Assembly (NCBI RefSeq): GCF_003018255.1
Contig: NZ_CP027440.1
Reading direction: 5' to 3' (one strand)
Length of the DNA: 64,000 bases
Source: Escherichia coli
GTDB taxonomy: Bacteria > Pseudomonadota > Gammaproteobacteria > Enterobacterales > Enterobacteriaceae
In this document: positions 1 through 64,000 of the stretch, in pieces
Layout of the letters: each line of letters starts with the position of its first letter
Numbering within the stretch: position 1 is the stretch's first letter
The notes under the pieces: model-generated
What the model saw: only the letters and a program-made list of their open reading frames with translations
Told to the model about the DNA's origin: nothing
The model's database searches: none
Program-made: the position numbers and the translations under genes

Positions 1-275
1 CCGTCGCGAGTGTCACACATATCATGCAGGAAATTGCCGCCGCCTCGGATGAGCAAAGTAGGGGTATAACGCAGGTTAGCCAGGCGATATCTGAAATGGA
101 TAAGGTGACGCAACAGAATGCTTCTCTGGTAGAAGAGGCCTCAGCAGCGGCAGTGTCCCTTGAAGAACAGGCGGCACGATTAACTGAGGCGGTGGACGTA
201 TTCCGTCTGAACAAACATTCTGTGTCGGCAGAACCTCGCGGAGCTGGTGAACCAGTTAGTTTCGCTACAGTGTGA
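1..275 (+). CDS. trg: Methyl-accepting chemotaxis protein III, 3' partial (5' end lies outside window)
   Basis: ORF open to window edge; translated C-terminus (signalling-domain sequence ...[16 protein letters not shown]...) recognised as MCP C-terminus; ORF track 24..275 is an internal Met. Confidence 0.8.
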
Positions 276-285
276 AAATGTTAAA

Positions 286-307
286 GGAGGGATCGACAGA
301 TCCCTTC
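286..307. terminator. Stem-loop (gggatc-gaca-gatccc) between convergent trg and ydcI; candidate bidirectional terminator
   Basis: Inverted repeat read directly in sequence; weak T-run. Confidence 0.35.
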
Positions 308-312
308 ACCTT

Positions 313-1236
313 TCAGAACGGCATTGATTTTCGAATAGCGTTAATCATCAACTGGCAACCAGAAGAGAACGTCGCATCTACGCGGGTCAGTATTCCAATC
401 GGTTCGCCTGCACCATGACCCGGAACAGGCAGGGCCACCAGCGTGGCATGACGCAGGTCGTCTTTTACAGCGCCAGAAGGGACAAACCACACGTAATCGT
501 ATTCAACCGTAAGTTGACGAGATAGCGAAGCAGACAGCGTTTCGATACAACCCGAAGGAATTTTACATCCCTGGCTCTGCACTAATGCATCTGAATGCTG
601 GCGTGGCGCAGTGCCTTCTGGTGATACAACGACCGGCCATTCCAGCACCCGGCTTAGCGTTACGTTCTCCTGAAGTAGCGGATGATTAGGGCGGACAACC
701 AGCTTCAGCGATTCAAGAAACAGCAGTTCGTAATTAAGTCCGGTCATCAGTTCAGGATCTGACATCCGACCAATGCCGATATCGATTTCCCCGGTTTTTA
801 AACCCGCAAGAATCATAGGGTTACTCATTGTCGCAACTTGCAAGGTCGTCTCTTTTTGTTGCTGATGAAACTGACCTATAACCGAAGGTAATATCCCCAG
901 TGCCGCAGTCGGTAGTGCACCAACCCTGACGACATCATTATTAAGACCTTCTTTACGATGAAGCGACTGTCCAGCAGTGTTGATGGCGTCAAGCACTCTG
1001 ACTGCATGCGTTAAAAATTGTTCGCCGGGTAAGGTAAGTTGCGCCCCCTGACGACCACGCTCAAACAAGCGAGCGCCCGTCAGCTGCTCCAGTTCATTCA
1101 ATGTCTTAGAGAGCGCAGGTTGACTCAAATTAAGGGTTTCAGCCGCGCGCCCCAAAGTTCCTTGTTGTGCGACAGCTACGAATGTATGAAGGTGGCGCAA
1201 ACGGATGCGCTGACTAAACAGACTATTTTTTTCCAT
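313..1236 (-). CDS. ydcI: LysR-family transcriptional regulator
   Basis: ORF 313..1386; N-terminal HTH (LRHLHTFVAVAQQGTLGRAAETLNLSQPALSKTLNELE) typical of LysR regulators; start set at Met51 (ATG at 1236) giving 307 aa. Confidence 0.85.
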   Translation of the reverse strand: MEKNSLFSQRIRLRHLHTFVAVAQQGTLGRAAETLNLSQPALSKTLNELEQLTGARLFERGRQGAQLTLPGEQFLTHAVRVLDAINTAGQSLHRKEGLNNDVVRVGALPTAALGILPSVIGQFHQQQKETTLQVATMSNPMILAGLKTGEIDIGIGRMSDPELMTGLNYELLFLESLKLVVRPNHPLLQENVTLSRVLEWPVVVSPEGTAPRQHSDALVQSQGCKIPSGCIETLSASLSRQLTVEYDYVWFVPSGAVKDDLRHATLVALPVPGHGAGEPIGILTRVDATFSSGCQLMINAIRKSMPF

Positions 1237-1452
1237 AAGCGATGTTAAAAACGAAGCGGTGTCGCTGACAAGTGAAGTTGTTTGATTATGATAACTTGAT
1301 TGCAAAATATTATTAACAATTAAAGCAATTATGTTACAGCGAAATGGATAATATTGATGTTTTCGCGGCGAGATCACAGTTTGCAAATTCTTCCCGCCAG
1401 AGTGAATGCGGTTACCTACACTCCAGATTACTGACCACTGGAGGCAGACATT

Positions 1453-2796
1453 ATGGCGAACAGCATCACGGCGGATGAGATTCGGGAACAGTTTTCGCAG
1501 GCAATGTCAGCCATGTACCAGCAAGAAGTTCCGCAGTACGGTACGCTGCTGGAACTGGTAGCTGATGTGAATCTGGCTGTGCTGGAAAACAATCCTCAAC
1601 TGCACGAAAAAATGGTAAATGCAGACGAGCTGGCGCGACTGAATGTTGAACGTCATGGGGCGATTCGTGTTGGGACTGCACAAGAGCTTGCTACTCTTCG
1701 GCGGATGTTTGCCATTATGGGGATGTACCCGGTGAGCTATTACGATCTCTCGCAGGCGGGGGTGCCGGTACATTCCACAGCATTTCGGCCCATTGATGAT
1801 GCTTCTCTGGCGCGTAATCCCTTCCGCGTTTTTACTTCATTACTCCGCCTTGAGCTTATCGAGAACGAAATTTTGCGCCAGAAAGCGGCGGAGATTCTGC
1901 GTCAGCGCGATATCTTCACCCCACGTTGTCGACAACTGTTAGAGGAATATGAGCAGCGGGGCGGTTTTAACGAAACACAGGCACAGGAGTTTGTGCAGGA
2001 AGCCCTGGAAACGTTTCGTTGGCACCAGTCAGCAACGGTAGATGAAGAAACCTATCGCGCCTTGCACAACGAACATCGGTTGATTGCTGATGTGGTCTGT
2101 TTTCCTGGATGCCATATCAACCACCTGACGCCACGCACGCTGGATATTGACCGGGTGCAGTCGATGATGCCTGAATGCGGAATTGAACCCAAAATTCTGA
2201 TCGAAGGGCCGCCGCGCCGCGAGGTACCGATTTTACTACGCCAGACTAGCTTTAAAGCACTGGAAGAGACGGTGTTGTTTGCAGGGCAGAAACAGGGCAC
2301 GCATACCGCGCGCTTTGGTGAAATAGAACAGCGTGGCGTGGCATTAACGCCGAAAGGACGACAACTGTATGATGATCTACTGCGGAACGCTGGAACCGGG
2401 CAGGATAATCTCACTCACCAAATGCATTTACAGGAAACCTTCCGCACTTTTCCTGACAGTGAGTTTTTAATGCGTCAGCAAGGGTTGGCATGGTTCCGGT
2501 ACCGTCTGACGCCTTCAGGTGAGACGCATCGTCAGGCGATTCATCCCGGAGACGATCCACAGCCCTTAATTGAACGTGGTTGGGTAGTGGCGCAACCCAT
2601 TACCTATGAAGATTTCTTGCCTGTTAGCGCGGCGGGGATCTTCCAGTCAAATCTGGGTAATGAAACGCAGGCACGCAGTCACGGTAATGCCAGTCGCGAA
2701 GCATTTGAGCAGGCGTTGGGCTGCCCGGTTTTGGATGAGTTCCAGCTTTATCAGGAAGCGGAAGAACGCAGTAAACGTCGCTGTGGTTTGCTTTAA
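1453..2796 (+). CDS. ydcJ: DUF1338-family putative metalloenzyme (2-oxoadipate dioxygenase/decarboxylase-like)
   Basis: 447-aa ORF with GGAGG ribosome-binding site; divergent from ydcI; sequence recognised as YdcJ. Confidence 0.85.
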   Translation: MANSITADEIREQFSQAMSAMYQQEVPQYGTLLELVADVNLAVLENNPQLHEKMVNADELARLNVERHGAIRVGTAQELATLRRMFAIMGMYPVSYYDLSQAGVPVHSTAFRPIDDASLARNPFRVFTSLLRLELIENEILRQKAAEILRQRDIFTPRCRQLLEEYEQRGGFNETQAQEFVQEALETFRWHQSATVDEETYRALHNEHRLIADVVCFPGCHINHLTPRTLDIDRVQSMMPECGIEPKILIEGPPRREVPILLRQTSFKALEETVLFAGQKQGTHTARFGEIEQRGVALTPKGRQLYDDLLRNAGTGQDNLTHQMHLQETFRTFPDSEFLMRQQGLAWFRYRLTPSGETHRQAIHPGDDPQPLIERGWVVAQPITYEDFLPVSAAGIFQSNLGNETQARSHGNASREAFEQALGCPVLDEFQLYQEAEERSKRRCGLL

Positions 2797-3020
2797 ATTC
2801 TGACCATCCGCCTTTGCAAAAATTTGCCTGATTTTACAAACGAATCAGGCTCATCCCATCGACATAAAAAAATTGCCGATTTATGCATATTCTCTCAGTT
2901 CAACAATTGGATTATTAATAAATATTGTCTAGAGTGAGCGGTCATAAATAAGCACTTTCTTGCCGCTGAAAACGATCAGCGCGGGACCATTCACAACACC
3001 AGAAGGACTCACTTTCAGGT

Positions 3021-4676
3021 ATGGATCGTAGACGATTTATTAAAGGTTCAATGGCTATGGCCGCCGTGTGCGGTACCAGCGGCATTGCTTCTCTTTTTTC
3101 TCAGGCGGCATTCGCGGCAGATTCTGATATTGCCGACGGGCAAACCCAACGTTTTGACTTCTCCATTCTACAGTCAATGGCGCACGACTTAGCGCAAACA
3201 GCGTGGCGTGGTGCGCCGCGTCCGTTACCTGACACTCTGGCGACAATGACGCCGCAGGCTTATAACAGTATTCAATACGACGCCGAAAAATCGCTCTGGC
3301 ATAACGTTGAGAACCGTCAACTGGACGCTCAGTTCTTCCATATGGGAATGGGATTCCGTCGCCGCGTTCGTATGTTTTCTGTAGATCCAGCAACACATCT
3401 GGCGCGTGAAATTCACTTTCGCCCGGAGTTGTTCAAATACAACGATGCGGGTGTTGATACCAAACAATTAGAAGGGCAAAGTGATCTCGGTTTTGCCGGT
3501 TTTCGCGTGTTTAAAGCCCCCGAACTGGCGCGCCGTGATGTCGTATCATTCCTCGGCGCGAGTTATTTCCGCGCGGTTGATGATACATATCAATACGGTT
3601 TGTCGGCCCGCGGCCTGGCGATCGACACTTACACCGACAGTAAAGAAGAGTTCCCCGACTTTACTGACTTCTGGTTTGATACGGTAAAACCGGGGGCAAC
3701 CACCTTTACCGTTTATGCGTTGCTCGATAGCGCCAGCATTACTGGTGCCTATAAGTTCACTATCCATTGTGAGAAAAGTCAGGTGATTATGGATGTGGAA
3801 AATCACCTGTATGCGCGCAAAGACATTAAACAGCTGGGCATTGCGCCGATGACCAGCATGTTCAGCTGCGGTACTAATGAACGTCGGATGTGCGACACCA
3901 TTCATCCGCAAATCCATGACTCTGATCGTTTGTCCATGTGGCGGGGCAATGGCGAGTGGATTTGTCGTCCGCTGAATAATCCGCAAAAATTGCAGTTCAA
4001 TGCTTACACCGACAACAACCCGAAAGGGTTTGGTTTATTGCAACTGGATCGTGATTTCTCCCATTATCAGGACATTATGGGCTGGTATAACAAACGCCCA
4101 AGTCTGTGGGTGGAGCCGCGTAACAAGTGGGGTAAGGGCACCATCGGCCTGATGGAAATCCCAACAACGGGCGAAACGCTGGATAACATTGTCTGCTTCT
4201 GGCAGCCAGAAAAAGCGGTAAAAGCGGGTGATGAGTTTGCATTCCAGTATCGTCTGTACTGGAGTGCGCAACCGCCTGTTCATTGCCCATTAGCGCGCGT
4301 TATGGCGACGCGTACCGGCATGGGCGGTTTCCCGGAAGGTTGGGCGCCAGGTGAACACTATCCCGAAAAATGGGCGCGACGTTTTGCCGTCGATTTCGTT
4401 GGTGGTGATCTGAAAGCTGCCGCGCCAAAAGGCATTGAGCCGGTGATTACGCTTTCCAGTGGGGAAGCGAAACAAATCGAAATTCTCTATATTGAACCCA
4501 TTGATGGTTATCGTATTCAGTTTGACTGGTATCCGACTTCGGACTCCACTGATCCGGTCGATATGCGGATGTATCTGCGTTGTCAGGGCGACGCTATCAG
4601 TGAAACATGGCTGTATCAGTATTTCCCGCCAGCGCCGGATAAACGTCAGTATGTTGATGACCGCGTGATGAGTTAA
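3021..4676 (+). CDS. opgD: Glucans biosynthesis protein D (periplasmic, Tat-exported)
   Basis: 551-aa ORF; N-terminal twin-arginine signal [10 protein letters not shown]...AFA; recognised as OpgD/MdoD. Confidence 0.9.
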
Positions 4677-4815
4677 TCGTTTTTTCTTCGGCATCTTCTT
4701 CGGGAGGTGCCGTCTGGTTAAACACGATCCCGCTCGCATTTTTCCCTAAGTTAAATGAGTAATCTGATGGTGTGTATTTCAGATACACCTTGTCAGCCAC
4801 TAACAGGGAGTGCGT

Positions 4816-5040
4816 ATGTTTCCAGAATACCGAGATTTAATATCCCGTCTGAAAAACGAAAATCCTCGCTTTATGTCCTTGTTCGATAAACACAATAAAC
4901 TTGATCATGAAATTGCCAGAAAGGAAGGTTCCGACGGTCGAGGGTACAATGCGGAAGTGGTCCGCATGAAAAAACAAAAGCTACAGTTAAAAGATGAGAT
5001 GCTCAAAATCCTGCAGCAGGTGAGCGTCAAAGAGGTGTAA
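4816..5040 (+). CDS. ydcH: DUF465-family small protein
   Basis: ORF 4810..5040 (GTG); ATG at 4816 preceded by GGGAG gives 74 aa. Confidence 0.7.
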   Translation: MFPEYRDLISRLKNENPRFMSLFDKHNKLDHEIARKEGSDGRGYNAEVVRMKKQKLQLKDEMLKILQQVSVKEV

Positions 5041-5048
5041 ACTTTCCT

Positions 5049-5073
5049 AAGCCGCCAGCCAGGCGGCTTTTTT
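5049..5073 (+). terminator. Rho-independent terminator downstream of ydcH
   Basis: Hairpin aagccgcc-agcc-aggcggctt followed by T-run. Confidence 0.5.
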
Positions 5074-5102
5074 AACAACTGCATGGATTGACTGGAGATA
5101 AG

Positions 5103-5642
5103 ATGACTGAAACGATAAAAGTAAGTGAATCACTTGAATTACATGCTGTTGCAGAAAGTCATGTCACACCTCTTTATCAGTTAATCTGTAAAAATAGAAC
5201 CTGGTTACAGCAGTCGCTAAACTGGCCGCAGTTTGTTCAAAGTGAAGAGGACACGCGAAAAACGGTGCAGGGTAATGTGATGTTGCATCAACGCGGCTAT
5301 GCCAAAATGTTCATGATTTTCAAAGAAGATGAACTTATCGGCGTTATCTCGTTTAATCGTATTGAACCACTGAATAAAACCGCTGAAATCGGCTACTGGC
5401 TGGACGAATCTCATCAGGGGCAGGGGATCATTTCTCAGGCGCTGCAGGCATTGATTCATCATTACGCTCAGTCTGGTGAACTTAGACGCTTCGTGATCAA
5501 ATGTCGGGTGGACAATGCGCAAAGCAACCAGGTCGCTTTGCGCAATGGTTTTATCCTTGAAGGTTGTCTGAAACAGGCTGAGTTCCTGAATGATGCCTAT
5601 GATGATGTGAACTTATACGCGCGTATTATCGATTCACAATAA
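5103..5642 (+). CDS. rimL: Ribosomal protein L7/L12 serine N-acetyltransferase (GNAT)
   Basis: ORF 5088..5642 (TTG); ATG at 5103 with GGAG 5 nt upstream gives 179 aa; GNAT motifs. Confidence 0.8.
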
Positions 5643-6614
5643 CCCTGCCAGCGGCGTTCGCGTAATGCGCTCCTCGCCGTTAATGACTTTTGGACCACGG
5701 ACATGAACCGTGTCGCCATCAAAGGCTTCAACGACGGCGTGGTCGGTTAACTCCACATGTTTTTCAATTATCACCGCACCTGTAATACGGCTCTCACCTT
5801 GTATTACAACGTGCTCGTCGAGCAGAATCGGTCCGCCACGTACCACGGCATTTCCGCCAATCAAGACATGATGTTTTAACACACAATTACCTTCCACAAT
5901 GGCATATTCCGCCACCTGCGAACTGTAATGAATCGTCGGAATGGCATCTTCTTCTATGCCAGCTTTCACCTGCGCGTGACCGTAGACTTTAGCACAATCG
6001 CATAGCCAGACGTTGTTCTCTTCATTACCTTCAACGCTGGCAAAATCAAAAACTTCGGCGCGATGTTCAATAAAAGCATACCGGACGACGGCATCGCCAT
6101 AAATTTGTGCCTGGTGAACAATACGCGAGGCGCTAACCCTTGCGCGATCATAAATTTGTAGCAGGAGTTGATGGTCGGGCGTTAAGCCTTGTGCGGCGAC
6201 GATCATAGAATGTTGATCAATTAAGGCGTGACCAAATATTCTACATTGCCCGCAAACTAATGAGTCACGAATGGTGACACTGTCACTTATATATGCACCC
6301 TGACTGATTTCACTATTATCGATCCAGACGTTATCCGTTGCGTAAACCTCTCCCCACAGTACGCTGGTGCCGGTGATGCGCGTATTACCGGAAATCACCG
6401 CTCCGCCGAACGCAATAGCATTCTGGTCGTAAATCCAGCAATTTCCTTCCTGTGCTAACACCGTTTCGCAATCGATCCAGCCGCCAGCGGTTCCTGCTAT
6501 CACATCGTTAAAATCGCTCATGGCGATAATCTGCCGTAATAACACACTTTTTTTAGTGCCATCATCCTGATAACTAAAGGCTCGCTGTTCTTCACTTAGA
6601 CGATATTTGCGCAT
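5634..6614 (-). CDS. ydcK: Hexapeptide-repeat (left-handed beta-helix) protein of unknown function
   Basis: 326-aa ORF; repetitive hexapeptide-like pattern; recognised as YdcK. Confidence 0.8.
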
Positions 6615-6737
6615 AGCGTTTTCCCACAGGTGACTTACTATAACCGTAGCAAATTCTGCGGCTCTGGCTATGCTCGAGAAAATTCCATAAAATGCATTTC
6701 AAATATACTTTATAAATTAAACAAAATGAGTAAGAAG

Positions 6738-7730
6738 ATGCAGAGCGATAAAGTGCTCAATTTGCCGGCAGGCTACTTTGGTATTGTGTTGGGGACGATA
6801 GGGATGGGATTTGCCTGGCGCTATGCCAGCCAGGTTTGGCAGGTCAGCCACTGGTTAGGGGATGGGCTGGTGATTCTGGCGATGATCATCTGGGGATTAT
6901 TAACTAGCGCATTTATTACCCGACTCATACGCTTTCCGCATAGCGTGCTGGCGGAAGTGCGCCATCCAGTGCTGAGCAGTTTTGTGAGTTTGTTTCCGGC
7001 AACGACGATGCTGGTGGCGATTGGTTTTGTTCCGTGGTTTCGCCCACTGGCGGTGTGCCTGTTCAGTTTTGGCGTCGTGGTTCAGTTGGCTTATGCCGCC
7101 TGGCAAACTGCGGGATTATGGCGCGGATCTCACCCTGAAGAAGCTACCACGCCTGGACTGTATCTGCCGACAGTTGCCAACAACTTTATCAGCGCAATGG
7201 CCTGTGGTGCGTTGGGCTACACCGACGCCGGTCTGGTGTTTTTAGGCGCAGGCGTTTTCTCATGGCTAAGCCTTGAACCTGTGATCTTGCAGCGTCTGCG
7301 CAGTTCGGGAGAATTACCCACGGCGCTGCGGACATCACTCGGCATTCAGCTCGCTCCTGCGCTGGTGGCCTGTAGTGCCTGGCTGAGCGTCAACGGCGGC
7401 GAGGGTGACACGCTGGCGAAAATGCTTTTCGGTTATGGACTGCTGCAACTGCTGTTTATGCTACGTCTGATGCCATGGTATCTCTCCCAGCCATTTAATG
7501 CTTCATTCTGGAGTTTCTCGTTCGGCGTATCTGCACTGGCAACCACCGGTTTGCATCTGGGGAGTGGCAGCGATAATGGATTTTTCCATACGCTGGCGGT
7601 GCCGCTGTTTATCTTTACCAATTTTATTATTGCAATACTGCTCATCCGTACTTTTGCGCTTCTGATGCAGGGAAAATTGTTAATCAGAACCGAGCGCGCC
7701 GTTTTAATGAAAGCAGAGGACAAAGAATGA
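6738..7730 (+). CDS. tehA: Tellurite resistance protein TehA (C4-dicarboxylate/SLAC-family membrane protein)
   Basis: ORF 6630..7730; ATG at 6738 ([15 protein letters not shown]...) gives 330 aa; polytopic membrane protein. Confidence 0.85.
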
Positions 7731-8320
7731 TCATTCGTGACGAAAACTATTTTACTGATAAATATGAATTAACTCGCACACACTCTGAAGTGCTGGAAGC
7801 GGTGAAAGTGGTTAAACCGGGTAAAACGCTGGATCTGGGCTGTGGCAATGGTCGTAACAGTCTTTACCTGGCAGCCAATGGTTATGATGTTGACGCATGG
7901 GATAAAAATGCCATGAGTATCGCCAACGTCGAGCGGATTAAATCCATTGAAAATCTGGAGAATTTACACACCCGGGTCGTTGATCTGAATAACCTCACAT
8001 TTGATGGACAGTATGATTTTATTCTTTCGACTGTGGTGCTGATGTTCCTTGAGGCTAAAACCATCCCAGGGCTGATTGCCAATATGCAACGTTGCACTAA
8101 ACCTGGCGGTTACAACCTGATTGTGGCGGCGATGGATACCGCTGATTATCCATGTACCGTCGGCTTCCCGTTTGCCTTCAAAGAGGGGGAATTACGTCGA
8201 TATTACGAAGGCTGGGAGATGGTGAAATACAATGAAGACGTCGGCGAGCTGCACCGCACCGACGCCAACGGTAATCGTATTAAACTGCGTTTCGCCACGA
8301 TGCTGGCACGTAAAAAATGA
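7727..8320 (+). CDS. tehB: Tellurite methyltransferase (SAM-dependent)
   Basis: 197-aa ORF overlapping tehA stop by 4 nt (ATGA); SAM-binding motif [15 protein letters not shown]. Confidence 0.9.
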
Positions 8321-8482
8321 CCCGCTAGGAACAAGGCGCGTGAAAATTCCCCACGCTGAGATGGTTTACTGTTCTTCTTTTCGGTAAGCATATTTTTTAT
8401 CGAATGGATGTGAAATTAATCACAGTAGTCGAAATTTTTTAGCAGCTTAACTTACTGAAATTTAACTACTGATGATTGACTT

Positions 8483-8581
8483 AGCCCCTTTTTCGGCAGC
8501 CCCTTTTTCGGCATTGACTATGTCTTTTTCGGCATTGACTATGTCTTTTTCGGCATTGACTATGTCGTCTGAAAAGGGGCT
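8483..8581. repeat. Three perfect tandem copies of 21-bp unit ctttttcggcattgactatgt (8503-8565), preceded by two copies of gcccctttttcggca, flanked by inverted repeat agcccctttt / aaaaggggct
   Basis: Read directly from sequence in tehB-ydcL intergenic region. Confidence 0.7.
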
Positions 8582-8679
8582 AAAAAATTTATTTTCACCA
8601 ACACTTTTTTTGCCACAACACGAAGCGGCGCTTTTTGCTATAACTTAGAAAGTAATATAATCATCTCAGGAAACTATTC

Positions 8680-9348
8680 ATGCGTACCACATCAATTGCG
8701 AAAGTTGCAGCTTTATGCGGCTTGTTGGCTCTGTCTGGTTGTGCCTCTAAAATCACCCAGCCAGATAAATATTCTGGTTTTTTAAACAATTACTCTGATT
8801 TAAAAGAAACAACCTCAGCAACAGGTAAACCTGTTTTACGTTGGGTAGACCCGAGTTTTGATCAAAGCAAATATGACAGCATCGTCTGGAACCCAGTCAC
8901 TTATTATCCGGTACCGAAACCATCTACCCAGGTAGGGCAGAAAGTTCTGGATAAAATTTTGAGTTATACCAACACCGAAATGAAAGAAGCGATTGCGCAG
9001 CGTAAACCACTGGTTACCACCGCTGGGCCGCGTAGTCTGATTTTCCGTGGGGCCATTACCGGTGTAGATACCAGCAAAGAAGGGCTGCAATTCTATGAAG
9101 TGGTTCCTGTTGCATTAGTGGTTGCGGGGACGCAAATGGCGACGGGCCACCGTACCATGGATACTCGCCTGTATTTTGAAGGTGAGCTGATTGATGCAGC
9201 GACTAATAAACCGGTTATCAAAGTCGTTCGTCAGGGCGAAGGTAAAGACCTGAATAACGAAAGTACGCCAATGGCTTTCGAAAATATTAAACAAGTTATT
9301 GATGACATGGCGACCGATGCCACCATGTTTGACGTTAACAAAAAGTAA
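8680..9348 (+). CDS. ydcL: Lipoprotein (DUF3313 family)
   Basis: 222-aa ORF; signal peptide with lipobox LSGC. Confidence 0.85.
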   Translation: MRTTSIAKVAALCGLLALSGCASKITQPDKYSGFLNNYSDLKETTSATGKPVLRWVDPSFDQSKYDSIVWNPVTYYPVPKPSTQVGQKVLDKILSYTNTEMKEAIAQRKPLVTTAGPRSLIFRGAITGVDTSKEGLQFYEVVPVALVVAGTQMATGHRTMDTRLYFEGELIDAATNKPVIKVVRQGEGKDLNNESTPMAFENIKQVIDDMATDATMFDVNKK

Positions 9349-9356
9349 TACCAGTT

Positions 9357-9382
9357 GCGCCATCGTTAGATGGCGCTTTTTA
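9357..9382 (+). terminator. Rho-independent terminator downstream of ydcL
   Basis: Hairpin gcgccatc-gtta-gatggcgc followed by TTTTT. Confidence 0.55.
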
Positions 9383-10555
9383 TTATCGGTTTCTGTTAGC
9401 GATTAAATTCAACACCACGTAACAAACGCCTCCGGCAATTAATCCCCAGAACGCAGAACCAATCCCGACCAGCGTCAATCCACTTGCCGTTACCAGAAAT
9501 GCCACCACCGCCGCGTCGCGCTCACGCTCATTATGCAGCGCCTGATACAAACTGCCGCCAATGGTACTCAACAGCGCAAGACCTGCCAGCATCTGGATCC
9601 AACTTACGGGCAGGGCAGCCATCATCCCGGTAATGGCACTACCAAACAGACCTGCGATCAAATAAAAAATGCCGGCAACGGCAGCGGCCAGCCAACGTTG
9701 ATCTTTATCCGGATGCGCTTCCGGGCTTTGGCAAATAGCCGCGGTGATTGCCGCAATACCGACGGAATAAACGCCGAAAGGGGAAAAAAACAGTGCCAGC
9801 AATCCAGTAAACACAATTAATGGCGAAACAGGAGCCGAATATCCAGCTGCTTTCATTGCTGCGATACCCGGTGCGTTTTGCGATGCCATCGTCACCAGAA
9901 AAAGGGGGAGTGCAACGCTCAGGCTGTGAGCAAACGAAAAATCAGGGCTAATATAAGTGGGGAGAACGGGTTTAAAGACAACATCAGTTGTGACAACGTC
10001 ACCTTGCGCGATAACGATCACGACCCCAATAATCATCGCGGCAATTACCGCATAGCGCGGTGCAACGGCCTTGGTTGCCAGCCATACCAGCAACATACTG
10101 CCACACAACGTAAATTGATCATCCAGACTGGCAAACGCCTGTAAACCAAAGCGTAATAAAATCCCGGCAAGCATTGCCGCCGCAAGCGAGTGCGGAATAA
10201 TGCGCATCAGACGAGCAAAGAGTCCCGTTATGCCGCAGAGGACTATTAACGCGTTGGTGACAATAAAAACGCCGATGGCTTCGTTAAGTGTTAGTCCCTG
10301 TAATCCGGTGACCAACAAAGCCGCGCCAGGCGTTGACCATGCGGTGAGAACAGGTACGCGATACCATAATGTCAGAGCCAGCGTACTGACGCCCATTGCC
10401 AGCCCCAGCGCCGTCATCCAGCCAGAGATTTGTGCAGTGGTGGCTCCGGCGACAATCGCTGCTTGCCAGATTATTGCCGCTGAACTGGCGTAGCCAATTA
10501 ATACCGCCAGAAACCCCGCCAGTAGCGTGGGTGGAGGAATAGAAAACAGACGCAT
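9383..10555 (-). CDS. ydcO: BenE-family (benzoate transporter-like) inner membrane protein
   Basis: ORF 9383..10678; start set at ATG 10555 (MRLFSIPPPTLLAGF...); highly hydrophobic. Confidence 0.8.
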   Translation of the reverse strand: MRLFSIPPPTLLAGFLAVLIGYASSAAIIWQAAIVAGATTAQISGWMTALGLAMGVSTLALTLWYRVPVLTAWSTPGAALLVTGLQGLTLNEAIGVFIVTNALIVLCGITGLFARLMRIIPHSLAAAMLAGILLRFGLQAFASLDDQFTLCGSMLLVWLATKAVAPRYAVIAAMIIGVVIVIAQGDVVTTDVVFKPVLPTYISPDFSFAHSLSVALPLFLVTMASQNAPGIAAMKAAGYSAPVSPLIVFTGLLALFFSPFGVYSVGIAAITAAICQSPEAHPDKDQRWLAAAVAGIFYLIAGLFGSAITGMMAALPVSWIQMLAGLALLSTIGGSLYQALHNERERDAAVVAFLVTASGLTLVGIGSAFWGLIAGGVCYVVLNLIANRNR

Positions 10556-10646
10556 GGTCACCTCGTGCGTTATAGCATACAGGTACCGTAGCATTTGTCC
10601 GTTATAACGCACAAGTGATAAACTTCCGTTTTGCCGGAGGAGTCGC

Positions 10647-11183
10647 ATGGAAAATCTCACTCGCTTTTTATCCACCACACTTAAACAACTACGTCAGCAG
10701 CGCGGCTGGAGTCTTTCGCGACTGGCAGAAGCGACGGGCGTTTCTAAAGCGATGTTAGGGCAGATTGAGCGTAATGAGTCCAGCCCGACGGTCGCGACAT
10801 TATGGAAAATTGCCACCGGGTTGAATGTGCCATTTTCGACATTTATTTCTCCGCCGCAGTCCGCTACGCCTTCAGTTTATGATCCGCAACAGCAGGTGAT
10901 GGTGATCACTTCGCTGTTTCCTTATGATCCACAACTCTGCTTTGAACACTTCTCGATTCAGATGGCACCTGGTGCAATAAGTGAATCGACGCCCCATGAG
11001 AAGGGAGTAATCGAACATGTTGTCGTCATTGATGGGCAACTTGATCTGTGCGTTGATGGTGAATGGCAGAGCCTTAATTGTGGAGAAGGCGCTCGATTTG
11101 CTGCAGACGTTACGCATGTCTATCGTAATGGTGGGGAGCAAATCGTACATTTTCATTCCCTCATCCATTACCCACGCAGTTAA
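10647..11183 (+). CDS. sutR: XRE-family HTH plus cupin-domain transcriptional regulator
   Basis: 178-aa ORF; N-terminal HTH (LSRLAEATGVSKAMLGQIERNESSPT), C-terminal cupin; divergent from ydcO. Confidence 0.85.
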   Translation: MENLTRFLSTTLKQLRQQRGWSLSRLAEATGVSKAMLGQIERNESSPTVATLWKIATGLNVPFSTFISPPQSATPSVYDPQQQVMVITSLFPYDPQLCFEHFSIQMAPGAISESTPHEKGVIEHVVVIDGQLDLCVDGEWQSLNCGEGARFAADVTHVYRNGGEQIVHFHSLIHYPRS

Positions 11184-11255
11184 GCGGGAAAACTATTTCG
11201 CAACGTCGCGCTTGTGGCTAAAATAGCCGCCATTTTTCAGCTACTGGATAAGAAT

Positions 11256-13217
11256 GTGACCGTATCTTCTCATCGACTTGAACTGTTAAGCCCGGCACGC
11301 GATGCCGCCATTGCCCGCGAAGCTATTTTGCACGGTGCCGATGCTGTTTATATCGGCGGCCCTGGTTTTGGTGCCCGTCATAATGCCAGTAATAGCCTGA
11401 AAGATATTGCCGAACTGGTGCCATTTGCCCATCGTTATGGTGCAAAAATTTTCGTCACGCTTAACACCATTTTGCATGATGATGAGCTGGAACCTGCGCA
11501 ACGGCTGATTACCGACCTCTACCAGACCGGCGTCGACGCGCTGATTGTTCAGGATATGGGGATTCTGGAACTTGATATTCCGCCGATTGAACTGCACGCC
11601 AGTACGCAGTGCGACATTCGTACAGTAGAAAAAGCGAAGTTCCTCTCTGATGTTGGCTTCACGCAGATTGTGCTGGCGCGAGAGCTGAATCTTGAGCAGA
11701 TCCGCGCGATTCACCAGGCCACGGACGCGACCATTGAATTCTTTATTCATGGCGCACTGTGCGTGGCCTATTCGGGTCAGTGCTACATTTCTCATGCGCA
11801 AACAGGGCGTAGCGCCAACCGTGGCGATTGCTCGCAGGCGTGCCGTTTACCATACACATTGAAAGACGATCAGGGGCGGGTGGTTTCCTATGAAAAACAT
11901 CTGCTGTCGATGAAAGATAACGATCAGACTGCCAACCTCGGCGCGCTGATTGATGCTGGCGTACGCTCCTTCAAGATTGAAGGGCGTTACAAAGATATGA
12001 GCTACGTGAAGAATATCACCGCCCATTATCGCCAGATGCTGGATGCCATTATTGAAGAACGTGGCGATCTGACGCGTGCTTCATCAGGTCGTACTGAACA
12101 TTTCTTTGTTCCATCGACGGAAAAGACTTTCCACCGTGGTAGCACAGATTATTTTGTGAATGCCCGTAAAGGCGATATTGGCGCGTTCGATTCGCCGAAA
12201 TTTATCGGCCTGCCGGTGGGTGAAGTATTGAAAGTGGCGAAAGATCATCTCGATGTTGCCGTTACCGAGCCACTGGCAAATGGCGATGGCCTGAACGTGA
12301 TGATTAAACGTGAAGTCGTCGGCTTTCGTGCCAATACGGTCGAGAAAACCGGAGAAAATCAGTACCGCGTCTGGCCCAATGAAATGCCAGCAGAGTTGCA
12401 CAAAATTCGCCCGCATCACCCACTAAACCGTAATCTTGATCATAACTGGCAGCAGGCACTGACAAAAACCTCCAGCGAACGTCGGGTGGCGGTAGACATT
12501 GAACTGGGCGGCTGGCAGGAACAACTGATTCTGACCCTCACCAGTGAAGAGGGTGTCAGCATCACGCATACGCTGGACGGGCAGTTCGACGAAGCCAATA
12601 ACGCCGAAAAAGCAATGAACAATCTAAAGGATGGTCTGGCAAAACTGGGGCAAACCATCTATTACGCCCGCGATGTGCAAATTAATTTGCCGGGTGCGCT
12701 GTTTGTACCAAACAGTCTGTTAAACCAGTTCCGCCGTGAAGCCGCCGACATGCTAGATGCTGCGCGTCTTGCCAGTTACCAGCGCGGCAGCCGTAAACCG
12801 GTTGCTGATCCTGCGCCGGTTTATCCGCAAACGCATTTGAGTTTCCTCGCGAACGTTTACAACCAGAAAGCGCGTGAATTTTATCATCGCTATGGTGTGC
12901 AACTGATTGATGCGGCGTATGAAGCGCATGAAGAGAAGGGCGAAGTCCCGGTGATGATCACTAAGCATTGTCTGCGCTTTGCCTTCAATCTGTGCCCGAA
13001 ACAGGCGAAAGGCAATATCAAAAGCTGGAAGGCGACGCCAATGCAACTGGTTAACGGCGATGAAGTATTAACGCTAAAGTTTGATTGCCGCCCATGCGAG
13101 ATGCACGTCATTGGCAAAATCAAAAATCACATACTGAAAATGCCGTTACCGGGAAGCGTAGTGGCATCCGTAAGTCCGGATGAGCTGCTGAAAACTTTAC
13201 CGAAGCGAAAAGGGTAA
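11256..13217 (+). CDS. rlhA: Peptidase U32-family protein; 23S rRNA 5-hydroxycytidine synthase RlhA (YdcP)
   Basis: ORF 11214..13217 (GTG); start set at GTG 11256 to give 653 aa; alternative start 11214 possible. Confidence 0.8.
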   Translation: MTVSSHRLELLSPARDAAIAREAILHGADAVYIGGPGFGARHNASNSLKDIAELVPFAHRYGAKIFVTLNTILHDDELEPAQRLITDLYQTGVDALIVQDMGILELDIPPIELHASTQCDIRTVEKAKFLSDVGFTQIVLARELNLEQIRAIHQATDATIEFFIHGALCVAYSGQCYISHAQTGRSANRGDCSQACRLPYTLKDDQGRVVSYEKHLLSMKDNDQTANLGALIDAGVRSFKIEGRYKDMSYVKNITAHYRQMLDAIIEERGDLTRASSGRTEHFFVPSTEKTFHRGSTDYFVNARKGDIGAFDSPKFIGLPVGEVLKVAKDHLDVAVTEPLANGDGLNVMIKREVVGFRANTVEKTGENQYRVWPNEMPAELHKIRPHHPLNRNLDHNWQQALTKTSSERRVAVDIELGGWQEQLILTLTSEEGVSITHTLDGQFDEANNAEKAMNNLKDGLAKLGQTIYYARDVQINLPGALFVPNSLLNQFRREAADMLDAARLASYQRGSRKPVADPAPVYPQTHLSFLANVYNQKAREFYHRYGVQLIDAAYEAHEEKGEVPVMITKHCLRFAFNLCPKQAKGNIKSWKATPMQLVNGDEVLTLKFDCRPCEMHVIGKIKNHILKMPLPGSVVASVSPDELLKTLPKRKG

Positions 13218-13308
13218 AACGCCAGTTTTCTGGTTACTCACAACTCATCAAATCTGCATGATATTGCCTGCCGGGTAAGGCGTCATGCCGCATCCGGCAA
13301 CAAATGAC

Positions 13309-13539
13309 TCAACGATGTCCCGCTTCTGGTTTGCGCGATTTTTGCCAGTAAAAATGCTCGCGCAAACCTTCCGCCGACTCTTCCGCCACAGCACGCAATT
13401 CATCGCTGTCCGCTTCATGACGCAGCTGATGATCCACATTCTTTACCCACATAAATTCATGTCCTTTGTGCCCTGCCATGAGTTGTCCTGAGAACAGTGC
13501 ACACGTTAATAAGACAACCGATAACGCCTTCGTAAACAT
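13309..13539 (-). CDS. yncJ: Small secreted protein (DUF2554)
   Basis: 76-aa ORF with N-terminal signal peptide; convergent with rlhA. Confidence 0.75.
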   Translation of the reverse strand: MFTKALSVVLLTCALFSGQLMAGHKGHEFMWVKNVDHQLRHEADSDELRAVAEESAEGLREHFYWQKSRKPEAGHR

Positions 13540-13760
13540 CCTGCCACCTTTTTCTTACCTTTTGTCGCTATGATGCCGATCGTTTCTTGAGGTTATTATT
13601 CAGTTTTGCAAATTAGCGCAAAGAAATTCTGGAATCTTCCTTCCTGATTTTGCATTGCATTCTGCCGTTGCGGCGATTTAGTGCTATTTTCGAGCAAATT
13701 ACACACGGAGGTAAACACTAATGTTTACTTTGTTGATATACTCAGCGGCAGGGAGGCGAT

Positions 13761-13937
13761 GTGAAACAAAGCGAGTTCAGACGTTGGCTCGAATCTCAGG
13801 GCGTCGATGTGGCGAATGGCAGCAACCATTTGAAACTCAGGTTTCAAGGGCGACGCAGTGTCATGCCGCGTCACCCCAGTGATGAGATAAAAGAACCATT
13901 GCGTAAAGCAATCCTGAAGCAACTCGGTTTAAATTAA
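13761..13937 (+). CDS. hicA: HicA mRNA interferase toxin (type II TA)
   Basis: 58-aa GTG-initiated ORF (VKQSEFRRWLESQGV...LKQLGLN) translated by hand; below ORF-track length cutoff; immediately upstream of hicB. Confidence 0.8.
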   Translation: MKQSEFRRWLESQGVDVANGSNHLKLRFQGRRSVMPRHPSDEIKEPLRKAILKQLGLN

Positions 13938-13959
13938 TCGCCATAAGAAGGTTAATGAC

Positions 13960-14397
13960 ATGCGAGAGACAGTCAAAATTATGCGTTATCCCGTCACTCT
14001 TACTCCTGCGCCGGAAGGCGGTTATGTGGTTTCTTTTGTAGATATCCCTGAAGCGTTGACGCAGGGAGAAACTGTTGCTGAAGCGATGGAAGCAGCAAAA
14101 GATGCCTTACTCACCGCATTTGATTTTTATTTTGAAGATAATGAGCTAATCCCGTTGCCTTCGCCATTAACTAACAACGATCACTTTATTGAAGTGCCTT
14201 TAAGTATCGCCTCTAAAGTATTGCTGTTAAATGCTTTTTTACAGTCAGAAATCACTCAGCAAGAGTTAGCCAGACGAATTGGCAAACCTAAACAGGAGAT
14301 TACTCGCTTATTTAACTTGCACCATGCTACAAAAATCGACGCCGTCCAGCTTGCGGCTAAGGCGCTTGGCAAAGAGTTATCACTGGTGATGGTTTGA
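13960..14397 (+). CDS. hicB: HicB antitoxin (N-terminal RNase H-like fold, C-terminal HTH)
   Basis: 145-aa ORF 23 nt downstream of hicA; alternative start at 13981 (138 aa). Confidence 0.85.
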   Translation: MRETVKIMRYPVTLTPAPEGGYVVSFVDIPEALTQGETVAEAMEAAKDALLTAFDFYFEDNELIPLPSPLTNNDHFIEVPLSIASKVLLLNAFLQSEITQQELARRIGKPKQEITRLFNLHHATKIDAVQLAAKALGKELSLVMV

Positions 14398-14475
14398 TAA
14401 CAGTTAATGAAAAGTTGTCATTTTTAACAACTGATATAGACTGCCGAATCATCTGCACATAATTACGATTCGATA

Positions 14476-15882
14476 ATGAAAAAATACCAGCAGCTTGCAG
14501 AACAATTACGCGAGCAGATTGCGTCGGGTATCTGGCAACCTGGCGATCGTTTGCCTTCGTTGCGTGACCAGGTGGCGCTTTCTGGCATGAGCTTTATGAC
14601 TGTCAGCCATGCCTATCAGTTGCTCGAAAGTCAGGGACATATTATCGCGCGACCGCAGTCGGGTTATTACGTTGCGACACAGGCAATAAAAATGCCGAAA
14701 GCGCCAGTCATTCCAGTCACTCGAGATGAAGCAGTCGATATCAACACCTATATTTTTGATATGTTGCAGGCCAGTCGCGATCCGTCGGTAGTTCCGTTTG
14801 CCTCGGCCTTTCCCGACCCGCGACTTTTCCCCCTCCAACAACTCAACCGCTCGCTGGCACAGGTAAGCAAAACCGCCACGGCGATGAGCGTGATTGAAAA
14901 CTTACCGCCAGGAAACGCTGAACTGCGTCAGGCTATAGCTCGTCGCTATGCCTTACAGGGCATCACCATTTCACCCGATGAAATTGTCATTACTGCCGGG
15001 GCGTTAGAGGCATTAAACCTCAGTTTACAAGCGGTCACTGAACCGGGCGATTGGGTGATAGTAGAGAATCCTTGTTTCTACGGTGCGTTGCAGGCGCTGG
15101 AGCGGTTACGGCTGAAGGCGTTATCGGTGGCGACGGACGTTAAAGAAGGGATTGATCTCAAGGCGCTGGAACTGGCGTTGCAGGAGTATCCGGTGAAAGC
15201 GTGCTGGCTGATGACTAATAGCCAGAATCCACTCGGATTTACCTTAACGCCGCAGAAAAAAGCGCGGCTGGTAGCGTTGCTCAATCAGTACAACGTAACG
15301 CTGATTGAAGATGACGTTTACAGCGAACTTTATTTTGGACGGGAAAAACCGCTGCCTGCGAAAGCGTGGGATCGCCACGATGGTGTTTTGCATTGCTCTT
15401 CGTTTTCGAAATGTCTGGTGCCTGGTTTTCGTATTGGTTGGGTCGCCGCCGGAAAACATGCACGTAAAATTCAACGCTTGCAGTTGATGAGTACGCTTTC
15501 CACCAGCTCACCGATGCAGCTTGCGCTGGTGGATTACCTTTCCACGCGCCGATACGACGCCCATCTTCGTCGCCTGCGTCGCCAGCTTGCGGAACGTAAA
15601 CAACGTGCCTGGCAAGCACTGCTGCGTTATCTGCCTGCGGAAGTGAAAATTCATCATAATGACAGCGGTTATTTTCTCTGGCTGGAGCTCCCCGAGCCGT
15701 TAGATGCGGGCGAATTAAGCCTGGCAGCACTGACGCATCATATCAGTATTGCGCCGGGTAAAATGTTTTCTACCGGTGAAAACTGGTCACGTTTTTTCCG
15801 TTTTAATACCGCGTGGCAGTGGGGAGAACGTGAAGAACAGGCGGTTAAACAATTAGGCAAACTTATTCAAGAACGGCTGTAA
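14476..15882 (+). CDS. ydcR: MocR/GntR-family regulator with fused aminotransferase (PLP) domain
   Basis: 468-aa ORF; N-terminal winged HTH plus class-I aminotransferase-like domain. Confidence 0.85.
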   Translation: MKKYQQLAEQLREQIASGIWQPGDRLPSLRDQVALSGMSFMTVSHAYQLLESQGHIIARPQSGYYVATQAIKMPKAPVIPVTRDEAVDINTYIFDMLQASRDPSVVPFASAFPDPRLFPLQQLNRSLAQVSKTATAMSVIENLPPGNAELRQAIARRYALQGITISPDEIVITAGALEALNLSLQAVTEPGDWVIVENPCFYGALQALERLRLKALSVATDVKEGIDLKALELALQEYPVKACWLMTNSQNPLGFTLTPQKKARLVALLNQYNVTLIEDDVYSELYFGREKPLPAKAWDRHDGVLHCSSFSKCLVPGFRIGWVAAGKHARKIQRLQLMSTLSTSSPMQLALVDYLSTRRYDAHLRRLRRQLAERKQRAWQALLRYLPAEVKIHHNDSGYFLWLELPEPLDAGELSLAALTHHISIAPGKMFSTGENWSRFFRFNTAWQWGEREEQAVKQLGKLIQERL

Positions 15883-16126
15883 TAGCGTTTAATTAAATTC
15901 CTCTCAGGTTGGGTAATATGAATTTCGAATAGCAGTCATATTTCCTAACTCCTTGTCTATACTCCAGAAGATAACCTTACATACGGCATAATGCGCGGTA
16001 GCTCACAACCTGATTAAATTTTCTCAGGGGCGAAGGTGTGCCTGCTAGCCGCCGTCTATGGTTAAACAAGGAGATATTTTTACGGCACGGCGGCTGAACA
16101 ATTAATTACGACAGGAGTAAGACTTT

Positions 16127-17272
16127 ATGAGCAAGACATTTGCCCGCAGCAGCCTGTGTGCGCTCACCATGACAATAATGACCGCTCACGCCGCCGAACC
16201 ACCTACCAATTTAGATAAACCGGAAGGGCGACTGGATATTATCGCCTGGCCGGGATACATCGAACGCGGACAAACTGATAAACAATACGACTGGGTAACG
16301 CAATTCGAAAAAGAGACAGGCTGCGCGGTGAATGTTAAAACCGCCGCGACTTCCGATGAAATGGTCAGTCTGATGGCCAAAGGGGGTTACGATCTGGTTA
16401 CGGCATCCGGCGATGCCTCGCTGCGTTTGATTATGGGTAAACGCGTGCAGCCAATTAATACCGCCTTGATTCCCAACTGGAAAGCGCTCGATCCGCGCGT
16501 GGTTAAAGGCGACTGGTTTAACGTTGGCGGCAAAGTTTACGGCACACCTTACCAATGGGGGCCGAACCTGCTGATGTACAACACTAAAACCTTCCCGACG
16601 CCGCCGGATAGCTGGCAAGTGGTTTTTGTTGAGCAGAATCTGCCGGACGGCAAGAGCAATAAAGGCCGCGTTCAGGCTTATGATGGCCCTATCTACATTG
16701 CGGACGCTGCGTTGTTCGTTAAAGCCACTCAGCCGCAGTTGGGCATCCGCGATCCGTATCAACTCACCGAAGAACAGTATCAGGCGGTACTGAAAGTGAT
16801 GCGCGATCAACATAGTTTGATCCATCGCTACTGGCATGACACTACCGTGCAAATGAGCGATTTCAAAAACGAGGGTGTGGTTGCTTCCAGTGCATGGCCC
16901 TATCAGGCCAACGCCCTGAAAGCCGAAGGCCAGCCTGTCGCTACCGTTTTCCCGAAGGAGGGCGTTACCGGTTGGGCTGACACCACCATGCTACATAGCG
17001 AAGCGAAACATCCGGTTTGCGCCTACAAATGGATGAGCTGGTCATTAACGCCAAAAGTGCAGGGTGATGTGGCGGCCTGGTTTGGCTCGTTACCAGTAGT
17101 GCCGCAAGGGTGTAAAGCCAGTCCGTTATTAGGTGAAAAAGGTTGTGAAACCAACGGTTTTAACTATTTCGATAAAATCGCCTTCTGGAAAACGCCTATA
17201 GCAGAAGGGGGCAAGTTTGTTCCCTACAGTCGCTGGACGCAGGATTACATTGCCATTATGGGCGGTCGCTAA
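16127..17272 (+). CDS. ydcS: ABC transporter periplasmic substrate-binding protein (polyamine-type)
   Basis: 381-aa ORF with signal peptide; first gene of ydcSTUV-patD cluster. Confidence 0.85.
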   Translation: MSKTFARSSLCALTMTIMTAHAAEPPTNLDKPEGRLDIIAWPGYIERGQTDKQYDWVTQFEKETGCAVNVKTAATSDEMVSLMAKGGYDLVTASGDASLRLIMGKRVQPINTALIPNWKALDPRVVKGDWFNVGGKVYGTPYQWGPNLLMYNTKTFPTPPDSWQVVFVEQNLPDGKSNKGRVQAYDGPIYIADAALFVKATQPQLGIRDPYQLTEEQYQAVLKVMRDQHSLIHRYWHDTTVQMSDFKNEGVVASSAWPYQANALKAEGQPVATVFPKEGVTGWADTTMLHSEAKHPVCAYKWMSWSLTPKVQGDVAAWFGSLPVVPQGCKASPLLGEKGCETNGFNYFDKIAFWKTPIAEGGKFVPYSRWTQDYIAIMGGR

Positions 17273-17289
17273 CTTCGCTGGGGTGTTTT

Positions 17290-18303
17290 ATGACGTACGC
17301 AGTGGAGTTTGACAACGTCTCACGGTTGTACGGTGACGTGCGCGCAGTAGATGGCGTCAGTATTGCGATAAAAGATGGTGAGTTCTTCTCTATGCTGGGG
17401 CCGTCCGGCTCCGGCAAAACCACCTGCCTGCGCCTGATTGCTGGCTTCGAACAGCTTTCCGGCGGGGCTATCTCTATCTTTGGTAAATCCGCCAGCAATC
17501 TGCCACCGTGGGAGCGGGATGTTAATACCGTCTTCCAGGACTACGCACTTTTTCCGCATATGTCGATTCTTGACAACGTGGCCTATGGGCTGATGGTCAA
17601 AGGCGTGGATAAAAAACAGCGATATGCTATGGCGCAAGAAGCGCTGGAGAAAGTGGCGCTTGGTTTTGTTCAGCAACGTAAGCCGTCACAGCTTTCTGGT
17701 GGTCAGCGCCAGCGGGTTGCTATCGCCAGAGCATTGGTGAATGAACCGCGCGTATTGCTGTTGGATGAACCGCTCGGCGCACTGGATCTCAAATTGCGTG
17801 AGCAGATGCAGCTGGAACTGAAAAAACTGCAACAGTCTCTCGGTATCACTTTTATCTTCGTTACCCACGATCAGGGCGAAGCGTTATCGATGTCCGATCG
17901 TGTGGCGGTTTTCAATAATGGACGCATTGAGCAGGTCGATTCCCCTCGTGATCTCTATATGCGCCCGCGCACGCCGTTTGTTGCCGGGTTCGTCGGGACA
18001 TCGAATGTTTTTGATGCACTGATGGCAGACAAACTTTGTGGCATGACGGGAAGCTTCGCCCTGCGACCGGAACATATCCGCTTCAACATCCCCGGCGAAG
18101 TGCAGGCTAATGGCACGATCCAGGCGGTGCAGTATCAGGGCGCGGCGACCCGTTTTGAACTGAGACTGAACGGCGGTGAAAAACTGCTGGTGAGTCAGGC
18201 CAATATGACAGGCGAAGAACTGCCCGCCACGCTCACGCCCGGACAACAGGTGATGGTTTCCTGGTCGCGTGATGTGATGGTACCGCTGGTTGAGGAGAGG
18301 TGA
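17290..18303 (+). CDS. ydcT: ABC transporter ATP-binding protein
   Basis: 337-aa ORF; Walker A GPSGSGKTT, signature LSGGQRQR, Walker B LLLDEP. Confidence 0.9.
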   Translation: MTYAVEFDNVSRLYGDVRAVDGVSIAIKDGEFFSMLGPSGSGKTTCLRLIAGFEQLSGGAISIFGKSASNLPPWERDVNTVFQDYALFPHMSILDNVAYGLMVKGVDKKQRYAMAQEALEKVALGFVQQRKPSQLSGGQRQRVAIARALVNEPRVLLLDEPLGALDLKLREQMQLELKKLQQSLGITFIFVTHDQGEALSMSDRVAVFNNGRIEQVDSPRDLYMRPRTPFVAGFVGTSNVFDALMADKLCGMTGSFALRPEHIRFNIPGEVQANGTIQAVQYQGAATRFELRLNGGEKLLVSQANMTGEELPATLTPGQQVMVSWSRDVMVPLVEER

Positions 18304-19245
18304 ATGGCGATGAACGTATTGCAATCACCTTCACGTCCAGGTCTGGGTAAGGTGTCCGGTTTCTTCTGGGGTAATCCGGGGCTGGGGCTGTTTTTACTGC
18401 TGCTTGGCCCGCTAATGTGGTTTGGCATTGTCTATTTCGGCTCGCTGCTGACACTGTTATGGCAGGGATTTTATACCTTTGACGATTTCACCATGTCGGT
18501 AACGCCGGAACTGACGCTGGCGAATATCCGTGCGCTGTTTAATCCGGCGAATTACGACATCATTCTCCGCACGCTGATTATGGCTGTGGCAGTCACTATC
18601 GCCAGCGCCATTCTGGCTTTTCCAATGGCGTGGTATATGGCGCGCTATACCAGCGGGAAAATGAAAGCGTTTTTTTATATCGCGGTAATGTTGCCGATGT
18701 GGGCGAGCTACATTGTGAAAGCCTATGCCTGGACGTTATTGCTGGCAAAAGATGGCGTGGCGCAGTGGTTTTTACAACATCTGGGGCTGGAACCACTGCT
18801 GACTGCGTTCCTAACGCTACCGGCGGTGGGAGGTAATACGCTGTCAACTTCCGGGCTGGGGCGCTTTCTGGTGTTTCTCTATATCTGGTTGCCGTTCATG
18901 ATCCTCCCGGTGCAGGCGGCGCTTGAGCGTTTGCCGCCGTCATTGTTGCAGGCGTCAGCTGATCTCGGCGCACGTCCACGACAAACCTTTCGCTATGTGG
19001 TGCTGCCGCTGGCAATCCCGGGTATTGCCGCTGGCTCTATCTTTACCTTCTCACTCACGCTGGGCGATTTTATTGTCCCGCAGCTGGTTGGCCCTCCAGG
19101 ATATTTTATCGGCAATATGGTTTATTCCCAGCAGGGGGCGATTGGCAATATGCCGATGGCGGCGGCATTCACCCTAGTGCCGATTGTACTCATCGCACTT
19201 TACCTGGCGTTCGTGAAACGTCTGGGAGCGTTCGATGCACTCTGA
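18304..19245 (+). CDS. ydcU: ABC transporter permease
   Basis: 313-aa hydrophobic ORF starting immediately after ydcT stop. Confidence 0.85.
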
Positions 19246-20029
19246 ACGCGCACCGTTTTTCCTCAAACTGGCGGCCTGGGGCGGCGTGGTTTTCTTACAT
19301 TTTCCCATTCTGATTATCGCCGTTTATGCGTTTAACACTGAAGATGCGGCGTTTAGTTTTCCACCGCAAGGCCTGACGCTGCGCTGGTTTAGCGTGGCAG
19401 CACAGCGTAGTGATATTCTTGATGCCGTGACACTGTCACTTAAAGTGGCGGCGCTGGCGACATTAATCGCGCTGGTGTTAGGGACGCTGGCCGCTGCCGC
19501 GCTGTGGCGACGAGACTTTTTCGGCAAAAACGCCATTTCGCTGTTACTGCTGCTGCCCATTGCGCTGCCGGGCATTGTCACTGGTCTGGCGTTATTAACC
19601 GCCTTTAAAACCATCAATCTGGAGCCGGGATTTTTCACCATCGTGGTCGGTCATGCGACTTTTTGTGTAGTGGTGGTCTTTAACAATGTCATCGCCCGTT
19701 TTCGCCGCACCTCGTGGAGTCTGGTTGAGGCGTCAATGGATCTTGGGGCTAATGGCTGGCAAACCTTCCGCTACGTAGTGTTGCCGAATCTCAGTTCGGC
19801 GTTACTGGCAGGAGGAATGCTGGCGTTTGCCTTGTCGTTCGATGAAATCATCGTTACGACCTTTACGGCAGGTCATGAACGAACGTTACCGTTGTGGTTG
19901 CTCAATCAGCTTGGGCGACCGCGTGATGTACCGGTAACTAACGTGGTGGCACTGCTGGTTATGTTGGTAACAACCTTGCCGATCCTGGGGGCCTGGTGGC
20001 TAACCCGCGAAGGCGACAATGGTCAATAA
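19235..20029 (+). CDS. ydcV: ABC transporter permease
   Basis: 264-aa hydrophobic ORF overlapping ydcU by 11 nt. Confidence 0.85.
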
Positions 20030-20050
20030 CCACTGATACAGGAATATGCT

Positions 20051-21475
20051 ATGCAACATAAGTTACTGATTAACGGAGAACTGGTTAGCGGCGAAGGGGA
20101 AAAACAGCCTGTCTATAATCCGGCAACGGGGGACGTTTTACTGGAGATTGCCGAGGCATCCGCAGAGCAGGTCGATGCTGCTGTTCGCGCGGCAGATGCA
20201 GCATTTGCCGAATGGGGGCAAACCACGCCGAAAGTGCGTGCGGAATGTCTGCTGAAACTGGCTGATGTTATCGAAGAAAATGGTCAGGTTTTTGCCGAAC
20301 TGGAGTCCCGTAATTGTGGCAAACCGCTGCATAGTGCGTTCAATGATGAAATCCCGGCGATTGTCGATGTTTTTCGCTTTTTCGCTGGTGCGGCGCGCTG
20401 TCTGAATGGTCTGGCGGCAGGTGAATATCTTGAAGGTCATACTTCGATGATCCGTCGCGATCCGTTGGGGGTCGTGGCTTCTATCGCACCGTGGAATTAT
20501 CCGCTGATGATGGCTGCGTGGAAACTGGCTCCGGCGCTGGCGGCAGGGAACTGCGTAGTGCTTAAACCATCAGAAATTACCCCGCTGACAGCGTTGAAGT
20601 TGGCAGAGTTGGCGAAAGATATCTTCCCGGCTGGCGTGATTAATGTACTGTTTGGCAGAGGCAAAACGGTGGGCGATCCGCTGACCGGTCATCCCAAAGT
20701 GCGGATGGTGTCGCTGACGGGCTCTATCGCCACTGGGGAACACATCATCAGCCATACCGCGCCGTCCATAAAGCGTACTCATATGGAACTTGGTGGCAAA
20801 GCGCCAGTGATTGTTTTTGATGATGCGGATATTGAGGCAGTGGTCGAAGGTGTACGTACATTTGGCTATTACAATGCCGGACAGGATTGTACTGCGGCTT
20901 GTCGGATCTACGCGCAAAAAGGCATTTACGATACGCTGGTGGAAAAACTGGGTGCTGCGGTGGCAACGTTAAAATCTGGTGCGCCGGATGACGAGTCTAC
21001 GGAGCTTGGACCTTTAAGCTCGCTGGCGCATCTCGAACGCGTCAGCAAGGCAGTAGAAGAGGCGAAAGCGACAGGGCACATCAAAGTGATCACTGGCGGT
21101 GAAAAGCGCAAGGGTAATGGCTATTACTATGCGCCGACGCTGCTGGCTGGCGCATTACAGGACGATGCCATCGTGCAAAAAGAGGTATTTGGTCCAGTAG
21201 TGAGTGTTACACTCTTCGACAACGAAGAACAGGTGGTAAACTGGGCGAATGACAGCCAGTACGGACTTGCATCTTCGGTATGGACGAAAGATGTGGGCAG
21301 GGCGCATCGCGTCAGCGCACGGCTGCAATATGGTTGTACCTGGGTCAATACCCATTTCATGCTGGTAAGTGAAATGCCGCACGGTGGGCAGAAACTTTCT
21401 GGTTACGGCAAGGATATGTCACTTTATGGGCTGGAGGATTACACCGTCGTCCGCCACGTCATGGTTAAACATTAA
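20051..21475 (+). CDS. patD: Gamma-aminobutyraldehyde dehydrogenase (aldehyde dehydrogenase family)
   Basis: 474-aa ORF; ALDH catalytic motifs (ELGGKAP, ...GQDCTAA...). Confidence 0.9.
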
Positions 21476-21515
21476 GGATAATATTGCAGATCGTAAGAGT
21501 ATGAGATGATCTTGC

Positions 21516-21548
21516 GTACTGTCAGAGCACTGATTTCTCTGACAGTAC
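21516..21548. terminator. Perfect 12-bp inverted repeat gtactgtcagag / ctctgacagtac with 9-nt loop between convergent patD and yncL
   Basis: Read directly from sequence; no strong U-run. Confidence 0.4.
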
Positions 21549-21571
21549 GTGCTGCGTGCAAAATCACTACA

Positions 21572-21667
21572 TCAAATAAACCAGCCAAATCTCATAGAGA
21601 TAAGAGTAAACAAACCAACAGCAGCAAAGACATTTATCAGTACTACAGTTCTACTGGAAACATTCAT
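21572..21667 (-). CDS. yncL: Small membrane protein YncL (31 aa)
   Basis: Hand-translated minus-strand ORF MNVSSRTVVLINVFAAVGLFTLISMRFGWFI; below ORF-track cutoff; the overlapping plus-strand ORF 21506..21703 is rejected. Confidence 0.65.
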   Translation of the reverse strand: MNVSSRTVVLINVFAAVGLFTLISMRFGWFI

Positions 21668-21861
21668 TTTTGCCACCTTTTATCATTGCCCCTATGTGTA
21701 TAGTACGGGTTAAGAAAATCCGCAATAATACTCATTCTGAAGATGGATAAGGGCAAGTTGCTGTTTGATGTTTTTTTCTCAAACCGGTTAAAAAACTTGA
21801 TGTACGTCAAAAAATGACGCATATTTGCGCGCGTTTTATTCATCTGGCTGGACGCCCGTAC

Positions 21862-22035
21862 ATGTCTCTCTATCAACACATGCTTGTTTTTTATGCGGTT
21901 ATGGCAGCAATCGCATTTCTTATCACCTGGTTTCTTTCTCACGATAAGAAACGCATCCGTTTCTTAAGCGCCTTTCTGGTGGGGGCAACATGGCCGATGA
22001 GTTTCCCGGTGGCGCTGTTGTTTTCACTGTTTTAA
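21862..22035 (+). CDS. ortT: Small inner-membrane protein OrtT (YdcX)
   Basis: ORF 21814..22035; ATG at 21862 gives 57 aa hydrophobic protein. Confidence 0.7.
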   Translation: MSLYQHMLVFYAVMAAIAFLITWFLSHDKKRIRFLSAFLVGATWPMSFPVALLFSLF

Positions 22036-22120
22036 ATCTTACTCACTGGCTTGACGGCACCACGCAGACTTATATCATTTGGATGAATCGATAAATTTCA
22101 CAAGTGGCTAAGGAGAAAGT

Positions 22121-22354
22121 ATGTCGCATCTGGATGAAGTCATCGCGCGCGTGGATGCCGCGATTGAAGAGAGCGTCATTGCCCATATGAACGAATTATT
22201 AATCGCCCTGAGCGATGATGCGGAGTTAAGTCGGGAAGAACGCTATACCCAGCAGCAGCGTCTTCGCACAGCGATCGCCCATCACGGTCGCAAACATAAA
22301 GAAGATATGGAAGCGCGCCACGAACAGTTAACCAAAGGTGGCACCATCCTCTGA
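22121..22354 (+). CDS. ydcY: Small protein of unknown function
   Basis: 77-aa ORF with GGAG ribosome-binding site. Confidence 0.8.
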   Translation: MSHLDEVIARVDAAIEESVIAHMNELLIALSDDAELSREERYTQQQRLRTAIAHHGRKHKEDMEARHEQLTKGGTIL

Positions 22355-22804
22355 TTAAAATGTGCGCCTGGCCACCAGCCAGGCACCAACCACAAGTAAA
22401 ATTGCGCCACAAATTGGGCCGATCAACGCCCGTAGTGGTACGCCATGGCTGCGGAAGATATCCAGCACCAGACCGCCAATCAGCTGGCTGGCGACCAGTA
22501 CCGCAATAGTTGTCGCCGCTCCCACATTCTGATATCCGCTGATACTGGCGAAGACAAAAAACGATCCCAGCAAGCCAGGTATAAGTGTCCACCAGCGCAC
22601 GTTGGACACCAGTTCGCCAAACCCCGCCATACCTTGTTTAAACCATAAAATAGAAACAAAGAGCACAATTCCTACCAAAGAGTTCAGCAACATGGCGATG
22701 AGAATGGTAGAGGAGGTCTGGGTGATGCGCACCATCAGCGTGTTCTGGACTACCAGACCAATCCCGGCGGCAATCAAAAAAGCAAGGGTGAGCGACTGAT
22801 TCAT
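22355..22804 (-). CDS. ydcZ: DUF606 inner membrane protein
   Basis: 149-aa hydrophobic ORF, stop overlaps mnaT start region. Confidence 0.8.
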   Translation of the reverse strand: MNQSLTLAFLIAAGIGLVVQNTLMVRITQTSSTILIAMLLNSLVGIVLFVSILWFKQGMAGFGELVSNVRWWTLIPGLLGSFFVFASISGYQNVGAATTIAVLVASQLIGGLVLDIFRSHGVPLRALIGPICGAILLVVGAWLVARRTF

Positions 22805-23319
22805 CAGATTGCGTCCGGTTCACTGCGTTCGTCGAGTTGCAACTGCATAAATGTCAGGTCCAGCCAGCGCCCAAATTTAGTGCCCACCTGCGGCATTTGC
22901 GCGGTGACGACAAATCCCAGCGACTGGTGCAGATGCAAAGACGCCTGATTTTGCGATTCGATCCCGGCGACCATGACATGCTTCCCGCAATCCCGCGCTT
23001 CATCAATCAATCGGCTTAACAATTTACGCCCCAGACCTTTGCCCTGATGATCGGGATGGACATAAACCGAATGTTCCACGGTATGGCGAAAACCATCGAA
23101 ACTACGCCAGTCGCCAAACGAGGCATATCCCGTCACTACGCCATCTTCTTCGCTCACCAGCACTGGATAACCTGCTATGGTCCGCGCTTCAAACCAGGCA
23201 ATGCGGTTATCTGCATCCACCGTTTGGTCATTCCAGATAGCCGCCGTATACAACACGGCGTGGTTATAAATTTCCGCAATGGCAGCACAGTCGGCTTTGC
23301 GGGCAAAACGGATGGACAT
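22804..23319 (-). CDS. mnaT: L-amino acid N-acyltransferase (methionine sulfoximine/sulfone N-acetyltransferase, GNAT)
   Basis: 171-aa ORF with GNAT motifs. Confidence 0.85.
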   Translation of the reverse strand: MSIRFARKADCAAIAEIYNHAVLYTAAIWNDQTVDADNRIAWFEARTIAGYPVLVSEEDGVVTGYASFGDWRSFDGFRHTVEHSVYVHPDHQGKGLGRKLLSRLIDEARDCGKHVMVAGIESQNQASLHLHQSLGFVVTAQMPQVGTKFGRWLDLTFMQLQLDERSEPDAI

Positions 23320-23397
23320 GTTTGGCCTCGATTAAATAATGATGATGACGTTATCAATACTATCGAAAACAGCCCGAAGCAACGGATTCCTCGATGA

Positions 23398-24538
<1,141 letters not shown>

Positions 24539-24735
24539 AGTTTCAACGGCGGCGTAAGCCGCCATAAAAATCCAGGCAAAAAGCTTATTTTCAGCTTTAA
24601 TTAACTAACCACGTCATTGTTCTGCTGCTAATAACAACAAAGGTGAGTGGTTTATGATTATTCACTTTAATACACCAGGTGAACTCCTTCTGCCATGCAG
24701 GCAGGGTTGGACAGAAAACACGCGAAGGAATTAAA

Positions 24736-25401
24736 ATGCCTGGAACGGAAAAAATGAAACATGTCAGTTTGACTCTGCAGGTTGAGAACGACCTGAAACA
24801 TCAGCTTAGTATTGGCGCATTAAAACCTGGCGCACGCCTGATTACTAAAAATCTGGCGGAGCAATTAGGTATGAGTATTACACCTGTGCGTGAAGCATTA
24901 TTACGTCTGGTTTCGGTGAATGCGCTTTCTGTCGCACCAGCGCAAGCATTTACAGTTCCGGAAGTGGGGAAACGTCAATTAGACGAAATCAATCGGATCC
25001 GCTACGAGCTGGAATTAATGGCAGTTACTCTGGCTGTTGAAAACCTCACCCCGCAAGACCTGGCGGAACTCGAGGAATTGCTCGAGAAATTACAGCAGGC
25101 GCAAGAAAAGGGCGACATGGAACAAATCATTAATGCGAACAGGCTATTTCGCTTAGCGATTTATCATCGTTCAAATATGCCCATCCTGTGTGAGATGATT
25201 GAGCAACTGTGGGTCAGGATGGGACCTGGTTTACATTATCTCTATGAAGCGATTAATCCAGCGGAATTACGGGAGCGTATAGAAAACTATCGTCTATTAC
25301 TCGCCGCGTTAAAAGCAAAAGACAAAGAGGGATGCAGACATTGTCTTGCTGAAATTATGCAACAAAATATTGCTATTTTATACCAGCAATACAATCGTTA
25401 A
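24736..25401 (+). CDS. mcbR: GntR/FadR-family transcriptional regulator
   Basis: ORF 24679..25401; ATG 24736 with AAGGAA site gives 221 aa; N-terminal GntR HTH. Confidence 0.8.
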   Translation: MPGTEKMKHVSLTLQVENDLKHQLSIGALKPGARLITKNLAEQLGMSITPVREALLRLVSVNALSVAPAQAFTVPEVGKRQLDEINRIRYELELMAVTLAVENLTPQDLAELEELLEKLQQAQEKGDMEQIINANRLFRLAIYHRSNMPILCEMIEQLWVRMGPGLHYLYEAINPAELRERIENYRLLLAALKAKDKEGCRHCLAEIMQQNIAILYQQYNR

Positions 25402-25406
25402 ATTAA

Positions 25407-25428
25407 ATGCCCGGCAAATACCGGGCAT
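25407..25428. terminator. Hairpin atgcccgg-caaata-ccgggcat between convergent mcbR and yncD
   Basis: Inverted repeat read from sequence. Confidence 0.45.
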
Positions 25429-25436
25429 CAAGGTAA

Positions 25437-27539
25437 TTACTCAAATCGCCACGCAATATTCATGCCGACACCATAATTTCGCCCGGGCGCAGGTTCGTAA
25501 TATCGCCCGTTTGACTCATTGACAATGACAGAGCCAACGTATTCTTTATCGAATAAATTATCGACACGACCAAATAAATCCACAGTTAAATTGTGGTAAT
25601 TGTATTTATACCCGGTGAATAAGCCGACGAGAGTATAAGACGGCGCTTTGGCCGTATTTTCATCATCTGCCATAATATCGCCCATATAACGCGCTTCCGT
25701 ACCTGCATACCAGCCATCTTCCGGTACATAACCTATCGACGCAAAGCCCATATTACGGGCGATCCCTGGCATCCGGTTACCGTTACAATCCTGTTCATTG
25801 CAAACATTGCTGCGATAGGTCGCATCAAGCCAGGTCCAGGACGCTTTTACGCGAAAATCTCCCGCGAAACGTTGATCCCATGCCAGTTCAGCGCCTTGAC
25901 GACGGGTCTTTCCGGCATTTTTGTAAGTCGTACGCCCACCGCTACTGCTATCGACAACAATTTCATCATCGGTGTCGGTCTGGAACAATGCGAGACTAAG
26001 CAGCCCATCACCAATACGCGTTTTACTGCCGATCTCAATTGTATCGTTGGTGGAGGGTTTTAAACCAAAGTTCATACCGCTTTGCCCATCAGCGCGATAA
26101 GACAGCTCATTAATCGTCGGCGTTTCAAAACCGCGCCCGGCTGCCAGATAGACATTCCAGGCATCGGTCATTGCATATTTTAACGATCCGGCTGGTAGCC
26201 ATTTGTGATAACTGGCATCACCGCTGTCGTCGCCGTTACCCGGAGTAACGTAATGATCATTGGAATCAAACCACACAGAGCTGTAGCGCACGCCAGCATC
26301 CAGCGAAAGTTTGTCGGTCAGTTGCCACTGGGTTTGTAAATAGGGATCGACGTTCCACATCAAATTGCGTTCGTCGCGGCGCAACTCACCTTTTTGCCCG
26401 TATTCCGGCACGCCGCGATTCAGGCGGAAGTTATTGTAACCCTTGCGGTTTTCACTCATGTTTTCGTAGTTCAGGCCGGTTGTGAACGTGACTGGAACGC
26501 CCAATTCACCACGGTGTGTCCAGCGGCTGTCTATCCCCTGGTAATGGCGTTGCAGGGTAATCACGCCGCCCGCATGTGACGGGTTAAGTTGCGGGGACAT
26601 GGGGATTGACTGGTACTGGGTCGTTTCTCGCTCTCCGGCATACATCATTACACTCATATCATCTTGCGCGCTCAGGCTACGTTCATAGCGCAACCCAGCC
26701 TGAGTTTGCTTGATGGTTTTTCGCGTGTCGTACTGTTCTGCACGGGGCGCTTGTTGTGGATTCGCCTTCCATTCTGCTTCGGTTAGCCCACCTGGGTCAT
26801 CTGCTTTGATATCCACACTATTGAAAATCAGGCTTAATTTGCTGGCGTCATCAATGCGAACGCCCAGTTTGGCATTGGCTAAATTTTTCTGTGCGCCACT
26901 ATGATCACGATAGCCGTGGGTCGTAAAGCGCGTGGTTGAGACGGTGTAATCGACATCGCCTGGCTGTGTGCCGTCTCCCGTTGCGCCCGTTGCTTTCAGC
27001 CCATAGCGCCAGCTGCCAAAACTGCCGTAGTAACTACTGGCTTCAATGGTTGGTGGCTGTTGTCCGGTCTGGGTGATGACATTCATTACACCGCCAGACG
27101 CGTTGCCATACAGAGCAGAGAAGGGGCCACGCAGCACTTCCACATTTTGCACACTGCTTAAATCGATATTGGATGTCTGCCCTTGTCCGTCGGGCATGGT
27201 AGCGGGAATACCGTCAACATACAGGCGAATACCGCGAATTCCGTAAGTGGAGCGGGAGCCAAATCCGCGAATCGACAGCTGTAAATCTTGCGCATAGTTC
27301 TGCCGGTTTTGTACCTGCAAACCAGGCACGCCAGTCAGTGATTCAGACAAGTTAATGCGCGGTGTTGCCAGGCGCATCTCCTCGCCATCCACCACGCTCA
27401 CGGCTGCTGGGGTATCCAGTTCTGAAATCACCTGCGGCGCGGCACTGACAATCATGGTCTGTTCATCAGCGGCAAAAACGGTGGGGGAAAGGACAAGCAG
27501 CGCGGGAAAAACGGTCTGTCGGACGGAAAAAATCTTCAT
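25437..27539 (-). CDS. yncD: TonB-dependent outer membrane receptor
   Basis: 700-aa ORF; signal peptide, C-terminal terminal aromatic (…AWRFE); beta-barrel receptor. Confidence 0.9.
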   Translation of the reverse strand: MKIFSVRQTVFPALLVLSPTVFAADEQTMIVSAAPQVISELDTPAAVSVVDGEEMRLATPRINLSESLTGVPGLQVQNRQNYAQDLQLSIRGFGSRSTYGIRGIRLYVDGIPATMPDGQGQTSNIDLSSVQNVEVLRGPFSALYGNASGGVMNVITQTGQQPPTIEASSYYGSFGSWRYGLKATGATGDGTQPGDVDYTVSTTRFTTHGYRDHSGAQKNLANAKLGVRIDDASKLSLIFNSVDIKADDPGGLTEAEWKANPQQAPRAEQYDTRKTIKQTQAGLRYERSLSAQDDMSVMMYAGERETTQYQSIPMSPQLNPSHAGGVITLQRHYQGIDSRWTHRGELGVPVTFTTGLNYENMSENRKGYNNFRLNRGVPEYGQKGELRRDERNLMWNVDPYLQTQWQLTDKLSLDAGVRYSSVWFDSNDHYVTPGNGDDSGDASYHKWLPAGSLKYAMTDAWNVYLAAGRGFETPTINELSYRADGQSGMNFGLKPSTNDTIEIGSKTRIGDGLLSLALFQTDTDDEIVVDSSSGGRTTYKNAGKTRRQGAELAWDQRFAGDFRVKASWTWLDATYRSNVCNEQDCNGNRMPGIARNMGFASIGYVPEDGWYAGTEARYMGDIMADDENTAKAPSYTLVGLFTGYKYNYHNLTVDLFGRVDNLFDKEYVGSVIVNESNGRYYEPAPGRNYGVGMNIAWRFE

Positions 27540-27674
27540 GAAAAAAGCCAGGTTAAGAATGGGAAAACACCGTCATGGTAATAAAATTGTAAATTTATGG
27601 AAAACGAAACGGCACGATATGTTAAGTAATTGAGAAAATTGTAGTCGTAACGGCAAGAAATGCTCCACATTTGA

Positions 27675-27695
27675 GAAAATAATGATTACCATTCC
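27675..27695. promoter_or_regulatory. Candidate Fur box (aaaataatgattaccattc) in the yncD/yncE divergent promoter region
   Basis: Match to GATAATGATAATCATTATC-type consensus read from sequence; about 90 bp upstream of yncE start. Confidence 0.4.
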
Positions 27696-27780
27696 CATTT
27701 ATAACAAGAGCGTAACGATGATTACGCTTAGCGAAGCATTGTGAAGCAGCAAAAATATCGGTTCATCAAAGGGAGTCGTC

Positions 27781-28842
27781 ATGCATTTACGTCATCTGTT
27801 TTCATCGCGCCTGCGTGGTTCATTACTGTTAGGTTCATTGCTTGTTGCTTCATCATTCAGTACGCAGGCCGCAGAAGAAATGCTGCGTAAAGCGGTAGGT
27901 AAAGGTGCCTACGAAATGGCTTATAGCCAGCAAGAAAACGCGCTGTGGCTCGCCACTTCGCAAAGCCGCAAACTGGATAAAGGCGGCGTGGTTTATCGTC
28001 TTGATCCGGTTACTCTGGAAGTGACGCAGGCGATCCATAACGATCTCAAGCCGTTTGGTGCTACCATCAATAACACGACTCAGACGTTGTGGTTTGGTAA
28101 CACTGTAAACAGCGCGGTCACGGCGATAGATGCCAAAACGGGCGAAGTGAAAGGCCGTCTGGTGCTGGATGATCGTAAGCGCACTGAAGAGGTGCGCCCG
28201 CTGCAACCGCGTGAGCTGGTGGCAGACGATGCCACGAACACCGTTTACATCAGTGGTATTGGTAAAGAGAGCGTGATTTGGGTCGTTGATGGCGAGAATA
28301 TCAAACTGAAAACCGCCATCCAGAACACCGGTAAAATGAGTACCGGTTTAGCGCTGGATAGCAAAGGCAAACGTCTTTACACCACTAACGCTGACGGCGA
28401 ATTGATTACCATCGACACCGCCGACAATAAAATCCTCAGCCGTAAAAAGCTGCTGGATGACGGCAAAGAGCACTTCTTTATCAACATCAGCCTTGATACC
28501 GCAAGGCAGCGTGCATTTATCACCGACTCTAAAGCGGCAGAAGTGTTAGTGGTCGATACCCGTAATGGCAATATTCTGGCGAAGGTTGCGGCACCGGAAT
28601 CACTGGCTGTGCTGTTTAACCCCGCGCGTAATGAAGCCTACGTGACGCATCGTCAGGCAGGTAAAGTCAGTGTGATTGACGCGAAAAGCTATAAAGTGGT
28701 GAAAACGTTCGATACGCCGACTCATCCGAACAGCCTGGCACTGTCTGCCGATGGCAAAACGCTGTATGTCAGTGTGAAACAAAAATCCACTAAACAGCAG
28801 GAAGCTACCCAGCCGGACGATGTGATTCGTATTGCGCTGTAA
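27781..28842 (+). CDS. yncE: Periplasmic beta-propeller protein
   Basis: 353-aa ORF with signal peptide; recognised as YncE. Confidence 0.85.
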   Translation: MHLRHLFSSRLRGSLLLGSLLVASSFSTQAAEEMLRKAVGKGAYEMAYSQQENALWLATSQSRKLDKGGVVYRLDPVTLEVTQAIHNDLKPFGATINNTTQTLWFGNTVNSAVTAIDAKTGEVKGRLVLDDRKRTEEVRPLQPRELVADDATNTVYISGIGKESVIWVVDGENIKLKTAIQNTGKMSTGLALDSKGKRLYTTNADGELITIDTADNKILSRKKLLDDGKEHFFINISLDTARQRAFITDSKAAEVLVVDTRNGNILAKVAAPESLAVLFNPARNEAYVTHRQAGKVSVIDAKSYKVVKTFDTPTHPNSLALSADGKTLYVSVKQKSTKQQEATQPDDVIRIAL

Positions 28843-28922
28843 TAGATATGGCGAGGGTGAAAATGGAGAGACTTGCCTGACTTTTATCACGCCGTATCCG
28901 GCACCTTCGTCAGTAATTTGAA

Positions 28923-28950
28923 TTTGCCCGGCACGTAGCCGGGCAATTTT
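28923..28950. terminator. Hairpin ttgcccggc-acgt-agccgggcaa + TTTT between convergent yncE and ansP
   Basis: Inverted repeat plus T-run read from sequence. Confidence 0.5.
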
Positions 28951-28954
28951 GCAA

Positions 28955-30454
28955 TTAGCTCGCCGTTTCAGGCTTAAACACAATTTCCTGTTTTTCTTCA
29001 TCTTCCTCGACGACTGGCGCAGTGCTGTGAATTTCAGCAACGCGTTTGCGCACACCAAACCAGCCTATAACCAGCAGAATACCGATAATCGGCAGCGCCG
29101 CGATAGTATAAGTCCCGTTCGGGTAATCGAACGCCATCAGCACAAGGACGCTCAGCAAAAACAGTAATGTCAGCCAGGAAGTGAAGGGCGCGCCAGGCAG
29201 TTTAAAACTGACATCCGCTGCTTTGCCTTCTTTAATCGCTTTACGCAGGCGCATCTGGCACACGATGATAAACGCCCATGAAGCGATGATTCCCAGCGAC
29301 GCGAAGTTCAACACAATCTCAAATACGCGCGACGGCACCAGATAGTTGAGGAATACGCCGACGACATACACAACCAGTGTCGCCAGAATCCCGGCATACG
29401 GCACATGCTGACGACTCATTTTCGCCATAAAACTCGGTGCGGAACCGCCCATCGCCATCGAGCGCAGAATACGTCCGGTGCAGTACAGACCTGAGTTCAG
29501 GCTGGAGAGGGCAGCGGTCAGCACCACAATGTTCATAATGCTGCCGATGTACGGCACACCCAGTTTAGAGAAAAACGTCACGAACGGACTTTGCCCCGCC
29601 TGATACGCGCTCCACGGCAATAACATAACCAGCAACACCACGGAGCCGACGTAAAACAGGCCAATACGCCAAATCACACTGTTAATCGCTTTAGGCACCA
29701 TGGTCTGCGGATCTTTACATTCTCCGGCAGCTGTACCCACCATTTCAATGGAGGCAAAAGCAAACACTACGCCCTGAATCAACACCAGCGCAGGTAGCAA
29801 ACCGTGGGGGAAGAAGCCGCCGTTATCGGTAATTAAATGAAAGCCAGTGGTGTTGCCATCCAGCGGCTGACCACTACCGAGGAACACTGTACCCACGACC
29901 AAAAAGGTCACAATGGCGAGCACTTTAATAAGCGCAAACCAGAACTCCATCTCGGCAAACCATTTCACACCAATCATATTCATGGTGCCAACGATGGTCA
30001 GCGCAGCGAGCGCAAAGACCCACTGCGGTACACCACCAAATGCGCCCCAGTAATGCATATACAGTGCAACGGCGGTAATATCGACAATCCCCGTCATCGC
30101 CCAGTTGATGAAGTACATCCAGCCTGCAACATAAGCGGCTTTCTCACCCAAAAACTCACGGGCATAAGAGACAAAACTGCCACTGGAAGGGCGGTGTAGC
30201 ACCAGCTCACCCAATGCACGCAGAATAAAAAACGAAAACAAGCCGCAGATTAAATAGACCAGTGCCAGTGCTGGCCCCGCCATTTGCAGTCGGGCTCCCG
30301 CGCCTAAAAACAAACCCGTACCAATCGCGCCGCCAATGGCGATCATCTGCACCTGGCGATTGCCCATCGCTTTGTGATACCCCTCTTCGTGGGCATTAAG
30401 CCAGCGGCGTTTCGCGGCGTGCTGATCTGAAGTGTCGGTGTCGTGTTTACTCAT
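28955..30454 (-). CDS. ansP: L-asparagine permease (APC family amino acid transporter)
   Basis: ORF 28955..30505; start set at ATG 30454 (MSKHDTDTSDQHAAKRRWLNAHEEGYHKAMGNRQVQMIAIGG) giving 499 aa. Confidence 0.9.
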   Translation of the reverse strand: MSKHDTDTSDQHAAKRRWLNAHEEGYHKAMGNRQVQMIAIGGAIGTGLFLGAGARLQMAGPALALVYLICGLFSFFILRALGELVLHRPSSGSFVSYAREFLGEKAAYVAGWMYFINWAMTGIVDITAVALYMHYWGAFGGVPQWVFALAALTIVGTMNMIGVKWFAEMEFWFALIKVLAIVTFLVVGTVFLGSGQPLDGNTTGFHLITDNGGFFPHGLLPALVLIQGVVFAFASIEMVGTAAGECKDPQTMVPKAINSVIWRIGLFYVGSVVLLVMLLPWSAYQAGQSPFVTFFSKLGVPYIGSIMNIVVLTAALSSLNSGLYCTGRILRSMAMGGSAPSFMAKMSRQHVPYAGILATLVVYVVGVFLNYLVPSRVFEIVLNFASLGIIASWAFIIVCQMRLRKAIKEGKAADVSFKLPGAPFTSWLTLLFLLSVLVLMAFDYPNGTYTIAALPIIGILLVIGWFGVRKRVAEIHSTAPVVEEDEEKQEIVFKPETAS

Positions 30455-30720
30455 TGCTCTCCCTGATTGCTTTAATGAAAAAGTCATATAAGTTGCCATG
30501 AACAATGTTTATTCATCCTGGCGATGATAGTTATCACCATTATTCTTTATGGGTATAAAACTATCGGCGCAGCATCCTACCCGTTATCGATAAACGATGC
30601 AAAACATCCCCTTACAATTCTGAAGGGGATTCATACAACTGACGAAAAAATGACAAATACTTTTGCTGGTTAACCTGTGTGCTGTCCTAGACTTAATCTT
30701 TAAAAGATTGTGAGGGGCAT

Positions 30721-31338
30721 ATGATTAAGGTGCATGGCGTACCCGGATGGGGCACTACAATCAGTGAGATGATGCTAACACTGGCTGATATTCCTTATCA
30801 GTTCGTTGATGTCAGTGGTTTTGACCACGAGGGAACTTCACGCGAGTTATTGAAAACCCTGAACCCGTTGTGTCAGATTCCGACACTGGCGCTGGAAAAT
30901 GACGAGATTATGACGGAGACAGCGGCGATTGCATTGATGGTTCTCGATCGTCGCCCGGACCTTGCGCCACCGGTTGGGCGCGCCGAACGTCAGCAGTTTC
31001 AACGGCTATTGGTCTGGCTGGTTGCTAATGTCTATCCAACATTCACTTTCGCCGATTACCCTGAGCGTTGGGCTCCTGACGCACCCGAACAGTTAAAGAA
31101 TAATGTTATTGAATATCGTAAATCGCTTTATATCTGGCTGAATTCACAATTGACCGCTGAACCTTATGCGTTTGGTGAGCAACTAACGCTGGTGGACTGT
31201 TATCTTTGCACCATGCGCACATGGGGGCCGGGGCATGAATGGTTTCACGATAATGCGCAGAATATCAGCTCGATCGCTGAAGCTGTATGTCAGTTACCGA
31301 AATTACAAGAAGTATTAAAAAGGAATGAAATTATTTGA
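30721..31338 (+). CDS. yncG: Glutathione S-transferase-like protein
   Basis: 205-aa ORF; GST N- and C-domain-like. Confidence 0.8.
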   Translation: MIKVHGVPGWGTTISEMMLTLADIPYQFVDVSGFDHEGTSRELLKTLNPLCQIPTLALENDEIMTETAAIALMVLDRRPDLAPPVGRAERQQFQRLLVWLVANVYPTFTFADYPERWAPDAPEQLKNNVIEYRKSLYIWLNSQLTAEPYAFGEQLTLVDCYLCTMRTWGPGHEWFHDNAQNISSIAEAVCQLPKLQEVLKRNEII

Positions 31339-31413
31339 ATGGGATACCAGAAGATTATGTTATTTATTATTCAGTAACTTTATCCACAATGATGGACGTA
31401 ATTAATTAGATTC

Positions 31414-31626
31414 ATGTTATGTTTTTTAATTTATATCACTCTCCCTTTCATTCAGCTTGTTTATTTCATTTCCTCTGAAAAGAAACTAACTATTCACATT
31501 GTGCAGATGTTTCAGTTGTTATCACAGGCATTCTATAATCTCAAAATGTTTTTAATGATGGATATGCTCGGAGTTGGAGATGCAATTAATATTAATACAA
31601 ATAAAAATATCCGGCAGGTATGCTAA
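31414..31626 (+). CDS. yncH: Small hydrophobic protein of unknown function
   Basis: 70-aa AT-rich ORF; recognised as YncH. Confidence 0.65.
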   Translation: MLCFLIYITLPFIQLVYFISSEKKLTIHIVQMFQLLSQAFYNLKMFLMMDMLGVGDAININTNKNIRQVC

Positions 31627-32461
31627 AAGGATAAATGGCGTTCTCTGTATTTATTCGCGATTATCTGTAGGACAAATATGGAGCGCTTGATGAGTCAGAG
31701 CTAAAACAGCAATTGATAAATAAACATGTTGATTTATTCAAGAAAATGGATGTATTTCAAATATTGATTCTTAATATAACCTAATCAATAGATTATCACG
31801 TGAGAGCTGCACATTATTGGAGGGGCAGGGGAAAACACCATTTTGGGAACAATGAATCAGGTACTCTTACCACTGAAGCAAGATCATCCGGGCACCAGGT
31901 GGTGGTGCAGTGCTTTGGAAATGGTCCCCTCGGGGGAGTTGTCATTATTTTCTATGCTATTTGCTTATGATATTCATCAGGTGAATTTAATAAATTCCTA
32001 ATTTTAAATATCCACTATTAAGCCAGTGTTTAACGGCGTTAAGATGGCAATGTGCAGATCATGTTATCAGAGTGGGGCGGTAGCGTATATTCCTTATACA
32101 AACCATCATTCATTTCAATGATTGTTATTGAATTATTTATTGTTGTGAATAAAAAGACATTATGAATATTGGTTTGACTTTGCATATCAGGTTTTTTATT
32201 ATTCGCTCTAATGTACGAGCCTGTCGTGAATAACGTCGAGAACCCATCCGTTGCGTTTGTGATTATTTTGTTGACTAAACAGACACCCGTTTCTCTGAAG
32301 TAAAATCCCATACTAAATCATCACATAACCATGACATTTTTCTGATATTCCCCGGTAACGCCAGATGTCGACTCGCTTATCTCATCCGCCCGACATGTTG
32401 TACATGCAATATGTGCGGATTATTATTCATTTTCACGGAGGTTGCTATGTCAACCGGATTA

Positions 32462-33753
32462 CCAGGGAAAGATCACGTAACGCTGCTTTTTTGCACTAAA
32501 TAATTCGCATTTTATGTTTAAAAATTGAGATATTCCTCATTACCTGAAGCTGTTTTTTATTGCGTATACATGTTCAAATACTCCTTACATAATTAAGGAG
32601 AACAAAATGGAACTTAAAAAATTGATGGAACATATTTCTGTTATCCCCGATTACAGACAAGCCTGGAAAGTGGAACATAAATTGTCGGATATTCTACTGT
32701 TGACTATTTGTGCCGTTATTTCTGGTGCAGAAGGCTGGGAAGATATAGAGGATTTTGGGGAAACACATCTCGATTTTTTGAAGCAATATGGTGATTTTGA
32801 AAATGGTATTCCTGTTCACGATACCATTGCCAGAGTTGTATCCTGTATCAGTCCTGCAAAATTTCACGAGTGCTTTATTAACTGGATGCGTGACTGCCAT
32901 TCTTCAGATGATAAAGACGTTATTGCAATTGATGGAAAAACGCTCCGGCATTCTTATGACAAGAGTCGCCGCAGGGGAGCGATTCATGTCATTAGTGCGT
33001 TCTCAACAATGCACAGTCTGGTCATCGGACAGATCAGGACGGATGAGAAATCCAATGAGATCACAGCTATCCCAGAACTTCTTAACATGATGGATATTAA
33101 AGGAAAAATCATCACAACTGATGCGATGGGTTGCCAGAAAGATATCGCAGATAAGATACAAAAACAGGGCGGTGATTATTTATTCGCTGTAAAAGGAAAT
33201 CAGGGGCGGCTTAATAAAGCCTTTGAGGAAAATTTCCCACTGAAAGAATTAAATAATCCAGAGCATGACAGTTACGCAATTAGTGAAAAAAGTCACGGCA
33301 GAGAAGAAATCCGTCTTCATATTGTTTGCGATGTCCCTGATGAACTTATTGATTTCATGTTTGAATGGAAAGGTCTGAAGAAATTATGCGTGGCAGTCTC
33401 CTTTCGGTCAATAATAGCAGAACAAAAGAAAGAGCCAGAAATGACGGTCAGATATTATATCAGTTCTGCTGATTTAACCGCAGAGAAGTTCGCCACAGCA
33501 ATCCGAAACCACTGGCACGTGGAGAATAAGCTGCACTGGCGTCTGGACGTGGTAATGAATGAAGACGACTGCAAAATAAGAAGAGGAAATGCAGCAGAAT
33601 TATTTTCAGGGATACGGCACATCGCTATTAATATTTTAACGAATGATAATGTATTCAAGGCAGGGTTAAGACGTAAGATGCGAAAAGCAGCCATGGACAG
33701 AAACTACCTGGCGTCAGTCCTTGCGGGGAGCGGGCTTTCGTAATCTTTCCCTG
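32462..33753 (+). mobile_element. H-repeat element (ISAs1-family insertion sequence), copy 1, about 1292 bp with imperfect terminal inverted repeats cagggaaagatca ... taatctttccctg
   Basis: Near-identical to copy 2 at 39125..40415; ends defined by where the two copies lose similarity to each other; IRs read from sequence. Confidence 0.8.
32607..33743 (+). CDS. H-repeat-associated protein / ISAs1-family transposase (378 aa)
   Basis: 378-aa ORF with AAGGAG site; about 97 percent identical to the ORF at 39269..40405; recognised as YdcC/YhhI-type H-rpt protein. Confidence 0.85.
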
Positions 33754-34359
33754 AACACCGAGGTGCTGAATAACCGCACCACGGATGTGATAAACAACCA
33801 TGCTGAGACCATCGGCAACAATCAGGTGATTGCGGTTACCAACAATCAGATACAGACGGTGGGCGTTAACCAGATAGAGACGGTGGGCAGTAACCAGATC
33901 ATTAAAGTGGGCTCTGTTCAGGTGGAAACGATTGGACTTGTTCGTGCGCTGACCGTGGGCGTGGCGTATCAGACGACGGTAGGTGGCATTATGAACACCT
34001 CGGTGGCCCTGATGCAGTCCTCGCAGATCGGTTTGCATAAATCGTTGATGGTCGGGCTGGGTTATGACGTCAAAGTCGGAAATAACGTTACCTTCACCGT
34101 TGGTAAAACGAAAAAGGATGATACCGGACAGACCGCGATTTACTCCGCCGGTGAGCATCTGGAACTCTGCTGTGGTAAGGCAAGGCTGGTGCTGACTAAG
34201 GACGGACAAATTTTTCTCAACGGCACAAAAATTCATTTGCAGGGTAAGGAGCAGGTTAATGGTGACTCACTGTTGATTAACTGGAACTGTGCAGCCTCGA
34301 AATCCCCACCGAAGACCCCTGATGAAAAGCAGGATACGCCGGATATGAGAGAGTACTGA
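33754..34359 (+). pseudogene. VgrG (T6SS spike protein) C-terminal fragment, 5'-truncated at the H-repeat boundary
   Basis: Reading frame open from the H-rpt right end; product carries VgrG C-terminal repeat motifs (VINNHAETIGNNQVIAVTNNQIQTVGVNQIETVGSNQ...). Confidence 0.7.
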
Positions 34360-34425
34360 TCCCGTACCTGTTCGGTATTCAGTAACAAACAAGCATTAAA
34401 AATAAACAGAAGAAGGAATTGAATC

Positions 34426-37400
34426 ATGAGCGGAAAACCAGCGGCGCGTCAGGGAGATATGACTCAGTATGGCGGTCCCATTGTCCAGGGTTCGGCAGGT
34501 GTAAGAATTGGCGCGCCCACCGGCGTGGCGTGCTCGGTGTGTCCGGGCGGGATGACTTCGGGCAACCCGGTAAATCCGCTGCTGGGGGCGAAGGTGCTGC
34601 CCGGCGAGACGGACCTTGCGCTGCCCGGCCCGCTGCCGTTCATTCTCTCCCGCACCTACAGCAGCTACCGGACGAAGACGCCTGCGCCGGTGGGGATTTT
34701 TGGCCCCGGCTGGAAAGCGCCTTCTGATATCCGCTTACAGATACGCGATGATGCACTGGTACTCAACGACAACGGCGGACGGAGCATTCACTTTGAGCCG
34801 CTGCTGCCGGGTGAGGCGGTGTACAGCCGCAGCGAGTCAATGTGGCTGGTGCGCGGTGGTAAGGCAGCGCAGCCGGACGGCCACACGCTGGGGCGGCTGT
34901 GGGGGGCGCTGCCGCCGGATATCCGGTTAAGCCCGCATCTTTACCTGGCGACCAGCAGCGCACAGGGACCGTGGTGGATACTGGGGTGGTCAGAGCGGGT
35001 GCCGGGTGCTGAGGACGTACTGCCAGCGCCGCTGCCGCCGTACCGGGTGCTGACGGGGCTGGCGGACCGCTTCGGGCGGACGCTGACGTACCGGCGTGAG
35101 GCCGCCGGCGACCTGGCCGGGGAAATCACCGGCGTGACGGACGGTGCCGGGCGTGAGTTCCGTCTGGTGCTGACCACGCAGGCGCAGCGTGCGGAAGAGG
35201 CCCGCACCTCTTCGCTATCTTCTTCTGACCGTCCCCGCCCTCTCTCAGTCTCAGCGTTCCCCGACACACTGCCCGGTACCGAATACGGCCCCGACAGGGG
35301 TATCCGCCTTTCGGCGGTGTGGCTGATGCACGACCCGGCATACCCGGAGAGCCTGCCCGGTGCGCCACTGGTGCGGTACACGTATACGGAAGCCGGTGAA
35401 CTGCTGGCGGTATATGACCGCAGCAATACGCAGGTGCGCGCTTTCACGTATGACGCGCAGCACCCGGGCCGGATGGTGGCGCACCGTTACGCGGGAAGGC
35501 CGGAGATGCGCTACCGCTACGACGATGCGGGGCGGGTGGTGGAGCAGCTGAACCCGGCAGGCCTGAGTTACCGCTACCAGTATGAGCAGGACCGCATCAC
35601 CGTCACCGACAGCCTGAACCGGCGTGAGGTGCTGCATACAGAAGGCGGGGCCGGGCTGAAGCGGGTGGTGAAAAAAGAACTGGCGGACGGCAGCGTCACG
35701 CACAGCGGGTATGACGCGGCAGGAAGGCTCACGGCACAGACGGACGCGGCGGGACGGCGGACAGAGTACGGCCTGAATGTGGTGTCCGGCGATATCACGG
35801 ATATCACCACGCCGGACGGGCGGGAGACGAAATTTTACTATAACGACGGGAACCAGTTAACGGCGGTGGTGTACCCGGACGGGCTGGAGAGCAGCCGGGC
35901 ATATGATGAGCTGGACAGACTGGTATCGGAGACATCGCGCAGCGGGGAGACAGTACGCTACCGCTACGATGACGTGCACAGTGAGTTACCGGCGACGACA
36001 ACGGATGCGACGGGCAGCACCCGGCAGATGACCTGGAGCCGCTACGGGCAGTTGCTGGCCTTCACCGACTGCTCGGGCTACCAGACCCGCTATGAATACG
36101 ACCGCTTCGGCCAGATGACGGCGGTTCACCGCGAGGAAGGTATCAGCCTTTACCGCCACTATGACAACCGTGGCCGGTTAACCTCGGTGAAAGACGCACA
36201 GGGCCGTGAAACGCAGTATGAGTACAACGCCGCAGGCGACCTGACTGCCGTTATCACCCCGGACGGCAACCGGAGCGAGACACAGTACGATGCGTGGGGA
36301 AAGGCGGTCAGCACCACGCAGGGCGGGCTGACGCGCAGTATGGAGTACGATGCTGCCGGACGTGTCATCAGCCTGACCAACGAGAACGGCAGTCACAGCG
36401 ACTTCAGCTACGATGCGCTGGACCGCCTGGTACAGCAGGGCGGCTTTGACGGGCGGACGCAACGTTATCATTATGACCTGACCGGAAAACTCACGCAGAG
36501 TGAAGATGAGGGGCTTGTCATCCTCTGGTACTACGATGAATCGGACCGTATCACTCACCGCACGGTGAACGGCGAACCGGCAGAGCAGTGGCAGTATGAT
36601 GGCCACGGCTGGCTGAGAGAAATCAGCCACCTGAGCGAAGGCCACCGTGTTGCCGTCCACTATGGCTACGACGATAAGGGCCGTCTGACCGGGGAGCGCC
36701 AGACGGTGGAGAACCCGGAGACGGGGGAACTGCTGTGGCAGCATGAGACGAAACAGGCATACAACGAACAGGGGCTGGCAAACCGCGTCACGCCGGACAG
36801 CCTGCCGCCGGTGGAGTGGCTGGCCTATGGCAGCGGTTATCTGGCGGGCATGAAGCTGGGCGGGACGCCGCTGCTGGAGTACATGCGGGACAGACTGCAC
36901 CGGGAGACGGTGCGCAGCTTCGGCAGCATGGCAGGCAATACAGCCGCATATGAACTGACCAGCACTTACACCCCCGCAGGCCAGTTACAGAGCCGGCACC
37001 TGAACAGCCTGGTGTTTGATTGTGACTATAACTGGAATGACAACGGCGACCTGATGCGCATCAGCGGCCCGCGACAGACGCGGGAATACGGCTACAGCGC
37101 CACGGGCAGGCTGGAGAGCGTGCGCACCCTCGCACCGGACCTGGACATCCGCATCCCGTATGCCACCGACCCGGCGGGCAACCGGCTGCCGGACCCGGAG
37201 CTGCACCCGGACAGTACACTCACAGTGTGGCCGGATAACCGAATCACCGAAGACGCGCACTACCTGTACCGTTACGATGAATACGGCAGGCTGGCGGAGA
37301 AGACGGACCGCATCCCGGCGGGTGTGATACGGACGGACGACGAGCGGACCCACCACTACCACTACGACAGCCAGCACCGCCTGGTGTTCTATACGCGGAT

Positions 37401-38586
37401 ACAGCATGGCGAGCCACTGGTCGAGAGCCGCTACCTTTACGACCCGCTGGGCCGCCGGACGGGTAAACGGGTATGGCGGCGGGAGCGTGACCTGACGGGG
37501 TGGATGTCGCTGTCGCGTAAACCGGAGGTGACGTGGTACGGCTGGGACGGCGACCACCTGACGACGGTGCAGACCGACACCACGCGTATCCAGACGGTAT
37601 ATCAGCCGGGGAGCTTCGCGCCGCTCATCCGCATCGAAACAGACAACGGTGAGCGGGAGAAAGCGCAGCGCCGCAGCCTGGCGGAGAAGCTGCAGCAGGA
37701 AGGGAGCGAGGACGGGCACGGCGTGGTATTTCCGGCTGAACTGGTGCGGCTGCTGGACAGACTGGAGGAAGAAATCCGGGCAGACCGCGTGAGCAGTGAA
37801 AGCCGGGCGTGGCTTGCGCAGTGCGGGCTGACGGTGGAGCAACTGGAAAAACAGGTGGAGCCGGAATACACACCGGCGCGAAAAGTTCATCTTTACCACT
37901 GCGACCACCGGGGACTGCCGCTGGCGCTTATCAGCGAAGACGGCAATACGGTGTGGAGCGCGGAGTATGATGAATGGGGAAACCTGCTTAATGAGGAGAA
38001 CCCGCATCATGTGTATCAGTCATACCGTCTGCCGGGGCAGCAGCATGATGAGGAGTCGGGGCTGTACTACAACCGGAACCGGTACTACGATCCGTTGCAG
38101 GGGCGGTATATCATCCAGGACCCGATAGGGCTGGCGGGGGGAATAAACCCGTACAGTTATGTTATGAACAATCCTGTGCAATGGATTGATCCATTGGGAT
38201 TAGCTCATACTTCAGGAAAATGGAAGGACTGTGGTAAAGGTTGTCGAATCCGAATAGATGGCGATGCTGTTGGTGACGGAAGACATTTGCATTGGGAGTG
38301 TAAAAATGGGAGTGGTGTAATGGGGGAATTTGGAGGTATGTCCCATGGTGAGGATTACTCATCAGCACCAAATAGCATTAAGAAATGTGCAAAAAAATAT
38401 GGTTTCGAGCCAGAACCAAGTAAAGATCTGTCATGCAAAACCTCCGGGCTATCAACTACTGATGCGGCTCTTGCAACTGGTGCTACAATTGGCGCAGGGT
38501 ATGTTATATATAGAGTGATTCGATTTATACCTTCACTTGCACCACCTCTTTGGTGGTCAATACCTGCAAACGTTGTTACTCCATGA
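34426..38586 (+). CDS. rhsE: Rhs-family polymorphic toxin with N-terminal PAAR motif, YD-repeat core and divergent C-terminal domain (1386 aa)
   Basis: Literal PAAR at residues 5-8 ([11 protein letters not shown]); numerous YD repeats; conserved core end DPIGLAGG...DPLGL at 38119-38202; sharp GC-rich to AT-rich switch after about 38160. Confidence 0.9.
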
Positions 38587-38612
38587 TTAAAACGGATAAT
38601 GGAGATTATATA

Positions 38613-38957
38613 ATGAGCGATTTTGACATTGTGAGTTCAATTGACTGGCATGATGGGGTTTTGTTAGAAGTAAAAACGACATTCAAAGAATCTCATTTTA
38701 ACATGACGTTATTTATTGACATTTATAAAAATGAGAACATTAGGGAAAAAATGATAGTTGAATTTTCTGATGTAGATGATTTAGTGTTCGCTATGGATTC
38801 TGCTGAGTTAATCGATAATCACAAGTCAGGTAATATAAGTAATGGGTATGTAAAGAAATTAAAAAACAAAAGGATATATAAATTTTTTCTTTATTTTTCT
38901 GATGGCTTATTAAGCATGACATTTAAAAATTTACAATTAATAAAACCATTAGAGTAA
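38613..38957 (+). CDS. Putative Rhs immunity protein (small AT-rich ORF downstream of the Rhs C-terminal domain)
   Basis: ORF 38550..38957; ATG 38613 preceded by GGAG at 8-nt spacing (114 aa); alternative ATG 38583 overlaps the rhsE stop as ATGA (124 aa); position and AT-richness typical of Rhs immunity genes. Confidence 0.55.
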   Translation: MSDFDIVSSIDWHDGVLLEVKTTFKESHFNMTLFIDIYKNENIREKMIVEFSDVDDLVFAMDSAELIDNHKSGNISNGYVKKLKNKRIYKFFLYFSDGLLSMTFKNLQLIKPLE

Positions 38958-39124
38958 CCAAATAAAAGGACTGGAGGAATCAGGGGAAGATCATTAAAGT
39001 TGTGATTATCATCACAACTTTAATCTTGGTTTCACCTTGTTGATTTGATTAAAATTTAATCGCCAAATAATTAAATATATTAGAAAAGGACGTCTGGTGA
39101 ACATTCAAAGTCTTCTTGAGCATA

Positions 39125-40415
39125 CAGGGAAAGATCATCAGAAGTACACTTTTTGTACTAAATAATTCGCATTTTATGTTTAAAAATTGAGATATTCCTC
39201 ATTACCTAAAGCTGTTTTTTATTGCTTATACATGATCAAATACTCCTTACATAATTAAGGAGAACAAAATGGAACTTAAAAAATTGATGGGACATATTTC
39301 TATTATCCCCGATTACAGACAAACCTGGAAAGTGGAACATAAATTGTCAGATATTCTACTGTTGATTATTAGTGCCGTTATTTCTGGTGCAGAAGGCTGG
39401 GAAGATATAGAGGATTTTGGGGAAACACATCTCGATTTTTTAAAGCAATATGGTGATTTTAAAAATGGTATTCCTGTTCACGATACCATTGCCAGAGTTG
39501 TATCCTGTATCAGTCCTGCAAAATTTCACGAGTGCTTTATTAACTGGATGCGTGACTGCCATTCTTCAGATGATAAAGACGTCATTGCAATTGATGGAAA
39601 AACGCTCCGGCATTCTTATGACAAGAGTCGTCGCAGGGGAGCGATTCATGTCATTAGTGCATTCTCAACAATGCACAGTCTGGTCATCGGACAGATCAGG
39701 ACGGATGAGAAATCTAATGAGATTACAGCTATCCCTGAACTTCTTAACATGCTGGACATTAAAGGAAAAATTATCACAACTGATGCGATGGGTTGCCAGA
39801 AAGATATTGCAGAGAAGATACAAAAACAGGGAGGTGATTATTTATTCTCTGTAAAAGGAAACCCGGGGCGGCTGAATAAAGCTTTTGAGGAAAAATTTCC
39901 ACTGAAAGAATTAAATAATCCAGAGCATGACAGTTACGCAATTAGTGAAAAGAGTCACGGCAGAGAAGAAATCCGTCTTCACATTGTTTGCGATGTCCCT
40001 GATGAACTTATTGATTTCACGTTTGAATGGAAAGGTCTGAAGAAATTATGCGTGGCAGTCTCCTTTCGGTCAATAATAGCAGAACAAAAGAAAGAGCCAG
40101 AAATGACGGTCAGATATTATATCAGTTCTGCTGATTTAACCGCAGAGATGTTCGCCACAGCAATCCGAAACCACTGGCACGTGGAGAATAAGCTGCACTG
40201 GCGTCTGGACGTGGTAATGAATGAAGACGACTGCAAAATAAGAAGAGGAAACGCCGCAGAATTATTTTCAGGGATACGGCACATCGCTATTAATATTTTA
40301 ACGAATGATAAGGTATTCAAGGCAGGGTTAAGACGTAAGATGCGAAAAGCAGCCATGGACAAAAACTATCTGGCGTCAGTCCTTGCGGGGAGCGGGCTTT
40401 CGTAATCTTTCCCTG
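39125..40415 (+). mobile_element. H-repeat element (ISAs1-family insertion sequence), copy 2, about 1291 bp, same orientation as copy 1
   Basis: Near-identical to 32462..33753 including terminal inverted repeats. Confidence 0.8.
39269..40405 (+). CDS. H-repeat-associated protein / ISAs1-family transposase (378 aa)
   Basis: 378-aa ORF with AAGGAG site; paralogue of 32607..33743. Confidence 0.85.
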
Positions 40416-40419
40416 TATT

Positions 40420-40707
40420 GTGAAATCATCAAGAGTACATATAGATCATGATAAAGATATTTTTGATGGCCTTGACAAAATCTTGGCTTTTTCCGATAAA
40501 AATAAGCATGAGTATTTTTTATATATAAAGGCATATTGGCTCAGTTTATACTTTTGTGAAATTTCTCAGAAAGTGAGAGAAAGAGATAAGTTGTCATTTT
40601 ATTATGATGAATTTTCTGTCCGATTTCCTAATGTTGTCCTATATCCGACATACTTCCAATTGCATGGTTTAGCATCTGAAAAGTCATTGTTAATTCGAGA
40701 CGCTTGA
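40420..40707 (+). other. AT-rich reading frame open from the H-repeat right boundary (95 codons); probable 3' remnant of a gene truncated by the insertion
   Basis: Frame is open right at the element end; no recognisable product. Confidence 0.3.
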
Positions 40708-40986
40708 TTGTCCACTATATCAAAATAGTCATGCCCCGGAATTTTCTCACATTAGTCCATAAGGGATTCAATTTTTGTAATTGCACCCTGAAAAAACCGC
40801 AAAAGTGCTTTGTCGTGTCCTGTCGCAATGAAGTCTGGTGTTAATGTTATACTTTAATTGATATTTAAAGAGATGGCTTCTTTGCTTATATAAATACCCA
40901 TCTATTCTTTCTCAAAAATATTGGCTCAGATTAACCATGTTCCACGCAAACAATTTTCAAACATTCATCAATAGATAAGGAATTCC

Positions 40987-41454
40987 ATGATTATACGACC
41001 AGTCAAACCTTCAGATGTTGAACCATTACTGGATATGCTGCTTGCCAGTGGACAATTTAATCAAGATGGCCTTCATCATGTACAAAAAACACTAACACAT
41101 TATTTCTCAGGTCAATCTGCCGATTTATGGTTTAGTGCAGAACACTTAGGACTGGCAGGGATTGCCTATTGCGCTCCTGAAGTGATGACAAATGATGTCT
41201 GGAATTTATTAATGCACTGGATCAGTCCTTCCCATCAGCGCCAGGGAGTGGGACATCTGCTGATTAACGAAATAGAAAAGGAGCTCACAATTAAACAGGC
41301 AAGACTACTTTTAGTAGAGACCTCCAGCTATGTCGATTTTAGTGCCGCCCGCGCATTTTATACATAACAGGGCTTTATCAATGAAGCTATAATACGCAAT
41401 TACTATGATGTTGGTGAGGATAAATTAATCTTCACTAAAAATATGCAATCGTGA
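40987..41454 (+). pseudogene. GNAT-family N-acetyltransferase interrupted by an in-frame TAA at 41365-41367
   Basis: ORF 40987..41367 (126 aa) continues in the same frame for 28 more codons to TGA 41452-41454; sequence around the stop reads AFYT*QGF versus the GNAT consensus FY.K.GF. Confidence 0.6.
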
Positions 41455-41520
41455 GATAAAATATGCTTTTAACTCATATTGAAACATTGCTTAAGCAACT
41501 TGGTTGCTGCATATGATTCT

Positions 41521-42090
41521 TTAGCCCGCGGTGACTCGCTTGCCGCTGGTAACAAACGTGCCAGCGCCTAAATGATGCAACGTATTGAGCTTATCATCAT
41601 CAAACTGCCAGCGGCCTTCGACAAATACCCGTGCGTCTGCCGCTGCTGATACCACTTCGCCAAACAGCGTGTCGTATTTCTCTTGCGCGGAAGTCGCTGG
41701 TAGCAATCGGCACTCCATCCACGCCAGACATTTCTCTTCAACAAGTGGCAAACCAAGCACCGGACCTTTCACCACCGGAATGCCATAGCAATAAAATTTA
41801 TCCTCTTCACGCCCAGATACACTTCCCACTGCCCACGTCCAGTTAGTCGCTGCAACGCCTGGGATAACGATGCCAAATTTACCGTTACGCTCAATCAACT
41901 CCCTGGTCCATGTCGACTTATCTACCACAATCGCCACGCGTGGAGGTTCAAACTCCACCGGCATTGACCAGGCTGCAGCCATAATGTTACGCCGCTGGGA
42001 TTGCTCATCGAAACTGGTGATCAAGACAGTTGGGCCATGATTTAACAGACGGCTGGCATGGTGTAATTCGACGGGAATGAATTGGCTCAC
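41521..42090 (-). CDS. yddH: Flavin reductase-like domain protein
   Basis: 189-aa ORF; recognised as YddH. Confidence 0.8.
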   Translation of the reverse strand: MSQFIPVELHHASRLLNHGPTVLITSFDEQSQRRNIMAAAWSMPVEFEPPRVAIVVDKSTWTRELIERNGKFGIVIPGVAATNWTWAVGSVSGREEDKFYCYGIPVVKGPVLGLPLVEEKCLAWMECRLLPATSAQEKYDTLFGEVVSAAADARVFVEGRWQFDDDKLNTLHHLGAGTFVTSGKRVTAG

Positions 42091-42264
42091 GATATCGCCT
42101 CGCTATGAAGGGTGTTTTAAAAGCGTAGCTCGTAACGCAATAAGTAACGAAATTAACGGGATTGGCGATTTGCGAACGTGATGCATGTCCGCGATCGCAC
42201 AAAATAGCCGGTGCGGCGTCTATTCCAGGTTATAAGTTGAGAAAACCACTAAGGGAAACGCCTG

Positions 42265-43110
42265 ATGACGCCCATTCTGAATCATTATTTTGCCCGTATT
42301 AACTGGTCGGGAGCTGCTGCGGCCAATATTGATACGCTTCGTGCATTGCACCTGAAACACAATTGCACCATTCCGTTTGAAAACCTCGACGTTTTGCTGC
42401 CGAGGGAAATACAGCTTGATGATCAATCGCTGGAAGAGAAACTGGTGATAGCCCGTCGTGGTGGTTACTGTTTTGAGCAGAATGGCGTGTTTGAGCGGGT
42501 GTTACGCGAGCTGGGGTTTAACGTTCGCAGCTTGTTAGGGCGCGTAGTGTTATCAAATCCGCCAGCATTACCGCCGCGCACCCATCGTTTGCTGTTGGTG
42601 GAACTGGAAGGGGAAAAATGGATTGCTGATGTCGGTTTCGGTGGGCAGACGCTAACCGCGCCGATTCGTTTAATGCCGGATATCATGCAAACCACGCCAC
42701 ACGGAGAGTATCGGTTGTTGCAAGAGGGTGATGATTGGGTGTTGCAGTTTAATCATCATCAGCACTGGCAGTCGATGTACCGTTTTGATCTCTGCGAGCA
42801 GCAACAAAGCGATTATGTGATGGGCAATTTCTGGTCGGCGCACTGGCCGCAGTCGCATTTTCGCCATCATTTGCTGATGTGTCGCCATTTGCCGGACGGT
42901 GGCAAGCTAACGCTGACCAATTTTCATTTTACCCATTATGAAAATGGGCACGCAGTTGAGCAGCGAAATCTACCAGATGTGGCGTCGTTATATGCCGTGA
43001 TGCAGGAACAGTTTGGTCTGGGCGTAGATGATGCGAAACATGGCTTTACTGTGGATGAGTTAGCGCTGGTGATGGCGGCGTTTGATACGCACCCGGAGGC
43101 GGGAAAATAA
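42265..43110 (+). CDS. nhoA: Arylamine N-acetyltransferase (N-hydroxyarylamine O-acetyltransferase)
   Basis: 281-aa ORF; NAT-family catalytic Cys in RRGGYCFEQN. Confidence 0.9.
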   Translation: MTPILNHYFARINWSGAAAANIDTLRALHLKHNCTIPFENLDVLLPREIQLDDQSLEEKLVIARRGGYCFEQNGVFERVLRELGFNVRSLLGRVVLSNPPALPPRTHRLLLVELEGEKWIADVGFGGQTLTAPIRLMPDIMQTTPHGEYRLLQEGDDWVLQFNHHQHWQSMYRFDLCEQQQSDYVMGNFWSAHWPQSHFRHHLLMCRHLPDGGKLTLTNFHFTHYENGHAVEQRNLPDVASLYAVMQEQFGLGVDDAKHGFTVDELALVMAAFDTHPEAGK

Positions 43111-43123
43111 TTTATGTCAGGTT

Positions 43124-43200
43124 GCCGGATGTGGCGTAAACGCCTTATCCGGCCTACATTAGCCCGGTTGTAGACCTGATAAGCGAAGCGCATCAGGCAA
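43124..43200. repeat. REP pair (BIME-like): gccggatgtggcgtaaacgccttatccggcctaca and inverted partner
   Basis: Matches the canonical E. coli REP consensus; between convergent nhoA and yddE. Confidence 0.7.
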
Positions 43201-43205
43201 CGGTT

Positions 43206-44099
43206 TCAGAGTTCAATTGCCCATTCGGCATGAAACAAAATCACCGCCACGCCAGAAATGGTGACTTTCTCCGGTTGGTTATCACGAATTGTCACCGTCA
43301 CTTCAATCACGCCGTCACGCCCTAATGCGCGCCCCTGATGGCCTTTAACACGCAACACGTTGCCATCGTGGGGCAATACGTTGTGATGTACTAACCATGC
43401 ACCCATCGGGCCATTGGCATTGCCAGTCACCGGATCTTCCACAATACCAATGGCAGGCGAGAACATACGACCGTCGGTTTCGTTTTTGTCTGGGCGGATC
43501 TGGAACGGGAAGAAACCATTGCAGCCAATCTGTTTGCTGATAGCGGTCAGCGCATTAAGGTCAGGCGAAAGGGCGTCGATATCCACTTCCGGTTTCAGTG
43601 GGATCATCACTTTTGAGTGTCCTGTGGTTGCCACCTGAATTGGCAAGCCTGGCAGAATATCGTCTTCAGTGAGATGAAGCGCGTTGATAATCGCCGCACG
43701 TGTTTCACCTTCCAGCGGTGACTCAAAGCCCGGCGTACCTTGTTCCAGCGAAATACGATAATCATCGTTGTGCTTTTCGATAGTCACGCGATGTTTTCCT
43801 GCCAGCGATGTTTGCCAGACCGTGCAATTTCCTAAACCTAACACCTTTGCACGTACATAGTGCGCAGCTACTGTCGCGTGACCACAAATCGGAACTTCAA
43901 CCGTTGGCGTAAAGTAGCGGATGCGCACATCGCTGTCGTCGCTGTGCAGCAGAAAAGCAGTTTCCGAATGACCTAACTCGCGGGCGATAAGCTGCATTTG
44001 CGCTTCACTGAGATTATCGGCGGGGAAAACAACACCGGCAGAATTGCCGCGAAACGGTTGAGAGGTAAAAGCATCGACGTGGTAAACCTGCGGTTTCAT
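43206..44099 (-). CDS. yddE: PhzF-family isomerase-like protein
   Basis: 297-aa ORF; recognised as YddE. Confidence 0.85.
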   Translation of the reverse strand: MKPQVYHVDAFTSQPFRGNSAGVVFPADNLSEAQMQLIARELGHSETAFLLHSDDSDVRIRYFTPTVEVPICGHATVAAHYVRAKVLGLGNCTVWQTSLAGKHRVTIEKHNDDYRISLEQGTPGFESPLEGETRAAIINALHLTEDDILPGLPIQVATTGHSKVMIPLKPEVDIDALSPDLNALTAISKQIGCNGFFPFQIRPDKNETDGRMFSPAIGIVEDPVTGNANGPMGAWLVHHNVLPHDGNVLRVKGHQGRALGRDGVIEVTVTIRDNQPEKVTISGVAVILFHAEWAIEL

Positions 44100-44178
44100 T
44101 AATGTTCTCCTGTGGCTGGAGAACTATCATAGCCTGCAAGTGGCCGGAGAGCGAAGGGCTGTCCGGCCCGCGTGAGAA

Positions 44179-44859
44179 TTAACGCCGCGAACGCACAATC
44201 TGATACCGACGAGTAAAGTACTCAAACGGCGCGCTCCAGACATGCACCAGTCGGGTGAACGGGAAGAGCAGGAAGATGGTCATTCCAAGCACCAGATGAA
44301 CGCGGAATATAAAGGCGACACCATCAAGATGCGTAGATGCACCGCCCTGGAAAGTGACAATGCTTTGCGCCCAGCCCACCAGCTTCATCATTTCACTGCC
44401 GTCCGGATGTTGTGCTGAAAAAGGAATGGTGGTTAACCCAAGAATGCACTGAATTAACAAAATGGCGAGGATCAGGATATCCGCACCAGAAGACGTCGCC
44501 CTGATACGCGGATTTGTTAAACGACGCACCAGTAGCCCCGCACCGCCAATCAGCGTCAATACCCCGCATATTCCGCCGAGGATCATCGCCATCTGCTGTT
44601 TTACCGCCACCGGCAGAAACCACGCGTACATCCAGTGCGGCGTTAACATGCCGAACAGATGACCGAAGAAGATCCCCAGAATGCCGATATGGAACAAGTT
44701 CGACCATAGCACCATCCCGCGTTTATCCAGCATCTGGCTGGAGGCGGCACGCCAGGTATACTGCCCGTAATCGTAGCGCAGCCAGCTTCCAAGGATAAAA
44801 ACCGTGCCACACAAGTACGGGTAGATATCGTAAAAAAAGACGTTCAGATACTGAATCAT
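44179..44859 (-). CDS. narV: Nitrate reductase Z gamma subunit (cytochrome b)
   Basis: 226-aa hydrophobic ORF at the end of the narZYWV operon. Confidence 0.9.
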
Positions 44860-45551
44860 TTCCCACCTCCCGCACTGATGTCGACATACTGCGGCGCGAC
44901 ATCCTGGCTAAAGCGTCGCTGATATTGATTAAGCGGCGAGCTGTCACACGCCGTGGCGTTATCTTCAATAAACTTCACCTGTTCTTCTTCCCACACCGCA
45001 TCCAGCGCCTGGCGGGTGTCGTCACGCTCTTCACTGCGAATCTGTTTTGTGACACTGTCACTTGATAGAGGGCTTCCTGCCAGTTGCAACAGGGCGTCAA
45101 ATAACGCGTACCACGGTGCCTCGCGTTGTTTTAAGCGTCCGCCAAGCAGGGCGAGGATCGGCGCAACGTTGAGTAATCCTTCTTTCGCCTGATCGTCCGG
45201 AAGTATGCTTAAATACTCCAGATACAGCGGTAGATAATCGGGCAGTTCCCTACAATTCAGTTGCAGACCGACCTTTTCATACTCCGCCAGCAGGTCCACC
45301 ATTGCCTGGCCGCGATCGCGGGACTCGGCATGAACATGTTCAAACAGCAGCAGCGACGTGGTGCGCCCGCGGTCAAACACTTCACACCATTCGGCCTGTT
45401 TATCCAGCAGCGGCGCGTTGAGCAGGTCGAGTGCAAAATCGGTGAGCATCGGTGCGTCGCGGCGGATCAACGCCAGCGCGTCCTCCTTACATTCCCACAA
45501 CAGCTCGTCCGGATACTCCATCAACAGGCCGATCACTTTGAGGATCTGCAT
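44856..45551 (-). CDS. narW: Nitrate reductase Z assembly chaperone (delta)
   Basis: 231-aa ORF overlapping narV by 4 nt. Confidence 0.9.
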
Positions 45552-47095
45552 TATTCGCCCTCCGCTTTGTCGCGCACTTCGGTGATGTTGATGGCATCGA
45601 TACGGCTACTGTTGAACAGGTTGAATTTGCTGTCCGAGCCGTGGCAACCGTCGCCAAAGGTAAAACCGCAGCCATTGCGTTCTGCGAAGGCATCGCCCGC
45701 CATTTCCCGATGACTGGTTGGAATGACAAAACGGTCTTCATAGTTGGCAATGGCGAGGTAGCGATACATCTCTTCGACCTGGGCGACGCTCAGGCCTACT
45801 TCGTCAATGGCGCGGGTATCGGTAACGCCTTCCACGGTTTGTGAACGCATATAGTGGCGCATCGCCATCATCCGTTTTAGCGCCCGCAGTACCGGACCGG
45901 TATCGCCAGCACTTAACATATTGGCGAGATATTGCACAGGAATACGCAGGCTTTCGATGGCGGGCAGCACGCCTTCGCTTTTCGGCAAGCCGCCCGCATC
46001 AGCGTAGGACTGAATCGGTGACAGCGGAGGAACGTACCAGACCATCGGCAGGGTGCGATATTCAGGGTGCAGCGGTAGCGCCAGTTTCCAGTCCATCGCC
46101 ATTTTGTAGACTGGCGAACGCTGGGCAGCTTCAATCACGTTTTGTGGAATACCTTGTTTCAGGGCTTCTTCGATCACTGAGGGATCGTGCGGATCGAGGA
46201 ACACTTCGCACTGGCGTTCATAGAGGTCAACTTCGCGCTCGGTGCTCGCCGCTTCCTCGATGCGGTCGGCGTCGTAAAGCAGCACGCCCAGATACCGGAT
46301 GCGACCCACGCAGGTTTCTGAGCACACGGTGGGTTGGCCTGACTCAATTCGTGGGTAACAGAAGATGCATTTTTCTGACTTGCCGCTTTTCCAGTTGAAG
46401 TAGATTTTTTTGTACGGACAACCGCTAATGCACAAACGCCAGCCACGGCATTTATCCTGATCGATCAGCACAATGCCGTCTTCTTCGCGTTTGTAGATAG
46501 CGCCGCTTGGGCAGGTCGCCACGCAGCTGGGATTGAGGCAGTGTTCGCACAAGCGCGGTAGGTACATCATGAAGGTGTTTTCAAACTGCCCGTACATCTC
46601 CTTTTGCATGGCCTCGAAGTTGCGGTCACGGGCGCGTTTTTCGAATTCGCCGCCCAACAATTCTTCCCAGTTTGGCCCCCAGATCACTTTGTCCATCCGT
46701 TTGCCGTCAATCAGTGAACGCGGGCGAGCAGTAGGGATATGTTTGCCTTCCGGTGCGCTATGCAAATGTTCGTAGTCGAAGGTGAAAGGTTCGTAGTAAT
46801 CATCAATCTGCGGCACCACCGGGTTGGCGAAGATTTTGGTTATTACGCCCATCTTGCTGCCCAGACGCGGGCGGATCTTGCCATTCACATCACGCACCCA
46901 GCCGCCTTGCCACTCTTCCTGATCTTCCCAGTTTTTCGGATAACCAATGCCCGGTTTGGTTTCGACGTTGTTAAACCATGCGTACTCCATGCCTTCGCGT
47001 CCGGTCCAGACGTTTTTACAGGTCACCGAACAGGTATGGCAGCCGATACATTTATCGAGGTTAAGCACCATGCCGACTTGCGAACGTATTTTCAT
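45551..47095 (-). CDS. narY: Nitrate reductase Z beta subunit (Fe-S)
   Basis: 514-aa ORF with multiple Cys clusters (CIGCHTCSVTCK, CEHCLNPSCVATCP...). Confidence 0.9.
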   Translation of the reverse strand: MKIRSQVGMVLNLDKCIGCHTCSVTCKNVWTGREGMEYAWFNNVETKPGIGYPKNWEDQEEWQGGWVRDVNGKIRPRLGSKMGVITKIFANPVVPQIDDYYEPFTFDYEHLHSAPEGKHIPTARPRSLIDGKRMDKVIWGPNWEELLGGEFEKRARDRNFEAMQKEMYGQFENTFMMYLPRLCEHCLNPSCVATCPSGAIYKREEDGIVLIDQDKCRGWRLCISGCPYKKIYFNWKSGKSEKCIFCYPRIESGQPTVCSETCVGRIRYLGVLLYDADRIEEAASTEREVDLYERQCEVFLDPHDPSVIEEALKQGIPQNVIEAAQRSPVYKMAMDWKLALPLHPEYRTLPMVWYVPPLSPIQSYADAGGLPKSEGVLPAIESLRIPVQYLANMLSAGDTGPVLRALKRMMAMRHYMRSQTVEGVTDTRAIDEVGLSVAQVEEMYRYLAIANYEDRFVIPTSHREMAGDAFAERNGCGFTFGDGCHGSDSKFNLFNSSRIDAINITEVRDKAEGE

Positions 47096-50000
47096 TTTTT
47101 CGCCTCCTGTACCTGATCGCGACCTTCATCATCCAGCCAGTTAACGTTCTTCATCTTGCGGATCATGATGAATTCGTCACGGTTCGAGCCGACGGTGCCG
47201 TAGTAATTAAAGCCCCAGGCCAGCTGCGCGTAACCGCCAATCATATGCGTTGGTTTCGGACAAACGCGGGTGACCGAGTTATGAATGCCGCCGCGCATGC
47301 CAGTTACTTCCGAACCAGGAATATTCATAATGCGTTCCTGGGCGTGATACATCATGGTCATACCCGGCGGTACACGTTGGCTGACCACCGCGCGGGCAGT
47401 CAGCGCGCCGTTGGCGTTAAACACTTCCACCCAGTCGTTATCGACAATGGTCAGTTCACGGGCATCGGTTTCGCTAATCCAGACAATCGGTCCACCGCGA
47501 GAGAGCGTCAGCATTAGCAGGTTTTCACTGTAGGTTGAGTGAATGCCCCATTTCTGATGCGGCGTCAGGAAGTTAAGTGCTTTTTCCGGGAAGCCGTTTG
47601 GCGGTATCTGGCGCATTTCACTGACGCTACGGGTGTCGATAGGCGGGCGATAAGCCACCAGGCTTTCACCAAAAGCACGCATCCACGGATGATCCTGATA
47701 GAGCTGCTGGCGTCCCGACAGCGTGCGCCACGGAATTAACTCATGAACGTTGGTGTACCCCGCGTTATAGGAAACGTGATCGCTTTCCAGACCGGACCAT
47801 GTGGGGCTGGAGATAATTTTACGTGGCTGCGCCTGAATATCGCGAAAGCGAATCTTCTCGTCCTCTTTGTGCAGCGCCAGATGGGTATGTTCGCGTCCGG
47901 TGATCTCGCCCAGCGCCTGCCACGCTTTGACTGCAACATGACCATTGGTTTCCGGTGCAAGAGCCAGAATCACTTCTGATGCGTCAATGGCGGTGTCAAT
48001 CAGCGGACGCCCCTGTGCCGGGCCTTCACGCTTGGTGTAGTTGAGTTTGCCGAGGAAATCGATTTCATCCTGGGTATTCCACGAAATCCCTTTACCGCCG
48101 TTGCCAAGTTTGTCCATCAATGGCCCGAGCGAGGTAAAGCGTTCATAGGTAGCAGGGTAGTCGCGTTCCACCGCTACAATATTCGGCGCGGTTTTACCCG
48201 GGATCAGATCGCATTCGCCTTTGCGCCAGTCGAGCACTTCACACGGCTGGGAGAGTTCTGCCGGAGAGTCATGCAGCAGTGGTTGTAATACCACGTCGGT
48301 TTCTTTGCCAAGATGGCCCACGCACACTTGCGAAAATGCTTTGGCAATACCTTTGTAGATTTCCCAGTCGCTGCGTGATTCCCAGGCCGGATCGACCGCC
48401 GCAGAAAGCGGATGAATAAATGGATGCATATCCGAGGTGTTCATATCGTCTTTTTCATACCAGGTGGCGGTGGGCAGAACGATATCGGAGAACAGGCAGG
48501 TACTGGACATACGGAAGTCGAGCGTCACCAGCAGGTCGAGCTTGCCTTCAATCGCCGCAGTTTGCCACTCGACTTCTTCTGGTTTGATCCCGTCGCTGGC
48601 ACCGAGTTCCTCACCCTGAATCCCACTTTCGGTTCCCAGCAGATACTTCTGCATATACTCGTGACCTTTGCCGGAGGAGCCAAGCAGGTTAGAACGCCAG
48701 ACAAACAAATTACGCGGATGATTGCTGCCCCTATCTGGTTGTTCGCAGGCCATGCGTAAATCGCCCGATTTCAGCGCCTGGGCGGTGAATTCTGTGGGGG
48801 ATAATCCGGCCTTGTCGGCTTCAGCTTTAATCCCGAGCGGGTTACACCCCAGCTGCGGCGCAGAAGGTAGCCAGCCCATACGTTCGGCACGAACGTTGAA
48901 ATCAATCAGATGACCGCTGTACTTACTGGCATCGGCGAGCGGTGAAAGTAACTCCTGAGCAGAGACTTTTTCATAGCGCCATTGACTGGAATGATTGTAG
49001 AAAAACGAGGTGCTGTTCATCTGGCGCGGTGGGCGGTTCCAGTCGAGCGCAAAGGCCAGCGGCAACCAGCCAGTTTGTGGGCGCAGTTTTTCCTGACCGA
49101 CATAGTGTGCCCATCCGCCACCGCTTTGCCCGACACAACCGCAGAAGATCAGCATATTGATCATTCCCCGGTAGTTCATGTCCATGTGGTACCAGTGGTT
49201 AACACCTGCGCCGAGGATAATCATCGAGCGCCCATGCGTTTTATGGGCAGTATCGGCAAATTCACGAGCGATGGTTTCAATATACTGGCGCGGCACACCG
49301 GTAATTTGCTCACCCCAGGCTGGGGTGTACGGTTTGATTTCAGCGTAATCTTTCGCGCTGTTTTCATCTTCCAGCCCGCGATCGAGGCCGTAATTCGCCA
49401 GTACCAAATCATAAACGCTGACCACCGGACAGGTGTTGCCATCGGCTAATGTCAGGTTTTTAACGGGCAATTGGCGCACCAGGACCGGATTGTGTTTTAC
49501 GCTGCGAAAATGCGGATTTTCAATGCCGCCAAAGTAGGGGAAGGCCACGCCTGCAACGGCATCATGTTGACCGAGCAGAGTTAACGACAATTCGGTTTCC
49601 GTACCGGCGGCAATGGATTCCAGATTCCATTTGCCTTTTTCTCCCCAGCGAAAACCAATCGAACCGTTCGGCACCACCAGTTCGCCTGCTGTATTAACTG
49701 CTACGGTTTTCCACTGCGGATTGTTGCTTTCGCCCAGTCCATCTACCAGGTCAGACGCGCGGATCATGCGCCCGGGTACGTAGCTGCCATCGTCGCGAGG
49801 TTCCAGCATTACCAGCATCGGCATGTCGCTGTAGCGGCGGCAGTAGTTGATAAAGTAGTCGCTGGGATTATCGAGATGAAACTCTTTTAAAATCACATGG
49901 CCCATTGCCATCGCCAGGGCGCTATCAGTGCCTTGTTTTGGTGCCAGCCACTGGTCGCACAATTTGGCCACTTCAGAGTAGTCAGGGGTAATTGCGATGG

Positions 50001-50832
50001 TTTTAGTGCCTTTGTAGCGTACTTCGGTAAAGAAATGGGCGTCCGGCGTACGTGTCTGCGGTACGTTAGACCCCCAGGCGATGATGTAACTGGAGTTATA
50101 CCAGTCGGCAGATTCTGGCACGTCGGTTTGCTCACCCCAGGTCATCGGCGAGGCGGGCGGCAGGTCGCAATACCAGTCGTAGAAGCTTAAACAGGTGCCA
50201 CCTAACAGCGACAGATAGCGTGTTCCGGCGGCGTAAGAAACCATCGACATCGCCGGAATCGGCGAGAACCCGGCAACGCGATCCGGGCCGTAAGTTTTGA
50301 TGGTCCAGACGTTAGCGGCGGCAATCAGCTGATTTAGCTCCTGCCAGTTGGAGCGGATAAAGCCACCGCGTCCACGCACTTGTTTATAGCTCAGGCACTT
50401 TTGCGGATCGTTCATAATCGATGCCCACGCCAGTACCGGATCGCTGTGTTGCTTGAGGGCTTCGCGCCACAGTTCAATCAGTCGTTTACGAATGAGCGGG
50501 TATTTCAGGCGGTTAGCGCTGTAGAGATACCAGGAGTAACTTGCGCCACGCGGGCAGCCGCGAGGTTCATGATTTGGCAGGTCAGGGCGAGTGCGCGGGT
50601 AGTCGGTCTGTTGGATTTCCCAGGTCACCAGACCATTTTTAACGTAGATTTTCCAGCTACAGGAGCCTGTACAGTTAACACCGTGGGTGGAACGCACGAT
50701 TTTGTCGAACTGCCAACGCTGGCGATAGCTGTCCTCCCAGTCGCGGTTGCTGTGCATCACCTGTCCGTGACCATCGGCAAAGGTTTCGCCCTTTTGTTTA
50801 AAGTAGCGAAAGCGATCCAAAAGTTTACTCAT
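47092..50832 (-). CDS. narZ: Nitrate reductase Z alpha subunit (molybdopterin catalytic subunit)
   Basis: ORF 47092..50955; start set at ATG 50832 (MSKLLDRFRYFKQ...) giving 1246 aa; overlaps narY by 4 nt. Confidence 0.9.
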   Translation of the reverse strand: MSKLLDRFRYFKQKGETFADGHGQVMHSNRDWEDSYRQRWQFDKIVRSTHGVNCTGSCSWKIYVKNGLVTWEIQQTDYPRTRPDLPNHEPRGCPRGASYSWYLYSANRLKYPLIRKRLIELWREALKQHSDPVLAWASIMNDPQKCLSYKQVRGRGGFIRSNWQELNQLIAAANVWTIKTYGPDRVAGFSPIPAMSMVSYAAGTRYLSLLGGTCLSFYDWYCDLPPASPMTWGEQTDVPESADWYNSSYIIAWGSNVPQTRTPDAHFFTEVRYKGTKTIAITPDYSEVAKLCDQWLAPKQGTDSALAMAMGHVILKEFHLDNPSDYFINYCRRYSDMPMLVMLEPRDDGSYVPGRMIRASDLVDGLGESNNPQWKTVAVNTAGELVVPNGSIGFRWGEKGKWNLESIAAGTETELSLTLLGQHDAVAGVAFPYFGGIENPHFRSVKHNPVLVRQLPVKNLTLADGNTCPVVSVYDLVLANYGLDRGLEDENSAKDYAEIKPYTPAWGEQITGVPRQYIETIAREFADTAHKTHGRSMIILGAGVNHWYHMDMNYRGMINMLIFCGCVGQSGGGWAHYVGQEKLRPQTGWLPLAFALDWNRPPRQMNSTSFFYNHSSQWRYEKVSAQELLSPLADASKYSGHLIDFNVRAERMGWLPSAPQLGCNPLGIKAEADKAGLSPTEFTAQALKSGDLRMACEQPDRGSNHPRNLFVWRSNLLGSSGKGHEYMQKYLLGTESGIQGEELGASDGIKPEEVEWQTAAIEGKLDLLVTLDFRMSSTCLFSDIVLPTATWYEKDDMNTSDMHPFIHPLSAAVDPAWESRSDWEIYKGIAKAFSQVCVGHLGKETDVVLQPLLHDSPAELSQPCEVLDWRKGECDLIPGKTAPNIVAVERDYPATYERFTSLGPLMDKLGNGGKGISWNTQDEIDFLGKLNYTKREGPAQGRPLIDTAIDASEVILALAPETNGHVAVKAWQALGEITGREHTHLALHKEDEKIRFRDIQAQPRKIISSPTWSGLESDHVSYNAGYTNVHELIPWRTLSGRQQLYQDHPWMRAFGESLVAYRPPIDTRSVSEMRQIPPNGFPEKALNFLTPHQKWGIHSTYSENLLMLTLSRGGPIVWISETDARELTIVDNDWVEVFNANGALTARAVVSQRVPPGMTMMYHAQERIMNIPGSEVTGMRGGIHNSVTRVCPKPTHMIGGYAQLAWGFNYYGTVGSNRDEFIMIRKMKNVNWLDDEGRDQVQEAKK

Positions 50833-50868
50833 GACATAACTCCTGCTCCAGGAATGAATTGGGATCTG

Positions 50869-50920
50869 ATGCCTTGTCGGATGCGACACGGTTGTAGCCT
50901 GATAAGACGTGTCAGGCATC
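50869..50920. repeat. REP-like palindromic element between narU and narZ
   Basis: gtagcctgataagacgtgtcaggcatc resembles the REP consensus. Confidence 0.45.
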
Positions 50921-50926
50921 GATCTC

Positions 50927-52315
50927 TTATTTTTGGCTGAACTTCCGCCGACCATAAACCAGCCAGGTCAGTAGCACACAAACGATGTAGAAGATTAAAA
51001 ACACTTTCATCGCGCCCACCGGAGAGCCGGTCATATTGAGCGACATGCCAAACGCCTGCGGAATAAAAAAGCCGCCCACTGCGCCAATGGCTGAGATAAA
51101 GCCCAGAGCGGCTGCCGTTTCGGTGATGGCTTCTCTTTGAGCTTGCTCATCACTACCGCCTTTCATCTTCACCCGATAAATTGTTATCTGGCGAAAGATG
51201 ACGGCGATCATCTGGAAAGTAGAACCACTTCCCAGACCCGCGGTCAGAAACAGCCCCATAAATACGGCGTAAAATGCGATGAAATTACCGGAGCCTGTGC
51301 CCGGTAAGGTAAGGAACAGCAGGGCGCTGAAAATCGCCATAAAAATGAAGTTGATCAACGTCACCCGCACGCCGCCGAATTTATCGGAAATAGCACCACC
51401 AACCGATCGCGCGATGGCACCGATAAATGGGCCAAAGAACGCCAGGCGCAGAATATTCACATCCGGGAACTGGGTTTTTGCCAGCATGGCAAAACCCGCA
51501 GAAAAACCGATAAACGAACCGAAGGTGGCAAGGTAAAGCAGGCTCAGCAGCCAGAGATGCAGGCGTTGTAAGACAGGGAGCTGGTCGGCAATTGAGGCGC
51601 GTGAACTGGCGATATCATTCATCCCTGACCAGGCGGCGATCGTGGCAATCGCCAGTAATGGCACCCAAATCCATGCGGCATTCGCCAGCGACATCACCGA
51701 ACCGTCGGCCTGCGGTACGCCATTGACGCCGAGAAAGGCAAATACGGGGACAAAAATGACCAGCGGTGCAACCAGCTGCATCACACTTACACCTAAGTTT
51801 CCTAATCCGCCATTAATCCCAAGAGCGCTCCCTTGTTTGGCTTTTGGAAAGAAGAAACTGATATTGCCCATGCTCGAAGCAAAGTTCGCACCTGCAAAAC
51901 CGCATAGCAAAGCGATAACGATAAATATCCCAAAAGGAGTATTCGGATTCTGCACGGCAATTCCGAGCCAGACGCAAGGAATAATCAGGATTGCAGTACT
52001 AAAAACCGTCCATCGGCGTCCACCGAATATAGGCACCATAAAGGAGTAGGGGACACGCAATAATGCGCCAGAAACGGAGGGTAATGCGGTTAATAAAAAG
52101 AGTTGATCGGTAGTGAAATTAAAACCGATTTTATTGAGATTAACAGTAACTGCGCTAAATAGCATCCAGACACAGAAGGCAAGAAGTAGGCAACTGACTG
52201 ATATCCAGAGGTTTCTTCGTGCAATATGCTTTCCTTTATTTTCCCAGAAGGCCGGATTTTCTGGTTTCCAGTCGCGTAAAAGATAACGACTATTTTTCTC
52301 ATTTTGCAGTGCCAT
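50927..52315 (-). CDS. narU: Nitrate/nitrite transporter (MFS)
   Basis: ORF 50927..52357; start set at ATG 52315 (MALQNEKNSRYLLRDW...) giving 462 aa. Confidence 0.85.
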   Translation of the reverse strand: MALQNEKNSRYLLRDWKPENPAFWENKGKHIARRNLWISVSCLLLAFCVWMLFSAVTVNLNKIGFNFTTDQLFLLTALPSVSGALLRVPYSFMVPIFGGRRWTVFSTAILIIPCVWLGIAVQNPNTPFGIFIVIALLCGFAGANFASSMGNISFFFPKAKQGSALGINGGLGNLGVSVMQLVAPLVIFVPVFAFLGVNGVPQADGSVMSLANAAWIWVPLLAIATIAAWSGMNDIASSRASIADQLPVLQRLHLWLLSLLYLATFGSFIGFSAGFAMLAKTQFPDVNILRLAFFGPFIGAIARSVGGAISDKFGGVRVTLINFIFMAIFSALLFLTLPGTGSGNFIAFYAVFMGLFLTAGLGSGSTFQMIAVIFRQITIYRVKMKGGSDEQAQREAITETAAALGFISAIGAVGGFFIPQAFGMSLNMTGSPVGAMKVFLIFYIVCVLLTWLVYGRRKFSQK

Positions 52316-52587
52316 ATTGTTCCTCACATGCACACATTGGTAATGAAAAAAAGACAAAACAGGAGGTAAGGCGCAATAGCCAGTTATTAGAATTAAGGAT
52401 GAATCAGGTGAAGTGCTGATTAGAAGAATAGATAAGAAAGCGTAACTGCGGGGGCAGAATGTGGATTAAACAGACAGATATGTGTTACTAAATGTAACTA
52501 AAATGGCTTTCTGGTATTTGAAATTTATTTTTTAATATTGTCAGAATTTATCTGATTAACTGCCGGGCCGTAGACCCGACAATTATT

Positions 52588-53469
52588 TTAGCCACGACGT
52601 GTCGCCAGCCAGCAGAGCAGGGAACCGCCGCAGACCATTAGCGCGCCTTGCCAGAACGAGAACGACAGCGGGGCGCTGAGCAGCACGGCTGCAAGCGCTG
52701 AGGAAAGGACGGGCGTAAAATACGAACCTACCGCCATAATGGTGACGTTGCCATGTAATATACCGACGTTCCATGCAGCATAAGCAAATCCTAAGGTAAA
52801 TGCCGCAGAGATGAGTTTAATCATGACTGGCGTGCTAAATACCATTTCTGGTTGTGGCGTGAGAAAATAGTAAACCCACAGACTTGCTCCCGTTAGCAGG
52901 ACAAAAACGGTAATTCCGTTAAATCCGCGTGCGTATTTATTCGTTACTGTGCAGTAGGCTGCCCAGATAAACGCACCAATAAACGACAGGAAATAACTCA
53001 ATGGGCTGGTGGTGATATTATTGATGATTTCATCATAATGTAACCCATTGTCACCACCTAACACCCAGCAGACGCCGACCAGGGCTAATAATAATCCTGG
53101 TACAATCAGCCAGTTGGTTTTCTGACCATTAAACAGAATGGCAAAGAGAATTGTCAGGCTGGGCCATAGATAGTTCACCATCCCCACTTCAATCGCCTGA
53201 TGACGGGTCGCCGCATACCCTAAGGAAAGCGCCAGACAGATTTCATAGCTGACGAATAACAGACTCCCGGCGAGTAAATAGCCTTTCGGGATCTGCCGAA
53301 TACGCGGAAATCCAACCGTGAAGATTAACAGCAGCCCGCTTAATGAATAGATAGCAGCTGCGCCGCCGACCGGGCCGAGCCCCTCACTGACACCGCGAAT
53401 CAATCCTACCATCGTGCTCCACAGGACGATCGCTATTAGCCCTATGAGCGTTGCTTTTTGTCGTGTCAT
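52588..53469 (-). CDS. yddG: Aromatic amino acid exporter (DMT/EamA family)
   Basis: 293-aa hydrophobic ORF; divergent from fdnG. Confidence 0.85.
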   Translation of the reverse strand: MTRQKATLIGLIAIVLWSTMVGLIRGVSEGLGPVGGAAAIYSLSGLLLIFTVGFPRIRQIPKGYLLAGSLLFVSYEICLALSLGYAATRHQAIEVGMVNYLWPSLTILFAILFNGQKTNWLIVPGLLLALVGVCWVLGGDNGLHYDEIINNITTSPLSYFLSFIGAFIWAAYCTVTNKYARGFNGITVFVLLTGASLWVYYFLTPQPEMVFSTPVMIKLISAAFTLGFAYAAWNVGILHGNVTIMAVGSYFTPVLSSALAAVLLSAPLSFSFWQGALMVCGGSLLCWLATRRG

Positions 53470-53559
53470 GCTCGCTGTTTTGTCTCTCTTGCCGTTAAAA
53501 ATTAAGCTGAATTTTATAGCATTTTTTTAACTGGCCTGTCAGGCAGTGGTGCGTTTTTC

Positions 53560-53636
53560 TACCGCTATTGAGGTAGGTCAATTTGCGCAGGCGGATTATT
53601 TTGTGGCAAACACGTGTTCTTTTTGATTTCGCGCAA
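53560..53636 (+). promoter_or_regulatory. fdnG anaerobic promoter region: NarL 7-2-7 heptamer pair (taccgct-at-tgaggta, 53560-53575) and FNR-like site (ttgatttcgcgcaa, about 53623-53636)
   Basis: Motifs read from sequence, spaced about 62 bp apart as expected for NarL around -105 and FNR around -42; fdnG is a known FNR/NarL target. Confidence 0.45.
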
Positions 53637-53700
53637 AAAGATTCAGAATTTTACTGTTAGTTTCCTCGCGCAGTAATACCCCTGAAAAAAGAGGAAAGCA

Positions 53701-56700
53701 ATGGACGTCAGTCGCAGACAATTTTTTAAAATCTGCGCGGGCGGTATGGCTGGAACAACGGTAGCGGCATTGGGCTTTGCCCCGAAGCAAGCACTGGCTC
53801 AGGCGCGAAACTACAAATTATTACGCGCGAAAGAGATCCGTAACACCTGCACATACTGTTCCGTAGGTTGCGGGCTATTGATGTATAGCCTGGGTGATGG
53901 CGCGAAAAACGCCAGAGAAGCGATTTATCACATTGAAGGTGACCCGGATCATCCGGTAAGCCGTGGTGCGCTGTGCCCGAAAGGGGCCGGTTTGCTGGAT
54001 TACGTCAACAGCGAAAACCGTCTGCGCTACCCGGAATATCGTGCGCCAGGTTCTGACAAATGGCAGCGCATTAGCTGGGAAGAAGCATTCTCCCGTATTG
54101 CGAAGCTGATGAAAGCTGACCGTGACGCTAACTTTATTGAAAAGAACGAGCAGGGCGTAACGGTAAACCGTTGGCTTTCTACCGGTATGCTGTGTGCCTC
54201 CGGTGCCAGCAACGAAACCGGGATGCTGACTCAAAAATTTGCCCGCTCCCTCGGGATGCTGGCAGTAGACAACCAGGCGCGCGTCTGACACGGACCAACG
54301 GTAGCAAGTCTTGCTCCAACATTTGGTCGCGGTGCGATGACCAACCACTGGGTGGATATCAAAAACGCTAACGTCGTAATGGTGATGGGCGGTAACGCTG
54401 CTGAAGCGCATCCCGTCGGTTTCCGCTGGGCGATGGAAGCGAAAAACAACAACGATGCAACCTTGATCGTTGTCGATCCCCGTTTTACGCGTACCGCTTC
54501 TGTAGCGGATATTTACGCACCTATTCGTTCCGGTACGGACATTACGTTCCTGTCTGGCGTTTTGCGCTACCTGATCGAAAACAACAAAATCAATGCCGAA
54601 TACGTTAAGCATTACACCAATGCCAGCCTGCTGGTGCGTGATGATTTTGCTTTCGAAGACGGTCTGTTCAGCGGCTACGACGCTGAAAAACGGCAATACG
54701 ATAAATCGTCCTGGAACTATCAGTTCGATGAAAACGGCTATGCGAAACGCGATGAAACACTGACTCATCCGCGCTGTGTGTGGAACCTGCTGAAAGCGCA
54801 CGTTTCCCGCTACACGCCGGACGTTGTTGAAAACATCTGCGGTACGCCAAAAGCCGACTTCCTGAAAGTGTGTGAAGTGCTGGCCTCCACCAGCGCACCG
54901 GATCGCACAACCACCTTCCTGTACGCGCTGGGCTGGACGCAGCACACCGTGGGTGCGCAGAACATCCGTACTATGGCGATGATCCAGTTGCTGCTCGGTA
55001 ACATGGGTATGGCCGGTGGCGGCGTGAACGCATTGCGTGGTCACTCCAACATTCAGGGCCTGACCGACTTAGGTCTGCTCTCAACCAGCCTGCCGGGTTA
55101 TCTGACGCTGCCGTCAGAAAAACAGGTTGATTTGCAGTCGTATCTGGAAGCGAATACGCCGAAAGCGACGCTGGCTGATCAGGTGAACTACTGGAGCAAC
55201 TATCCGAAGTTCTTCGTTAGCCTGATGAAATCTTTCTACGGCGATGCCGCGCAAAAAGAGAACAACTGGGGCTACGACTGGCTGCCGAAGTGGGACCAGA
55301 CCTACGACGTCATCAAGTATTTCAACATGATGGACGAAGGCAAAGTCACCGGTTATTTCTGCCAGGGCTTTAACCCGGTTGCGTCCTTCCCGGACAAAAA
55401 CAAAGTGGTGAGCTGCCTGAGCAAGCTGAAGTACATGGTGGTTATCGATCCGCTGGTGACTGAAACCTCTACCTTCTGGCAGAACCACGGCGAGTCGAAC
55501 GATGTCGATCCGGCGTCCATTCAGACTGAAGTATTCCGTCTGCCTTCGACCTGCTTTGCTGAAGAAGATGGTTCTATTGCTAACTCCGGTCGCTGGTTGC
55601 AGTGGCACTGGAAAGGTCAGGACGCGCCGGGCGAAGCACGTAACGACGGCGAAATTCTGGCGGGTATCTACCATCATCTGCGCGAGCTGTACCAGGCCGA
55701 GGGTGGTAAAGGCGTAGAACCGCTGATGAAGATGAGCTGGAACTACAAGCAGCCGCACGAACCGCAATCTGACGAAGTGGCGAAAGAGAACAACGGCTAT
55801 GCGCTGGAAGATCTCTATGACGCTAATGGCGTGCTGATTGCGAAGAAAGGTCAGTTGCTGAGTAGCTTTGCGCATCTGCGTGATGATGGTACAACCGCAT
55901 CTTCTTGCTGGATCTACACCGGTAGCTGGACAGAGCAGGGCAACCAGATGGCTAACCGCGATAACTCCGACCCGTCCGGTCTGGGGAATACGCTGGGATG
56001 GGCCTGGGCGTGGCCGCTCAACCGTCGCGTGCTGTACAACCGTGCTTCGGCGGATATCAACGGTAAACCGTGGGATCCGAAACGGATGCTGATCCAGTGG
56101 AACGGCAGCAAGTGGACGGGTAACGATATTCCGGACTTCGGCAATGCCGCACCGGGTACGCCAACCGGGCCGTTTATCATGCAGCCGGAAGGGATGGGAC
56201 GCCTGTTTGCCATCAACAAAATGGCGGAAGGTCCGTTCCCGGAACACTACGAGCCAATCGAAACGCCGCTGGGCACTAACCCGCTGCATCCGAACGTGGT
56301 GTCTAACCCGGTTGTTCGTCTGTATGAACAAGACGCGCTGCGGATGGGTAAAAAAGAGCAGTTCCCGTATGTGGGTACGACCTATCGTCTGACCGAGCAC
56401 TTCCACACCTGGACCAAGCACGCATTGCTCAACGCAATTGCTCAGCCGGAACAGTTTGTGGAAATCAGCGAAACGCTGGCGGCGGCGAAAGGCATTGCCA
56501 ATGGCGATCGTGTCACTGTCTCCAGCAAGCGTGGCTTTATCCGCGCGGTGGCTGTGGTAACGCGCCGTCTGAAACCGCTGAATGTAAACGGTCAGCAGGT
56601 TGAAACGGTGGGTATTCCAATCCACTGGGGCTTTGAGGGTGTCGCGCGTAAAGGTTATATCGCTAACACTCTGACGCCGAATGTCGGTGATGCAAACTCG

Positions 56701-56748
56701 CAAACGCCGGAATATAAAGCGTTCTTAGTCAACATCGAGAAGGCGTAA
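53701..56748 (+). CDS. fdnG: Formate dehydrogenase-N alpha subunit, selenoprotein (in-frame UGA = selenocysteine at 54286-54288), Tat-exported
   Basis: ORF-track ORFs 53701..54288 and 54337..56748 are in the same frame and separated only by TGA; total 1015 aa; Tat signal MDVSRRQFFK; recognised as FdnG. Confidence 0.9.
54289..54330 (+). other. Putative SECIS element directing selenocysteine insertion at the fdnG UGA
   Basis: Located immediately 3' of the in-frame TGA as in bacterial selenoprotein mRNAs; contains short inverted repeat gcaag-tc-ttgc; structure not folded. Confidence 0.45.
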
Positions 56749-56760
56749 GGGGGCGAACAG

Positions 56761-57645
56761 ATGGCTATGGAAACGCAGGACATTATCAAAAGGTCCGCAA
56801 CTAACTCCATCACGCCGCCTTCTCAGGTGCGTGATTACAAAGCAGAAGTCGCAAAACTTATCGACGTTTCCACCTGTATCGGCTGTAAAGCCTGTCAGGT
56901 GGCGTGTTCGGAGTGGAACGACATCCGTGATGAAGTGGGGCACTGCGTCGGGGTTTACGATAACCCCGCCGATCTGAGCGCCAAGTCCTGGACGGTGATG
57001 CGCTTTAGCGAAACCGAACAGAACGGCAAGCTGGAGTGGCTGATCCGTAAAGACGGCTGTATGCACTGTGAAGATCCGGGCTGCCTGAAGGCGTGCCCGT
57101 CTGCTGGTGCAATCATTCAGTACGCTAACGGGATTGTCGATTTCCAGTCGGAAAACTGCATCGGCTGTGGTTACTGCATTGCCGGGTGTCCGTTTAATAT
57201 TCCGCGCCTCAACAAAGAGGATAACCGGGTATATAAATGCACGCTCTGCGTCGATCGCGTCAGCGTCGGCCAGGAACCGGCTTGTGTGAAAACCTGTCCG
57301 ACCGGGGCTATCCACTTCGGCACCAAGAAGGAGATGCTGGAGCTGGCGGAACAGCGCGTGGCGAAACTGAAAGCGCGTGGTTACGAACATGCTGGCGTCT
57401 ACAACCCGGAAGGGGTCGGTGGTACGCACGTTATGTACGTGCTGCATCACGCCGATCAGCCGGAGCTGTATCACGGTCTGCCGAAAGATCCGAAGATCGA
57501 CACCTCGGTAAGCCTGTGGAAAGGCGCGTTGAAACCGCTGGCAGCGGCTGGCTTTATTGCCACTTTTGCCGGGTTGATTTTCCACTACATCGGTATTGGC
57601 CCGAATAAGGAAGTGGACGATGACGAGGAGGATCATCATGAGTAA
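56761..57645 (+). CDS. fdnH: Formate dehydrogenase-N beta subunit (4x[4Fe-4S])
   Basis: 294-aa ORF with four ferredoxin-type Cys clusters and C-terminal TM segment. Confidence 0.9.
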
Positions 57646-58291
57646 GTCGAAAATGATTGTGCGCACCAAATTTATTGATCGCGCCTGTCACTGGACCGTG
57701 GTGATTTGCTTCTTCCTGGTGGCGCTGTCCGGGATTTCGTTCTTCTTCCCGACGCTGCAATGGCTGACGCAAACCTTCGGTACGCCGCAGATGGGACGCA
57801 TTTTGCACCCGTTCTTCGGCATTGCGATTTTCGTCGCGCTGATGTTTATGTTTGTGCGTTTTGTACATCACAATATCCCGGATAAGAAGGATATTCCGTG
57901 GCTGTTGAACATTGTCGAAGTATTAAAAGGCAATGAGCACAAAGTGGCGGATGTTGGTAAGTACAACGCCGGGCAGAAGATGATGTTCTGGTCGATCATG
58001 AGCATGATTTTCGTGCTGCTGGTGACCGGGGTGATTATCTGGCGTCCGTACTTTGCGCAGTACTTCCCGATGCAGGTTGTTCGCTACAGCCTGCTGATTC
58101 ACGCGGCTGCGGGTATCATCCTGATCCACGCCATCCTGATCCATATGTATATGGCATTCTGGGTGAAAGGATCGATTAAAGGGATGATCGAAGGGAAGGT
58201 GAGCCGTCGCTGGGCGAAGAAACACCATCCGCGCTGGTATCGTGAAATCGAGAAGGCGGAAGCGAAAAAAGAGAGTGAAGAAGGGATATAA
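57638..58291 (+). CDS. fdnI: Formate dehydrogenase-N gamma subunit (cytochrome b556)
   Basis: ORF 57596..58291; ATG 57638 with GAGGAGGA site gives 217 aa; overlaps fdnH by 8 nt. Confidence 0.85.
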
Positions 58292-58313
58292 TCTCTTTTG
58301 AACTTTAAGCTGA

Positions 58314-58344
58314 AAATGGCGCTTTAAGAAGCGCCATTTTTTTA
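58314..58344. terminator. Rho-independent terminator after fdnI (aaatggcgc-tttaagaa-gcgccattt + TTTTT); overlaps the 3' end of convergent yddM
   Basis: Hairpin plus T-run read from sequence. Confidence 0.6.
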
Positions 58345-58626
58345 TTGCGTAACCAGACGGCGCAGTCGCGACACATCCACCGTTTTTTCAGCCTCTGCCA
58401 GGCTCCAGGCGTTTTGCAGATTCAGCCACATTTGCGGCGAACTGCCGATCACCACGGAAAGTTTAATCGCCATTTCCGGAGTGAGCGCCGCTTTTCCGGT
58501 CAGCAATCGGCTTGCCGTTGAGGGCGCAATTTCCATTGCTCTGGCAAACTCGCGCAGGCTGACATTAAGTTCGTCCAGTGATTCCTGAATAATGTCCCCC
58601 GGGCGGGGATGATTGGCCATTTTCAT
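58342..58626 (-). CDS. yddM: HigA-family antitoxin (XRE-type HTH)
   Basis: 94-aa ORF; HTH ([22 protein letters not shown]); immediately downstream of and overlapping a HigB-like ORF. Confidence 0.8.
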
Positions 58627-58904
58627 CAGTGATAGTCCTCGTAATCCAGTATGTATGCATCGCCATTGACGAATTCAAATGTGATTCGCCAGTTGCCCGA
58701 GACAGATATCGCCCAAATTCCATCGCGATCGCCGCTTAACGGGTGTAGTCGGTAACCGGGCATATCGATATCAGCAAGACAGCTTGCTGCATCAATCACA
58801 GCGAGTCGGTGGCGTAATCGTTTGACTTGCGTCGGTATAACGCCGGAGGTTTTGCCGAGAAGAAACAAGTCACGCAATCCCTTGTGTCTGAAATTCATTA
58901 TCAT
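58626..58904 (-). CDS. HigB-like toxin (RelE/ParE superfamily mRNA interferase)
   Basis: 92-aa ORF; resembles Proteus HigB as recalled from memory (…HKGL…LHPL.GDR.G.W.I.V..NWRITF.F.NGDAYIL.YEDYH); 1-nt overlap with yddM; likely true start a few codons in (MNFRHKGL). Confidence 0.8.
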
Positions 58905-59089
58905 CTCTTCATCCTTGTTCCTTCAAAAGGAACACTATCACTATTGTTCCGTGCAGCGCAACAAATTTCGCTACGTTTTTGCGAATTGTGAGGGGAAATA
59001 TGGGGGAGGAAAAGAAGAAGAGTGAAATTGCGGAAAGCGTCTCGCAAAACAGGCTGCGACCCGAACATGGCAGTCGCAGCAAAGGCCTC

Positions 59090-60100
59090 TTAGCGGCGGA
59101 AATCAATCACCATACGGCCACGGATTTTGCCTTCTTCCATCTCGGTAAAGATGGTGTTGATGTCCGCTAACGGACGCAGGGCGACTTTCGGCACCACTTT
59201 GCCTTCGGCGGCAAACTGGAAGGCTTCGGTTAGATCCTGGCGCGTGCCGACCAGCGAACCGACCACTTCAATACCATCCAGCACAAGGCGTGGGATGTCC
59301 AGGCTCATAGACTCCGGCGGCAGACCGACAGCCACAACACGACCGCCTGCTCGTACAGCATCAACCGCCGAGTTAAACGCAGCTTTAGCTACCGCTGTCA
59401 CCACCGCGGCGTGAGCGCCACCGGTTTTTTCTTGCACAATTTTGGCGGCGTCTTCAGTGCGTGAGTTAATCGCTAAATCAGCGCCCATTTCGGTTGCCAG
59501 TTTTAACTGCTCATCATTGACATCAATGGCGATCACTTTGGCGTTAAAGACATTCTTCGCGTATTGCAGGGCGAGGTTACCCAGACCGCCAAGACCGTAG
59601 ATAGCAATCCACTGACCGGGACGAATTTTTGACAGTTTCACCGCTTTATAGGTGGTGACCCCCGCACAGGTAATGCTGCTGGCCGCCGCCGAGTCCAGGC
59701 CATCTGGCACTTTTACCGCGTAATCGGCGACCACGATGCACTCTTCCGCCATCCCGCCATCAACGCTGTATCCGGCATTTTTAACTGAACGGCAGAGCGT
59801 TTCGTTACCACTGTTACAGTATTCGCAATGACCGCATCCTTCGTAAAACCACGCCACGCTGGCACGATCGCCTGGTTTTAATGAGGTGACACCTGGGCCA
59901 ACTTCTGCCACCACACCGATGCCTTCATGGCCCAGAATTACGCCGGTTTTGTCACCAAAATCGCCATTCTTAACATGAAGATCGGTATGACATACACCAC
60001 AACACTCCATTTTCAGCAGGGCTTCGCCATGTTTCAGTGAGCGCAGTGTTTTATCCGTAACGTCAACATGATGATCCTTCGTAACAACTGCAGCCTTCAT
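59090..60100 (-). CDS. adhP: Zn-dependent alcohol dehydrogenase, propanol-preferring
   Basis: ORF 59090..60130; ATG 60100 with AGGAGGAACT site gives 336 aa; MDR Zn-ADH motifs (GHEGIG, GLGGLG). Confidence 0.9.
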
Positions 60101-60233
60101 AGTTCCTCCTTTTCGGATGATGTTCTGCATAGCAGGTGAGGCAAATGAGATTTATTCGCCACTACCCAGTATGGATGAGATCTGAAAAAGGGAGAGGAAA
60201 ATTGCCCGGCAGCTTTCACCACCGGGCGCAGGC

Positions 60234-61931
60234 TTAGATGGAGGTACGGCGGTAGTCGCGGTATTCGGCGTGCCAGAAATTATCATCAATGGCCTGTTGC
60301 AGAGCTTCGGCAGACGTTTTCACCGCCACGCCTTGCTGCTGCGCCATTTTGCCAACCGCAAAGGCAATTGCGCGGGAGACTTTCTGAATATCTTTCAGTT
60401 CCGGTAGTACCAGACCTTCGCCGTTCAGGACCAGCGGCGAATACTGAGCAAGCGTTTCACTTGCCGACATCAGCATCTCATCGGTGATACGTGACGCGCC
60501 GGAAGCAATAACGCCCAGCCCGATGCCCGGGAAAATAAAGGCGTTGTTACACTGGGCGATAGGGTAGATTTTATCTTTCCATACCACTGGGTTAAACGGA
60601 CTGCCAGTGGCGACCAGCGCGTTACCTTCAGTCCAGGCGATAATGTCCTGCGGTGTGGCTTCCACGCGTGAAGTCGGGTTAGACAGCGGCATCACGATCG
60701 GACGCGGACAGTGTTTATGCATCTCACGGATAATCTCTTCCGTAAACAGCCCGGTCTGTCCTGAGACGCCAATCAGAATATCTGGTTTTACATTACGCAC
60801 CACATCCAGCAGTGACAGCACATCGCTGTCGGTATCCCAGTCACTGAGGTTTTCGCGCTTCTGCACCAGTTTGGTCTGGAAAGGCAGCAGGTTCGGCATC
60901 TTGTCGGTCAGCAGGCCAAAGCGATCAACCATAAAGACTTTCTGCCGCGCCGCTTCCTCGCTTAATCCTTCACGCTGAGTCTGGGCGATGATCATTTCGG
61001 CAATGCCGCACCCCGCAGAGCCTGCGCCGAGGAAGACAATCTTTTTCTCGCTCAGTTGACCACCTGCCGCGCGGCTGGCTGCGATCAGTGTGCCGACCGT
61101 TACCGCCGCGGTGCCCTGAATGTCATCGTTAAAAGAACAAATTTCATTGCGATAGCGGTTAAGTAACGGCATCGCATTTTTTTGTGCGAAGTCTTCAAAC
61201 TGCAACAGTACGTCCGGCCAGCGTTGTTTCACAGCCTGGATAAATTCATCAACGAATTCATAGTATTCGTCGTCAGTGATACGCGGATTACGCCAGCCCA
61301 TATACAGCGGATCGTTAAGCAGCTGTTGGTTGTTCGTCCCGACATCCAGCACCACCGGAAGGGTATACGCCGGGCTGATGCCGCCACAGGCGGTATAGAG
61401 CGACAGTTTACCGATCGGAATGCCCATCCCGCCGATGCCCTGGTCACCAAGCCCCAGAATACGTTCACCGTCAGTCACCACAATCACTTTAATATTATGG
61501 TTCGGCACGTTTTGCAGAATATCGTCCATATTGTGGCGGTTCTGGTAAGAGATAAACACGCCGCGTGAACGGCGGTAGATCTCAGAAAAACGCTCACAGG
61601 CTGCGCCGACGGTTGGGGTATAAATAACAGGCATCATCTCATCAAGATGATTGTTTACCAGACGGTAGAAGAGGGTTTCGTTAGTGTCCTGGATGTTACG
61701 CAGGTAGATGTGTTTGTCGATTTCGGTTTTGAATCCCTGATACTGGATCCATGCTCGTTCCGCTTGTTCTTCGATGGTTTCGACCACTTCCGGCAGTAAC
61801 CCCAGCAGGTTGAAGTTACGGCGTTCTTCCATGCTGAAGGCGCTGCCTTTATTCAACAACGGAAATTCCAGCAGTACAGGGCCAGCGTAAGGAATATAAA
61901 GCGAACGCTGTCTTTTTGTTTTTGGTTCCAT
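60234..61931 (-). CDS. maeA: NAD-dependent malic enzyme
   Basis: ORF 60234..61967; start set at ATG 61931 ([18 protein letters not shown]...) giving 565 aa. Confidence 0.9.
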
Positions 61932-62020
61932 GTCACTCACTCTTTTTTGAATATCCATCCCTGGCACGCTTTTATCGTCTTTGCTTTACCGCCAGGGCGT
62001 CGGCCCCAAGTATAAAGCAG

Positions 62021-62057
62021 ATAAAAACAAAAACACCATTGCGCAGGCAATGGTGTT
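62021..62057 (-). terminator. Rho-independent terminator downstream of sra
   Basis: Hairpin aacaccattgc-gcag-gcaatggtgtt with U-run on the minus-strand transcript. Confidence 0.45.
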
Positions 62058-62087
62058 TAATCGTCATTGAGGACTGATGGTTATGAA

Positions 62088-62225
62088 TTACTTTTCAGCG
62101 GGGCGTTTTCTGCCTGTTGGGTTATTTACCACGCTGGATTTGTCACCTTCGGTAACTATTTTGCGCTGGTTAGAAATTTTATGGTCCAGTCCAAGAATAT
62201 GACGTGCCTGACGGTTCGATTTCAT
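62088..62225 (-). CDS. sra: Stationary-phase ribosome-associated protein SRA (30S protein S22), 45 aa
   Basis: Hand-translated minus-strand ORF ending ...GRKRPAEK; below ORF-track cutoff. Confidence 0.8.
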
Positions 62226-62326
62226 TTTAACTCCTCAATCCTGTTACTAGTTTTAAGGACAACATCGCCGTAGCGAAGAAACACGTGCTAAACCCCTAAA
62301 TTAGGTTGCCGATCAAGCATAGCACC

Positions 62327-62542
62327 TTAAAGCGTAGGGTGCTGACCACTGACCACATAATTGATCGTTTGCTGGTAGATATCACTGAGGATGTCGTTAT
62401 CAGATGCTTCCACCCATTTGGTCAGCTCCATGAGAATGTCATCTTCAGTGACAACACCGTGCTCTGCCCGAAGGCCTTGCTCAATGGCATTAACCAGAGC
62501 GGGTTCTGCTGTTGAATTTTCTGCCTGATAATAAGTAAACAT
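62327..62542 (-). CDS. bdm: Biofilm-dependent modulation protein
   Basis: ORF 62327..62605; start set at ATG 62542 (MFTYYQAENSTAEPALV...) giving 71 aa. Confidence 0.8.
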   Translation of the reverse strand: MFTYYQAENSTAEPALVNAIEQGLRAEHGVVTEDDILMELTKWVEASDNDILSDIYQQTINYVVSGQHPTL

Positions 62543-62886
62543 AGTGATTCTCCGTGTCTGTGTATTTATGGTGTCTGCTACGGATCGCAGATTTATAAAG
62601 CACATTCAGCATGGCAAATATTTGCCGCTTCGTTGTTAAGATTAGTCCTGGTTGATGATTTTTATATTTTAACTCCATGATATTGATAGGTATTATTATT
62701 GTGATGAGTTGATTGATATTGATGCAATATCTCTTGAGTTATATATTTCCGGTTATCTATTGTGGAAATTTAATTTAAGTGCAGGAATTATATTTTCGCC
62801 GGATTTTATTCGGATTATCCTGCTTATCCTCGTGCTGTTTCTCACGTAGTCTATAATTTCCTTTTTAAGCCCACAGGAGAGCAACA

Positions 62887-63318
62887 ATGACAATCCATAA
62901 GAAAGGTCAGGCACACTGGGAAGGCGATATCAAACGCGGGAAGGGAACAGTATCTACTGAGAGCGGCGTGCTGAACCAACAGCCGTATGGATTTAACACG
63001 CGTTTTGAAGGCGAAAAAGGAACCAACCCTGAAGAACTGATTGGCGCAGCGCATGCCGCATGTTTCTCAATGGCGCTTTCATTAATGCTGGGGGAAGCGG
63101 GATTCACGCCAACATCGATTGATACCACCGCAGATGTGTCGCTGGATAAAGTGGATGCCGGTTTTGCGATTACTAAAATCGCACTGAAAAGCGAAGTTGC
63201 GGTGCCGGGTATTGATGCCTCCACCTTTGACGGCATTATCCAGAAAGCAAAAGCAGGATGCCCGGTTTCTCAGGTACTGAAAGCGGAAATTACGCTGGAT
63301 TACCAGTTGAAATCGTAA
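62887..63318 (+). CDS. osmC: Osmotically inducible peroxiredoxin OsmC
   Basis: 143-aa ORF; OsmC/Ohr family; divergent from bdm. Confidence 0.9.
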   Translation: MTIHKKGQAHWEGDIKRGKGTVSTESGVLNQQPYGFNTRFEGEKGTNPEELIGAAHAACFSMALSLMLGEAGFTPTSIDTTADVSLDKVDAGFAITKIALKSEVAVPGIDASTFDGIIQKAKAGCPVSQVLKAEITLDYQLKS

Positions 63319-63373
63319 AGCGTTGCCGGATGACGCGTCAGGCGTGTGATTGCCTGATGCGTTGTTAGCGTCT

Positions 63374-64000
63374 CTACAGCGCCCGCCAGCACCGGATCTC
63401 ACGTTCGTCCTCCCTTATTGTTAATGATTGCCGGACTTCACATCCGTGGGTTGTCAGAGGGCAGCGTTCGCGGAAAAAACAGCCTTGTGGCAACGTGCGG
63501 TTTCCTGGTAGATCCGTTTTACGTAATGCCCATTCTTCCTCCAGCGGTTTATCAATGGCGGGGAGGGAATCCAGCAATAATCGGGTGTATGGATGTGCCG
63601 GAGCTGTCAGCACCTGTTGCGCGTCTCCTAGTTCCACAATCTGTCCGAGATACATCACCGCCACCCGATCGCTCATATGACGTATCACCGAGACATTGTG
63701 TGAAATCAGCACATAAGTCAGCTCGCGATTTTCCTGTAGCGTTACCAGTAAATTGAGGATCTGCGCCTGCACGGAGATATCCAGCGCCGAGGTTGGTTCA
63801 TCAAGCACAATCACGTCAGGCTGCGAAGAGAGTGCTCTGGCAATGGCGATACGTTGCCGCTGCCCGCCGGAAAACGCATGAGGCAAGCGGTCGAGATACT
63901 CCGGACGAATACCCACCTGCACAGCCAGCTCCTCTGCCAACGCTCGCCGCTGTTGTTCACTACTACGCTTAGCAATCCAGAGCGGTTCCGTGATGATGCG
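63374..64000 (-). CDS. ddpF: ABC transporter ATP-binding protein, 3' part (5' end beyond window); D-Ala-D-Ala dipeptide transporter DdpF
   Basis: Frame open to window edge; Walker B/signature region (LSGGQRQRIAIARAL, IVLDEPTSALD) and C-terminal oligopeptide-ABC domain. Confidence 0.8.
   Translation of the reverse strand, partial: RIITEPLWIAKRSSEQQRRALAEELAVQVGIRPEYLDRLPHAFSGGQRQRIAIARALSSQPDVIVLDEPTSALDISVQAQILNLLVTLQENRELTYVLISHNVSVIRHMSDRVAVMYLGQIVELGDAQQVLTAPAHPYTRLLLDSLPAIDKPLEEEWALRKTDLPGNRTLPQGCFFRERCPLTTHGCEVRQSLTIREDEREIRCWRAL

Follow-up and report, generated by a model that had tools for sequence, protein, structure and literature searches.

The empty narU–yddG slot of an Escherichia coli genome as a probable derived deletion in a variable porin islet

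The 64,000-nucleotide stretch of Escherichia coli contig NZ_CP027440.1 analysed here (the window) carries narU and yddG as adjacent, co-directional genes 272 bp apart, whereas the corresponding interval of K-12 MG1655 measures 2,227 bp and holds yddJ, yddK and yddL. The missing DNA is a variable chromosomal islet, published as O-island 62 of EDL933, and the allele of the window is very probably a derived deletion whose right end lies inside an old yddG–porin spacer, and not a site that was never occupied. To the islet history as a whole, in which an ancestral porin was joined by added LRR genes and the slot was cleared by a single deletion in the lineage of the window, we assign a probability of roughly 0.87. 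The polymorphism has already been documented and is of an ordinary type, with no new kind of element or mechanism.

Anatomy of the narU–yddG spacer

The features of the locus are compiled in Table 1. The start of narU was placed at the ATG at 52315, in agreement with the RefSeq annotation of UTI89 and JNE23-011, and the intergenic interval therefore spans 52316-52587. The original prediction, that yddJ-yddK-yddL are absent between narU and yddG, is borne out by this interval, and its estimate of about 230 bp for the gap stands as the distance between open reading frames, as 52357 is the end of a TTG-extended, 476-aa narU frame; the true intergenic distance is 272 bp. The K-12 gene order that it gave is also correct, since NC_000913.3 annotates yddJ (a pseudogene), yddK and yddL between the two genes, and with 2,227 bp at this position K-12 does not share the short interval. 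UTI89 and JNE23-011 are annotated in the same way as the window, with narU and yddG adjacent and the same 272-bp gap. At the nucleotide level narU is 99.6% identical to the UTI89 gene and 97.7% identical to that of K-12.

Table 1. Coordinates of the features at the narU–yddG locus, given as positions in the window
Feature	Coordinates	Strand	Description and basis
narU CDS	50927..52315	-	462-aa nitrate/nitrite transporter, first gene of narUZYWV; ORF list and RefSeq annotation of collinear loci
narU upstream regulatory region	52316..52501	-	186 bp, intact in every allele; distal end is the left breakpoint
OmpR-type tandem repeat (candidate)	52482..52498	-	GTTACATTTAGTAACAC, which reads GTTACTAAATGTAAC (a palindrome) on the + strand; lies 3 bp away from the breakpoint
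Junction	52502..52507	.	6 bases, AATGGC, where other E. coli hold 1,960 to ~4,160 bp; blastn against K-12, O157, 042, ES5 and strain 405
yddG 3' flank	52508..52587	-	80 bp, present in every E. coli allele; identity to the flank in K-12 and O157 ~96%
yddG CDS	52588..53469	-	293-aa aromatic amino acid exporter, EamA/DMT family; ORF list, RefSeq annotations, Pfam EamA on the E. albertii orthologue

Comparison with K-12 by blastn located the break of the window at 52501/52508. The K-12 segment 1544247-1546206 (L001 6248-8207; 1,960 bp, 33.7% G+C) is replaced in the window by AATGGC, so that the junction reads ...GTAACTAA/AATGGC/TTTCTGG... Upstream of narU, the alignment with K-12, O157, 042, ES5 and strain 405 ends at 52501 or 52499, and the homology reaches the same left point in Citrobacter, Enterobacter and other Escherichia species. 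Microhomology at the junction is confined to a common TAA followed by bases that are weakly similar (8 of 13), so little that no mechanism is readable from the junction. The alignments to K-12 and O157 skip the entire cassette, with no porin sequence between 52316 and 52587 and no LRR gene (espR1, yddK or yddJ) beside narU in the window. Strains with the empty allele would accordingly encode neither an OmpD-type porin, a protein that could serve as an antigen and as a receptor for phages or colicins, nor an EspR1-type LRR protein at this locus.

The 3' flank of yddG contains a hairpin with a 13-bp stem at ~52557-52585 (RNA fold -29.8 kcal/mol, z = -5.3), which is probably the yddG terminator; the yddG of E. 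albertii bears the same 3' hairpin. As it has no T-run, this hairpin was missed by a simple terminator scan. The promoter and terminator scans of the spacer returned one promoter-like match, which is at chance level, and no terminator call, and an Rfam search of the spacer for structured RNA gave no match at E up to 1. The ORF list contains no frame of 40 aa or longer lying wholly within the 272-bp spacer, and the frames listed there overlap narU or yddG.

Filled alleles, their frequency and the surrounding genome

In O157:H7, 042 and ES5 the slot holds ~4.15 kb, comprising an intact 366-aa general porin beside yddG, fragments of LRR genes and an LRR gene of 418 to 419 aa, which PGAP annotates as the T3SS effector espR1. 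The Porin_1 and LRR domains of the cassette proteins were confirmed with Pfam and NCBIfam. Strain 405 has an intermediate form of ~2,536 bp. All filled alleles (K-12, O157, 042, ES5, strain 405) share the boundaries 52501 and 52508, and the cassettes between them measure 1,960, ~2,536 and ~4,150 bp. The K-12 cassette equals the O157 cassette minus positions 4683-5323 and 5650-7185 of the O157 locus (L002), and as a result of these two missing stretches yddL consists of the first 96 porin codons while yddK and yddJ represent a fused, frameshifted LRR gene. The yddJKL set is what remains of a larger ompD-plus-LRR islet and does not amount to three genuine genes; in K-12 it should be read as gene wreckage and not as a reference gene set. 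What the window lacks is this islet, cleanly deleted, and not a group of genes peculiar to K-12.

The G+C content is 36% for the cassette overall, 33% for the LRR genes and 44% for the porin, against ~50% in the flanks. Neither direct nor inverted terminal repeats mark the cassette ends, and no IS end, integrase or tRNA lies there; the possibility that the cassette is a transposon or an integrative island was rejected on these grounds, yet its LRR part is compositionally foreign. The island has been described as O-island 62 (z2239-z2242) between yddG and narU, with yddL and yddJ as remnants of z2239 and z2242, and was regarded as a whole as a recent acquisition (PMC3079680, Okeke et al. 2011). 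In the enteroaggregative strain 042 (EAEC), assigned to phylogroup D in the literature, Ec042-1601 has been described as a functional ompD, and Ec042-1600 as a putative effector (PMC2808357, Chaudhuri et al. 2010). Between the same boundary points at least four structural alleles exist in E. coli, in addition to IS1 and IS5 insertions, and independent losses have occurred in other Escherichia species, so that the proposal of an indel hot spot at this locus is a reasonable one. The carriers of the island are presumably members of phylogroups D/F (PMC3079680).

The alleles were counted over 5,426 complete E. coli genomes. A junction-spanning 60-mer (52475-52534) is present in 1,117 of them (~21%), and the narrow spacer, detected with a contiguous 1.3-kb probe, in 1,133. 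The K-12-type cassette was found in 3,131 genomes of the same set and the full-length porin in 1,112, and these three classes cover ~99% of the genomes. The 60-mer is 100% identical in 280 records, among them UTI89, ATCC 25922 and DSM 30083 (= ATCC 11775), and the exact junction is also carried by an APEC O2:K1:H5 strain, Ecol_AZ161 and Ecol_732; all of these named strains we take to belong to phylogroup B2. With the junction identical in its carriers, the empty allele is a deletion of single origin common to ~21% of complete E. coli genomes and a clean lineage marker.

The expectation of a non-K-12 lineage was upheld by the identity values as well as by the junction haplotype, which is that of UTI89, ATCC 25922 and DSM 30083. 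Over long blocks the locus is 95.6-98.3% identical to MG1655, and JNE23-011 is collinear with it at 99.1-99.97% identity. Over 24.5 kb of the window, identity reaches 99% or more in only 4 of 5,468 records. The nearest genomes are JNE23-011, JNE112863 and DETEC-S792, none of which bears a phylogroup label; the Clermont markers fall outside the window, and the genome of the window belongs to a rarer lineage close to JNE23-011.

An alignment of the whole window to K-12 1,490,000-1,566,000 confirmed the indel together with the other differences that had been pointed out, namely an intact rhsE, a missing pptA and an extra HigB-like frame. A 1,386-aa Rhs frame occupies 34426-38586 where K-12 has the rhsE pseudogene. 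The Rhs region as a whole (32380-41520) is longer than and different from that of K-12, which there holds the rhsE pseudogene, ydcD, yncI and ydcC, and its arrangement matches JNE23-011; two 378-aa ISAs1/H-repeat transposase frames (32607-33743 and 39269-40405) flank the Rhs core frame. The absence of pptA follows from the alignment to K-12, which resumes at 1533282, inside the end of yddH. At the pptA site (40416-41520) the window has ~1.1 kb with a 126-aa frame (40987-41367) that is a GNAT acetyltransferase in the JNE23-011 annotation; pptA is likewise not annotated in UTI89 and 042. The 92-aa HigB/RelE-like toxin frame (58626-58904) lies beside yddM/higA (58342-58626) and abuts it. As UTI89, 042, JNE23-011 and E. 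albertii have the toxin–yddM pair too, the orphan yddM of K-12 is the derived state, and as UTI89 has the HigB-like toxin and is without pptA, K-12 is the odd one out for those two features. Two further differences were seen. The K-12 element IS609 (1503161-1504908) is absent from the window, its flanks joining cleanly at 9383/9384, and at 58314-58347 the window is without ~322 bp found in K-12 between fdnI and yddM (1552048-1552369); in JNE23-011 an IS200C is inserted at about this fdnI–yddM point.

Polarity of the change and competing explanations

To establish the polarity of the change, species-representative genomes were scanned with YddG. Neither E. albertii nor E. fergusonii was represented by name among the loci returned, nor was an E. 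coli type-strain locus recognisable there, so absence from the list does not count as evidence, and E. albertii was reached via a porin protein search. A porin directly downstream of yddG on the same strand was found in Citrobacter, Salmonella arizonae and diarizonae, Enterobacter, Lelliottia, E. albertii, O157, 042 and ES5; the order in Citrobacter is yddG, porin, a GFA-family gene, smvA, smvR and narU. A neighbour-joining tree and an identity matrix place the porin of the E. coli locus among these syntenic porins, to which it is 74-75% identical, and apart from OmpC, OmpF, OmpN and PhoE of K-12, to which it is 60-62% identical. It stands on a long branch, NCBIfam assigns it only to the 'porin OmpC' subfamily, and its G+C content is 44% against 48-52% in the Citrobacter and Salmonella counterparts. 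Upstream of the porin ATG, ~180 bp including the promoter and 5' UTR are conserved between O157/042 and Citrobacter, Salmonella and Enterobacter.

The E. albertii locus (CP034213.1; L094 6003-11417) shows yddG, the hairpin, the spacer, the porin promoter blocks and a porin split by IS1. The porin is 91% identical to that of O157 in amino acids and 82% in nucleotides, and the flanking segments are 77-90% identical in nucleotides. The narU upstream region, with its OmpR-type repeat, begins ~110 bp after the porin stop, at the equivalent of window position 52503; a second IS1 fragment lies between this region and narU, and narU is followed by an Rhs gene and not by narZ. No LRR genes are present in the slot of CP034213.1. 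Across the right breakpoint of the window, the yddG–porin spacer of E. albertii runs collinear with the filled O157 allele, and does so at a divergence like that of the flanks; this makes the porin and its promoter the ancestral occupants of the position, and the LRR genes, with their low G+C, the added part of the islet.

Short yddG–narU gaps without a porin were also found in two loci labelled E. coli, L007 (2981-3240) and L008 (8880-9160). Their nucleotide identity is 88.6-89.8% in narU, and 87-90% in narU and yddG overall, which marks them as Escherichia divergent at the species level. Because their yddG-side sequence is not homologous to that of the window, they appear to represent separate, independent losses, which likewise stop at the OmpR-type repeat. 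In Escherichia sp. MOD1-EC7003 (L005 8001-16876) yddG is followed directly by nhoA, ansP, yncE and a TonB-dependent receptor; the narUZYWV-yddE block is missing in its entirety, as is the rhs region. Loss in the yddG–narU slot is evidently recurrent among Escherichia.

A different polarity, in which the empty site is ancestral in E. coli and the porin-plus-LRR cassette was acquired horizontally and later by non-B2 lineages, with no loss in the window, appears improbable. The low G+C of the cassette compared with its flanks and the view of Okeke et al. that the island was recently acquired (PMC3079680) speak for it, and the absence of the porin from L007, L008 and B2 would, taken alone, fit a later gain in non-B2 E. 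coli as well. The foreign look is, however, limited to the LRR part. Citrobacter, Salmonella and Enterobacter have a homologous porin in the same place and orientation, with ~180 bp of homologous promoter; E. albertii follows the filled allele collinearly across the right breakpoint, with a porin no more diverged than its surroundings; and no insertion signatures were found at the cassette ends. The junctions of L007 and L008, moreover, differ from that of the window on the yddG side and so record events of their own. An assembly or sequence artefact, by which a collapsed or mis-joined region would have produced the short gap, has a negligible chance of being correct; it is refuted by the population data, the junction being identical in the 1,117 independently finished genomes, and RefSeq has the two genes adjacent at the same distance in UTI89 and JNE23-011.

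How the genome of the window obtained the deleted allele is a separate matter, on which one proposal complements the deletion model. The strain may not be mainstream B2, and the deleted segment may have been imported by homologous recombination from a B2-type donor, which we consider possible though somewhat doubtful. Along 42000-63000 the per-kb identity ranges from 91.7 to 99.5% to UTI89 and from 88.5 to 99.4% to 042, the closest reference switching every few kb; the identity to UTI89 peaks (98.8-99.5%) at 50000-53000, around the junction, and 042 is closer elsewhere. This mosaic identity suggests frequent recombination in the region. Such a pattern, the scarcity of records with high identity over the 24.5 kb and the 60-mer identical to those of UTI89, ATCC 25922 and DSM 30083 would be expected after an import. 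The mosaicism may nevertheless affect all lineages, and vertical descent from a common ancestor with B2 is compatible with the same observations.

The deletion of an ancestral porin is therefore the preferred reading, and we infer the following order of events. In the ancestor of E. coli and E. albertii, yddG would have been followed directly by an ompD-type general porin under a promoter of its own. In E. coli, low-G+C LRR genes (espR1 and a second LRR gene, both annotated as type III secretion effectors) would then have been placed between the porin and narU to give the ~4.15-kb form, of which most A/B1-type strains including K-12 would retain a doubly deleted wreck. The allele of the window would have arisen by one deletion with its ends ~80 bp downstream of the yddG stop and 3 bp away from the OmpR-type repeat. 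It would have left the 6 bases of the junction, which are unassignable, and the removed DNA may or may not already have included LRR genes. An ancestral porin followed by the addition of LRR genes and then by erosion or deletion would be a small refinement of the published view of a recent acquisition.

The repeat at the left boundary and comparison with known loci

The left breakpoint lies next to a candidate OmpR site. The OmpR tandem repeat is quoted as GTTACATTTTGTTACAT by Seo et al. (PMC5438342), and GTTACATTTAGTAACAC agrees with it at 14 of 17 bases. It is the only match to GTTACATTTTGTTACAT in the 64-kb window at three or fewer mismatches, with 0.13 expected by chance. Across 25 narU loci drawn from Escherichia, Citrobacter, Enterobacter, Kluyvera and Raoultella, a TTAC-N5-7-GTAA motif occurs 172-183 bp upstream of the narU ATG in 24. 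OmpR occupancy of the narUZYWV promoter has been reported by ChIP-exo, with peak P10 at 1542224-1542283 in the coordinates of that paper, and narU was down 47-fold in an ompR knockout (PMC5438342). The candidate repeat probably coincides with this published peak. The match of coordinates assumes a genome-version offset that we take to be ~1,976 bp, with which the centre of P10 would fall on the motif copy of K-12 (1544229-1544243). GTTAC-N5-GTAAC was also considered as another palindromic operator; the consensus sequences of ArcA, NarL, TyrR, Fis and FNR gave no fit, and the literature pointed to OmpR.

B2-type E. coli and two further Escherichia species show clean losses that end at the repeat. 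It is plausible that selection to retain OmpR control of narUZYWV explains the left edge shared by these independent losses. The remodellings of the slot (smvAR in Citrobacter, a bare porin in E. albertii, LRR genes in E. coli, clean losses) all stop within a few bases of the repeat, which leads to the wider idea that the OmpR-type repeat is the selectively fixed edge of a replaceable slot and that the proximity of yddG could alter the expression of the NarZ operon. This wider idea we regard as unlikely. In the empty allele the co-directional yddG ends ~85 bp from the repeat, and, were the idea true, read-through from yddG or the changed upstream DNA context could cause the OmpR- and stress-dependent NarZ nitrate reductase operon to be expressed differently in B2-type strains than in K-12.

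Among the closest known loci, the B2-type junction of UTI89, ATCC 25922 and DSM 30083 has the same 60-mer, the same gap and 99.3-99.5% identity over the surrounding 1 kb; it differs in its setting, as the identity of the window to UTI89 falls elsewhere to 92-97%. O-island 62 and its 042 equivalent (Ec042-1599 to -1601) occupy the same slot with the same boundaries and are the filled counterpart of the empty site, whereas the window is without the porin, espR1 and the LRR fragments and has 6 bp left. The yddJ-yddK-yddL segment of K-12 also sits in this slot between these boundaries, and K-12 and the window are both without a functional porin, but K-12 retains 1,960 bp (the 5' 96 codons of the porin and the fused LRR gene) where the window retains nothing. 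The yddG-ompD-(GFA)-smvA-smvR-narU locus of Salmonella and Citrobacter has the same flanking genes in the same orientation and an OmpR-type repeat ~175 bp upstream of narU; it has kept ompD and the smvAR efflux module, whereas Escherichia has lost smvAR and the allele of the window appears to have lost ompD too.

What the first reader, a model, noticed from the sequence alone, without database searches (positions are those of the whole stretch)
53560..53636. NarL 7-2-7 and FNR motifs upstream of fdnG
A paired heptamer taccgct-at-tgaggta and a TTGAT-N4-half-site FNR-like motif lie about 62 bp apart upstream of fdnG, matching the known nitrate/anaerobic control of this operon. The spacing fits NarL near -105 and FNR near -42.
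Basis: partly seen in the sequence, partly recalled or inferred. Interest (0 to 1): 0.2.

Follow-up and report, generated by a model that had tools for sequence, protein, structure and literature searches.

The report
Known fdnG nitrate/anaerobic promoter control sites
The two motifs are real and are the long-known NarL and FNR binding sites that switch on the E. coli formate dehydrogenase-N operon when oxygen is absent and nitrate is present, so the finding is correct but ordinary.

Summary
The window is E. coli chromosome, and 53560-53636 lies in the 231-bp yddG/fdnG intergenic region. TACCGCT-AT-TGAGGTA (53560-53575) matches the NarL 7-2-7 consensus at 12 of 14 positions. TTGATTTCGCGCAA (53623-53636) matches the FNR consensus at 8 of 10. 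Their centres are 62 bp apart.

K-12 MG1655 is identical at both motifs. The published positions (FNR -42.5; NarL heptamers -109 and -100) all map onto the motif centres with a single +1 at 53672.

Neither motif is remarkable by count in one 64-kb window. Across 80 Enterobacteriaceae fdnG loci, however, the FNR site is present in all. A TA-N5-NN-N5-TA inverted repeat sits exactly 62 bp upstream of it in 71 of the 81 sequences, although its sequence varies (63 distinct 16-mers) and its flanks are unconserved.

Verdict: observation confirmed, interpretation supported, already known, low interest.

- A stronger FNR-like site (53568-53581, -97.5) overlaps the downstream NarL heptamer, occurs only in Escherichia, and lies nearest the published FNR ChIP-seq summit.
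- Weaker NarL heptamers are published at -124 and -77.
- A conserved extended -10 element, TGtTAGTTT, lies at 53655-53663.

The parts
53560..53575 (.). NarL/NarP 7-2-7 site TACCGCT-AT-TGAGGTA, centre -104.5 (heptamers -109 and -100)
   Evidence: Sequence. It has 2 mismatches to TACYYMTNNAKRRGTA. The published heptamer positions -109/-100 fit +1 = 53672. fdnG is listed as having a 7-2-7 site. The repeat is conserved at a fixed 62-bp offset from the FNR site in 71 of 81 sequences, with information content peaking at the outer TA dinucleotides and at C6/G11.
53623..53636 (.). Proximal FNR site TTGAT-TTCG-CGCAA, centre -42.5 (class II position, overlaps the -35 region)
   Evidence: 2 mismatches. 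PWM rank 8 of 63,987. Present in all 81 fdnG upstream regions, TTGAT/CGCAA in 76 and CTCAA in 5. Published position -42.5.
53568..53581 (.). Second FNR-like site TTGAG-GTAG-GTCAA, centre -97.5, overlapping the downstream NarL heptamer
   Evidence: 2 mismatches, TTGA/TCAA cores intact. PWM rank 2 in the window. It is the only site of this intergenic region in Myers 2013 Table S6 (score 14.43). The ChIP-seq summit 1545309 corresponds to window 53585, which is 10.5 bp from this centre. It is found only in the Escherichia-type loci L001-L005.
53592..53598 (-). Weak NarL heptamer at the published -77 position (TAATCCG on the minus strand, 5/7), inside conserved block 53594-53606
   Evidence: Position with +1 = 53672. 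The block is conserved in the anchored alignment, with consensus GACTATTAAGGGGGC in other genera. It reads as a degenerate 7-2-7 with 4 mismatches, centred 29 bp from the FNR site.
53545..53551 (-). Weak NarL heptamer at the published -124 position (CACCACT on the minus strand, 5/7)
   Evidence: Position with +1 = 53672; sequence. It is not conserved across genera, with information content near 0.
53655..53663 (+). Extended -10 element TG-t-TAGTTT; no -35 match
   Evidence: Sequence. TGTTAGTTT is identical in 49 of 81 sequences, and the others differ at 1-2 bases at a fixed distance from the FNR site. The consensus promoter scan finds no complete sigma-70 promoter, as expected for an activator-dependent promoter.
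53672..53672 (+). Inferred transcription start (+1, A), 29 nt before the ATG
   Evidence: This is the only coordinate that puts -109, -100 and -42.5 on the three motif centres. It is inferred and was not measured here.
53701..56748 (+). fdnG (formate dehydrogenase-N alpha subunit), with in-frame TGA (Sec196) at 54286-54288 and SECIS at 54283-54341
   Evidence: ORFs; annotation; Rfam SECIS_3 at 84.3 bits.
52588..53469 (-). Divergent neighbour yddG (amino acid exporter)
   Evidence: It is present upstream of fdnG in 73 of 80 loci.

Best explanation
This is the control region of the E. coli fdnGHI (formate dehydrogenase-N) operon, a promoter that depends on two activators.

Anaerobic signal. An FNR dimer with its [4Fe-4S] cluster binds TTGATTTCGCGCAA, centred at -42.5. 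There it replaces the missing -35 element and recruits RNA polymerase to the extended -10 element TGtTAGTTT (class II activation).

Nitrate signal. NarX/NarQ phosphorylate NarL. A NarL-P dimer then binds the inverted heptamer pair TACCGCT-AT-TGAGGTA, centred at -104.5, helped by weaker heptamers at -124 and -77. It raises FNR-dependent initiation many-fold. NarP can bind the same 7-2-7 site.

What is shown here: the motifs, their coordinates, their fit to the published positions, and strong conservation of both sites and of their exact 62-bp spacing across Enterobacteriaceae.

What is taken from the literature: FNR and NarL dependence of the operon, the site positions, and in vivo FNR occupancy of the region.

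What is inferred: how NarL acts from -104.5. I infer that it acts together with FNR-bound RNA polymerase in a way that depends strictly on spacing. No contact with the polymerase was tested. The invariant 62-bp distance is the only evidence.
For: - Identity of the locus.
- Motifs and coordinates.
- K-12 is identical at both motifs.
- Published positions FNR -42.5 and NarL -77/-100/-109/-124 (PMC3349551) fit one +1 at 53672.
- fdnG is listed as a reported 7-2-7 site, and NarP binds only 7-2-7 sites (PMC2718512).
- FNR and NarL-P together give maximal fdnGHI expression (PMC11841067).
- There is an FNR ChIP peak at yddG/fdnG, with expression needing nitrate/NarL (PMC3688515).
- Phylogenetic footprint: the FNR site is in 81/81 sequences, the 7-2-7 lies at 62 bp in 71/81 with 63 distinct 16-mers and unconserved flanks, and the -10 element is conserved.
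- The 7-2-7 is retained at 62 bp in L062, L074 and L075, where yddG is not the neighbour.
Against: - The primary papers (Li & Stewart 1992; Li, Kustu & Stewart 1994; Darwin, Li & Stewart 1996; Wang & Gunsalus 2003) are not held in the library. Footprints, mutant data and the mapped TSS are therefore known here only through secondary citation.
- The proximal FNR site is weak by PWM. It falls below the genome-wide threshold of Myers 2013 (Table S6 lists only the -97.5 site).
- The ChIP-seq summit (window 53585) is 44.5 bp from the proximal site but 10.5 bp from the -97.5 site.
- With +1 at 53672 the -10 hexamer lies at -14 to -9, two bases further upstream than canonical.
- Four distant genera carry the 7-2-7 at 39-42 bp instead of 62.
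Confidence: 0.95

Rival explanations
1. The FNR site that matters in vivo is the upstream one (53568-53581, -97.5), and the proximal TTGAT motif is incidental.
For: The upstream site has the better PWM score (15.7 against 10.5; rank 2 against 8). It is the only site in this region passing the genome-wide threshold of Myers 2013. The ChIP-seq summit lies 10.5 bp from it.
Against: It is present only in Escherichia (L001-L005). The proximal site is present in all 81 sequences at a fixed distance from the conserved -10 element. A site at -97.5 cannot replace a -35 element. The published FNR position is -42.5. The ChIP summit alone cannot separate sites 55 bp apart. From memory, unverified here: Li & Stewart 1992 found the -42.5 site essential.
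Confidence: 0.03
2. The motifs mainly control the divergent gene yddG rather than fdnG.
For: The region is shared. The 7-2-7 centre is about 98 bp from the yddG start codon, and yddG is the neighbour in 73 of 80 loci.
Against: The motifs keep a fixed distance to the fdnG -10 element. They are retained in L062, L074 and L075, where no yddG lies upstream. The literature assigns the regulation to fdnG. Myers 2013 file 9 assigns the peak to fdnG.
Confidence: 0.02
3. The matches are chance occurrences of short degenerate motifs.
For: In the single window the 7-2-7 pattern is no more frequent than expected (4 against 2.81). FNR-like 2-mismatch sites occur about once per kb.
Against: Position-specific conservation across about 80 species with divergent flanks. 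Exact agreement with three published coordinates. An FNR ChIP peak in the region.
Confidence: 0.005

Closest known systems
E. coli K-12 fdnG operon control region (Li & Stewart 1992; Li, Kustu & Stewart 1994; Darwin, Li & Stewart 1996)
   Same: It is the same locus. K-12 is identical at both motifs and at the -10 element, with 3 SNPs between the motifs. Published positions -109/-100/-42.5 map exactly.
   Different: Nothing of substance. This strain lacks yddJKL further upstream (coordinate arithmetic), which does not touch the promoter.
narG operon control region (FNR at about -41.5, NarL far upstream, IHF in between)
   Same: Co-activation by FNR at the class II position plus upstream NarL-P, with the same physiological pattern.
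   Different: narG lacks any 7-2-7 site and needs NarL regions at -89 and -195. fdnG has a 7-2-7 at -104.5. I found no report of IHF involvement at fdnG in the papers read.
ogt and yeaR promoters (NarL alone; 7-2-7 at -44.5/-77.5 and about -43)
   Same: They use 7-2-7 NarL dimer sites. ogt has two sites 33 bp apart, the same distance as between the fdnG -104.5 site and the degenerate conserved block centred at -71.5.
   Different: Those promoters are FNR-independent and NarL sits next to the polymerase. At fdnG, FNR holds the -42.5 position and NarL acts from further upstream.
nirB promoter (FNR -41.5, NarL/NarP 7-2-7 at -69.5)
   Same: An FNR class II site plus one upstream 7-2-7 bound by NarL or NarP.
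   Different: At nir, NarL works by displacing IHF/Fis repression from -69.5. Whether anti-repression plays any part at fdnG is not known from the material available here.

Membership tests
NarL/NarP 7-2-7 binding site | Two heptamers matching TACYYMT in inverted orientation with a 2-bp spacer | tested here: met
   TACCGCT-AT-TGAGGTA matches 12 of 14 specified positions, with one mismatch in each heptamer.
NarL/NarP 7-2-7 binding site | Lies in the control region of a nitrate-regulated operon at the published position | tested here: met
   It lies upstream of fdnG. The heptamer centres fall at -109 and -100 with +1 = 53672, as published. fdnG is named as a 7-2-7 gene.
NarL/NarP 7-2-7 binding site | Purifying selection on the inverted repeat and on its position | tested here: met
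   It lies at exactly 62 bp from the FNR site in 71 of 81 sequences. 69 of 81 have 3 mismatches or fewer, against a 0.1% background rate. Information content peaks at TA...C/G...TA and the flanks are near 0.
NarL/NarP 7-2-7 binding site | Bound by phosphorylated NarL (footprint) and required for nitrate induction (mutants) | not testable with these tools
   Reported by Li et al. 1994 and Darwin et al. 1996. These papers are cited but are not readable here.
FNR class II activator site | Match to TTGAT-N4-ATCAA | tested here: met
   8 of 10 positions. PWM rank 8 of 63,987 in the window. The score of 10.5 is below the range of the 62 training sites (11.7-21.1), so it is a weak site. The CGCAA arm also occurs in the listed hcp site TTGATTTAGCGCAA.
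FNR class II activator site | Centre about 41.5 bp upstream of +1, overlapping the -35 region, with a -10 element at the proper distance | tested here: met
   The centre at 53629.5 is 28.5 bp before the first base of the conserved -10 hexamer at 53658 (canonical 29.5). The published position is -42.5. No -35 match is present. The TSS itself was not measured here.
FNR class II activator site | FNR occupancy in vivo at this particular site | tested here: inconclusive
   A ChIP-seq/ChIP-chip peak exists in the yddG/fdnG region. Its summit (window 53585) lies between the two FNR-like sites and is nearer the -97.5 one.
FNR class II activator site | Conservation in orthologous promoters | tested here: met
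   81 of 81 sequences have exactly one TTGAT-N4-C[GT]CAA. Columns 53623-29 and 53632-36 are nearly invariant. Babujee 2012 also report it conserved in Dickeya/Pectobacterium.

The most novel reading that the evidence does not exclude
The Escherichia-specific FNR-like site at -97.5 (53568-53581) shares 8 bp with the NarL 7-2-7. It may be genuinely occupied by FNR in vivo when nitrate is absent; the ChIP-seq summit lies 10.5 bp away in cells grown without nitrate. In that case FNR and NarL-P would compete for, or exchange at, this position. That would be a recently evolved extra layer that sharpens the nitrate switch in Escherichia only.
Probability: 0.1. Interest if true: 0.3.

Novelty: already known. 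Interest (0 to 1): 0.07.

Why it matters
It matters little as a discovery, because this promoter has been a textbook model for dual FNR/NarL control since the early 1990s. The check does show that the first-stage reader can recover real regulatory sites with correct positions from raw sequence.

The comparative analysis adds one modest point. The 62-bp spacing between the NarL 7-2-7 and the FNR site is kept to the base pair across most Enterobacteriaceae genera while the heptamer sequences drift. This argues that NarL activation from -104.5 depends strictly on spacing.

Tried and rejected
- I tried to read the primary papers and none is held: PMC180993, PMC3068693, PMC206306, PMC151514. Positions were taken from a secondary source instead.
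- I looked for a genome-wide TSS for fdnG in the supplements of Kim et al. 2012. Only an orthologue table mentions b1474.
- I searched the MotifAdjuster supplements for fdnG and found nothing.
- A phrase search for 'fdnG promoter' plus NarL gave no papers.
- The consensus promoter/terminator scan found nothing in 53400-53760. This fits an activator-dependent promoter but is not informative by itself.
- A free MAFFT alignment of the 240-nt upstream regions was gap-rich (496 columns) and blurred the 7-2-7. I replaced it with an ungapped alignment anchored on the FNR site.
- I considered ModE or IHF for the conserved block 53594-53606. No convincing consensus match was visible, so it is left as a probable weak NarL site.

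Full report
**What is there.** The window is E. coli chromosome. A 601-base query around the finding matches 5,413 of 5,426 complete E. coli genomes and is annotated yddG / fdnG. yddG occupies 52588-53469 on the minus strand. fdnG starts at 53701 on the plus strand, with an in-frame TGA at 54286-54288 and an Rfam SECIS_3 hit at 54283-54341.

The sequence reads TACCGCT (53560-66), AT, TGAGGTA (53569-75). Further downstream it reads TTGAT-TTCG-CGCAA (53623-36).

**Is it more than chance?** In the single window, only partly.
- The 7-2-7 consensus with up to two mismatches has 4 hits against 2.81 expected.
- FNR-like sites with up to two mismatches occur about once per kb, 64 against 36.5 expected.
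- A PWM built from 62 ChIP-supported FNR sites in Myers et al. 2013 Table S6 ranks the proximal site 8th of 63,987 window positions. It ranks a second site at 53568-53581 2nd.
- Two of the eight best sites in 64 kb therefore fall in this 231-bp spacer.

The decisive test is comparative. A scan of one genome per species returned 80 fdnG loci, all 88-100% identical over the first 195 residues. All start MDVS or MNVS; from memory, FdoG starts MQVS, so these look like fdnG rather than fdoG. Several results follow.
- Every upstream region has exactly one TTGAT-N4-[CA][GT]CAA. It reads CGCAA in 76 and CTCAA in 5.
- In an ungapped alignment anchored on that site, information content is near zero in the flanks. 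It peaks at the outer TA dinucleotides and at C6/G11 of a TA-N5-NN-N5-TA inverted repeat occupying exactly the E. coli 7-2-7 columns.
- The best 7-2-7 match within 150 nt lies at exactly 62 bp in 71 of 81 sequences, 61 bp in 3, 39 bp in 3 and 42 bp in 1.
- At offset 62, 69 of 81 have three mismatches or fewer, against a background rate of 0.1% per position. There are 63 distinct 16-mers at that position.
- The extended -10 element TGtTAGTTT (53655-63) is conserved at a fixed distance.

**Agreement with the literature.** K-12 MG1655 is identical to the window at both motifs and at the -10 element, with three SNPs in between.
- Babujee et al. 2012 (PMC3349551), citing Darwin et al. 1996, place the FNR site at -42.5 and NarL heptamers at -77, -100, -109 and -124.
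- One +1 at 53672 (an A, 29 nt before the ATG) puts -109 on 53563, -100 on 53572 and -42.5 on 53629.5. These are the three motif centres.
- MotifAdjuster (PMC2718512) names fdnG as one of four genes with a reported 7-2-7 site. It also notes that NarP binds only such sites.
- A 2025 review (PMC11841067) summarises that FNR and NarL-P together give maximal fdnGHI expression.
- Myers et al. 2013 (PMC3688515) found an FNR ChIP peak at yddG/fdnG. They place fdnG among operons that bind FNR but need nitrate/NarL for activation.

The primary papers could not be read here.

**Mechanism.** FNR at -42.5 overlaps the absent -35 element; one search finds no complete sigma-70 promoter. It acts as a class II activator with the extended -10 element. 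A NarL-P dimer on the 7-2-7 at -104.5 supplies the nitrate signal, and NarP can occupy the same site. The motifs, positions and conservation are shown here. The dependence on FNR and NarL is taken from the literature. That NarL acts in a strictly spacing-dependent way is my inference from the invariant 62 bp, and the contact it makes was not tested.

- *A second FNR-like site.* TTGAGGTAGGTCAA (53568-81, centre -97.5) overlaps the downstream NarL heptamer and has intact TTGA/TCAA cores. It is the only site of this region that passes the genome-wide threshold of Myers 2013 (score 14.43). The ChIP-seq summit (1545309, equal to window 53585) is 10.5 bp from it and 44.5 bp from the proximal site. 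It occurs only in the Escherichia-type loci L001-L005. It is therefore either fortuitous or a recent addition. From memory, unverified here, Li & Stewart 1992 noted this sequence and found the -42.5 site to be the essential one.
- *The -77 heptamer.* It sits in a conserved block, 53594-53606, with consensus GACTATTAAGGGGGC elsewhere. The block reads as a degenerate 7-2-7 centred at -71.5, 33 bp from -104.5. That is the same distance as between the two NarL sites of the ogt promoter.
- *The -124 heptamer.* It is a weak match and is not conserved.

**Rivals.**
- The idea that the -97.5 site is the working FNR site is contradicted by its narrow distribution and by promoter geometry.
- Control of yddG rather than fdnG is unlikely. 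The motifs keep register with the fdnG -10 element, and they persist where yddG is not the neighbour (L062, L074, L075).
- Chance is excluded by the comparative data.

**Verdict.** The feature is already known and of low interest.

Noticed in passing
window 53568-53581: FNR-like site TTGAGGTAGGTCAA at -97.5 overlaps the downstream NarL heptamer. It is the second-best FNR PWM hit in the whole window and the only site of this region in Myers 2013 Table S6. It is nearest the ChIP-seq summit and is restricted to Escherichia among 80 species.
   Followed up: partly
window 53594-53606: Conserved block between the 7-2-7 and the FNR site (E. coli GATTATTTTGTGG; other genera GACTATTAAGGGGGC). It covers the published -77 NarL heptamer. 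It reads as a degenerate 7-2-7 centred at -71.5, 33 bp from the -104.5 site, the same spacing as the two NarL sites of ogt.
   Followed up: partly
L076, L078, L079, L080 (about 40 bp upstream of the FNR site in each): In Enterobacteriaceae LSJC7, Tenebrionibacter, Cedecea and Buttiauxella the good 7-2-7 match lies 39-42 bp from the FNR site instead of 62 bp. These loci also lack yddG upstream. This looks like an alternative promoter architecture in the most distant genera.
   Followed up: partly
L006-L012, L014, L015, L018, L019, L021, L022, L030, L032: Citrobacter and Salmonella loci have the FNR site 126-135 nt from the ATG, against 74-82 nt in most others. The extra roughly 50-56 bp lies in the leader, and the promoter module itself is unchanged.
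   Followed up: no
window 54283-54341: Rfam SECIS_3 hit (84.3 bits) starting at the in-frame TGA (54286-54288) that encodes selenocysteine 196 of FdnG.
   Followed up: no
window about 52358-52587 and about 58340: Strain differences. Coordinate arithmetic against Myers 2013 Table S6 indicates about 1.95 kb less between narU and yddG than in MG1655 (from memory, the yddJKL genes lie there). The window also lacks the IS200C insertion that the closest-matching strain JNE23-011 carries after fdnI.
   Followed up: partly
window 21797-21810: TTGATGTACGTCAA is the best FNR PWM hit in the window (18.0 bits). It is probably the yncL/ydcX site listed, with one base different, in Myers 2013 Table S6 as ChIP-positive.
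   Followed up: no
window 53513-53530: TTTATAGCATTTTTTTAA is conserved in the free alignment. On the minus strand it reads as a TATAAA -10-like element about 45 nt upstream of the yddG start, so it is a possible yddG promoter.
   Followed up: no
window 53566: Polymorphism at position 7 of the upstream heptamer: TACCGCT here and in K-12, TACCGCC in E. coli E69 (L001) and E. albertii (L002). This column is also the least conserved heptamer position across genera.
   Followed up: partly

Follow-up and report, generated by a model that had tools for sequence, protein, structure and literature searches.

To our knowledge, just three E. coli proteins have selenocysteine (Sec) inserted at a specific UGA codon, and formate dehydrogenase-N (FDH-N) is one of them. 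The SECIS element of fdnG, the gene for its catalytic subunit, was among the first to be characterised and is a textbook case. As cited in PMC13188914, two studies published in 1991 (Berg, Li, Heider and Stewart; Berg, Baron and Stewart) reported that the opal codon of fdnG encodes selenocysteine and that a stem-loop in the mRNA is essential for selenocysteine decoding. In the mechanism described there, SelB, loaded with GTP and Sec-tRNA(Sec), attaches to the apical loop of the element and delivers Sec at the UGA while the ribosome unwinds the lower helix (PMC13188914). The bacterial SECIS (bSECIS) model given there has a loop of 3-9 nt with a G in its first two positions, an upper stem of 4-16 bp, a distance of 16-37 nt from the UGA to the loop and a minimum free energy (MFE) of at most -7.5 kcal/mol (PMC13188914). 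For elements of the E. coli type, the apical stem-loop starts 11 nt after the UGA (nt 15-31), and carries a bulged U17 and the loop nucleotides G23 and U24 (PMC8659212).

At the protein level, the formate dehydrogenase alpha selenoprotein family is characterised by the Sec-related motif U-H-x-P (PMC13188914, Table 1). In FdnG/FdoG of E. coli MC4100, the peptide V-U196-HGPTVASLAPTFGR was identified by MS/MS with selenocysteine and never with cysteine, residue 196 was detected by mass spectrometry only as Sec or as its dehydroalanine derivative, and in a selC mutant translation stops at codon 196 (PMC3636253). Here, the fdnG locus of the window, which is the whole 64-kb stretch of E. coli DNA that was analysed, is compared with these systems.

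The fdnG reading frame contains a single internal UGA codon

The following genes and codon were assigned at the locus:

53701 to 56748, + strand: fdnG, formate dehydrogenase-N alpha (catalytic) subunit (translation, TIGR01553, PDB 1kqf_A and RefSeq annotation)
54286 to 54288, + strand: UGA codon 196 of fdnG, read as selenocysteine (frame, homology on both sides, conservation and mass spectrometry from the literature)
56761 to 57645, + strand: fdnH, iron-sulfur beta subunit (TIGR01582, 482.1 bits; RefSeq annotation)
57638 to 58291, + strand: fdnI, cytochrome b gamma subunit (NF007558, 486.9 bits; RefSeq annotation)

Translation of 53701-56748 resulted in 1016 codons (1015 residues and the stop) with one internal stop, which lies in the context ...NQARV(stop)HGPTVASLAPTFGRG... 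In the list of open reading frames the gene is represented by two ORFs, 53701-54288 (195 aa) and 54337-56748 (803 aa), which lie in one common frame. The apparent start of the 803-aa ORF at 54337 arises because the ORF lister takes the first ATG past the stop. The ORF list and the translation thus bear out the original prediction that both ORFs are in one frame and are split solely by the TGA at 54286-54288.

The N-terminus of FdnG, MDVSRRQFFK..., is a twin-arginine signal peptide. When the internal stop was replaced, FdnG matched the NCBIfam equivalog TIGR01553 end to end, with 1621.9 bits against a cut-off of 814.2 (FdnG residues 2-1014, profile positions 1-1009 of 1009), and PDB 1kqf_A with 2394.8 bits over residues 1-1015. 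The homology to both is uninterrupted on the two sides of the UGA, and the TGA at 54286-54288 aligns with the non-standard residue X at position 196 of 1kqf_A. Residues 196-199 read U-H-G-P, corresponding to the Sec-related motif U-H-x-P. In the displayed portion of the alignment, four substitutions separate the FdnG of the window from the K-12 protein in 1kqf, namely F342 (L), A366 (E), A666 (S) and A933 (N), with the K-12 residues in brackets. In near-identical genomes annotated by RefSeq, the same span is a single fdnG CDS of 3048 nt, and together with the TIGR01553 score this confirms the identity of the gene, which had been named fdnG from the letters alone.

The gamma subunit encoded downstream is of the FdnI type, as 486.9 bits were obtained with NF007558 (FDH-N gamma) compared with 268.4 bits with the cytochrome b556 gamma-subunit model NF007924, which is below the cut-off of 341 for that model. 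Near-identical genomes with RefSeq annotation show the gene order yddG-fdnGHI-yddM-adhP. The 3.6-kb locus was found in 5425 of the 5426 complete E. coli genomes, with 99.7% identity for the top complete-genome match, and the best genome matches of the window have identities of 99.1-99.9%. Across these 3.6 kb, an identity of 99% or higher is reached by just 72 of 5434 records, and the source strain therefore belongs to a minority lineage.

The UGA codon is directly followed by a SECIS hairpin

SECIS_3 (RF01989) was the sole Rfam family with a match above its gathering score in the whole 64-kb window. It was identified with 84.3 bits (gathering score 63, E = 1.8e-19) over model positions 1-59 of 59. 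With 28.8 bits, a match to SECIS_2 stayed under the gathering score of that model (70) and was disregarded. The element is divided as follows:

54283 to 54341, + strand: whole SECIS, Rfam RF01989 (SECIS_3), including the UGA and unpaired flanks (84.3 bits)
54289 to 54299, + strand: 11-nt spacer, nt 4-14 with the U of the UGA as nt 1, 5' strand of the lower helix (sequence reading)
54300 to 54317, + strand: apical stem-loop, nt 15-32, the part predicted to bind SelB (MFE, Rfam structure and covariation)
54318 to 54333, + strand: internal-loop residues, then the 3' strand of the lower helix (MFE and Rfam structures)

The UGA is in frame within a continuous coding frame, and the SECIS lies directly 3' of it, inside the coding region. 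Folding of 54286-54335 with ViennaRNA, which had been proposed as a check, resulted in an MFE hairpin that pairs 54288-54333 with -14.6 kcal/mol. The Rfam structure of SECIS_3 pairs 54289-54331, and in this register the lower helix of the E. coli sequence contains A-C and A-G oppositions. From 5' to 3', the apical part consists of GG, the bulged U17, AGCAA, the loop G23 U24 C25, UUGCU and CC. The key nucleotides U17, G23 and U24 are located at 54302, 54308 and 54309, respectively, and the loop G23-C25 at 54308-54310.

With its 11-nt spacer, U17, G23 and U24, the fdnG element agrees with the description of E. coli-type elements in PMC8659212. It also fits the bSECIS model, having a 3-nt loop (GUC) with G as its first nucleotide, an upper stem of 5+2 bp, a distance of 19 nt from the UGA to the loop and the above MFE of -14.6 kcal/mol. 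The match to SECIS_3 above the curated threshold and the U17/G23/U24 features identify the RNA downstream of the TGA as a SECIS hairpin, as had been predicted. The span proposed for it, 54289-54330, holds for the apical stem-loop at 54300-54317, which lies wholly inside, but the lower stem reaches 1-3 nt beyond the end of this span.

Covariation distinguishes the hairpin from chance

The folding energy of the hairpin (50 nt) was no better than that of shuffled sequences (z = -1.03; 25 of 200 shuffles fold as well), and folding of a 111-nt context revealed no significant extra structure (z = +0.27). The folding energy of the fdhF SECIS is likewise unremarkable (z = -0.08). Because stability fails to separate these elements from shuffles, evidence was sought in the covariance model, in covariation and in conservation. 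By these three measures, and not by folding energy alone, the hairpin is more than chance.

Covariation was scored in 61 distinct sequences from many phyla, among the matches listed, that share the position of the loop; all percentages and counts in this paragraph refer to this set. The apical helix is 93% paired. Four of the seven apical pairs change on both sides, with columns 16-17, 19-20 and 26-27, which were fixed by the search pattern (ACNGT) or by the filter (loop GT), given no weight. Pair 24-30 is formed by CG (31 sequences) or AU (30 sequences), and pair 21-33 occurs as six standard pair types; neither is unpaired in any sequence. The observed covariation score was reached by none of 500 shuffles, and when the 3' partners were slid, pairing dropped from 84.5% to 30-50%. 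Since the covariation falls largely on the wobble nucleotides of codons for Val, Ala and Leu, the signal acts at the RNA level. For the lower helix, 78.0% and 75.7% pairing were obtained in the Rfam and ViennaRNA registers, respectively. Neither register is clearly better, and the lower helix is accordingly less well supported than the apical one.

Conservation of the codon and alternatives to selenocysteine decoding

The original prediction had named a sense codon in a resequenced copy as the observation that would speak against it. In 5389 of the 5426 complete E. coli genomes the copy carries the TGA, always under fdnG, as counted by megablast with the exact 33-mer at 54271-54303, which spans the TGA and cannot find copies with an altered TGA. 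More distant homologues were collected with a degenerate pattern that allows TGA, TGC or TGT (TGH) and was scanned over one genome per species, resulting in at least 121 matches. Among the matches listed, TGA is present in 119 of 121 homologues from many phyla, and a Cys codon (TGT, TGC) occupies the Sec position in two, L047:1697-1755 (a Dehalococcoidia MAG) and L107:446-504; two Cys homologues are too few for a Sec/Cys contrast of hairpin loss. The 59-mer of the window is identical in 22 loci of other Enterobacterales genomes, among the matches listed.

These data bear on the possibility that the TGA is a true stop, which would leave a pseudogene or separate genes of 195 and 803 aa. The mechanical ORF list does split the frame at this codon, UGA normally terminates translation, and sel mutants do stop there (PMC3636253). 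However, one protein family and one crystallised chain match straight across the stop, a SECIS above the curated threshold directly follows it, and there is no start codon or ribosome-binding context that could serve an independent downstream gene before 54337, a position that itself lies within a conserved motif. Together with the frequency of TGA (5389/5426 E. coli genomes and 119/121 homologues among the matches listed), which is unexpected for a disabling mutation, this makes a true stop very improbable. The same frequency weighs against the possibility that a cysteine codon (TGC/TGT) was misread as TGA in sequencing or assembly. Cysteine is chemically tolerated in the family, with a Cys codon in L047 and L107 (2/121 among the matches listed), but the same base is read in thousands of independently sequenced genomes and the identical 59-mer occurs in 22 other Enterobacterales loci (among the matches listed), so that the probability of such an error is next to nil.

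In E. coli, UGA followed by C is a leaky stop context, and the UGA of fdnG, which has C next, might be read through without SelB or a SECIS, for example by a near-cognate Trp or Cys tRNA or through a frameshift. The frame is constant across the stop, though, and a frameshift is thus unneeded, while such readthrough leaves a conserved, covarying hairpin with the SelB-recognition nucleotides unexplained. In addition, residue 196 has been found only as Sec or dehydroalanine and never as Cys (PMC3636253). Readthrough independent of a SECIS is accordingly regarded as extremely improbable.

Co-translational recoding of UGA 196 of fdnG to selenocysteine, by means of a SelB-bound bacterial SECIS 3' of the UGA, is therefore the preferred reading, to which a probability of about 0.98 is assigned. 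The claim that the TGA is a recoded Sec codon and not a gene boundary is upheld by residue X196 of 1kqf_A, by the match of TIGR01553 across the stop and by mass spectrometry (PMC3636253). Direct observation covers the reading frame, the assignment of the gene and of the SECIS to their families, the location of U17, G23 and U24, the apical covariation and the fixation of TGA in the population and across species.

Synonymous sites are frozen beyond the 3' end of the hairpin

Comparison of codons around the UGA delimited one more feature:

54334 to 54351, + strand: stretch 3' of the hairpin in which synonymous sites are frozen in Enterobacterales fdnG/fdoG (codon identity and the 71-nt identical run)

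Among the matches listed, 26 distinct Enterobacterales fdnG/fdoG sequences were compared codon by codon with the window. Codon identity is 0.92-1.00 from codon -1 to codon +21 (54283-54351), a zone that is partly fixed by the search pattern, which left the wobble sites of codons 1-3 and 11-21 unconstrained, and it drops to 0.08 at codon +22, from which point synonymous sites are free to vary. In the flanking codons, including those for invariant amino acids, it is typically 0.1-0.7. The frozen zone outlasts the hairpin by ∼18 nt and is longer than the Rfam model and the minimal SelB-binding stem-loop. The stretch at 54334-54351 may lie outside the SECIS proper. Codon preference and gene conversion between the paralogues are ordinary candidates for its origin, and it is unlikely, though worth stating, that it represents an additional, undescribed mRNA determinant of recoding efficiency, e.g., through contact with the ribosome or SelB or through an alternative pairing.

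Flanking regions of the window

A scan of 53400-58500 for promoter and terminator consensus sequences gave fewer matches than shuffled sequences. Upstream of fdnG, at 53623-53636, the sequence TTGAT-TTCG-CGCAA was noticed by eye and resembles a pair of FNR half-sites, for which the consensus is TTGAT-N4-ATCAA. Such a putative site would fit anaerobic induction of fdnGHI.

In the window, the end of fdnI at 58291 and the yddM ORF (58342-58626) are separated by a gap at 58292-58341. In the nearest complete genomes a gene for an IS200C transposase, which is absent from the window, is located between fdnI and yddM. A hairpin, AAAAAAATGGCGCTTCTTAAAGCGCCATTTT, is present between the two genes at ∼58307-58353 and looks like a bidirectional terminator; Rfam sRNA matches at 58276-58353 were all below the gathering score. 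Further away, an ORF of 1386 aa for an RHS element core protein lies at 34426-38586, with an ORF for an ISAs1-family transposase (39269-40405) after it. Nowhere in the window do E. coli genomes vary more than in 34426-40405. The segment 20001-40000 is covered to at least 80% by just 3260 of 5426 E. coli genomes.

Predicted decoding of codon 196 and comparison with known systems

For the strain studied here, SelB binding, Sec insertion and the role of Sec196 are what we infer from the literature on E. coli K-12. The mRNA immediately 3' of the UGA would fold into the bacterial SECIS hairpin, and its apical stem-loop at 54300-54317 would be bound by the C-terminal domain of SelB in complex with GTP and Sec-tRNA(Sec). 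Melting of the lower helix by the ribosome would bring the UGA into the A site, where the tethered SelB, competing with release factor 2, is expected to deliver Sec-tRNA(Sec). Translation would then go on to yield a 1015-residue, Tat-exported catalytic subunit in which Sec196 is predicted to ligate molybdenum; without selenium or the sel genes, it would stop at codon 196. Neither a sel gene (selA, selB, selC or selD) nor tRNA(Sec) was found in the 64-kb window (no tRNA was detected with Rfam). The genes selA-selB are present in 5425 of the 5426 complete E. coli genomes, and it is very likely from these other genomes that the source strain has them. With respect to annotation, the two ORFs belong together as a single selenoprotein gene whose codon 196 carries a translation exception, which is how RefSeq treats it.

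Comparison with the SECIS elements of fdhF and fdoG had also been proposed as a check, and its outcome agrees with the prediction, since the fdoG element is identical and the fdhF element has the same spacer and the same positions of U17, G23 and U24. E. coli fdoG is a paralogue at another chromosomal locus, with overall identities to fdnG of 74.8% (nucleotides) and 77% (amino acids). The longest identical run between fdnG of the window and K-12 fdoG is 71 nt long, at 54283-54353, and reaches from codon 195 through the hairpin, whereas the next longest is 35 nt; Sec is likewise found at position 196 of FdoG (PMC3636253).

The reference bacterial SECIS, that of E. coli fdhF, shares with fdnG the UGA followed by CAC GG, the 11-nt spacer, the GG...CC clamp with the bulged U17 and the loop nucleotides G23 U24 C25, at equal distances from the UGA. 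The apical stem differs, being 4 bp (UGCA/UGCA) with a GGUC loop in fdhF and 5 bp (AGCAA/UUGCU) with a GUC loop in fdnG, and so does the sequence of the lower helix.

FdhA genes annotated as Deltaproteobacteria, Desulfo* taxa and Chloroflexi (e.g., L012 and L071-L073) have the same Sec position, the UH motif and a hairpin directly after the UGA. However, these hairpins (…GCGGCUCUGGCAGAGUC…) differ from that of fdnG in that the loop is located ∼4 nt further 3' and the GGU-bulge motif is lacking. Among the matches listed, such a hairpin unlike that of fdnG (…GCGGCTCTGGCAGAGTC…), with the loop shifted ∼4 nt in the 3' direction and no GGU-bulge motif, follows the same UGA in 28 distinct FdhA sequences. 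The loci, again among the matches listed, are L012:3211-3269, L071-L073, L027, L059 and ∼20 others, and by annotation they derive mostly from Deltaproteobacteria or Desulfo* taxa, with several from Chloroflexi, Dehalococcoidia and other phyla.

Closest of all is fdnG of E. coli K-12, which is the same gene with the same codon and has an identical SECIS sequence over at least 54271-54350; the differences between K-12 and the window are strain-level polymorphism outside the element only. The element of the window is thus the K-12 fdnG Sec codon and SECIS itself and was already known, as the original prediction had aptly indicated by giving established knowledge as its basis, and the textbook picture of selenocysteine decoding in fdnG is unchanged.

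Follow-up and report, generated by a model that had tools for sequence, protein, structure and literature searches.

The gene pair at positions 58342-58904 of the window, the 64,000-nucleotide stretch of Escherichia coli DNA analysed here, very probably forms a chromosomal toxin-antitoxin operon of type II, belonging to the P. vulgaris/Rts1 HigBA kind, in which the HigB toxin would be neutralised, and the operon autorepressed, by YddM. We established the family of the toxin, its catalytic residues, the architecture of the pair, its operator-like repeats, its distribution in E. coli and its pattern of selection. The pair most likely represents a working ribosome-dependent mRNA endonuclease module, with toxicity, neutralisation, codon specificity and operator binding presumed by analogy with the P. 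vulgaris system. It is already annotated and described and is no new kind of system. Its main remaining pull is evolutionary, namely the repeated loss of a toxin beside an invariant antitoxin at an ancient locus, and its practical value is modest.

The toxin gene, higB, is an intact, ATG-initiated ORF of 92 codons (58626-58904, minus strand), as seen in both the ORF list and the sequence, and yddM (higA) is an ORF of 94 codons on the same strand (58342-58626). Together they span 58342-58904 exactly, and their sizes, 279 nt for higB and 285 nt for yddM, are those of NRG857_07325/07320. The gene order is toxin-first, with higB upstream of yddM, which is the single-operon arrangement of HigBA systems. 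Base 58626 is shared by the TGA stop codon of higB and the ATG of yddM, and the junction from the end of higB to the start of yddM reads ...TAT CAC TGATG AAA ATG GCC... The pair lies between fdnI, which ends at 58291, and adhP, which is on the minus strand and ends at 59090. The toxin-first order, the one-base overlap and the location between fdnI and adhP had all been proposed in an earlier, sequence-only reading of this DNA, and they hold. A GAGGA Shine-Dalgarno motif for yddM is found within the final higB codons, 9 nt 5' of the ATG (58636-58640, minus strand), and its presence together with the TGATG overlap suggests that the translation of yddM may be coupled to that of higB. The Shine-Dalgarno motif of higB itself, AAGGA, is located 7 nt 5' of its ATG (58912-58916, minus strand) and is kept in E. 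coli and C. rodentium. In the neighbouring fdn operon, an Rfam SECIS_3 element (84 bits) was detected in fdnG (54283-54341), as expected for formate dehydrogenase-N; it agrees with the ORF list, where an in-frame UGA for selenocysteine interrupts the fdnG frame.

The 92-residue protein has PF05015 (HigB-like toxin) as its sole Pfam match, with an E value of 1.5e-17 over residues 4-92 and positions 2-91 of the 91 positions of the model; no other Pfam family matched it at E<=10. Searches of solved structures returned the HigB chains of P. vulgaris (plasmid Rts1) as the best matches, end to end and with an E value of 8e-32, followed by GraT of Pseudomonas putida (E 4e-7), and the chain of K-12 HigB (YgjN) was absent among the six solved sequences matched at E<=1. 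BLASTP against P. vulgaris HigB yielded 52 identities over 92 positions (57%) with zero gaps. The sequence-only reading had recognised a HigB/RelE-type C-terminus in this ORF, a view borne out by the Pfam match and by the identity to P. vulgaris HigB. Because of the PF05015 match and the full-length similarity to the HigB chains of the PDB, we regard the ORF as a real HigB-type gene rather than a chance ORF. With TIGR02385 (RelE/StbE), the toxin scores 17.8 bits for a cut-off of 27.9, so that it falls outside that family and is related to RelE/StbE at the superfamily level only. Its sequence is that of RefSeq WP_000605676.1, found in strains 2017.09.02CC and IAI39, and it is thus identical to the IAI39 allele; residue 41 is Ser in the window and Cys in ATCC 25922.

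In the gap-free alignment, H54, N71, R73, D90, Y91 and H92 all occupy the same positions as in P. vulgaris HigB. Mutagenesis and kinetics showed that H54, D90, Y91 and H92 are critical for the activity of the latter, with a contribution of R73; Arg73 contacts the scissile phosphate, and Asn71 adjoins His92 (PMC5027501). Lys57 of P. vulgaris HigB is replaced by Ser57 in the E. coli toxin, and the contact made by Lys57 in the former involves its backbone (PMC5027501). These data bear on another assignment of the toxin, as a ParE-type gyrase poison. The locus was named ParE-2 on the basis of the CDD ParE_toxin superfamily (PMC7232551), and its RefSeq name, 'RelE/ParE family toxin', is an umbrella term; both point to ParE. 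Nevertheless, PF05015 is the only Pfam hit, the closest solved proteins are HigB RNases (E 1e-31) and all of them are HigB or GraT, the catalytic set of the HigB RNases is fully kept, and TADB has the same locus as higBA. The evidence from the family and the active site excludes a gyrase poison, and we consider it extremely improbable that the toxin belongs with ParE.

The HigA-like nature of YddM, also part of the sequence-only reading, is well supported. With TIGR02607, the HigA equivalog of NCBIfam, YddM reaches 93.7 bits, for a cut-off of 47.7, and it harbours an N-terminal HTH_3 (Pfam) domain, which places it among the HigA-type HTH-XRE antitoxins. Its 94 residues are all the same as those of PDB entries 2ICP/2ICT, 'antitoxin HigA' (100% identity), and 2ICP is the structure of HigA of E. 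coli CFT073 (PMC6987408). The same protein (WP_000781370.1) is encoded in 14 of the 15 genomes sampled, toxin-less genomes included, and in nine of these genomes yddM differs from the window allele by 8-16 nt, all differences being synonymous. The only variant among the 15 genomes, WP_001302113.1 (E80A, T93A), was found in the toxin-less E. coli strain 9000 (record positions 528-812). Six synonymous differences are gathered within 13 nt at 58477-58489 (yddM codons 46-50), and they set the alleles of the window and of strain 2017.09.02CC apart from all eight others compared. This patch looks like a short recombination or gene-conversion tract that left the protein unaltered.

A repeat search identified two overlapping inverted repeats at 58916-58950, TGTTCCTT-N3-AAGGAACA and GGAACA-N10-TGTTCC, which are presumed to form the YddM/HigA operator. 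GGAACA-N10-TGTTCC is unique in the 64-kb window, yet 14 of 100 shuffles also contained one match, and hence the operator-like site by itself is weak evidence. Both C. rodentium and C. farmeri keep the half-sites and the upstream element TTGTTGCG and differ in the spacers, a pattern that would be expected of a HigA operator and promoter, and the repeats are retained 5' of yddM in K-12. We propose, from its conservation, that TTGTTGCG (58957-58964, minus strand) is the candidate -35 element of the higBA promoter. It is kept in both the toxin-plus and the K-12-type alleles of E. coli and in C. farmeri, and it has one mismatch in C. rodentium. The operator contains a candidate -10 element, GATAGT; the assignment of both promoter hexamers is uncertain. 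A scan for consensus promoters yielded no convincing sigma-70 promoter for higBA; its sole hit would put the -10 element at the start codon of higB and was not retained as the promoter of the operon.

RNA folding revealed a hairpin between the convergent fdnI and yddM genes (58313-58340; -16.2 kcal/mol, z -4.2), with a 12-bp stem followed by a U-rich sequence. It is likely a bidirectional terminator that ends the higBA transcript. A terminator scan of the locus had no match despite this strong fold, and Rfam searches around the locus gave just sub-threshold, sRNA-like matches on the hairpin. The spacer between fdnI and yddM (58292-58341 in the window) is 50 nt long in the window and in STEC711; ATCC 25922 and O157 have 228 nt there, and K-12 has 406 nt (record positions 2623-3028). 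These lengths fit zero, one or two copies of a unit of ~178 nt with REP-like palindromes and a second copy of the terminator hairpin. In E. coli JCH8249, an IS200/IS605 tnpA gene is inserted between fdnI and yddM (record positions 497-955). On the other side of the operon, the repeat search and the alignment of toxin-plus and toxin-minus alleles identified an adhP-proximal hairpin (GCTGCGAC...GTCGCAGC, 59053-59080) that every allele has kept and that delimits the variable segment on the side of adhP.

K-12 MG1655 has yddM alone annotated at this place, in agreement with the sequence-only reading, with 145 nt between yddM and adhP. In a MAFFT alignment of the window with K-12, the short K-12 spacer was misaligned, and this alignment was replaced by a gap-tolerant pairwise one. 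In the latter, which compares the window with the K-12 yddM-adhP interval as the sequence-only reading had suggested, the operator-like repeats and TTGTTGCG are retained directly 5' of yddM, and the remnant ...GA CAC TAA TG corresponds to the last higB codon and the stop. With the operator retained and only this last codon and stop left, the toxin ORF of K-12 has been deleted, not overlooked by annotation. The loss of its toxin partner explains the 'orphan' yddM annotation in K-12: yddM is the antitoxin left over from a HigBA module, the toxin of which a minority of E. coli (no more than ~14% of complete genomes) have kept intact.

We determined the distribution of the alleles in 5426 complete E. 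coli genomes, of which 5413 were matched by the locus query. DNA of higB was found in 1330 of the 5426, always as a single copy, and ~75% are without the toxin gene. An identical 1-nt deletion in codon 33, annotated as 'frameshifted' by RefSeq, is present in 545 of the 1330 carriers. An intact toxin is therefore possible in at most ~785 genomes (14%), and an intact 41-mer was matched exactly in 611 genomes; 174 of the carriers of higB were matched by neither of the 40/41-mers used. The sequence-only reading had supposed the toxin to be either unannotated or strain-variable. The second supposition is right, given the 1330 carriers among 5426 genomes, and the first is not, since the gene is deleted in K-12 and annotated by RefSeq elsewhere, namely wherever it is present, as 'type II toxin-antitoxin system RelE/ParE family toxin'.

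At least six different lesions of the toxin gene were found. In addition to the K-12-type deletion and the 1-nt frameshift, they comprise an O157:H7-type deletion in which the final 47 nt of higB survive behind a mosaic upstream region; a derivative of the K-12 type in E. coli JCH8249 that lacks a further 29 nt of the operator; a frameshifting 17-nt deletion; and a 9-nt in-frame deletion (WP_000605680.1). The spacer of O157:H7 TR01 (record positions 902-1046) is of the window type by adhP and of the K-12 type at TTGTTGCG and the first operator half-site, and then continues with the last 47 nt of higB. This mosaic implies an ancestor with an intact higB behind a K-12-type promoter, and thus an O157 deletion independent of the K-12 one. 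With its toxin-plus, frameshifted and deleted alleles, this one core-genome locus offers a natural series with which to ask why antitoxins outlive toxins.

Relatives of the toxin are numerous. About 2000 proteins match it at E<=1e-10 in a large protein collection, and among the matches listed nearly all have 92 residues and PF05015. Relatives with 78-87% identity to the toxin occur in Citrobacter. The higB-higA pair of C. rodentium and of C. farmeri has the chromosomal position that it has in E. coli, with the fdn operon on one side and maeA, or a gene next to it, on the other. Comparison of E. coli with Citrobacter (Nei-Gojobori) gave dN/dS ratios of 0.05-0.08 (higB) and 0.03-0.05 (higA), the dS values having reached or passed saturation. 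These low ratios indicate that both HigB and HigA have been under long-term purifying selection where they are kept. Based on the synteny with Citrobacter and on the dN/dS values, the module is old and vertically inherited at a core-genome locus of the Escherichia-Citrobacter lineage.

We also considered a mobile origin of the locus. In a plasmid collection, 539 records match the toxin, a count slightly inflated by several records of 4.8-4.9 Mb with this locus that appear to be chromosomes. Phage relatives are encoded by Escherichia phage GER2 (61% identity) and by Mannheimia phages (51%). After the closer matches of the plasmid collection, which are chromosome-sized or chromosome-derived records, had been set aside, no plasmid or phage relative exceeds 57-61% identity to the toxin; together with the synteny of the locus in Citrobacter, this led us to reject a mobile origin.

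Some type II toxin-antitoxin modules abort phage infection. Phage defence by abortive infection might therefore be the role for which the intact module is selected, a role that is compatible with a HigBA operon and that the relatives on phages and in 539 plasmid records could suggest. Nevertheless, none of the PADLOC defence models matches the toxin, and YddM has just weak, generic HTH matches in them. Moreover, the neighbours are core metabolic genes (fdnGHI, adhP and maeA) with no defence island, and the locus is vertically inherited, not mobile. We thus consider such a role quite improbable.

The main rival of a working HigBA operon is an attenuated or dispensable toxin with YddM under selection. 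The toxin would look intact but be attenuated or irrelevant, higB would be a decaying passenger, and selection would keep YddM for a regulatory, DNA-binding role or for the immunity that it confers when foreign HigB toxins arrive. Since ~75% of the genomes are without the toxin and 545 of the 1330 carriers are frameshifted, selection for toxin activity within E. coli is weak or absent, and the intact-looking allele could be attenuated. That YddM might be selected alone is also consistent with its identity in 14 of the 15 genomes and the solely synonymous differences between its alleles, with the at least six distinct lesions of the toxin, and with the inclusion of K-12 YddM as a candidate transcription factor in a ChIP-exo survey (PMC6237786). 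By contrast, the retained higB genes have dN/dS ratios of ~0.05-0.08 against Citrobacter, every catalytic residue is intact in the window, and the toxin of the window is the IAI39 protein. On balance, we regard this rival as unlikely and favour the working operon.

In the working operon, HigB would be a small RNase of the RelE fold that moves into the A site of the ribosome and cleaves mRNA there, within A-rich codons, as its P. vulgaris counterpart does. By the same analogy, the general base would be His54, the transition state would owe its stabilisation to Arg73, and the residue acting on the leaving group would be Tyr91, with Asp90 and His92 in supporting roles. YddM would be translated from the higB transcript, probably in a coupled manner via the TGATG overlap. 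As a dimeric HTH-XRE protein, it would bind and neutralise HigB, and, through the pair of overlapping palindromes that immediately precede higB, it would act as the repressor of the operon. Within E. coli, the loss of higB is recurrent and the antitoxin stays unchanged.

The several independent inactivations of the toxin beside an invariant antitoxin hint at a job of YddM that does not depend on its toxin. With HigB lost repeatedly and YddM invariant in amino acid sequence, YddM might have been selected as a standing 'anti-addiction' immunity against HigB proteins of plasmids or phage-plasmids, or as a chromosomal regulator acting at the retained operator and at other sites. We put this forward tentatively, as a possibility that is more doubtful than probable.

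The pair has been listed before. Bustamante & Vidal (2020) described the locus of the AIEC strain NRG857c as TA20, parE-2/higA-2, with genes of 279 and 285 nt, reported it also in CFT073, and noted that HS and K-12 encode the antitoxin alone at the TA20 locus (PMC7232551). TADB 3.0 has it as higBA for NRG857c and LF82, and a 2024 review states that these pairs 'remain to be characterized' (PMC11205521). The 'higBA' knockout of CFT073 reported by Norton & Mulvey (2012) concerns a different hig locus, as the knockout primer is absent from the window. The sequence-only reading had allowed for the ORF being already annotated and characterised. The former is the case, given RefSeq, TADB, the printed descriptions and the structure of the antitoxin; as for the characterisation of the toxin, no published toxicity or cleavage assay was found in a literature search that was poor in subscription journals. 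Matches to 'yddM' in the literature mostly concern the unrelated yddM of Bacillus subtilis.

The closest characterised system is HigB-HigA of P. vulgaris/Rts1 (PDB 4MCT, 4MCX, 4PX8 and 4YPB, among others), which shares with the E. coli pair the toxin-first order, the 92-residue toxin and the upstream palindromic sites. Its antitoxin likewise has an N-terminal HTH-XRE domain, and YddM aligns to residues 7-87 of PvHigA (E 1e-18). Nevertheless, the E. coli pair is chromosomal and vertically inherited at a core-genome locus, unlike the plasmid-borne Rts1 pair, and its antitoxin, at 94 residues versus 104, is more diverged than the toxin. The E. coli HigB, known from its sequence, also differs from that of P. 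vulgaris by Ser instead of Lys57. HigA of CFT073 (2ICP/2ICT) and 'parE-2/higA-2' (TA20) of AIEC strains NRG857c and LF82 are the same locus as that of the window, with allelic differences only.

GraT-GraA of P. putida (PDB 6F8S) and HigBA of P. aeruginosa belong to the same Pfam family and have HigA-type antitoxins, but they are much more distant; YddM matches GraA with an E value of 2e-11 among solved structures. In GraT, the N-terminus is disordered and has a regulatory function (PMC6393540), whereas nothing in the E. coli toxin suggests such a feature. Lastly, the K-12 HigB-HigA pair (YgjN-YgjM) shares the name, the toxin-first order and an mRNA interferase of the RelE superfamily with the pair described here, but it represents another locus and another family: its HigA has a C-terminal HTH domain (PMC6987408), in contrast with the N-terminal one of YddM.
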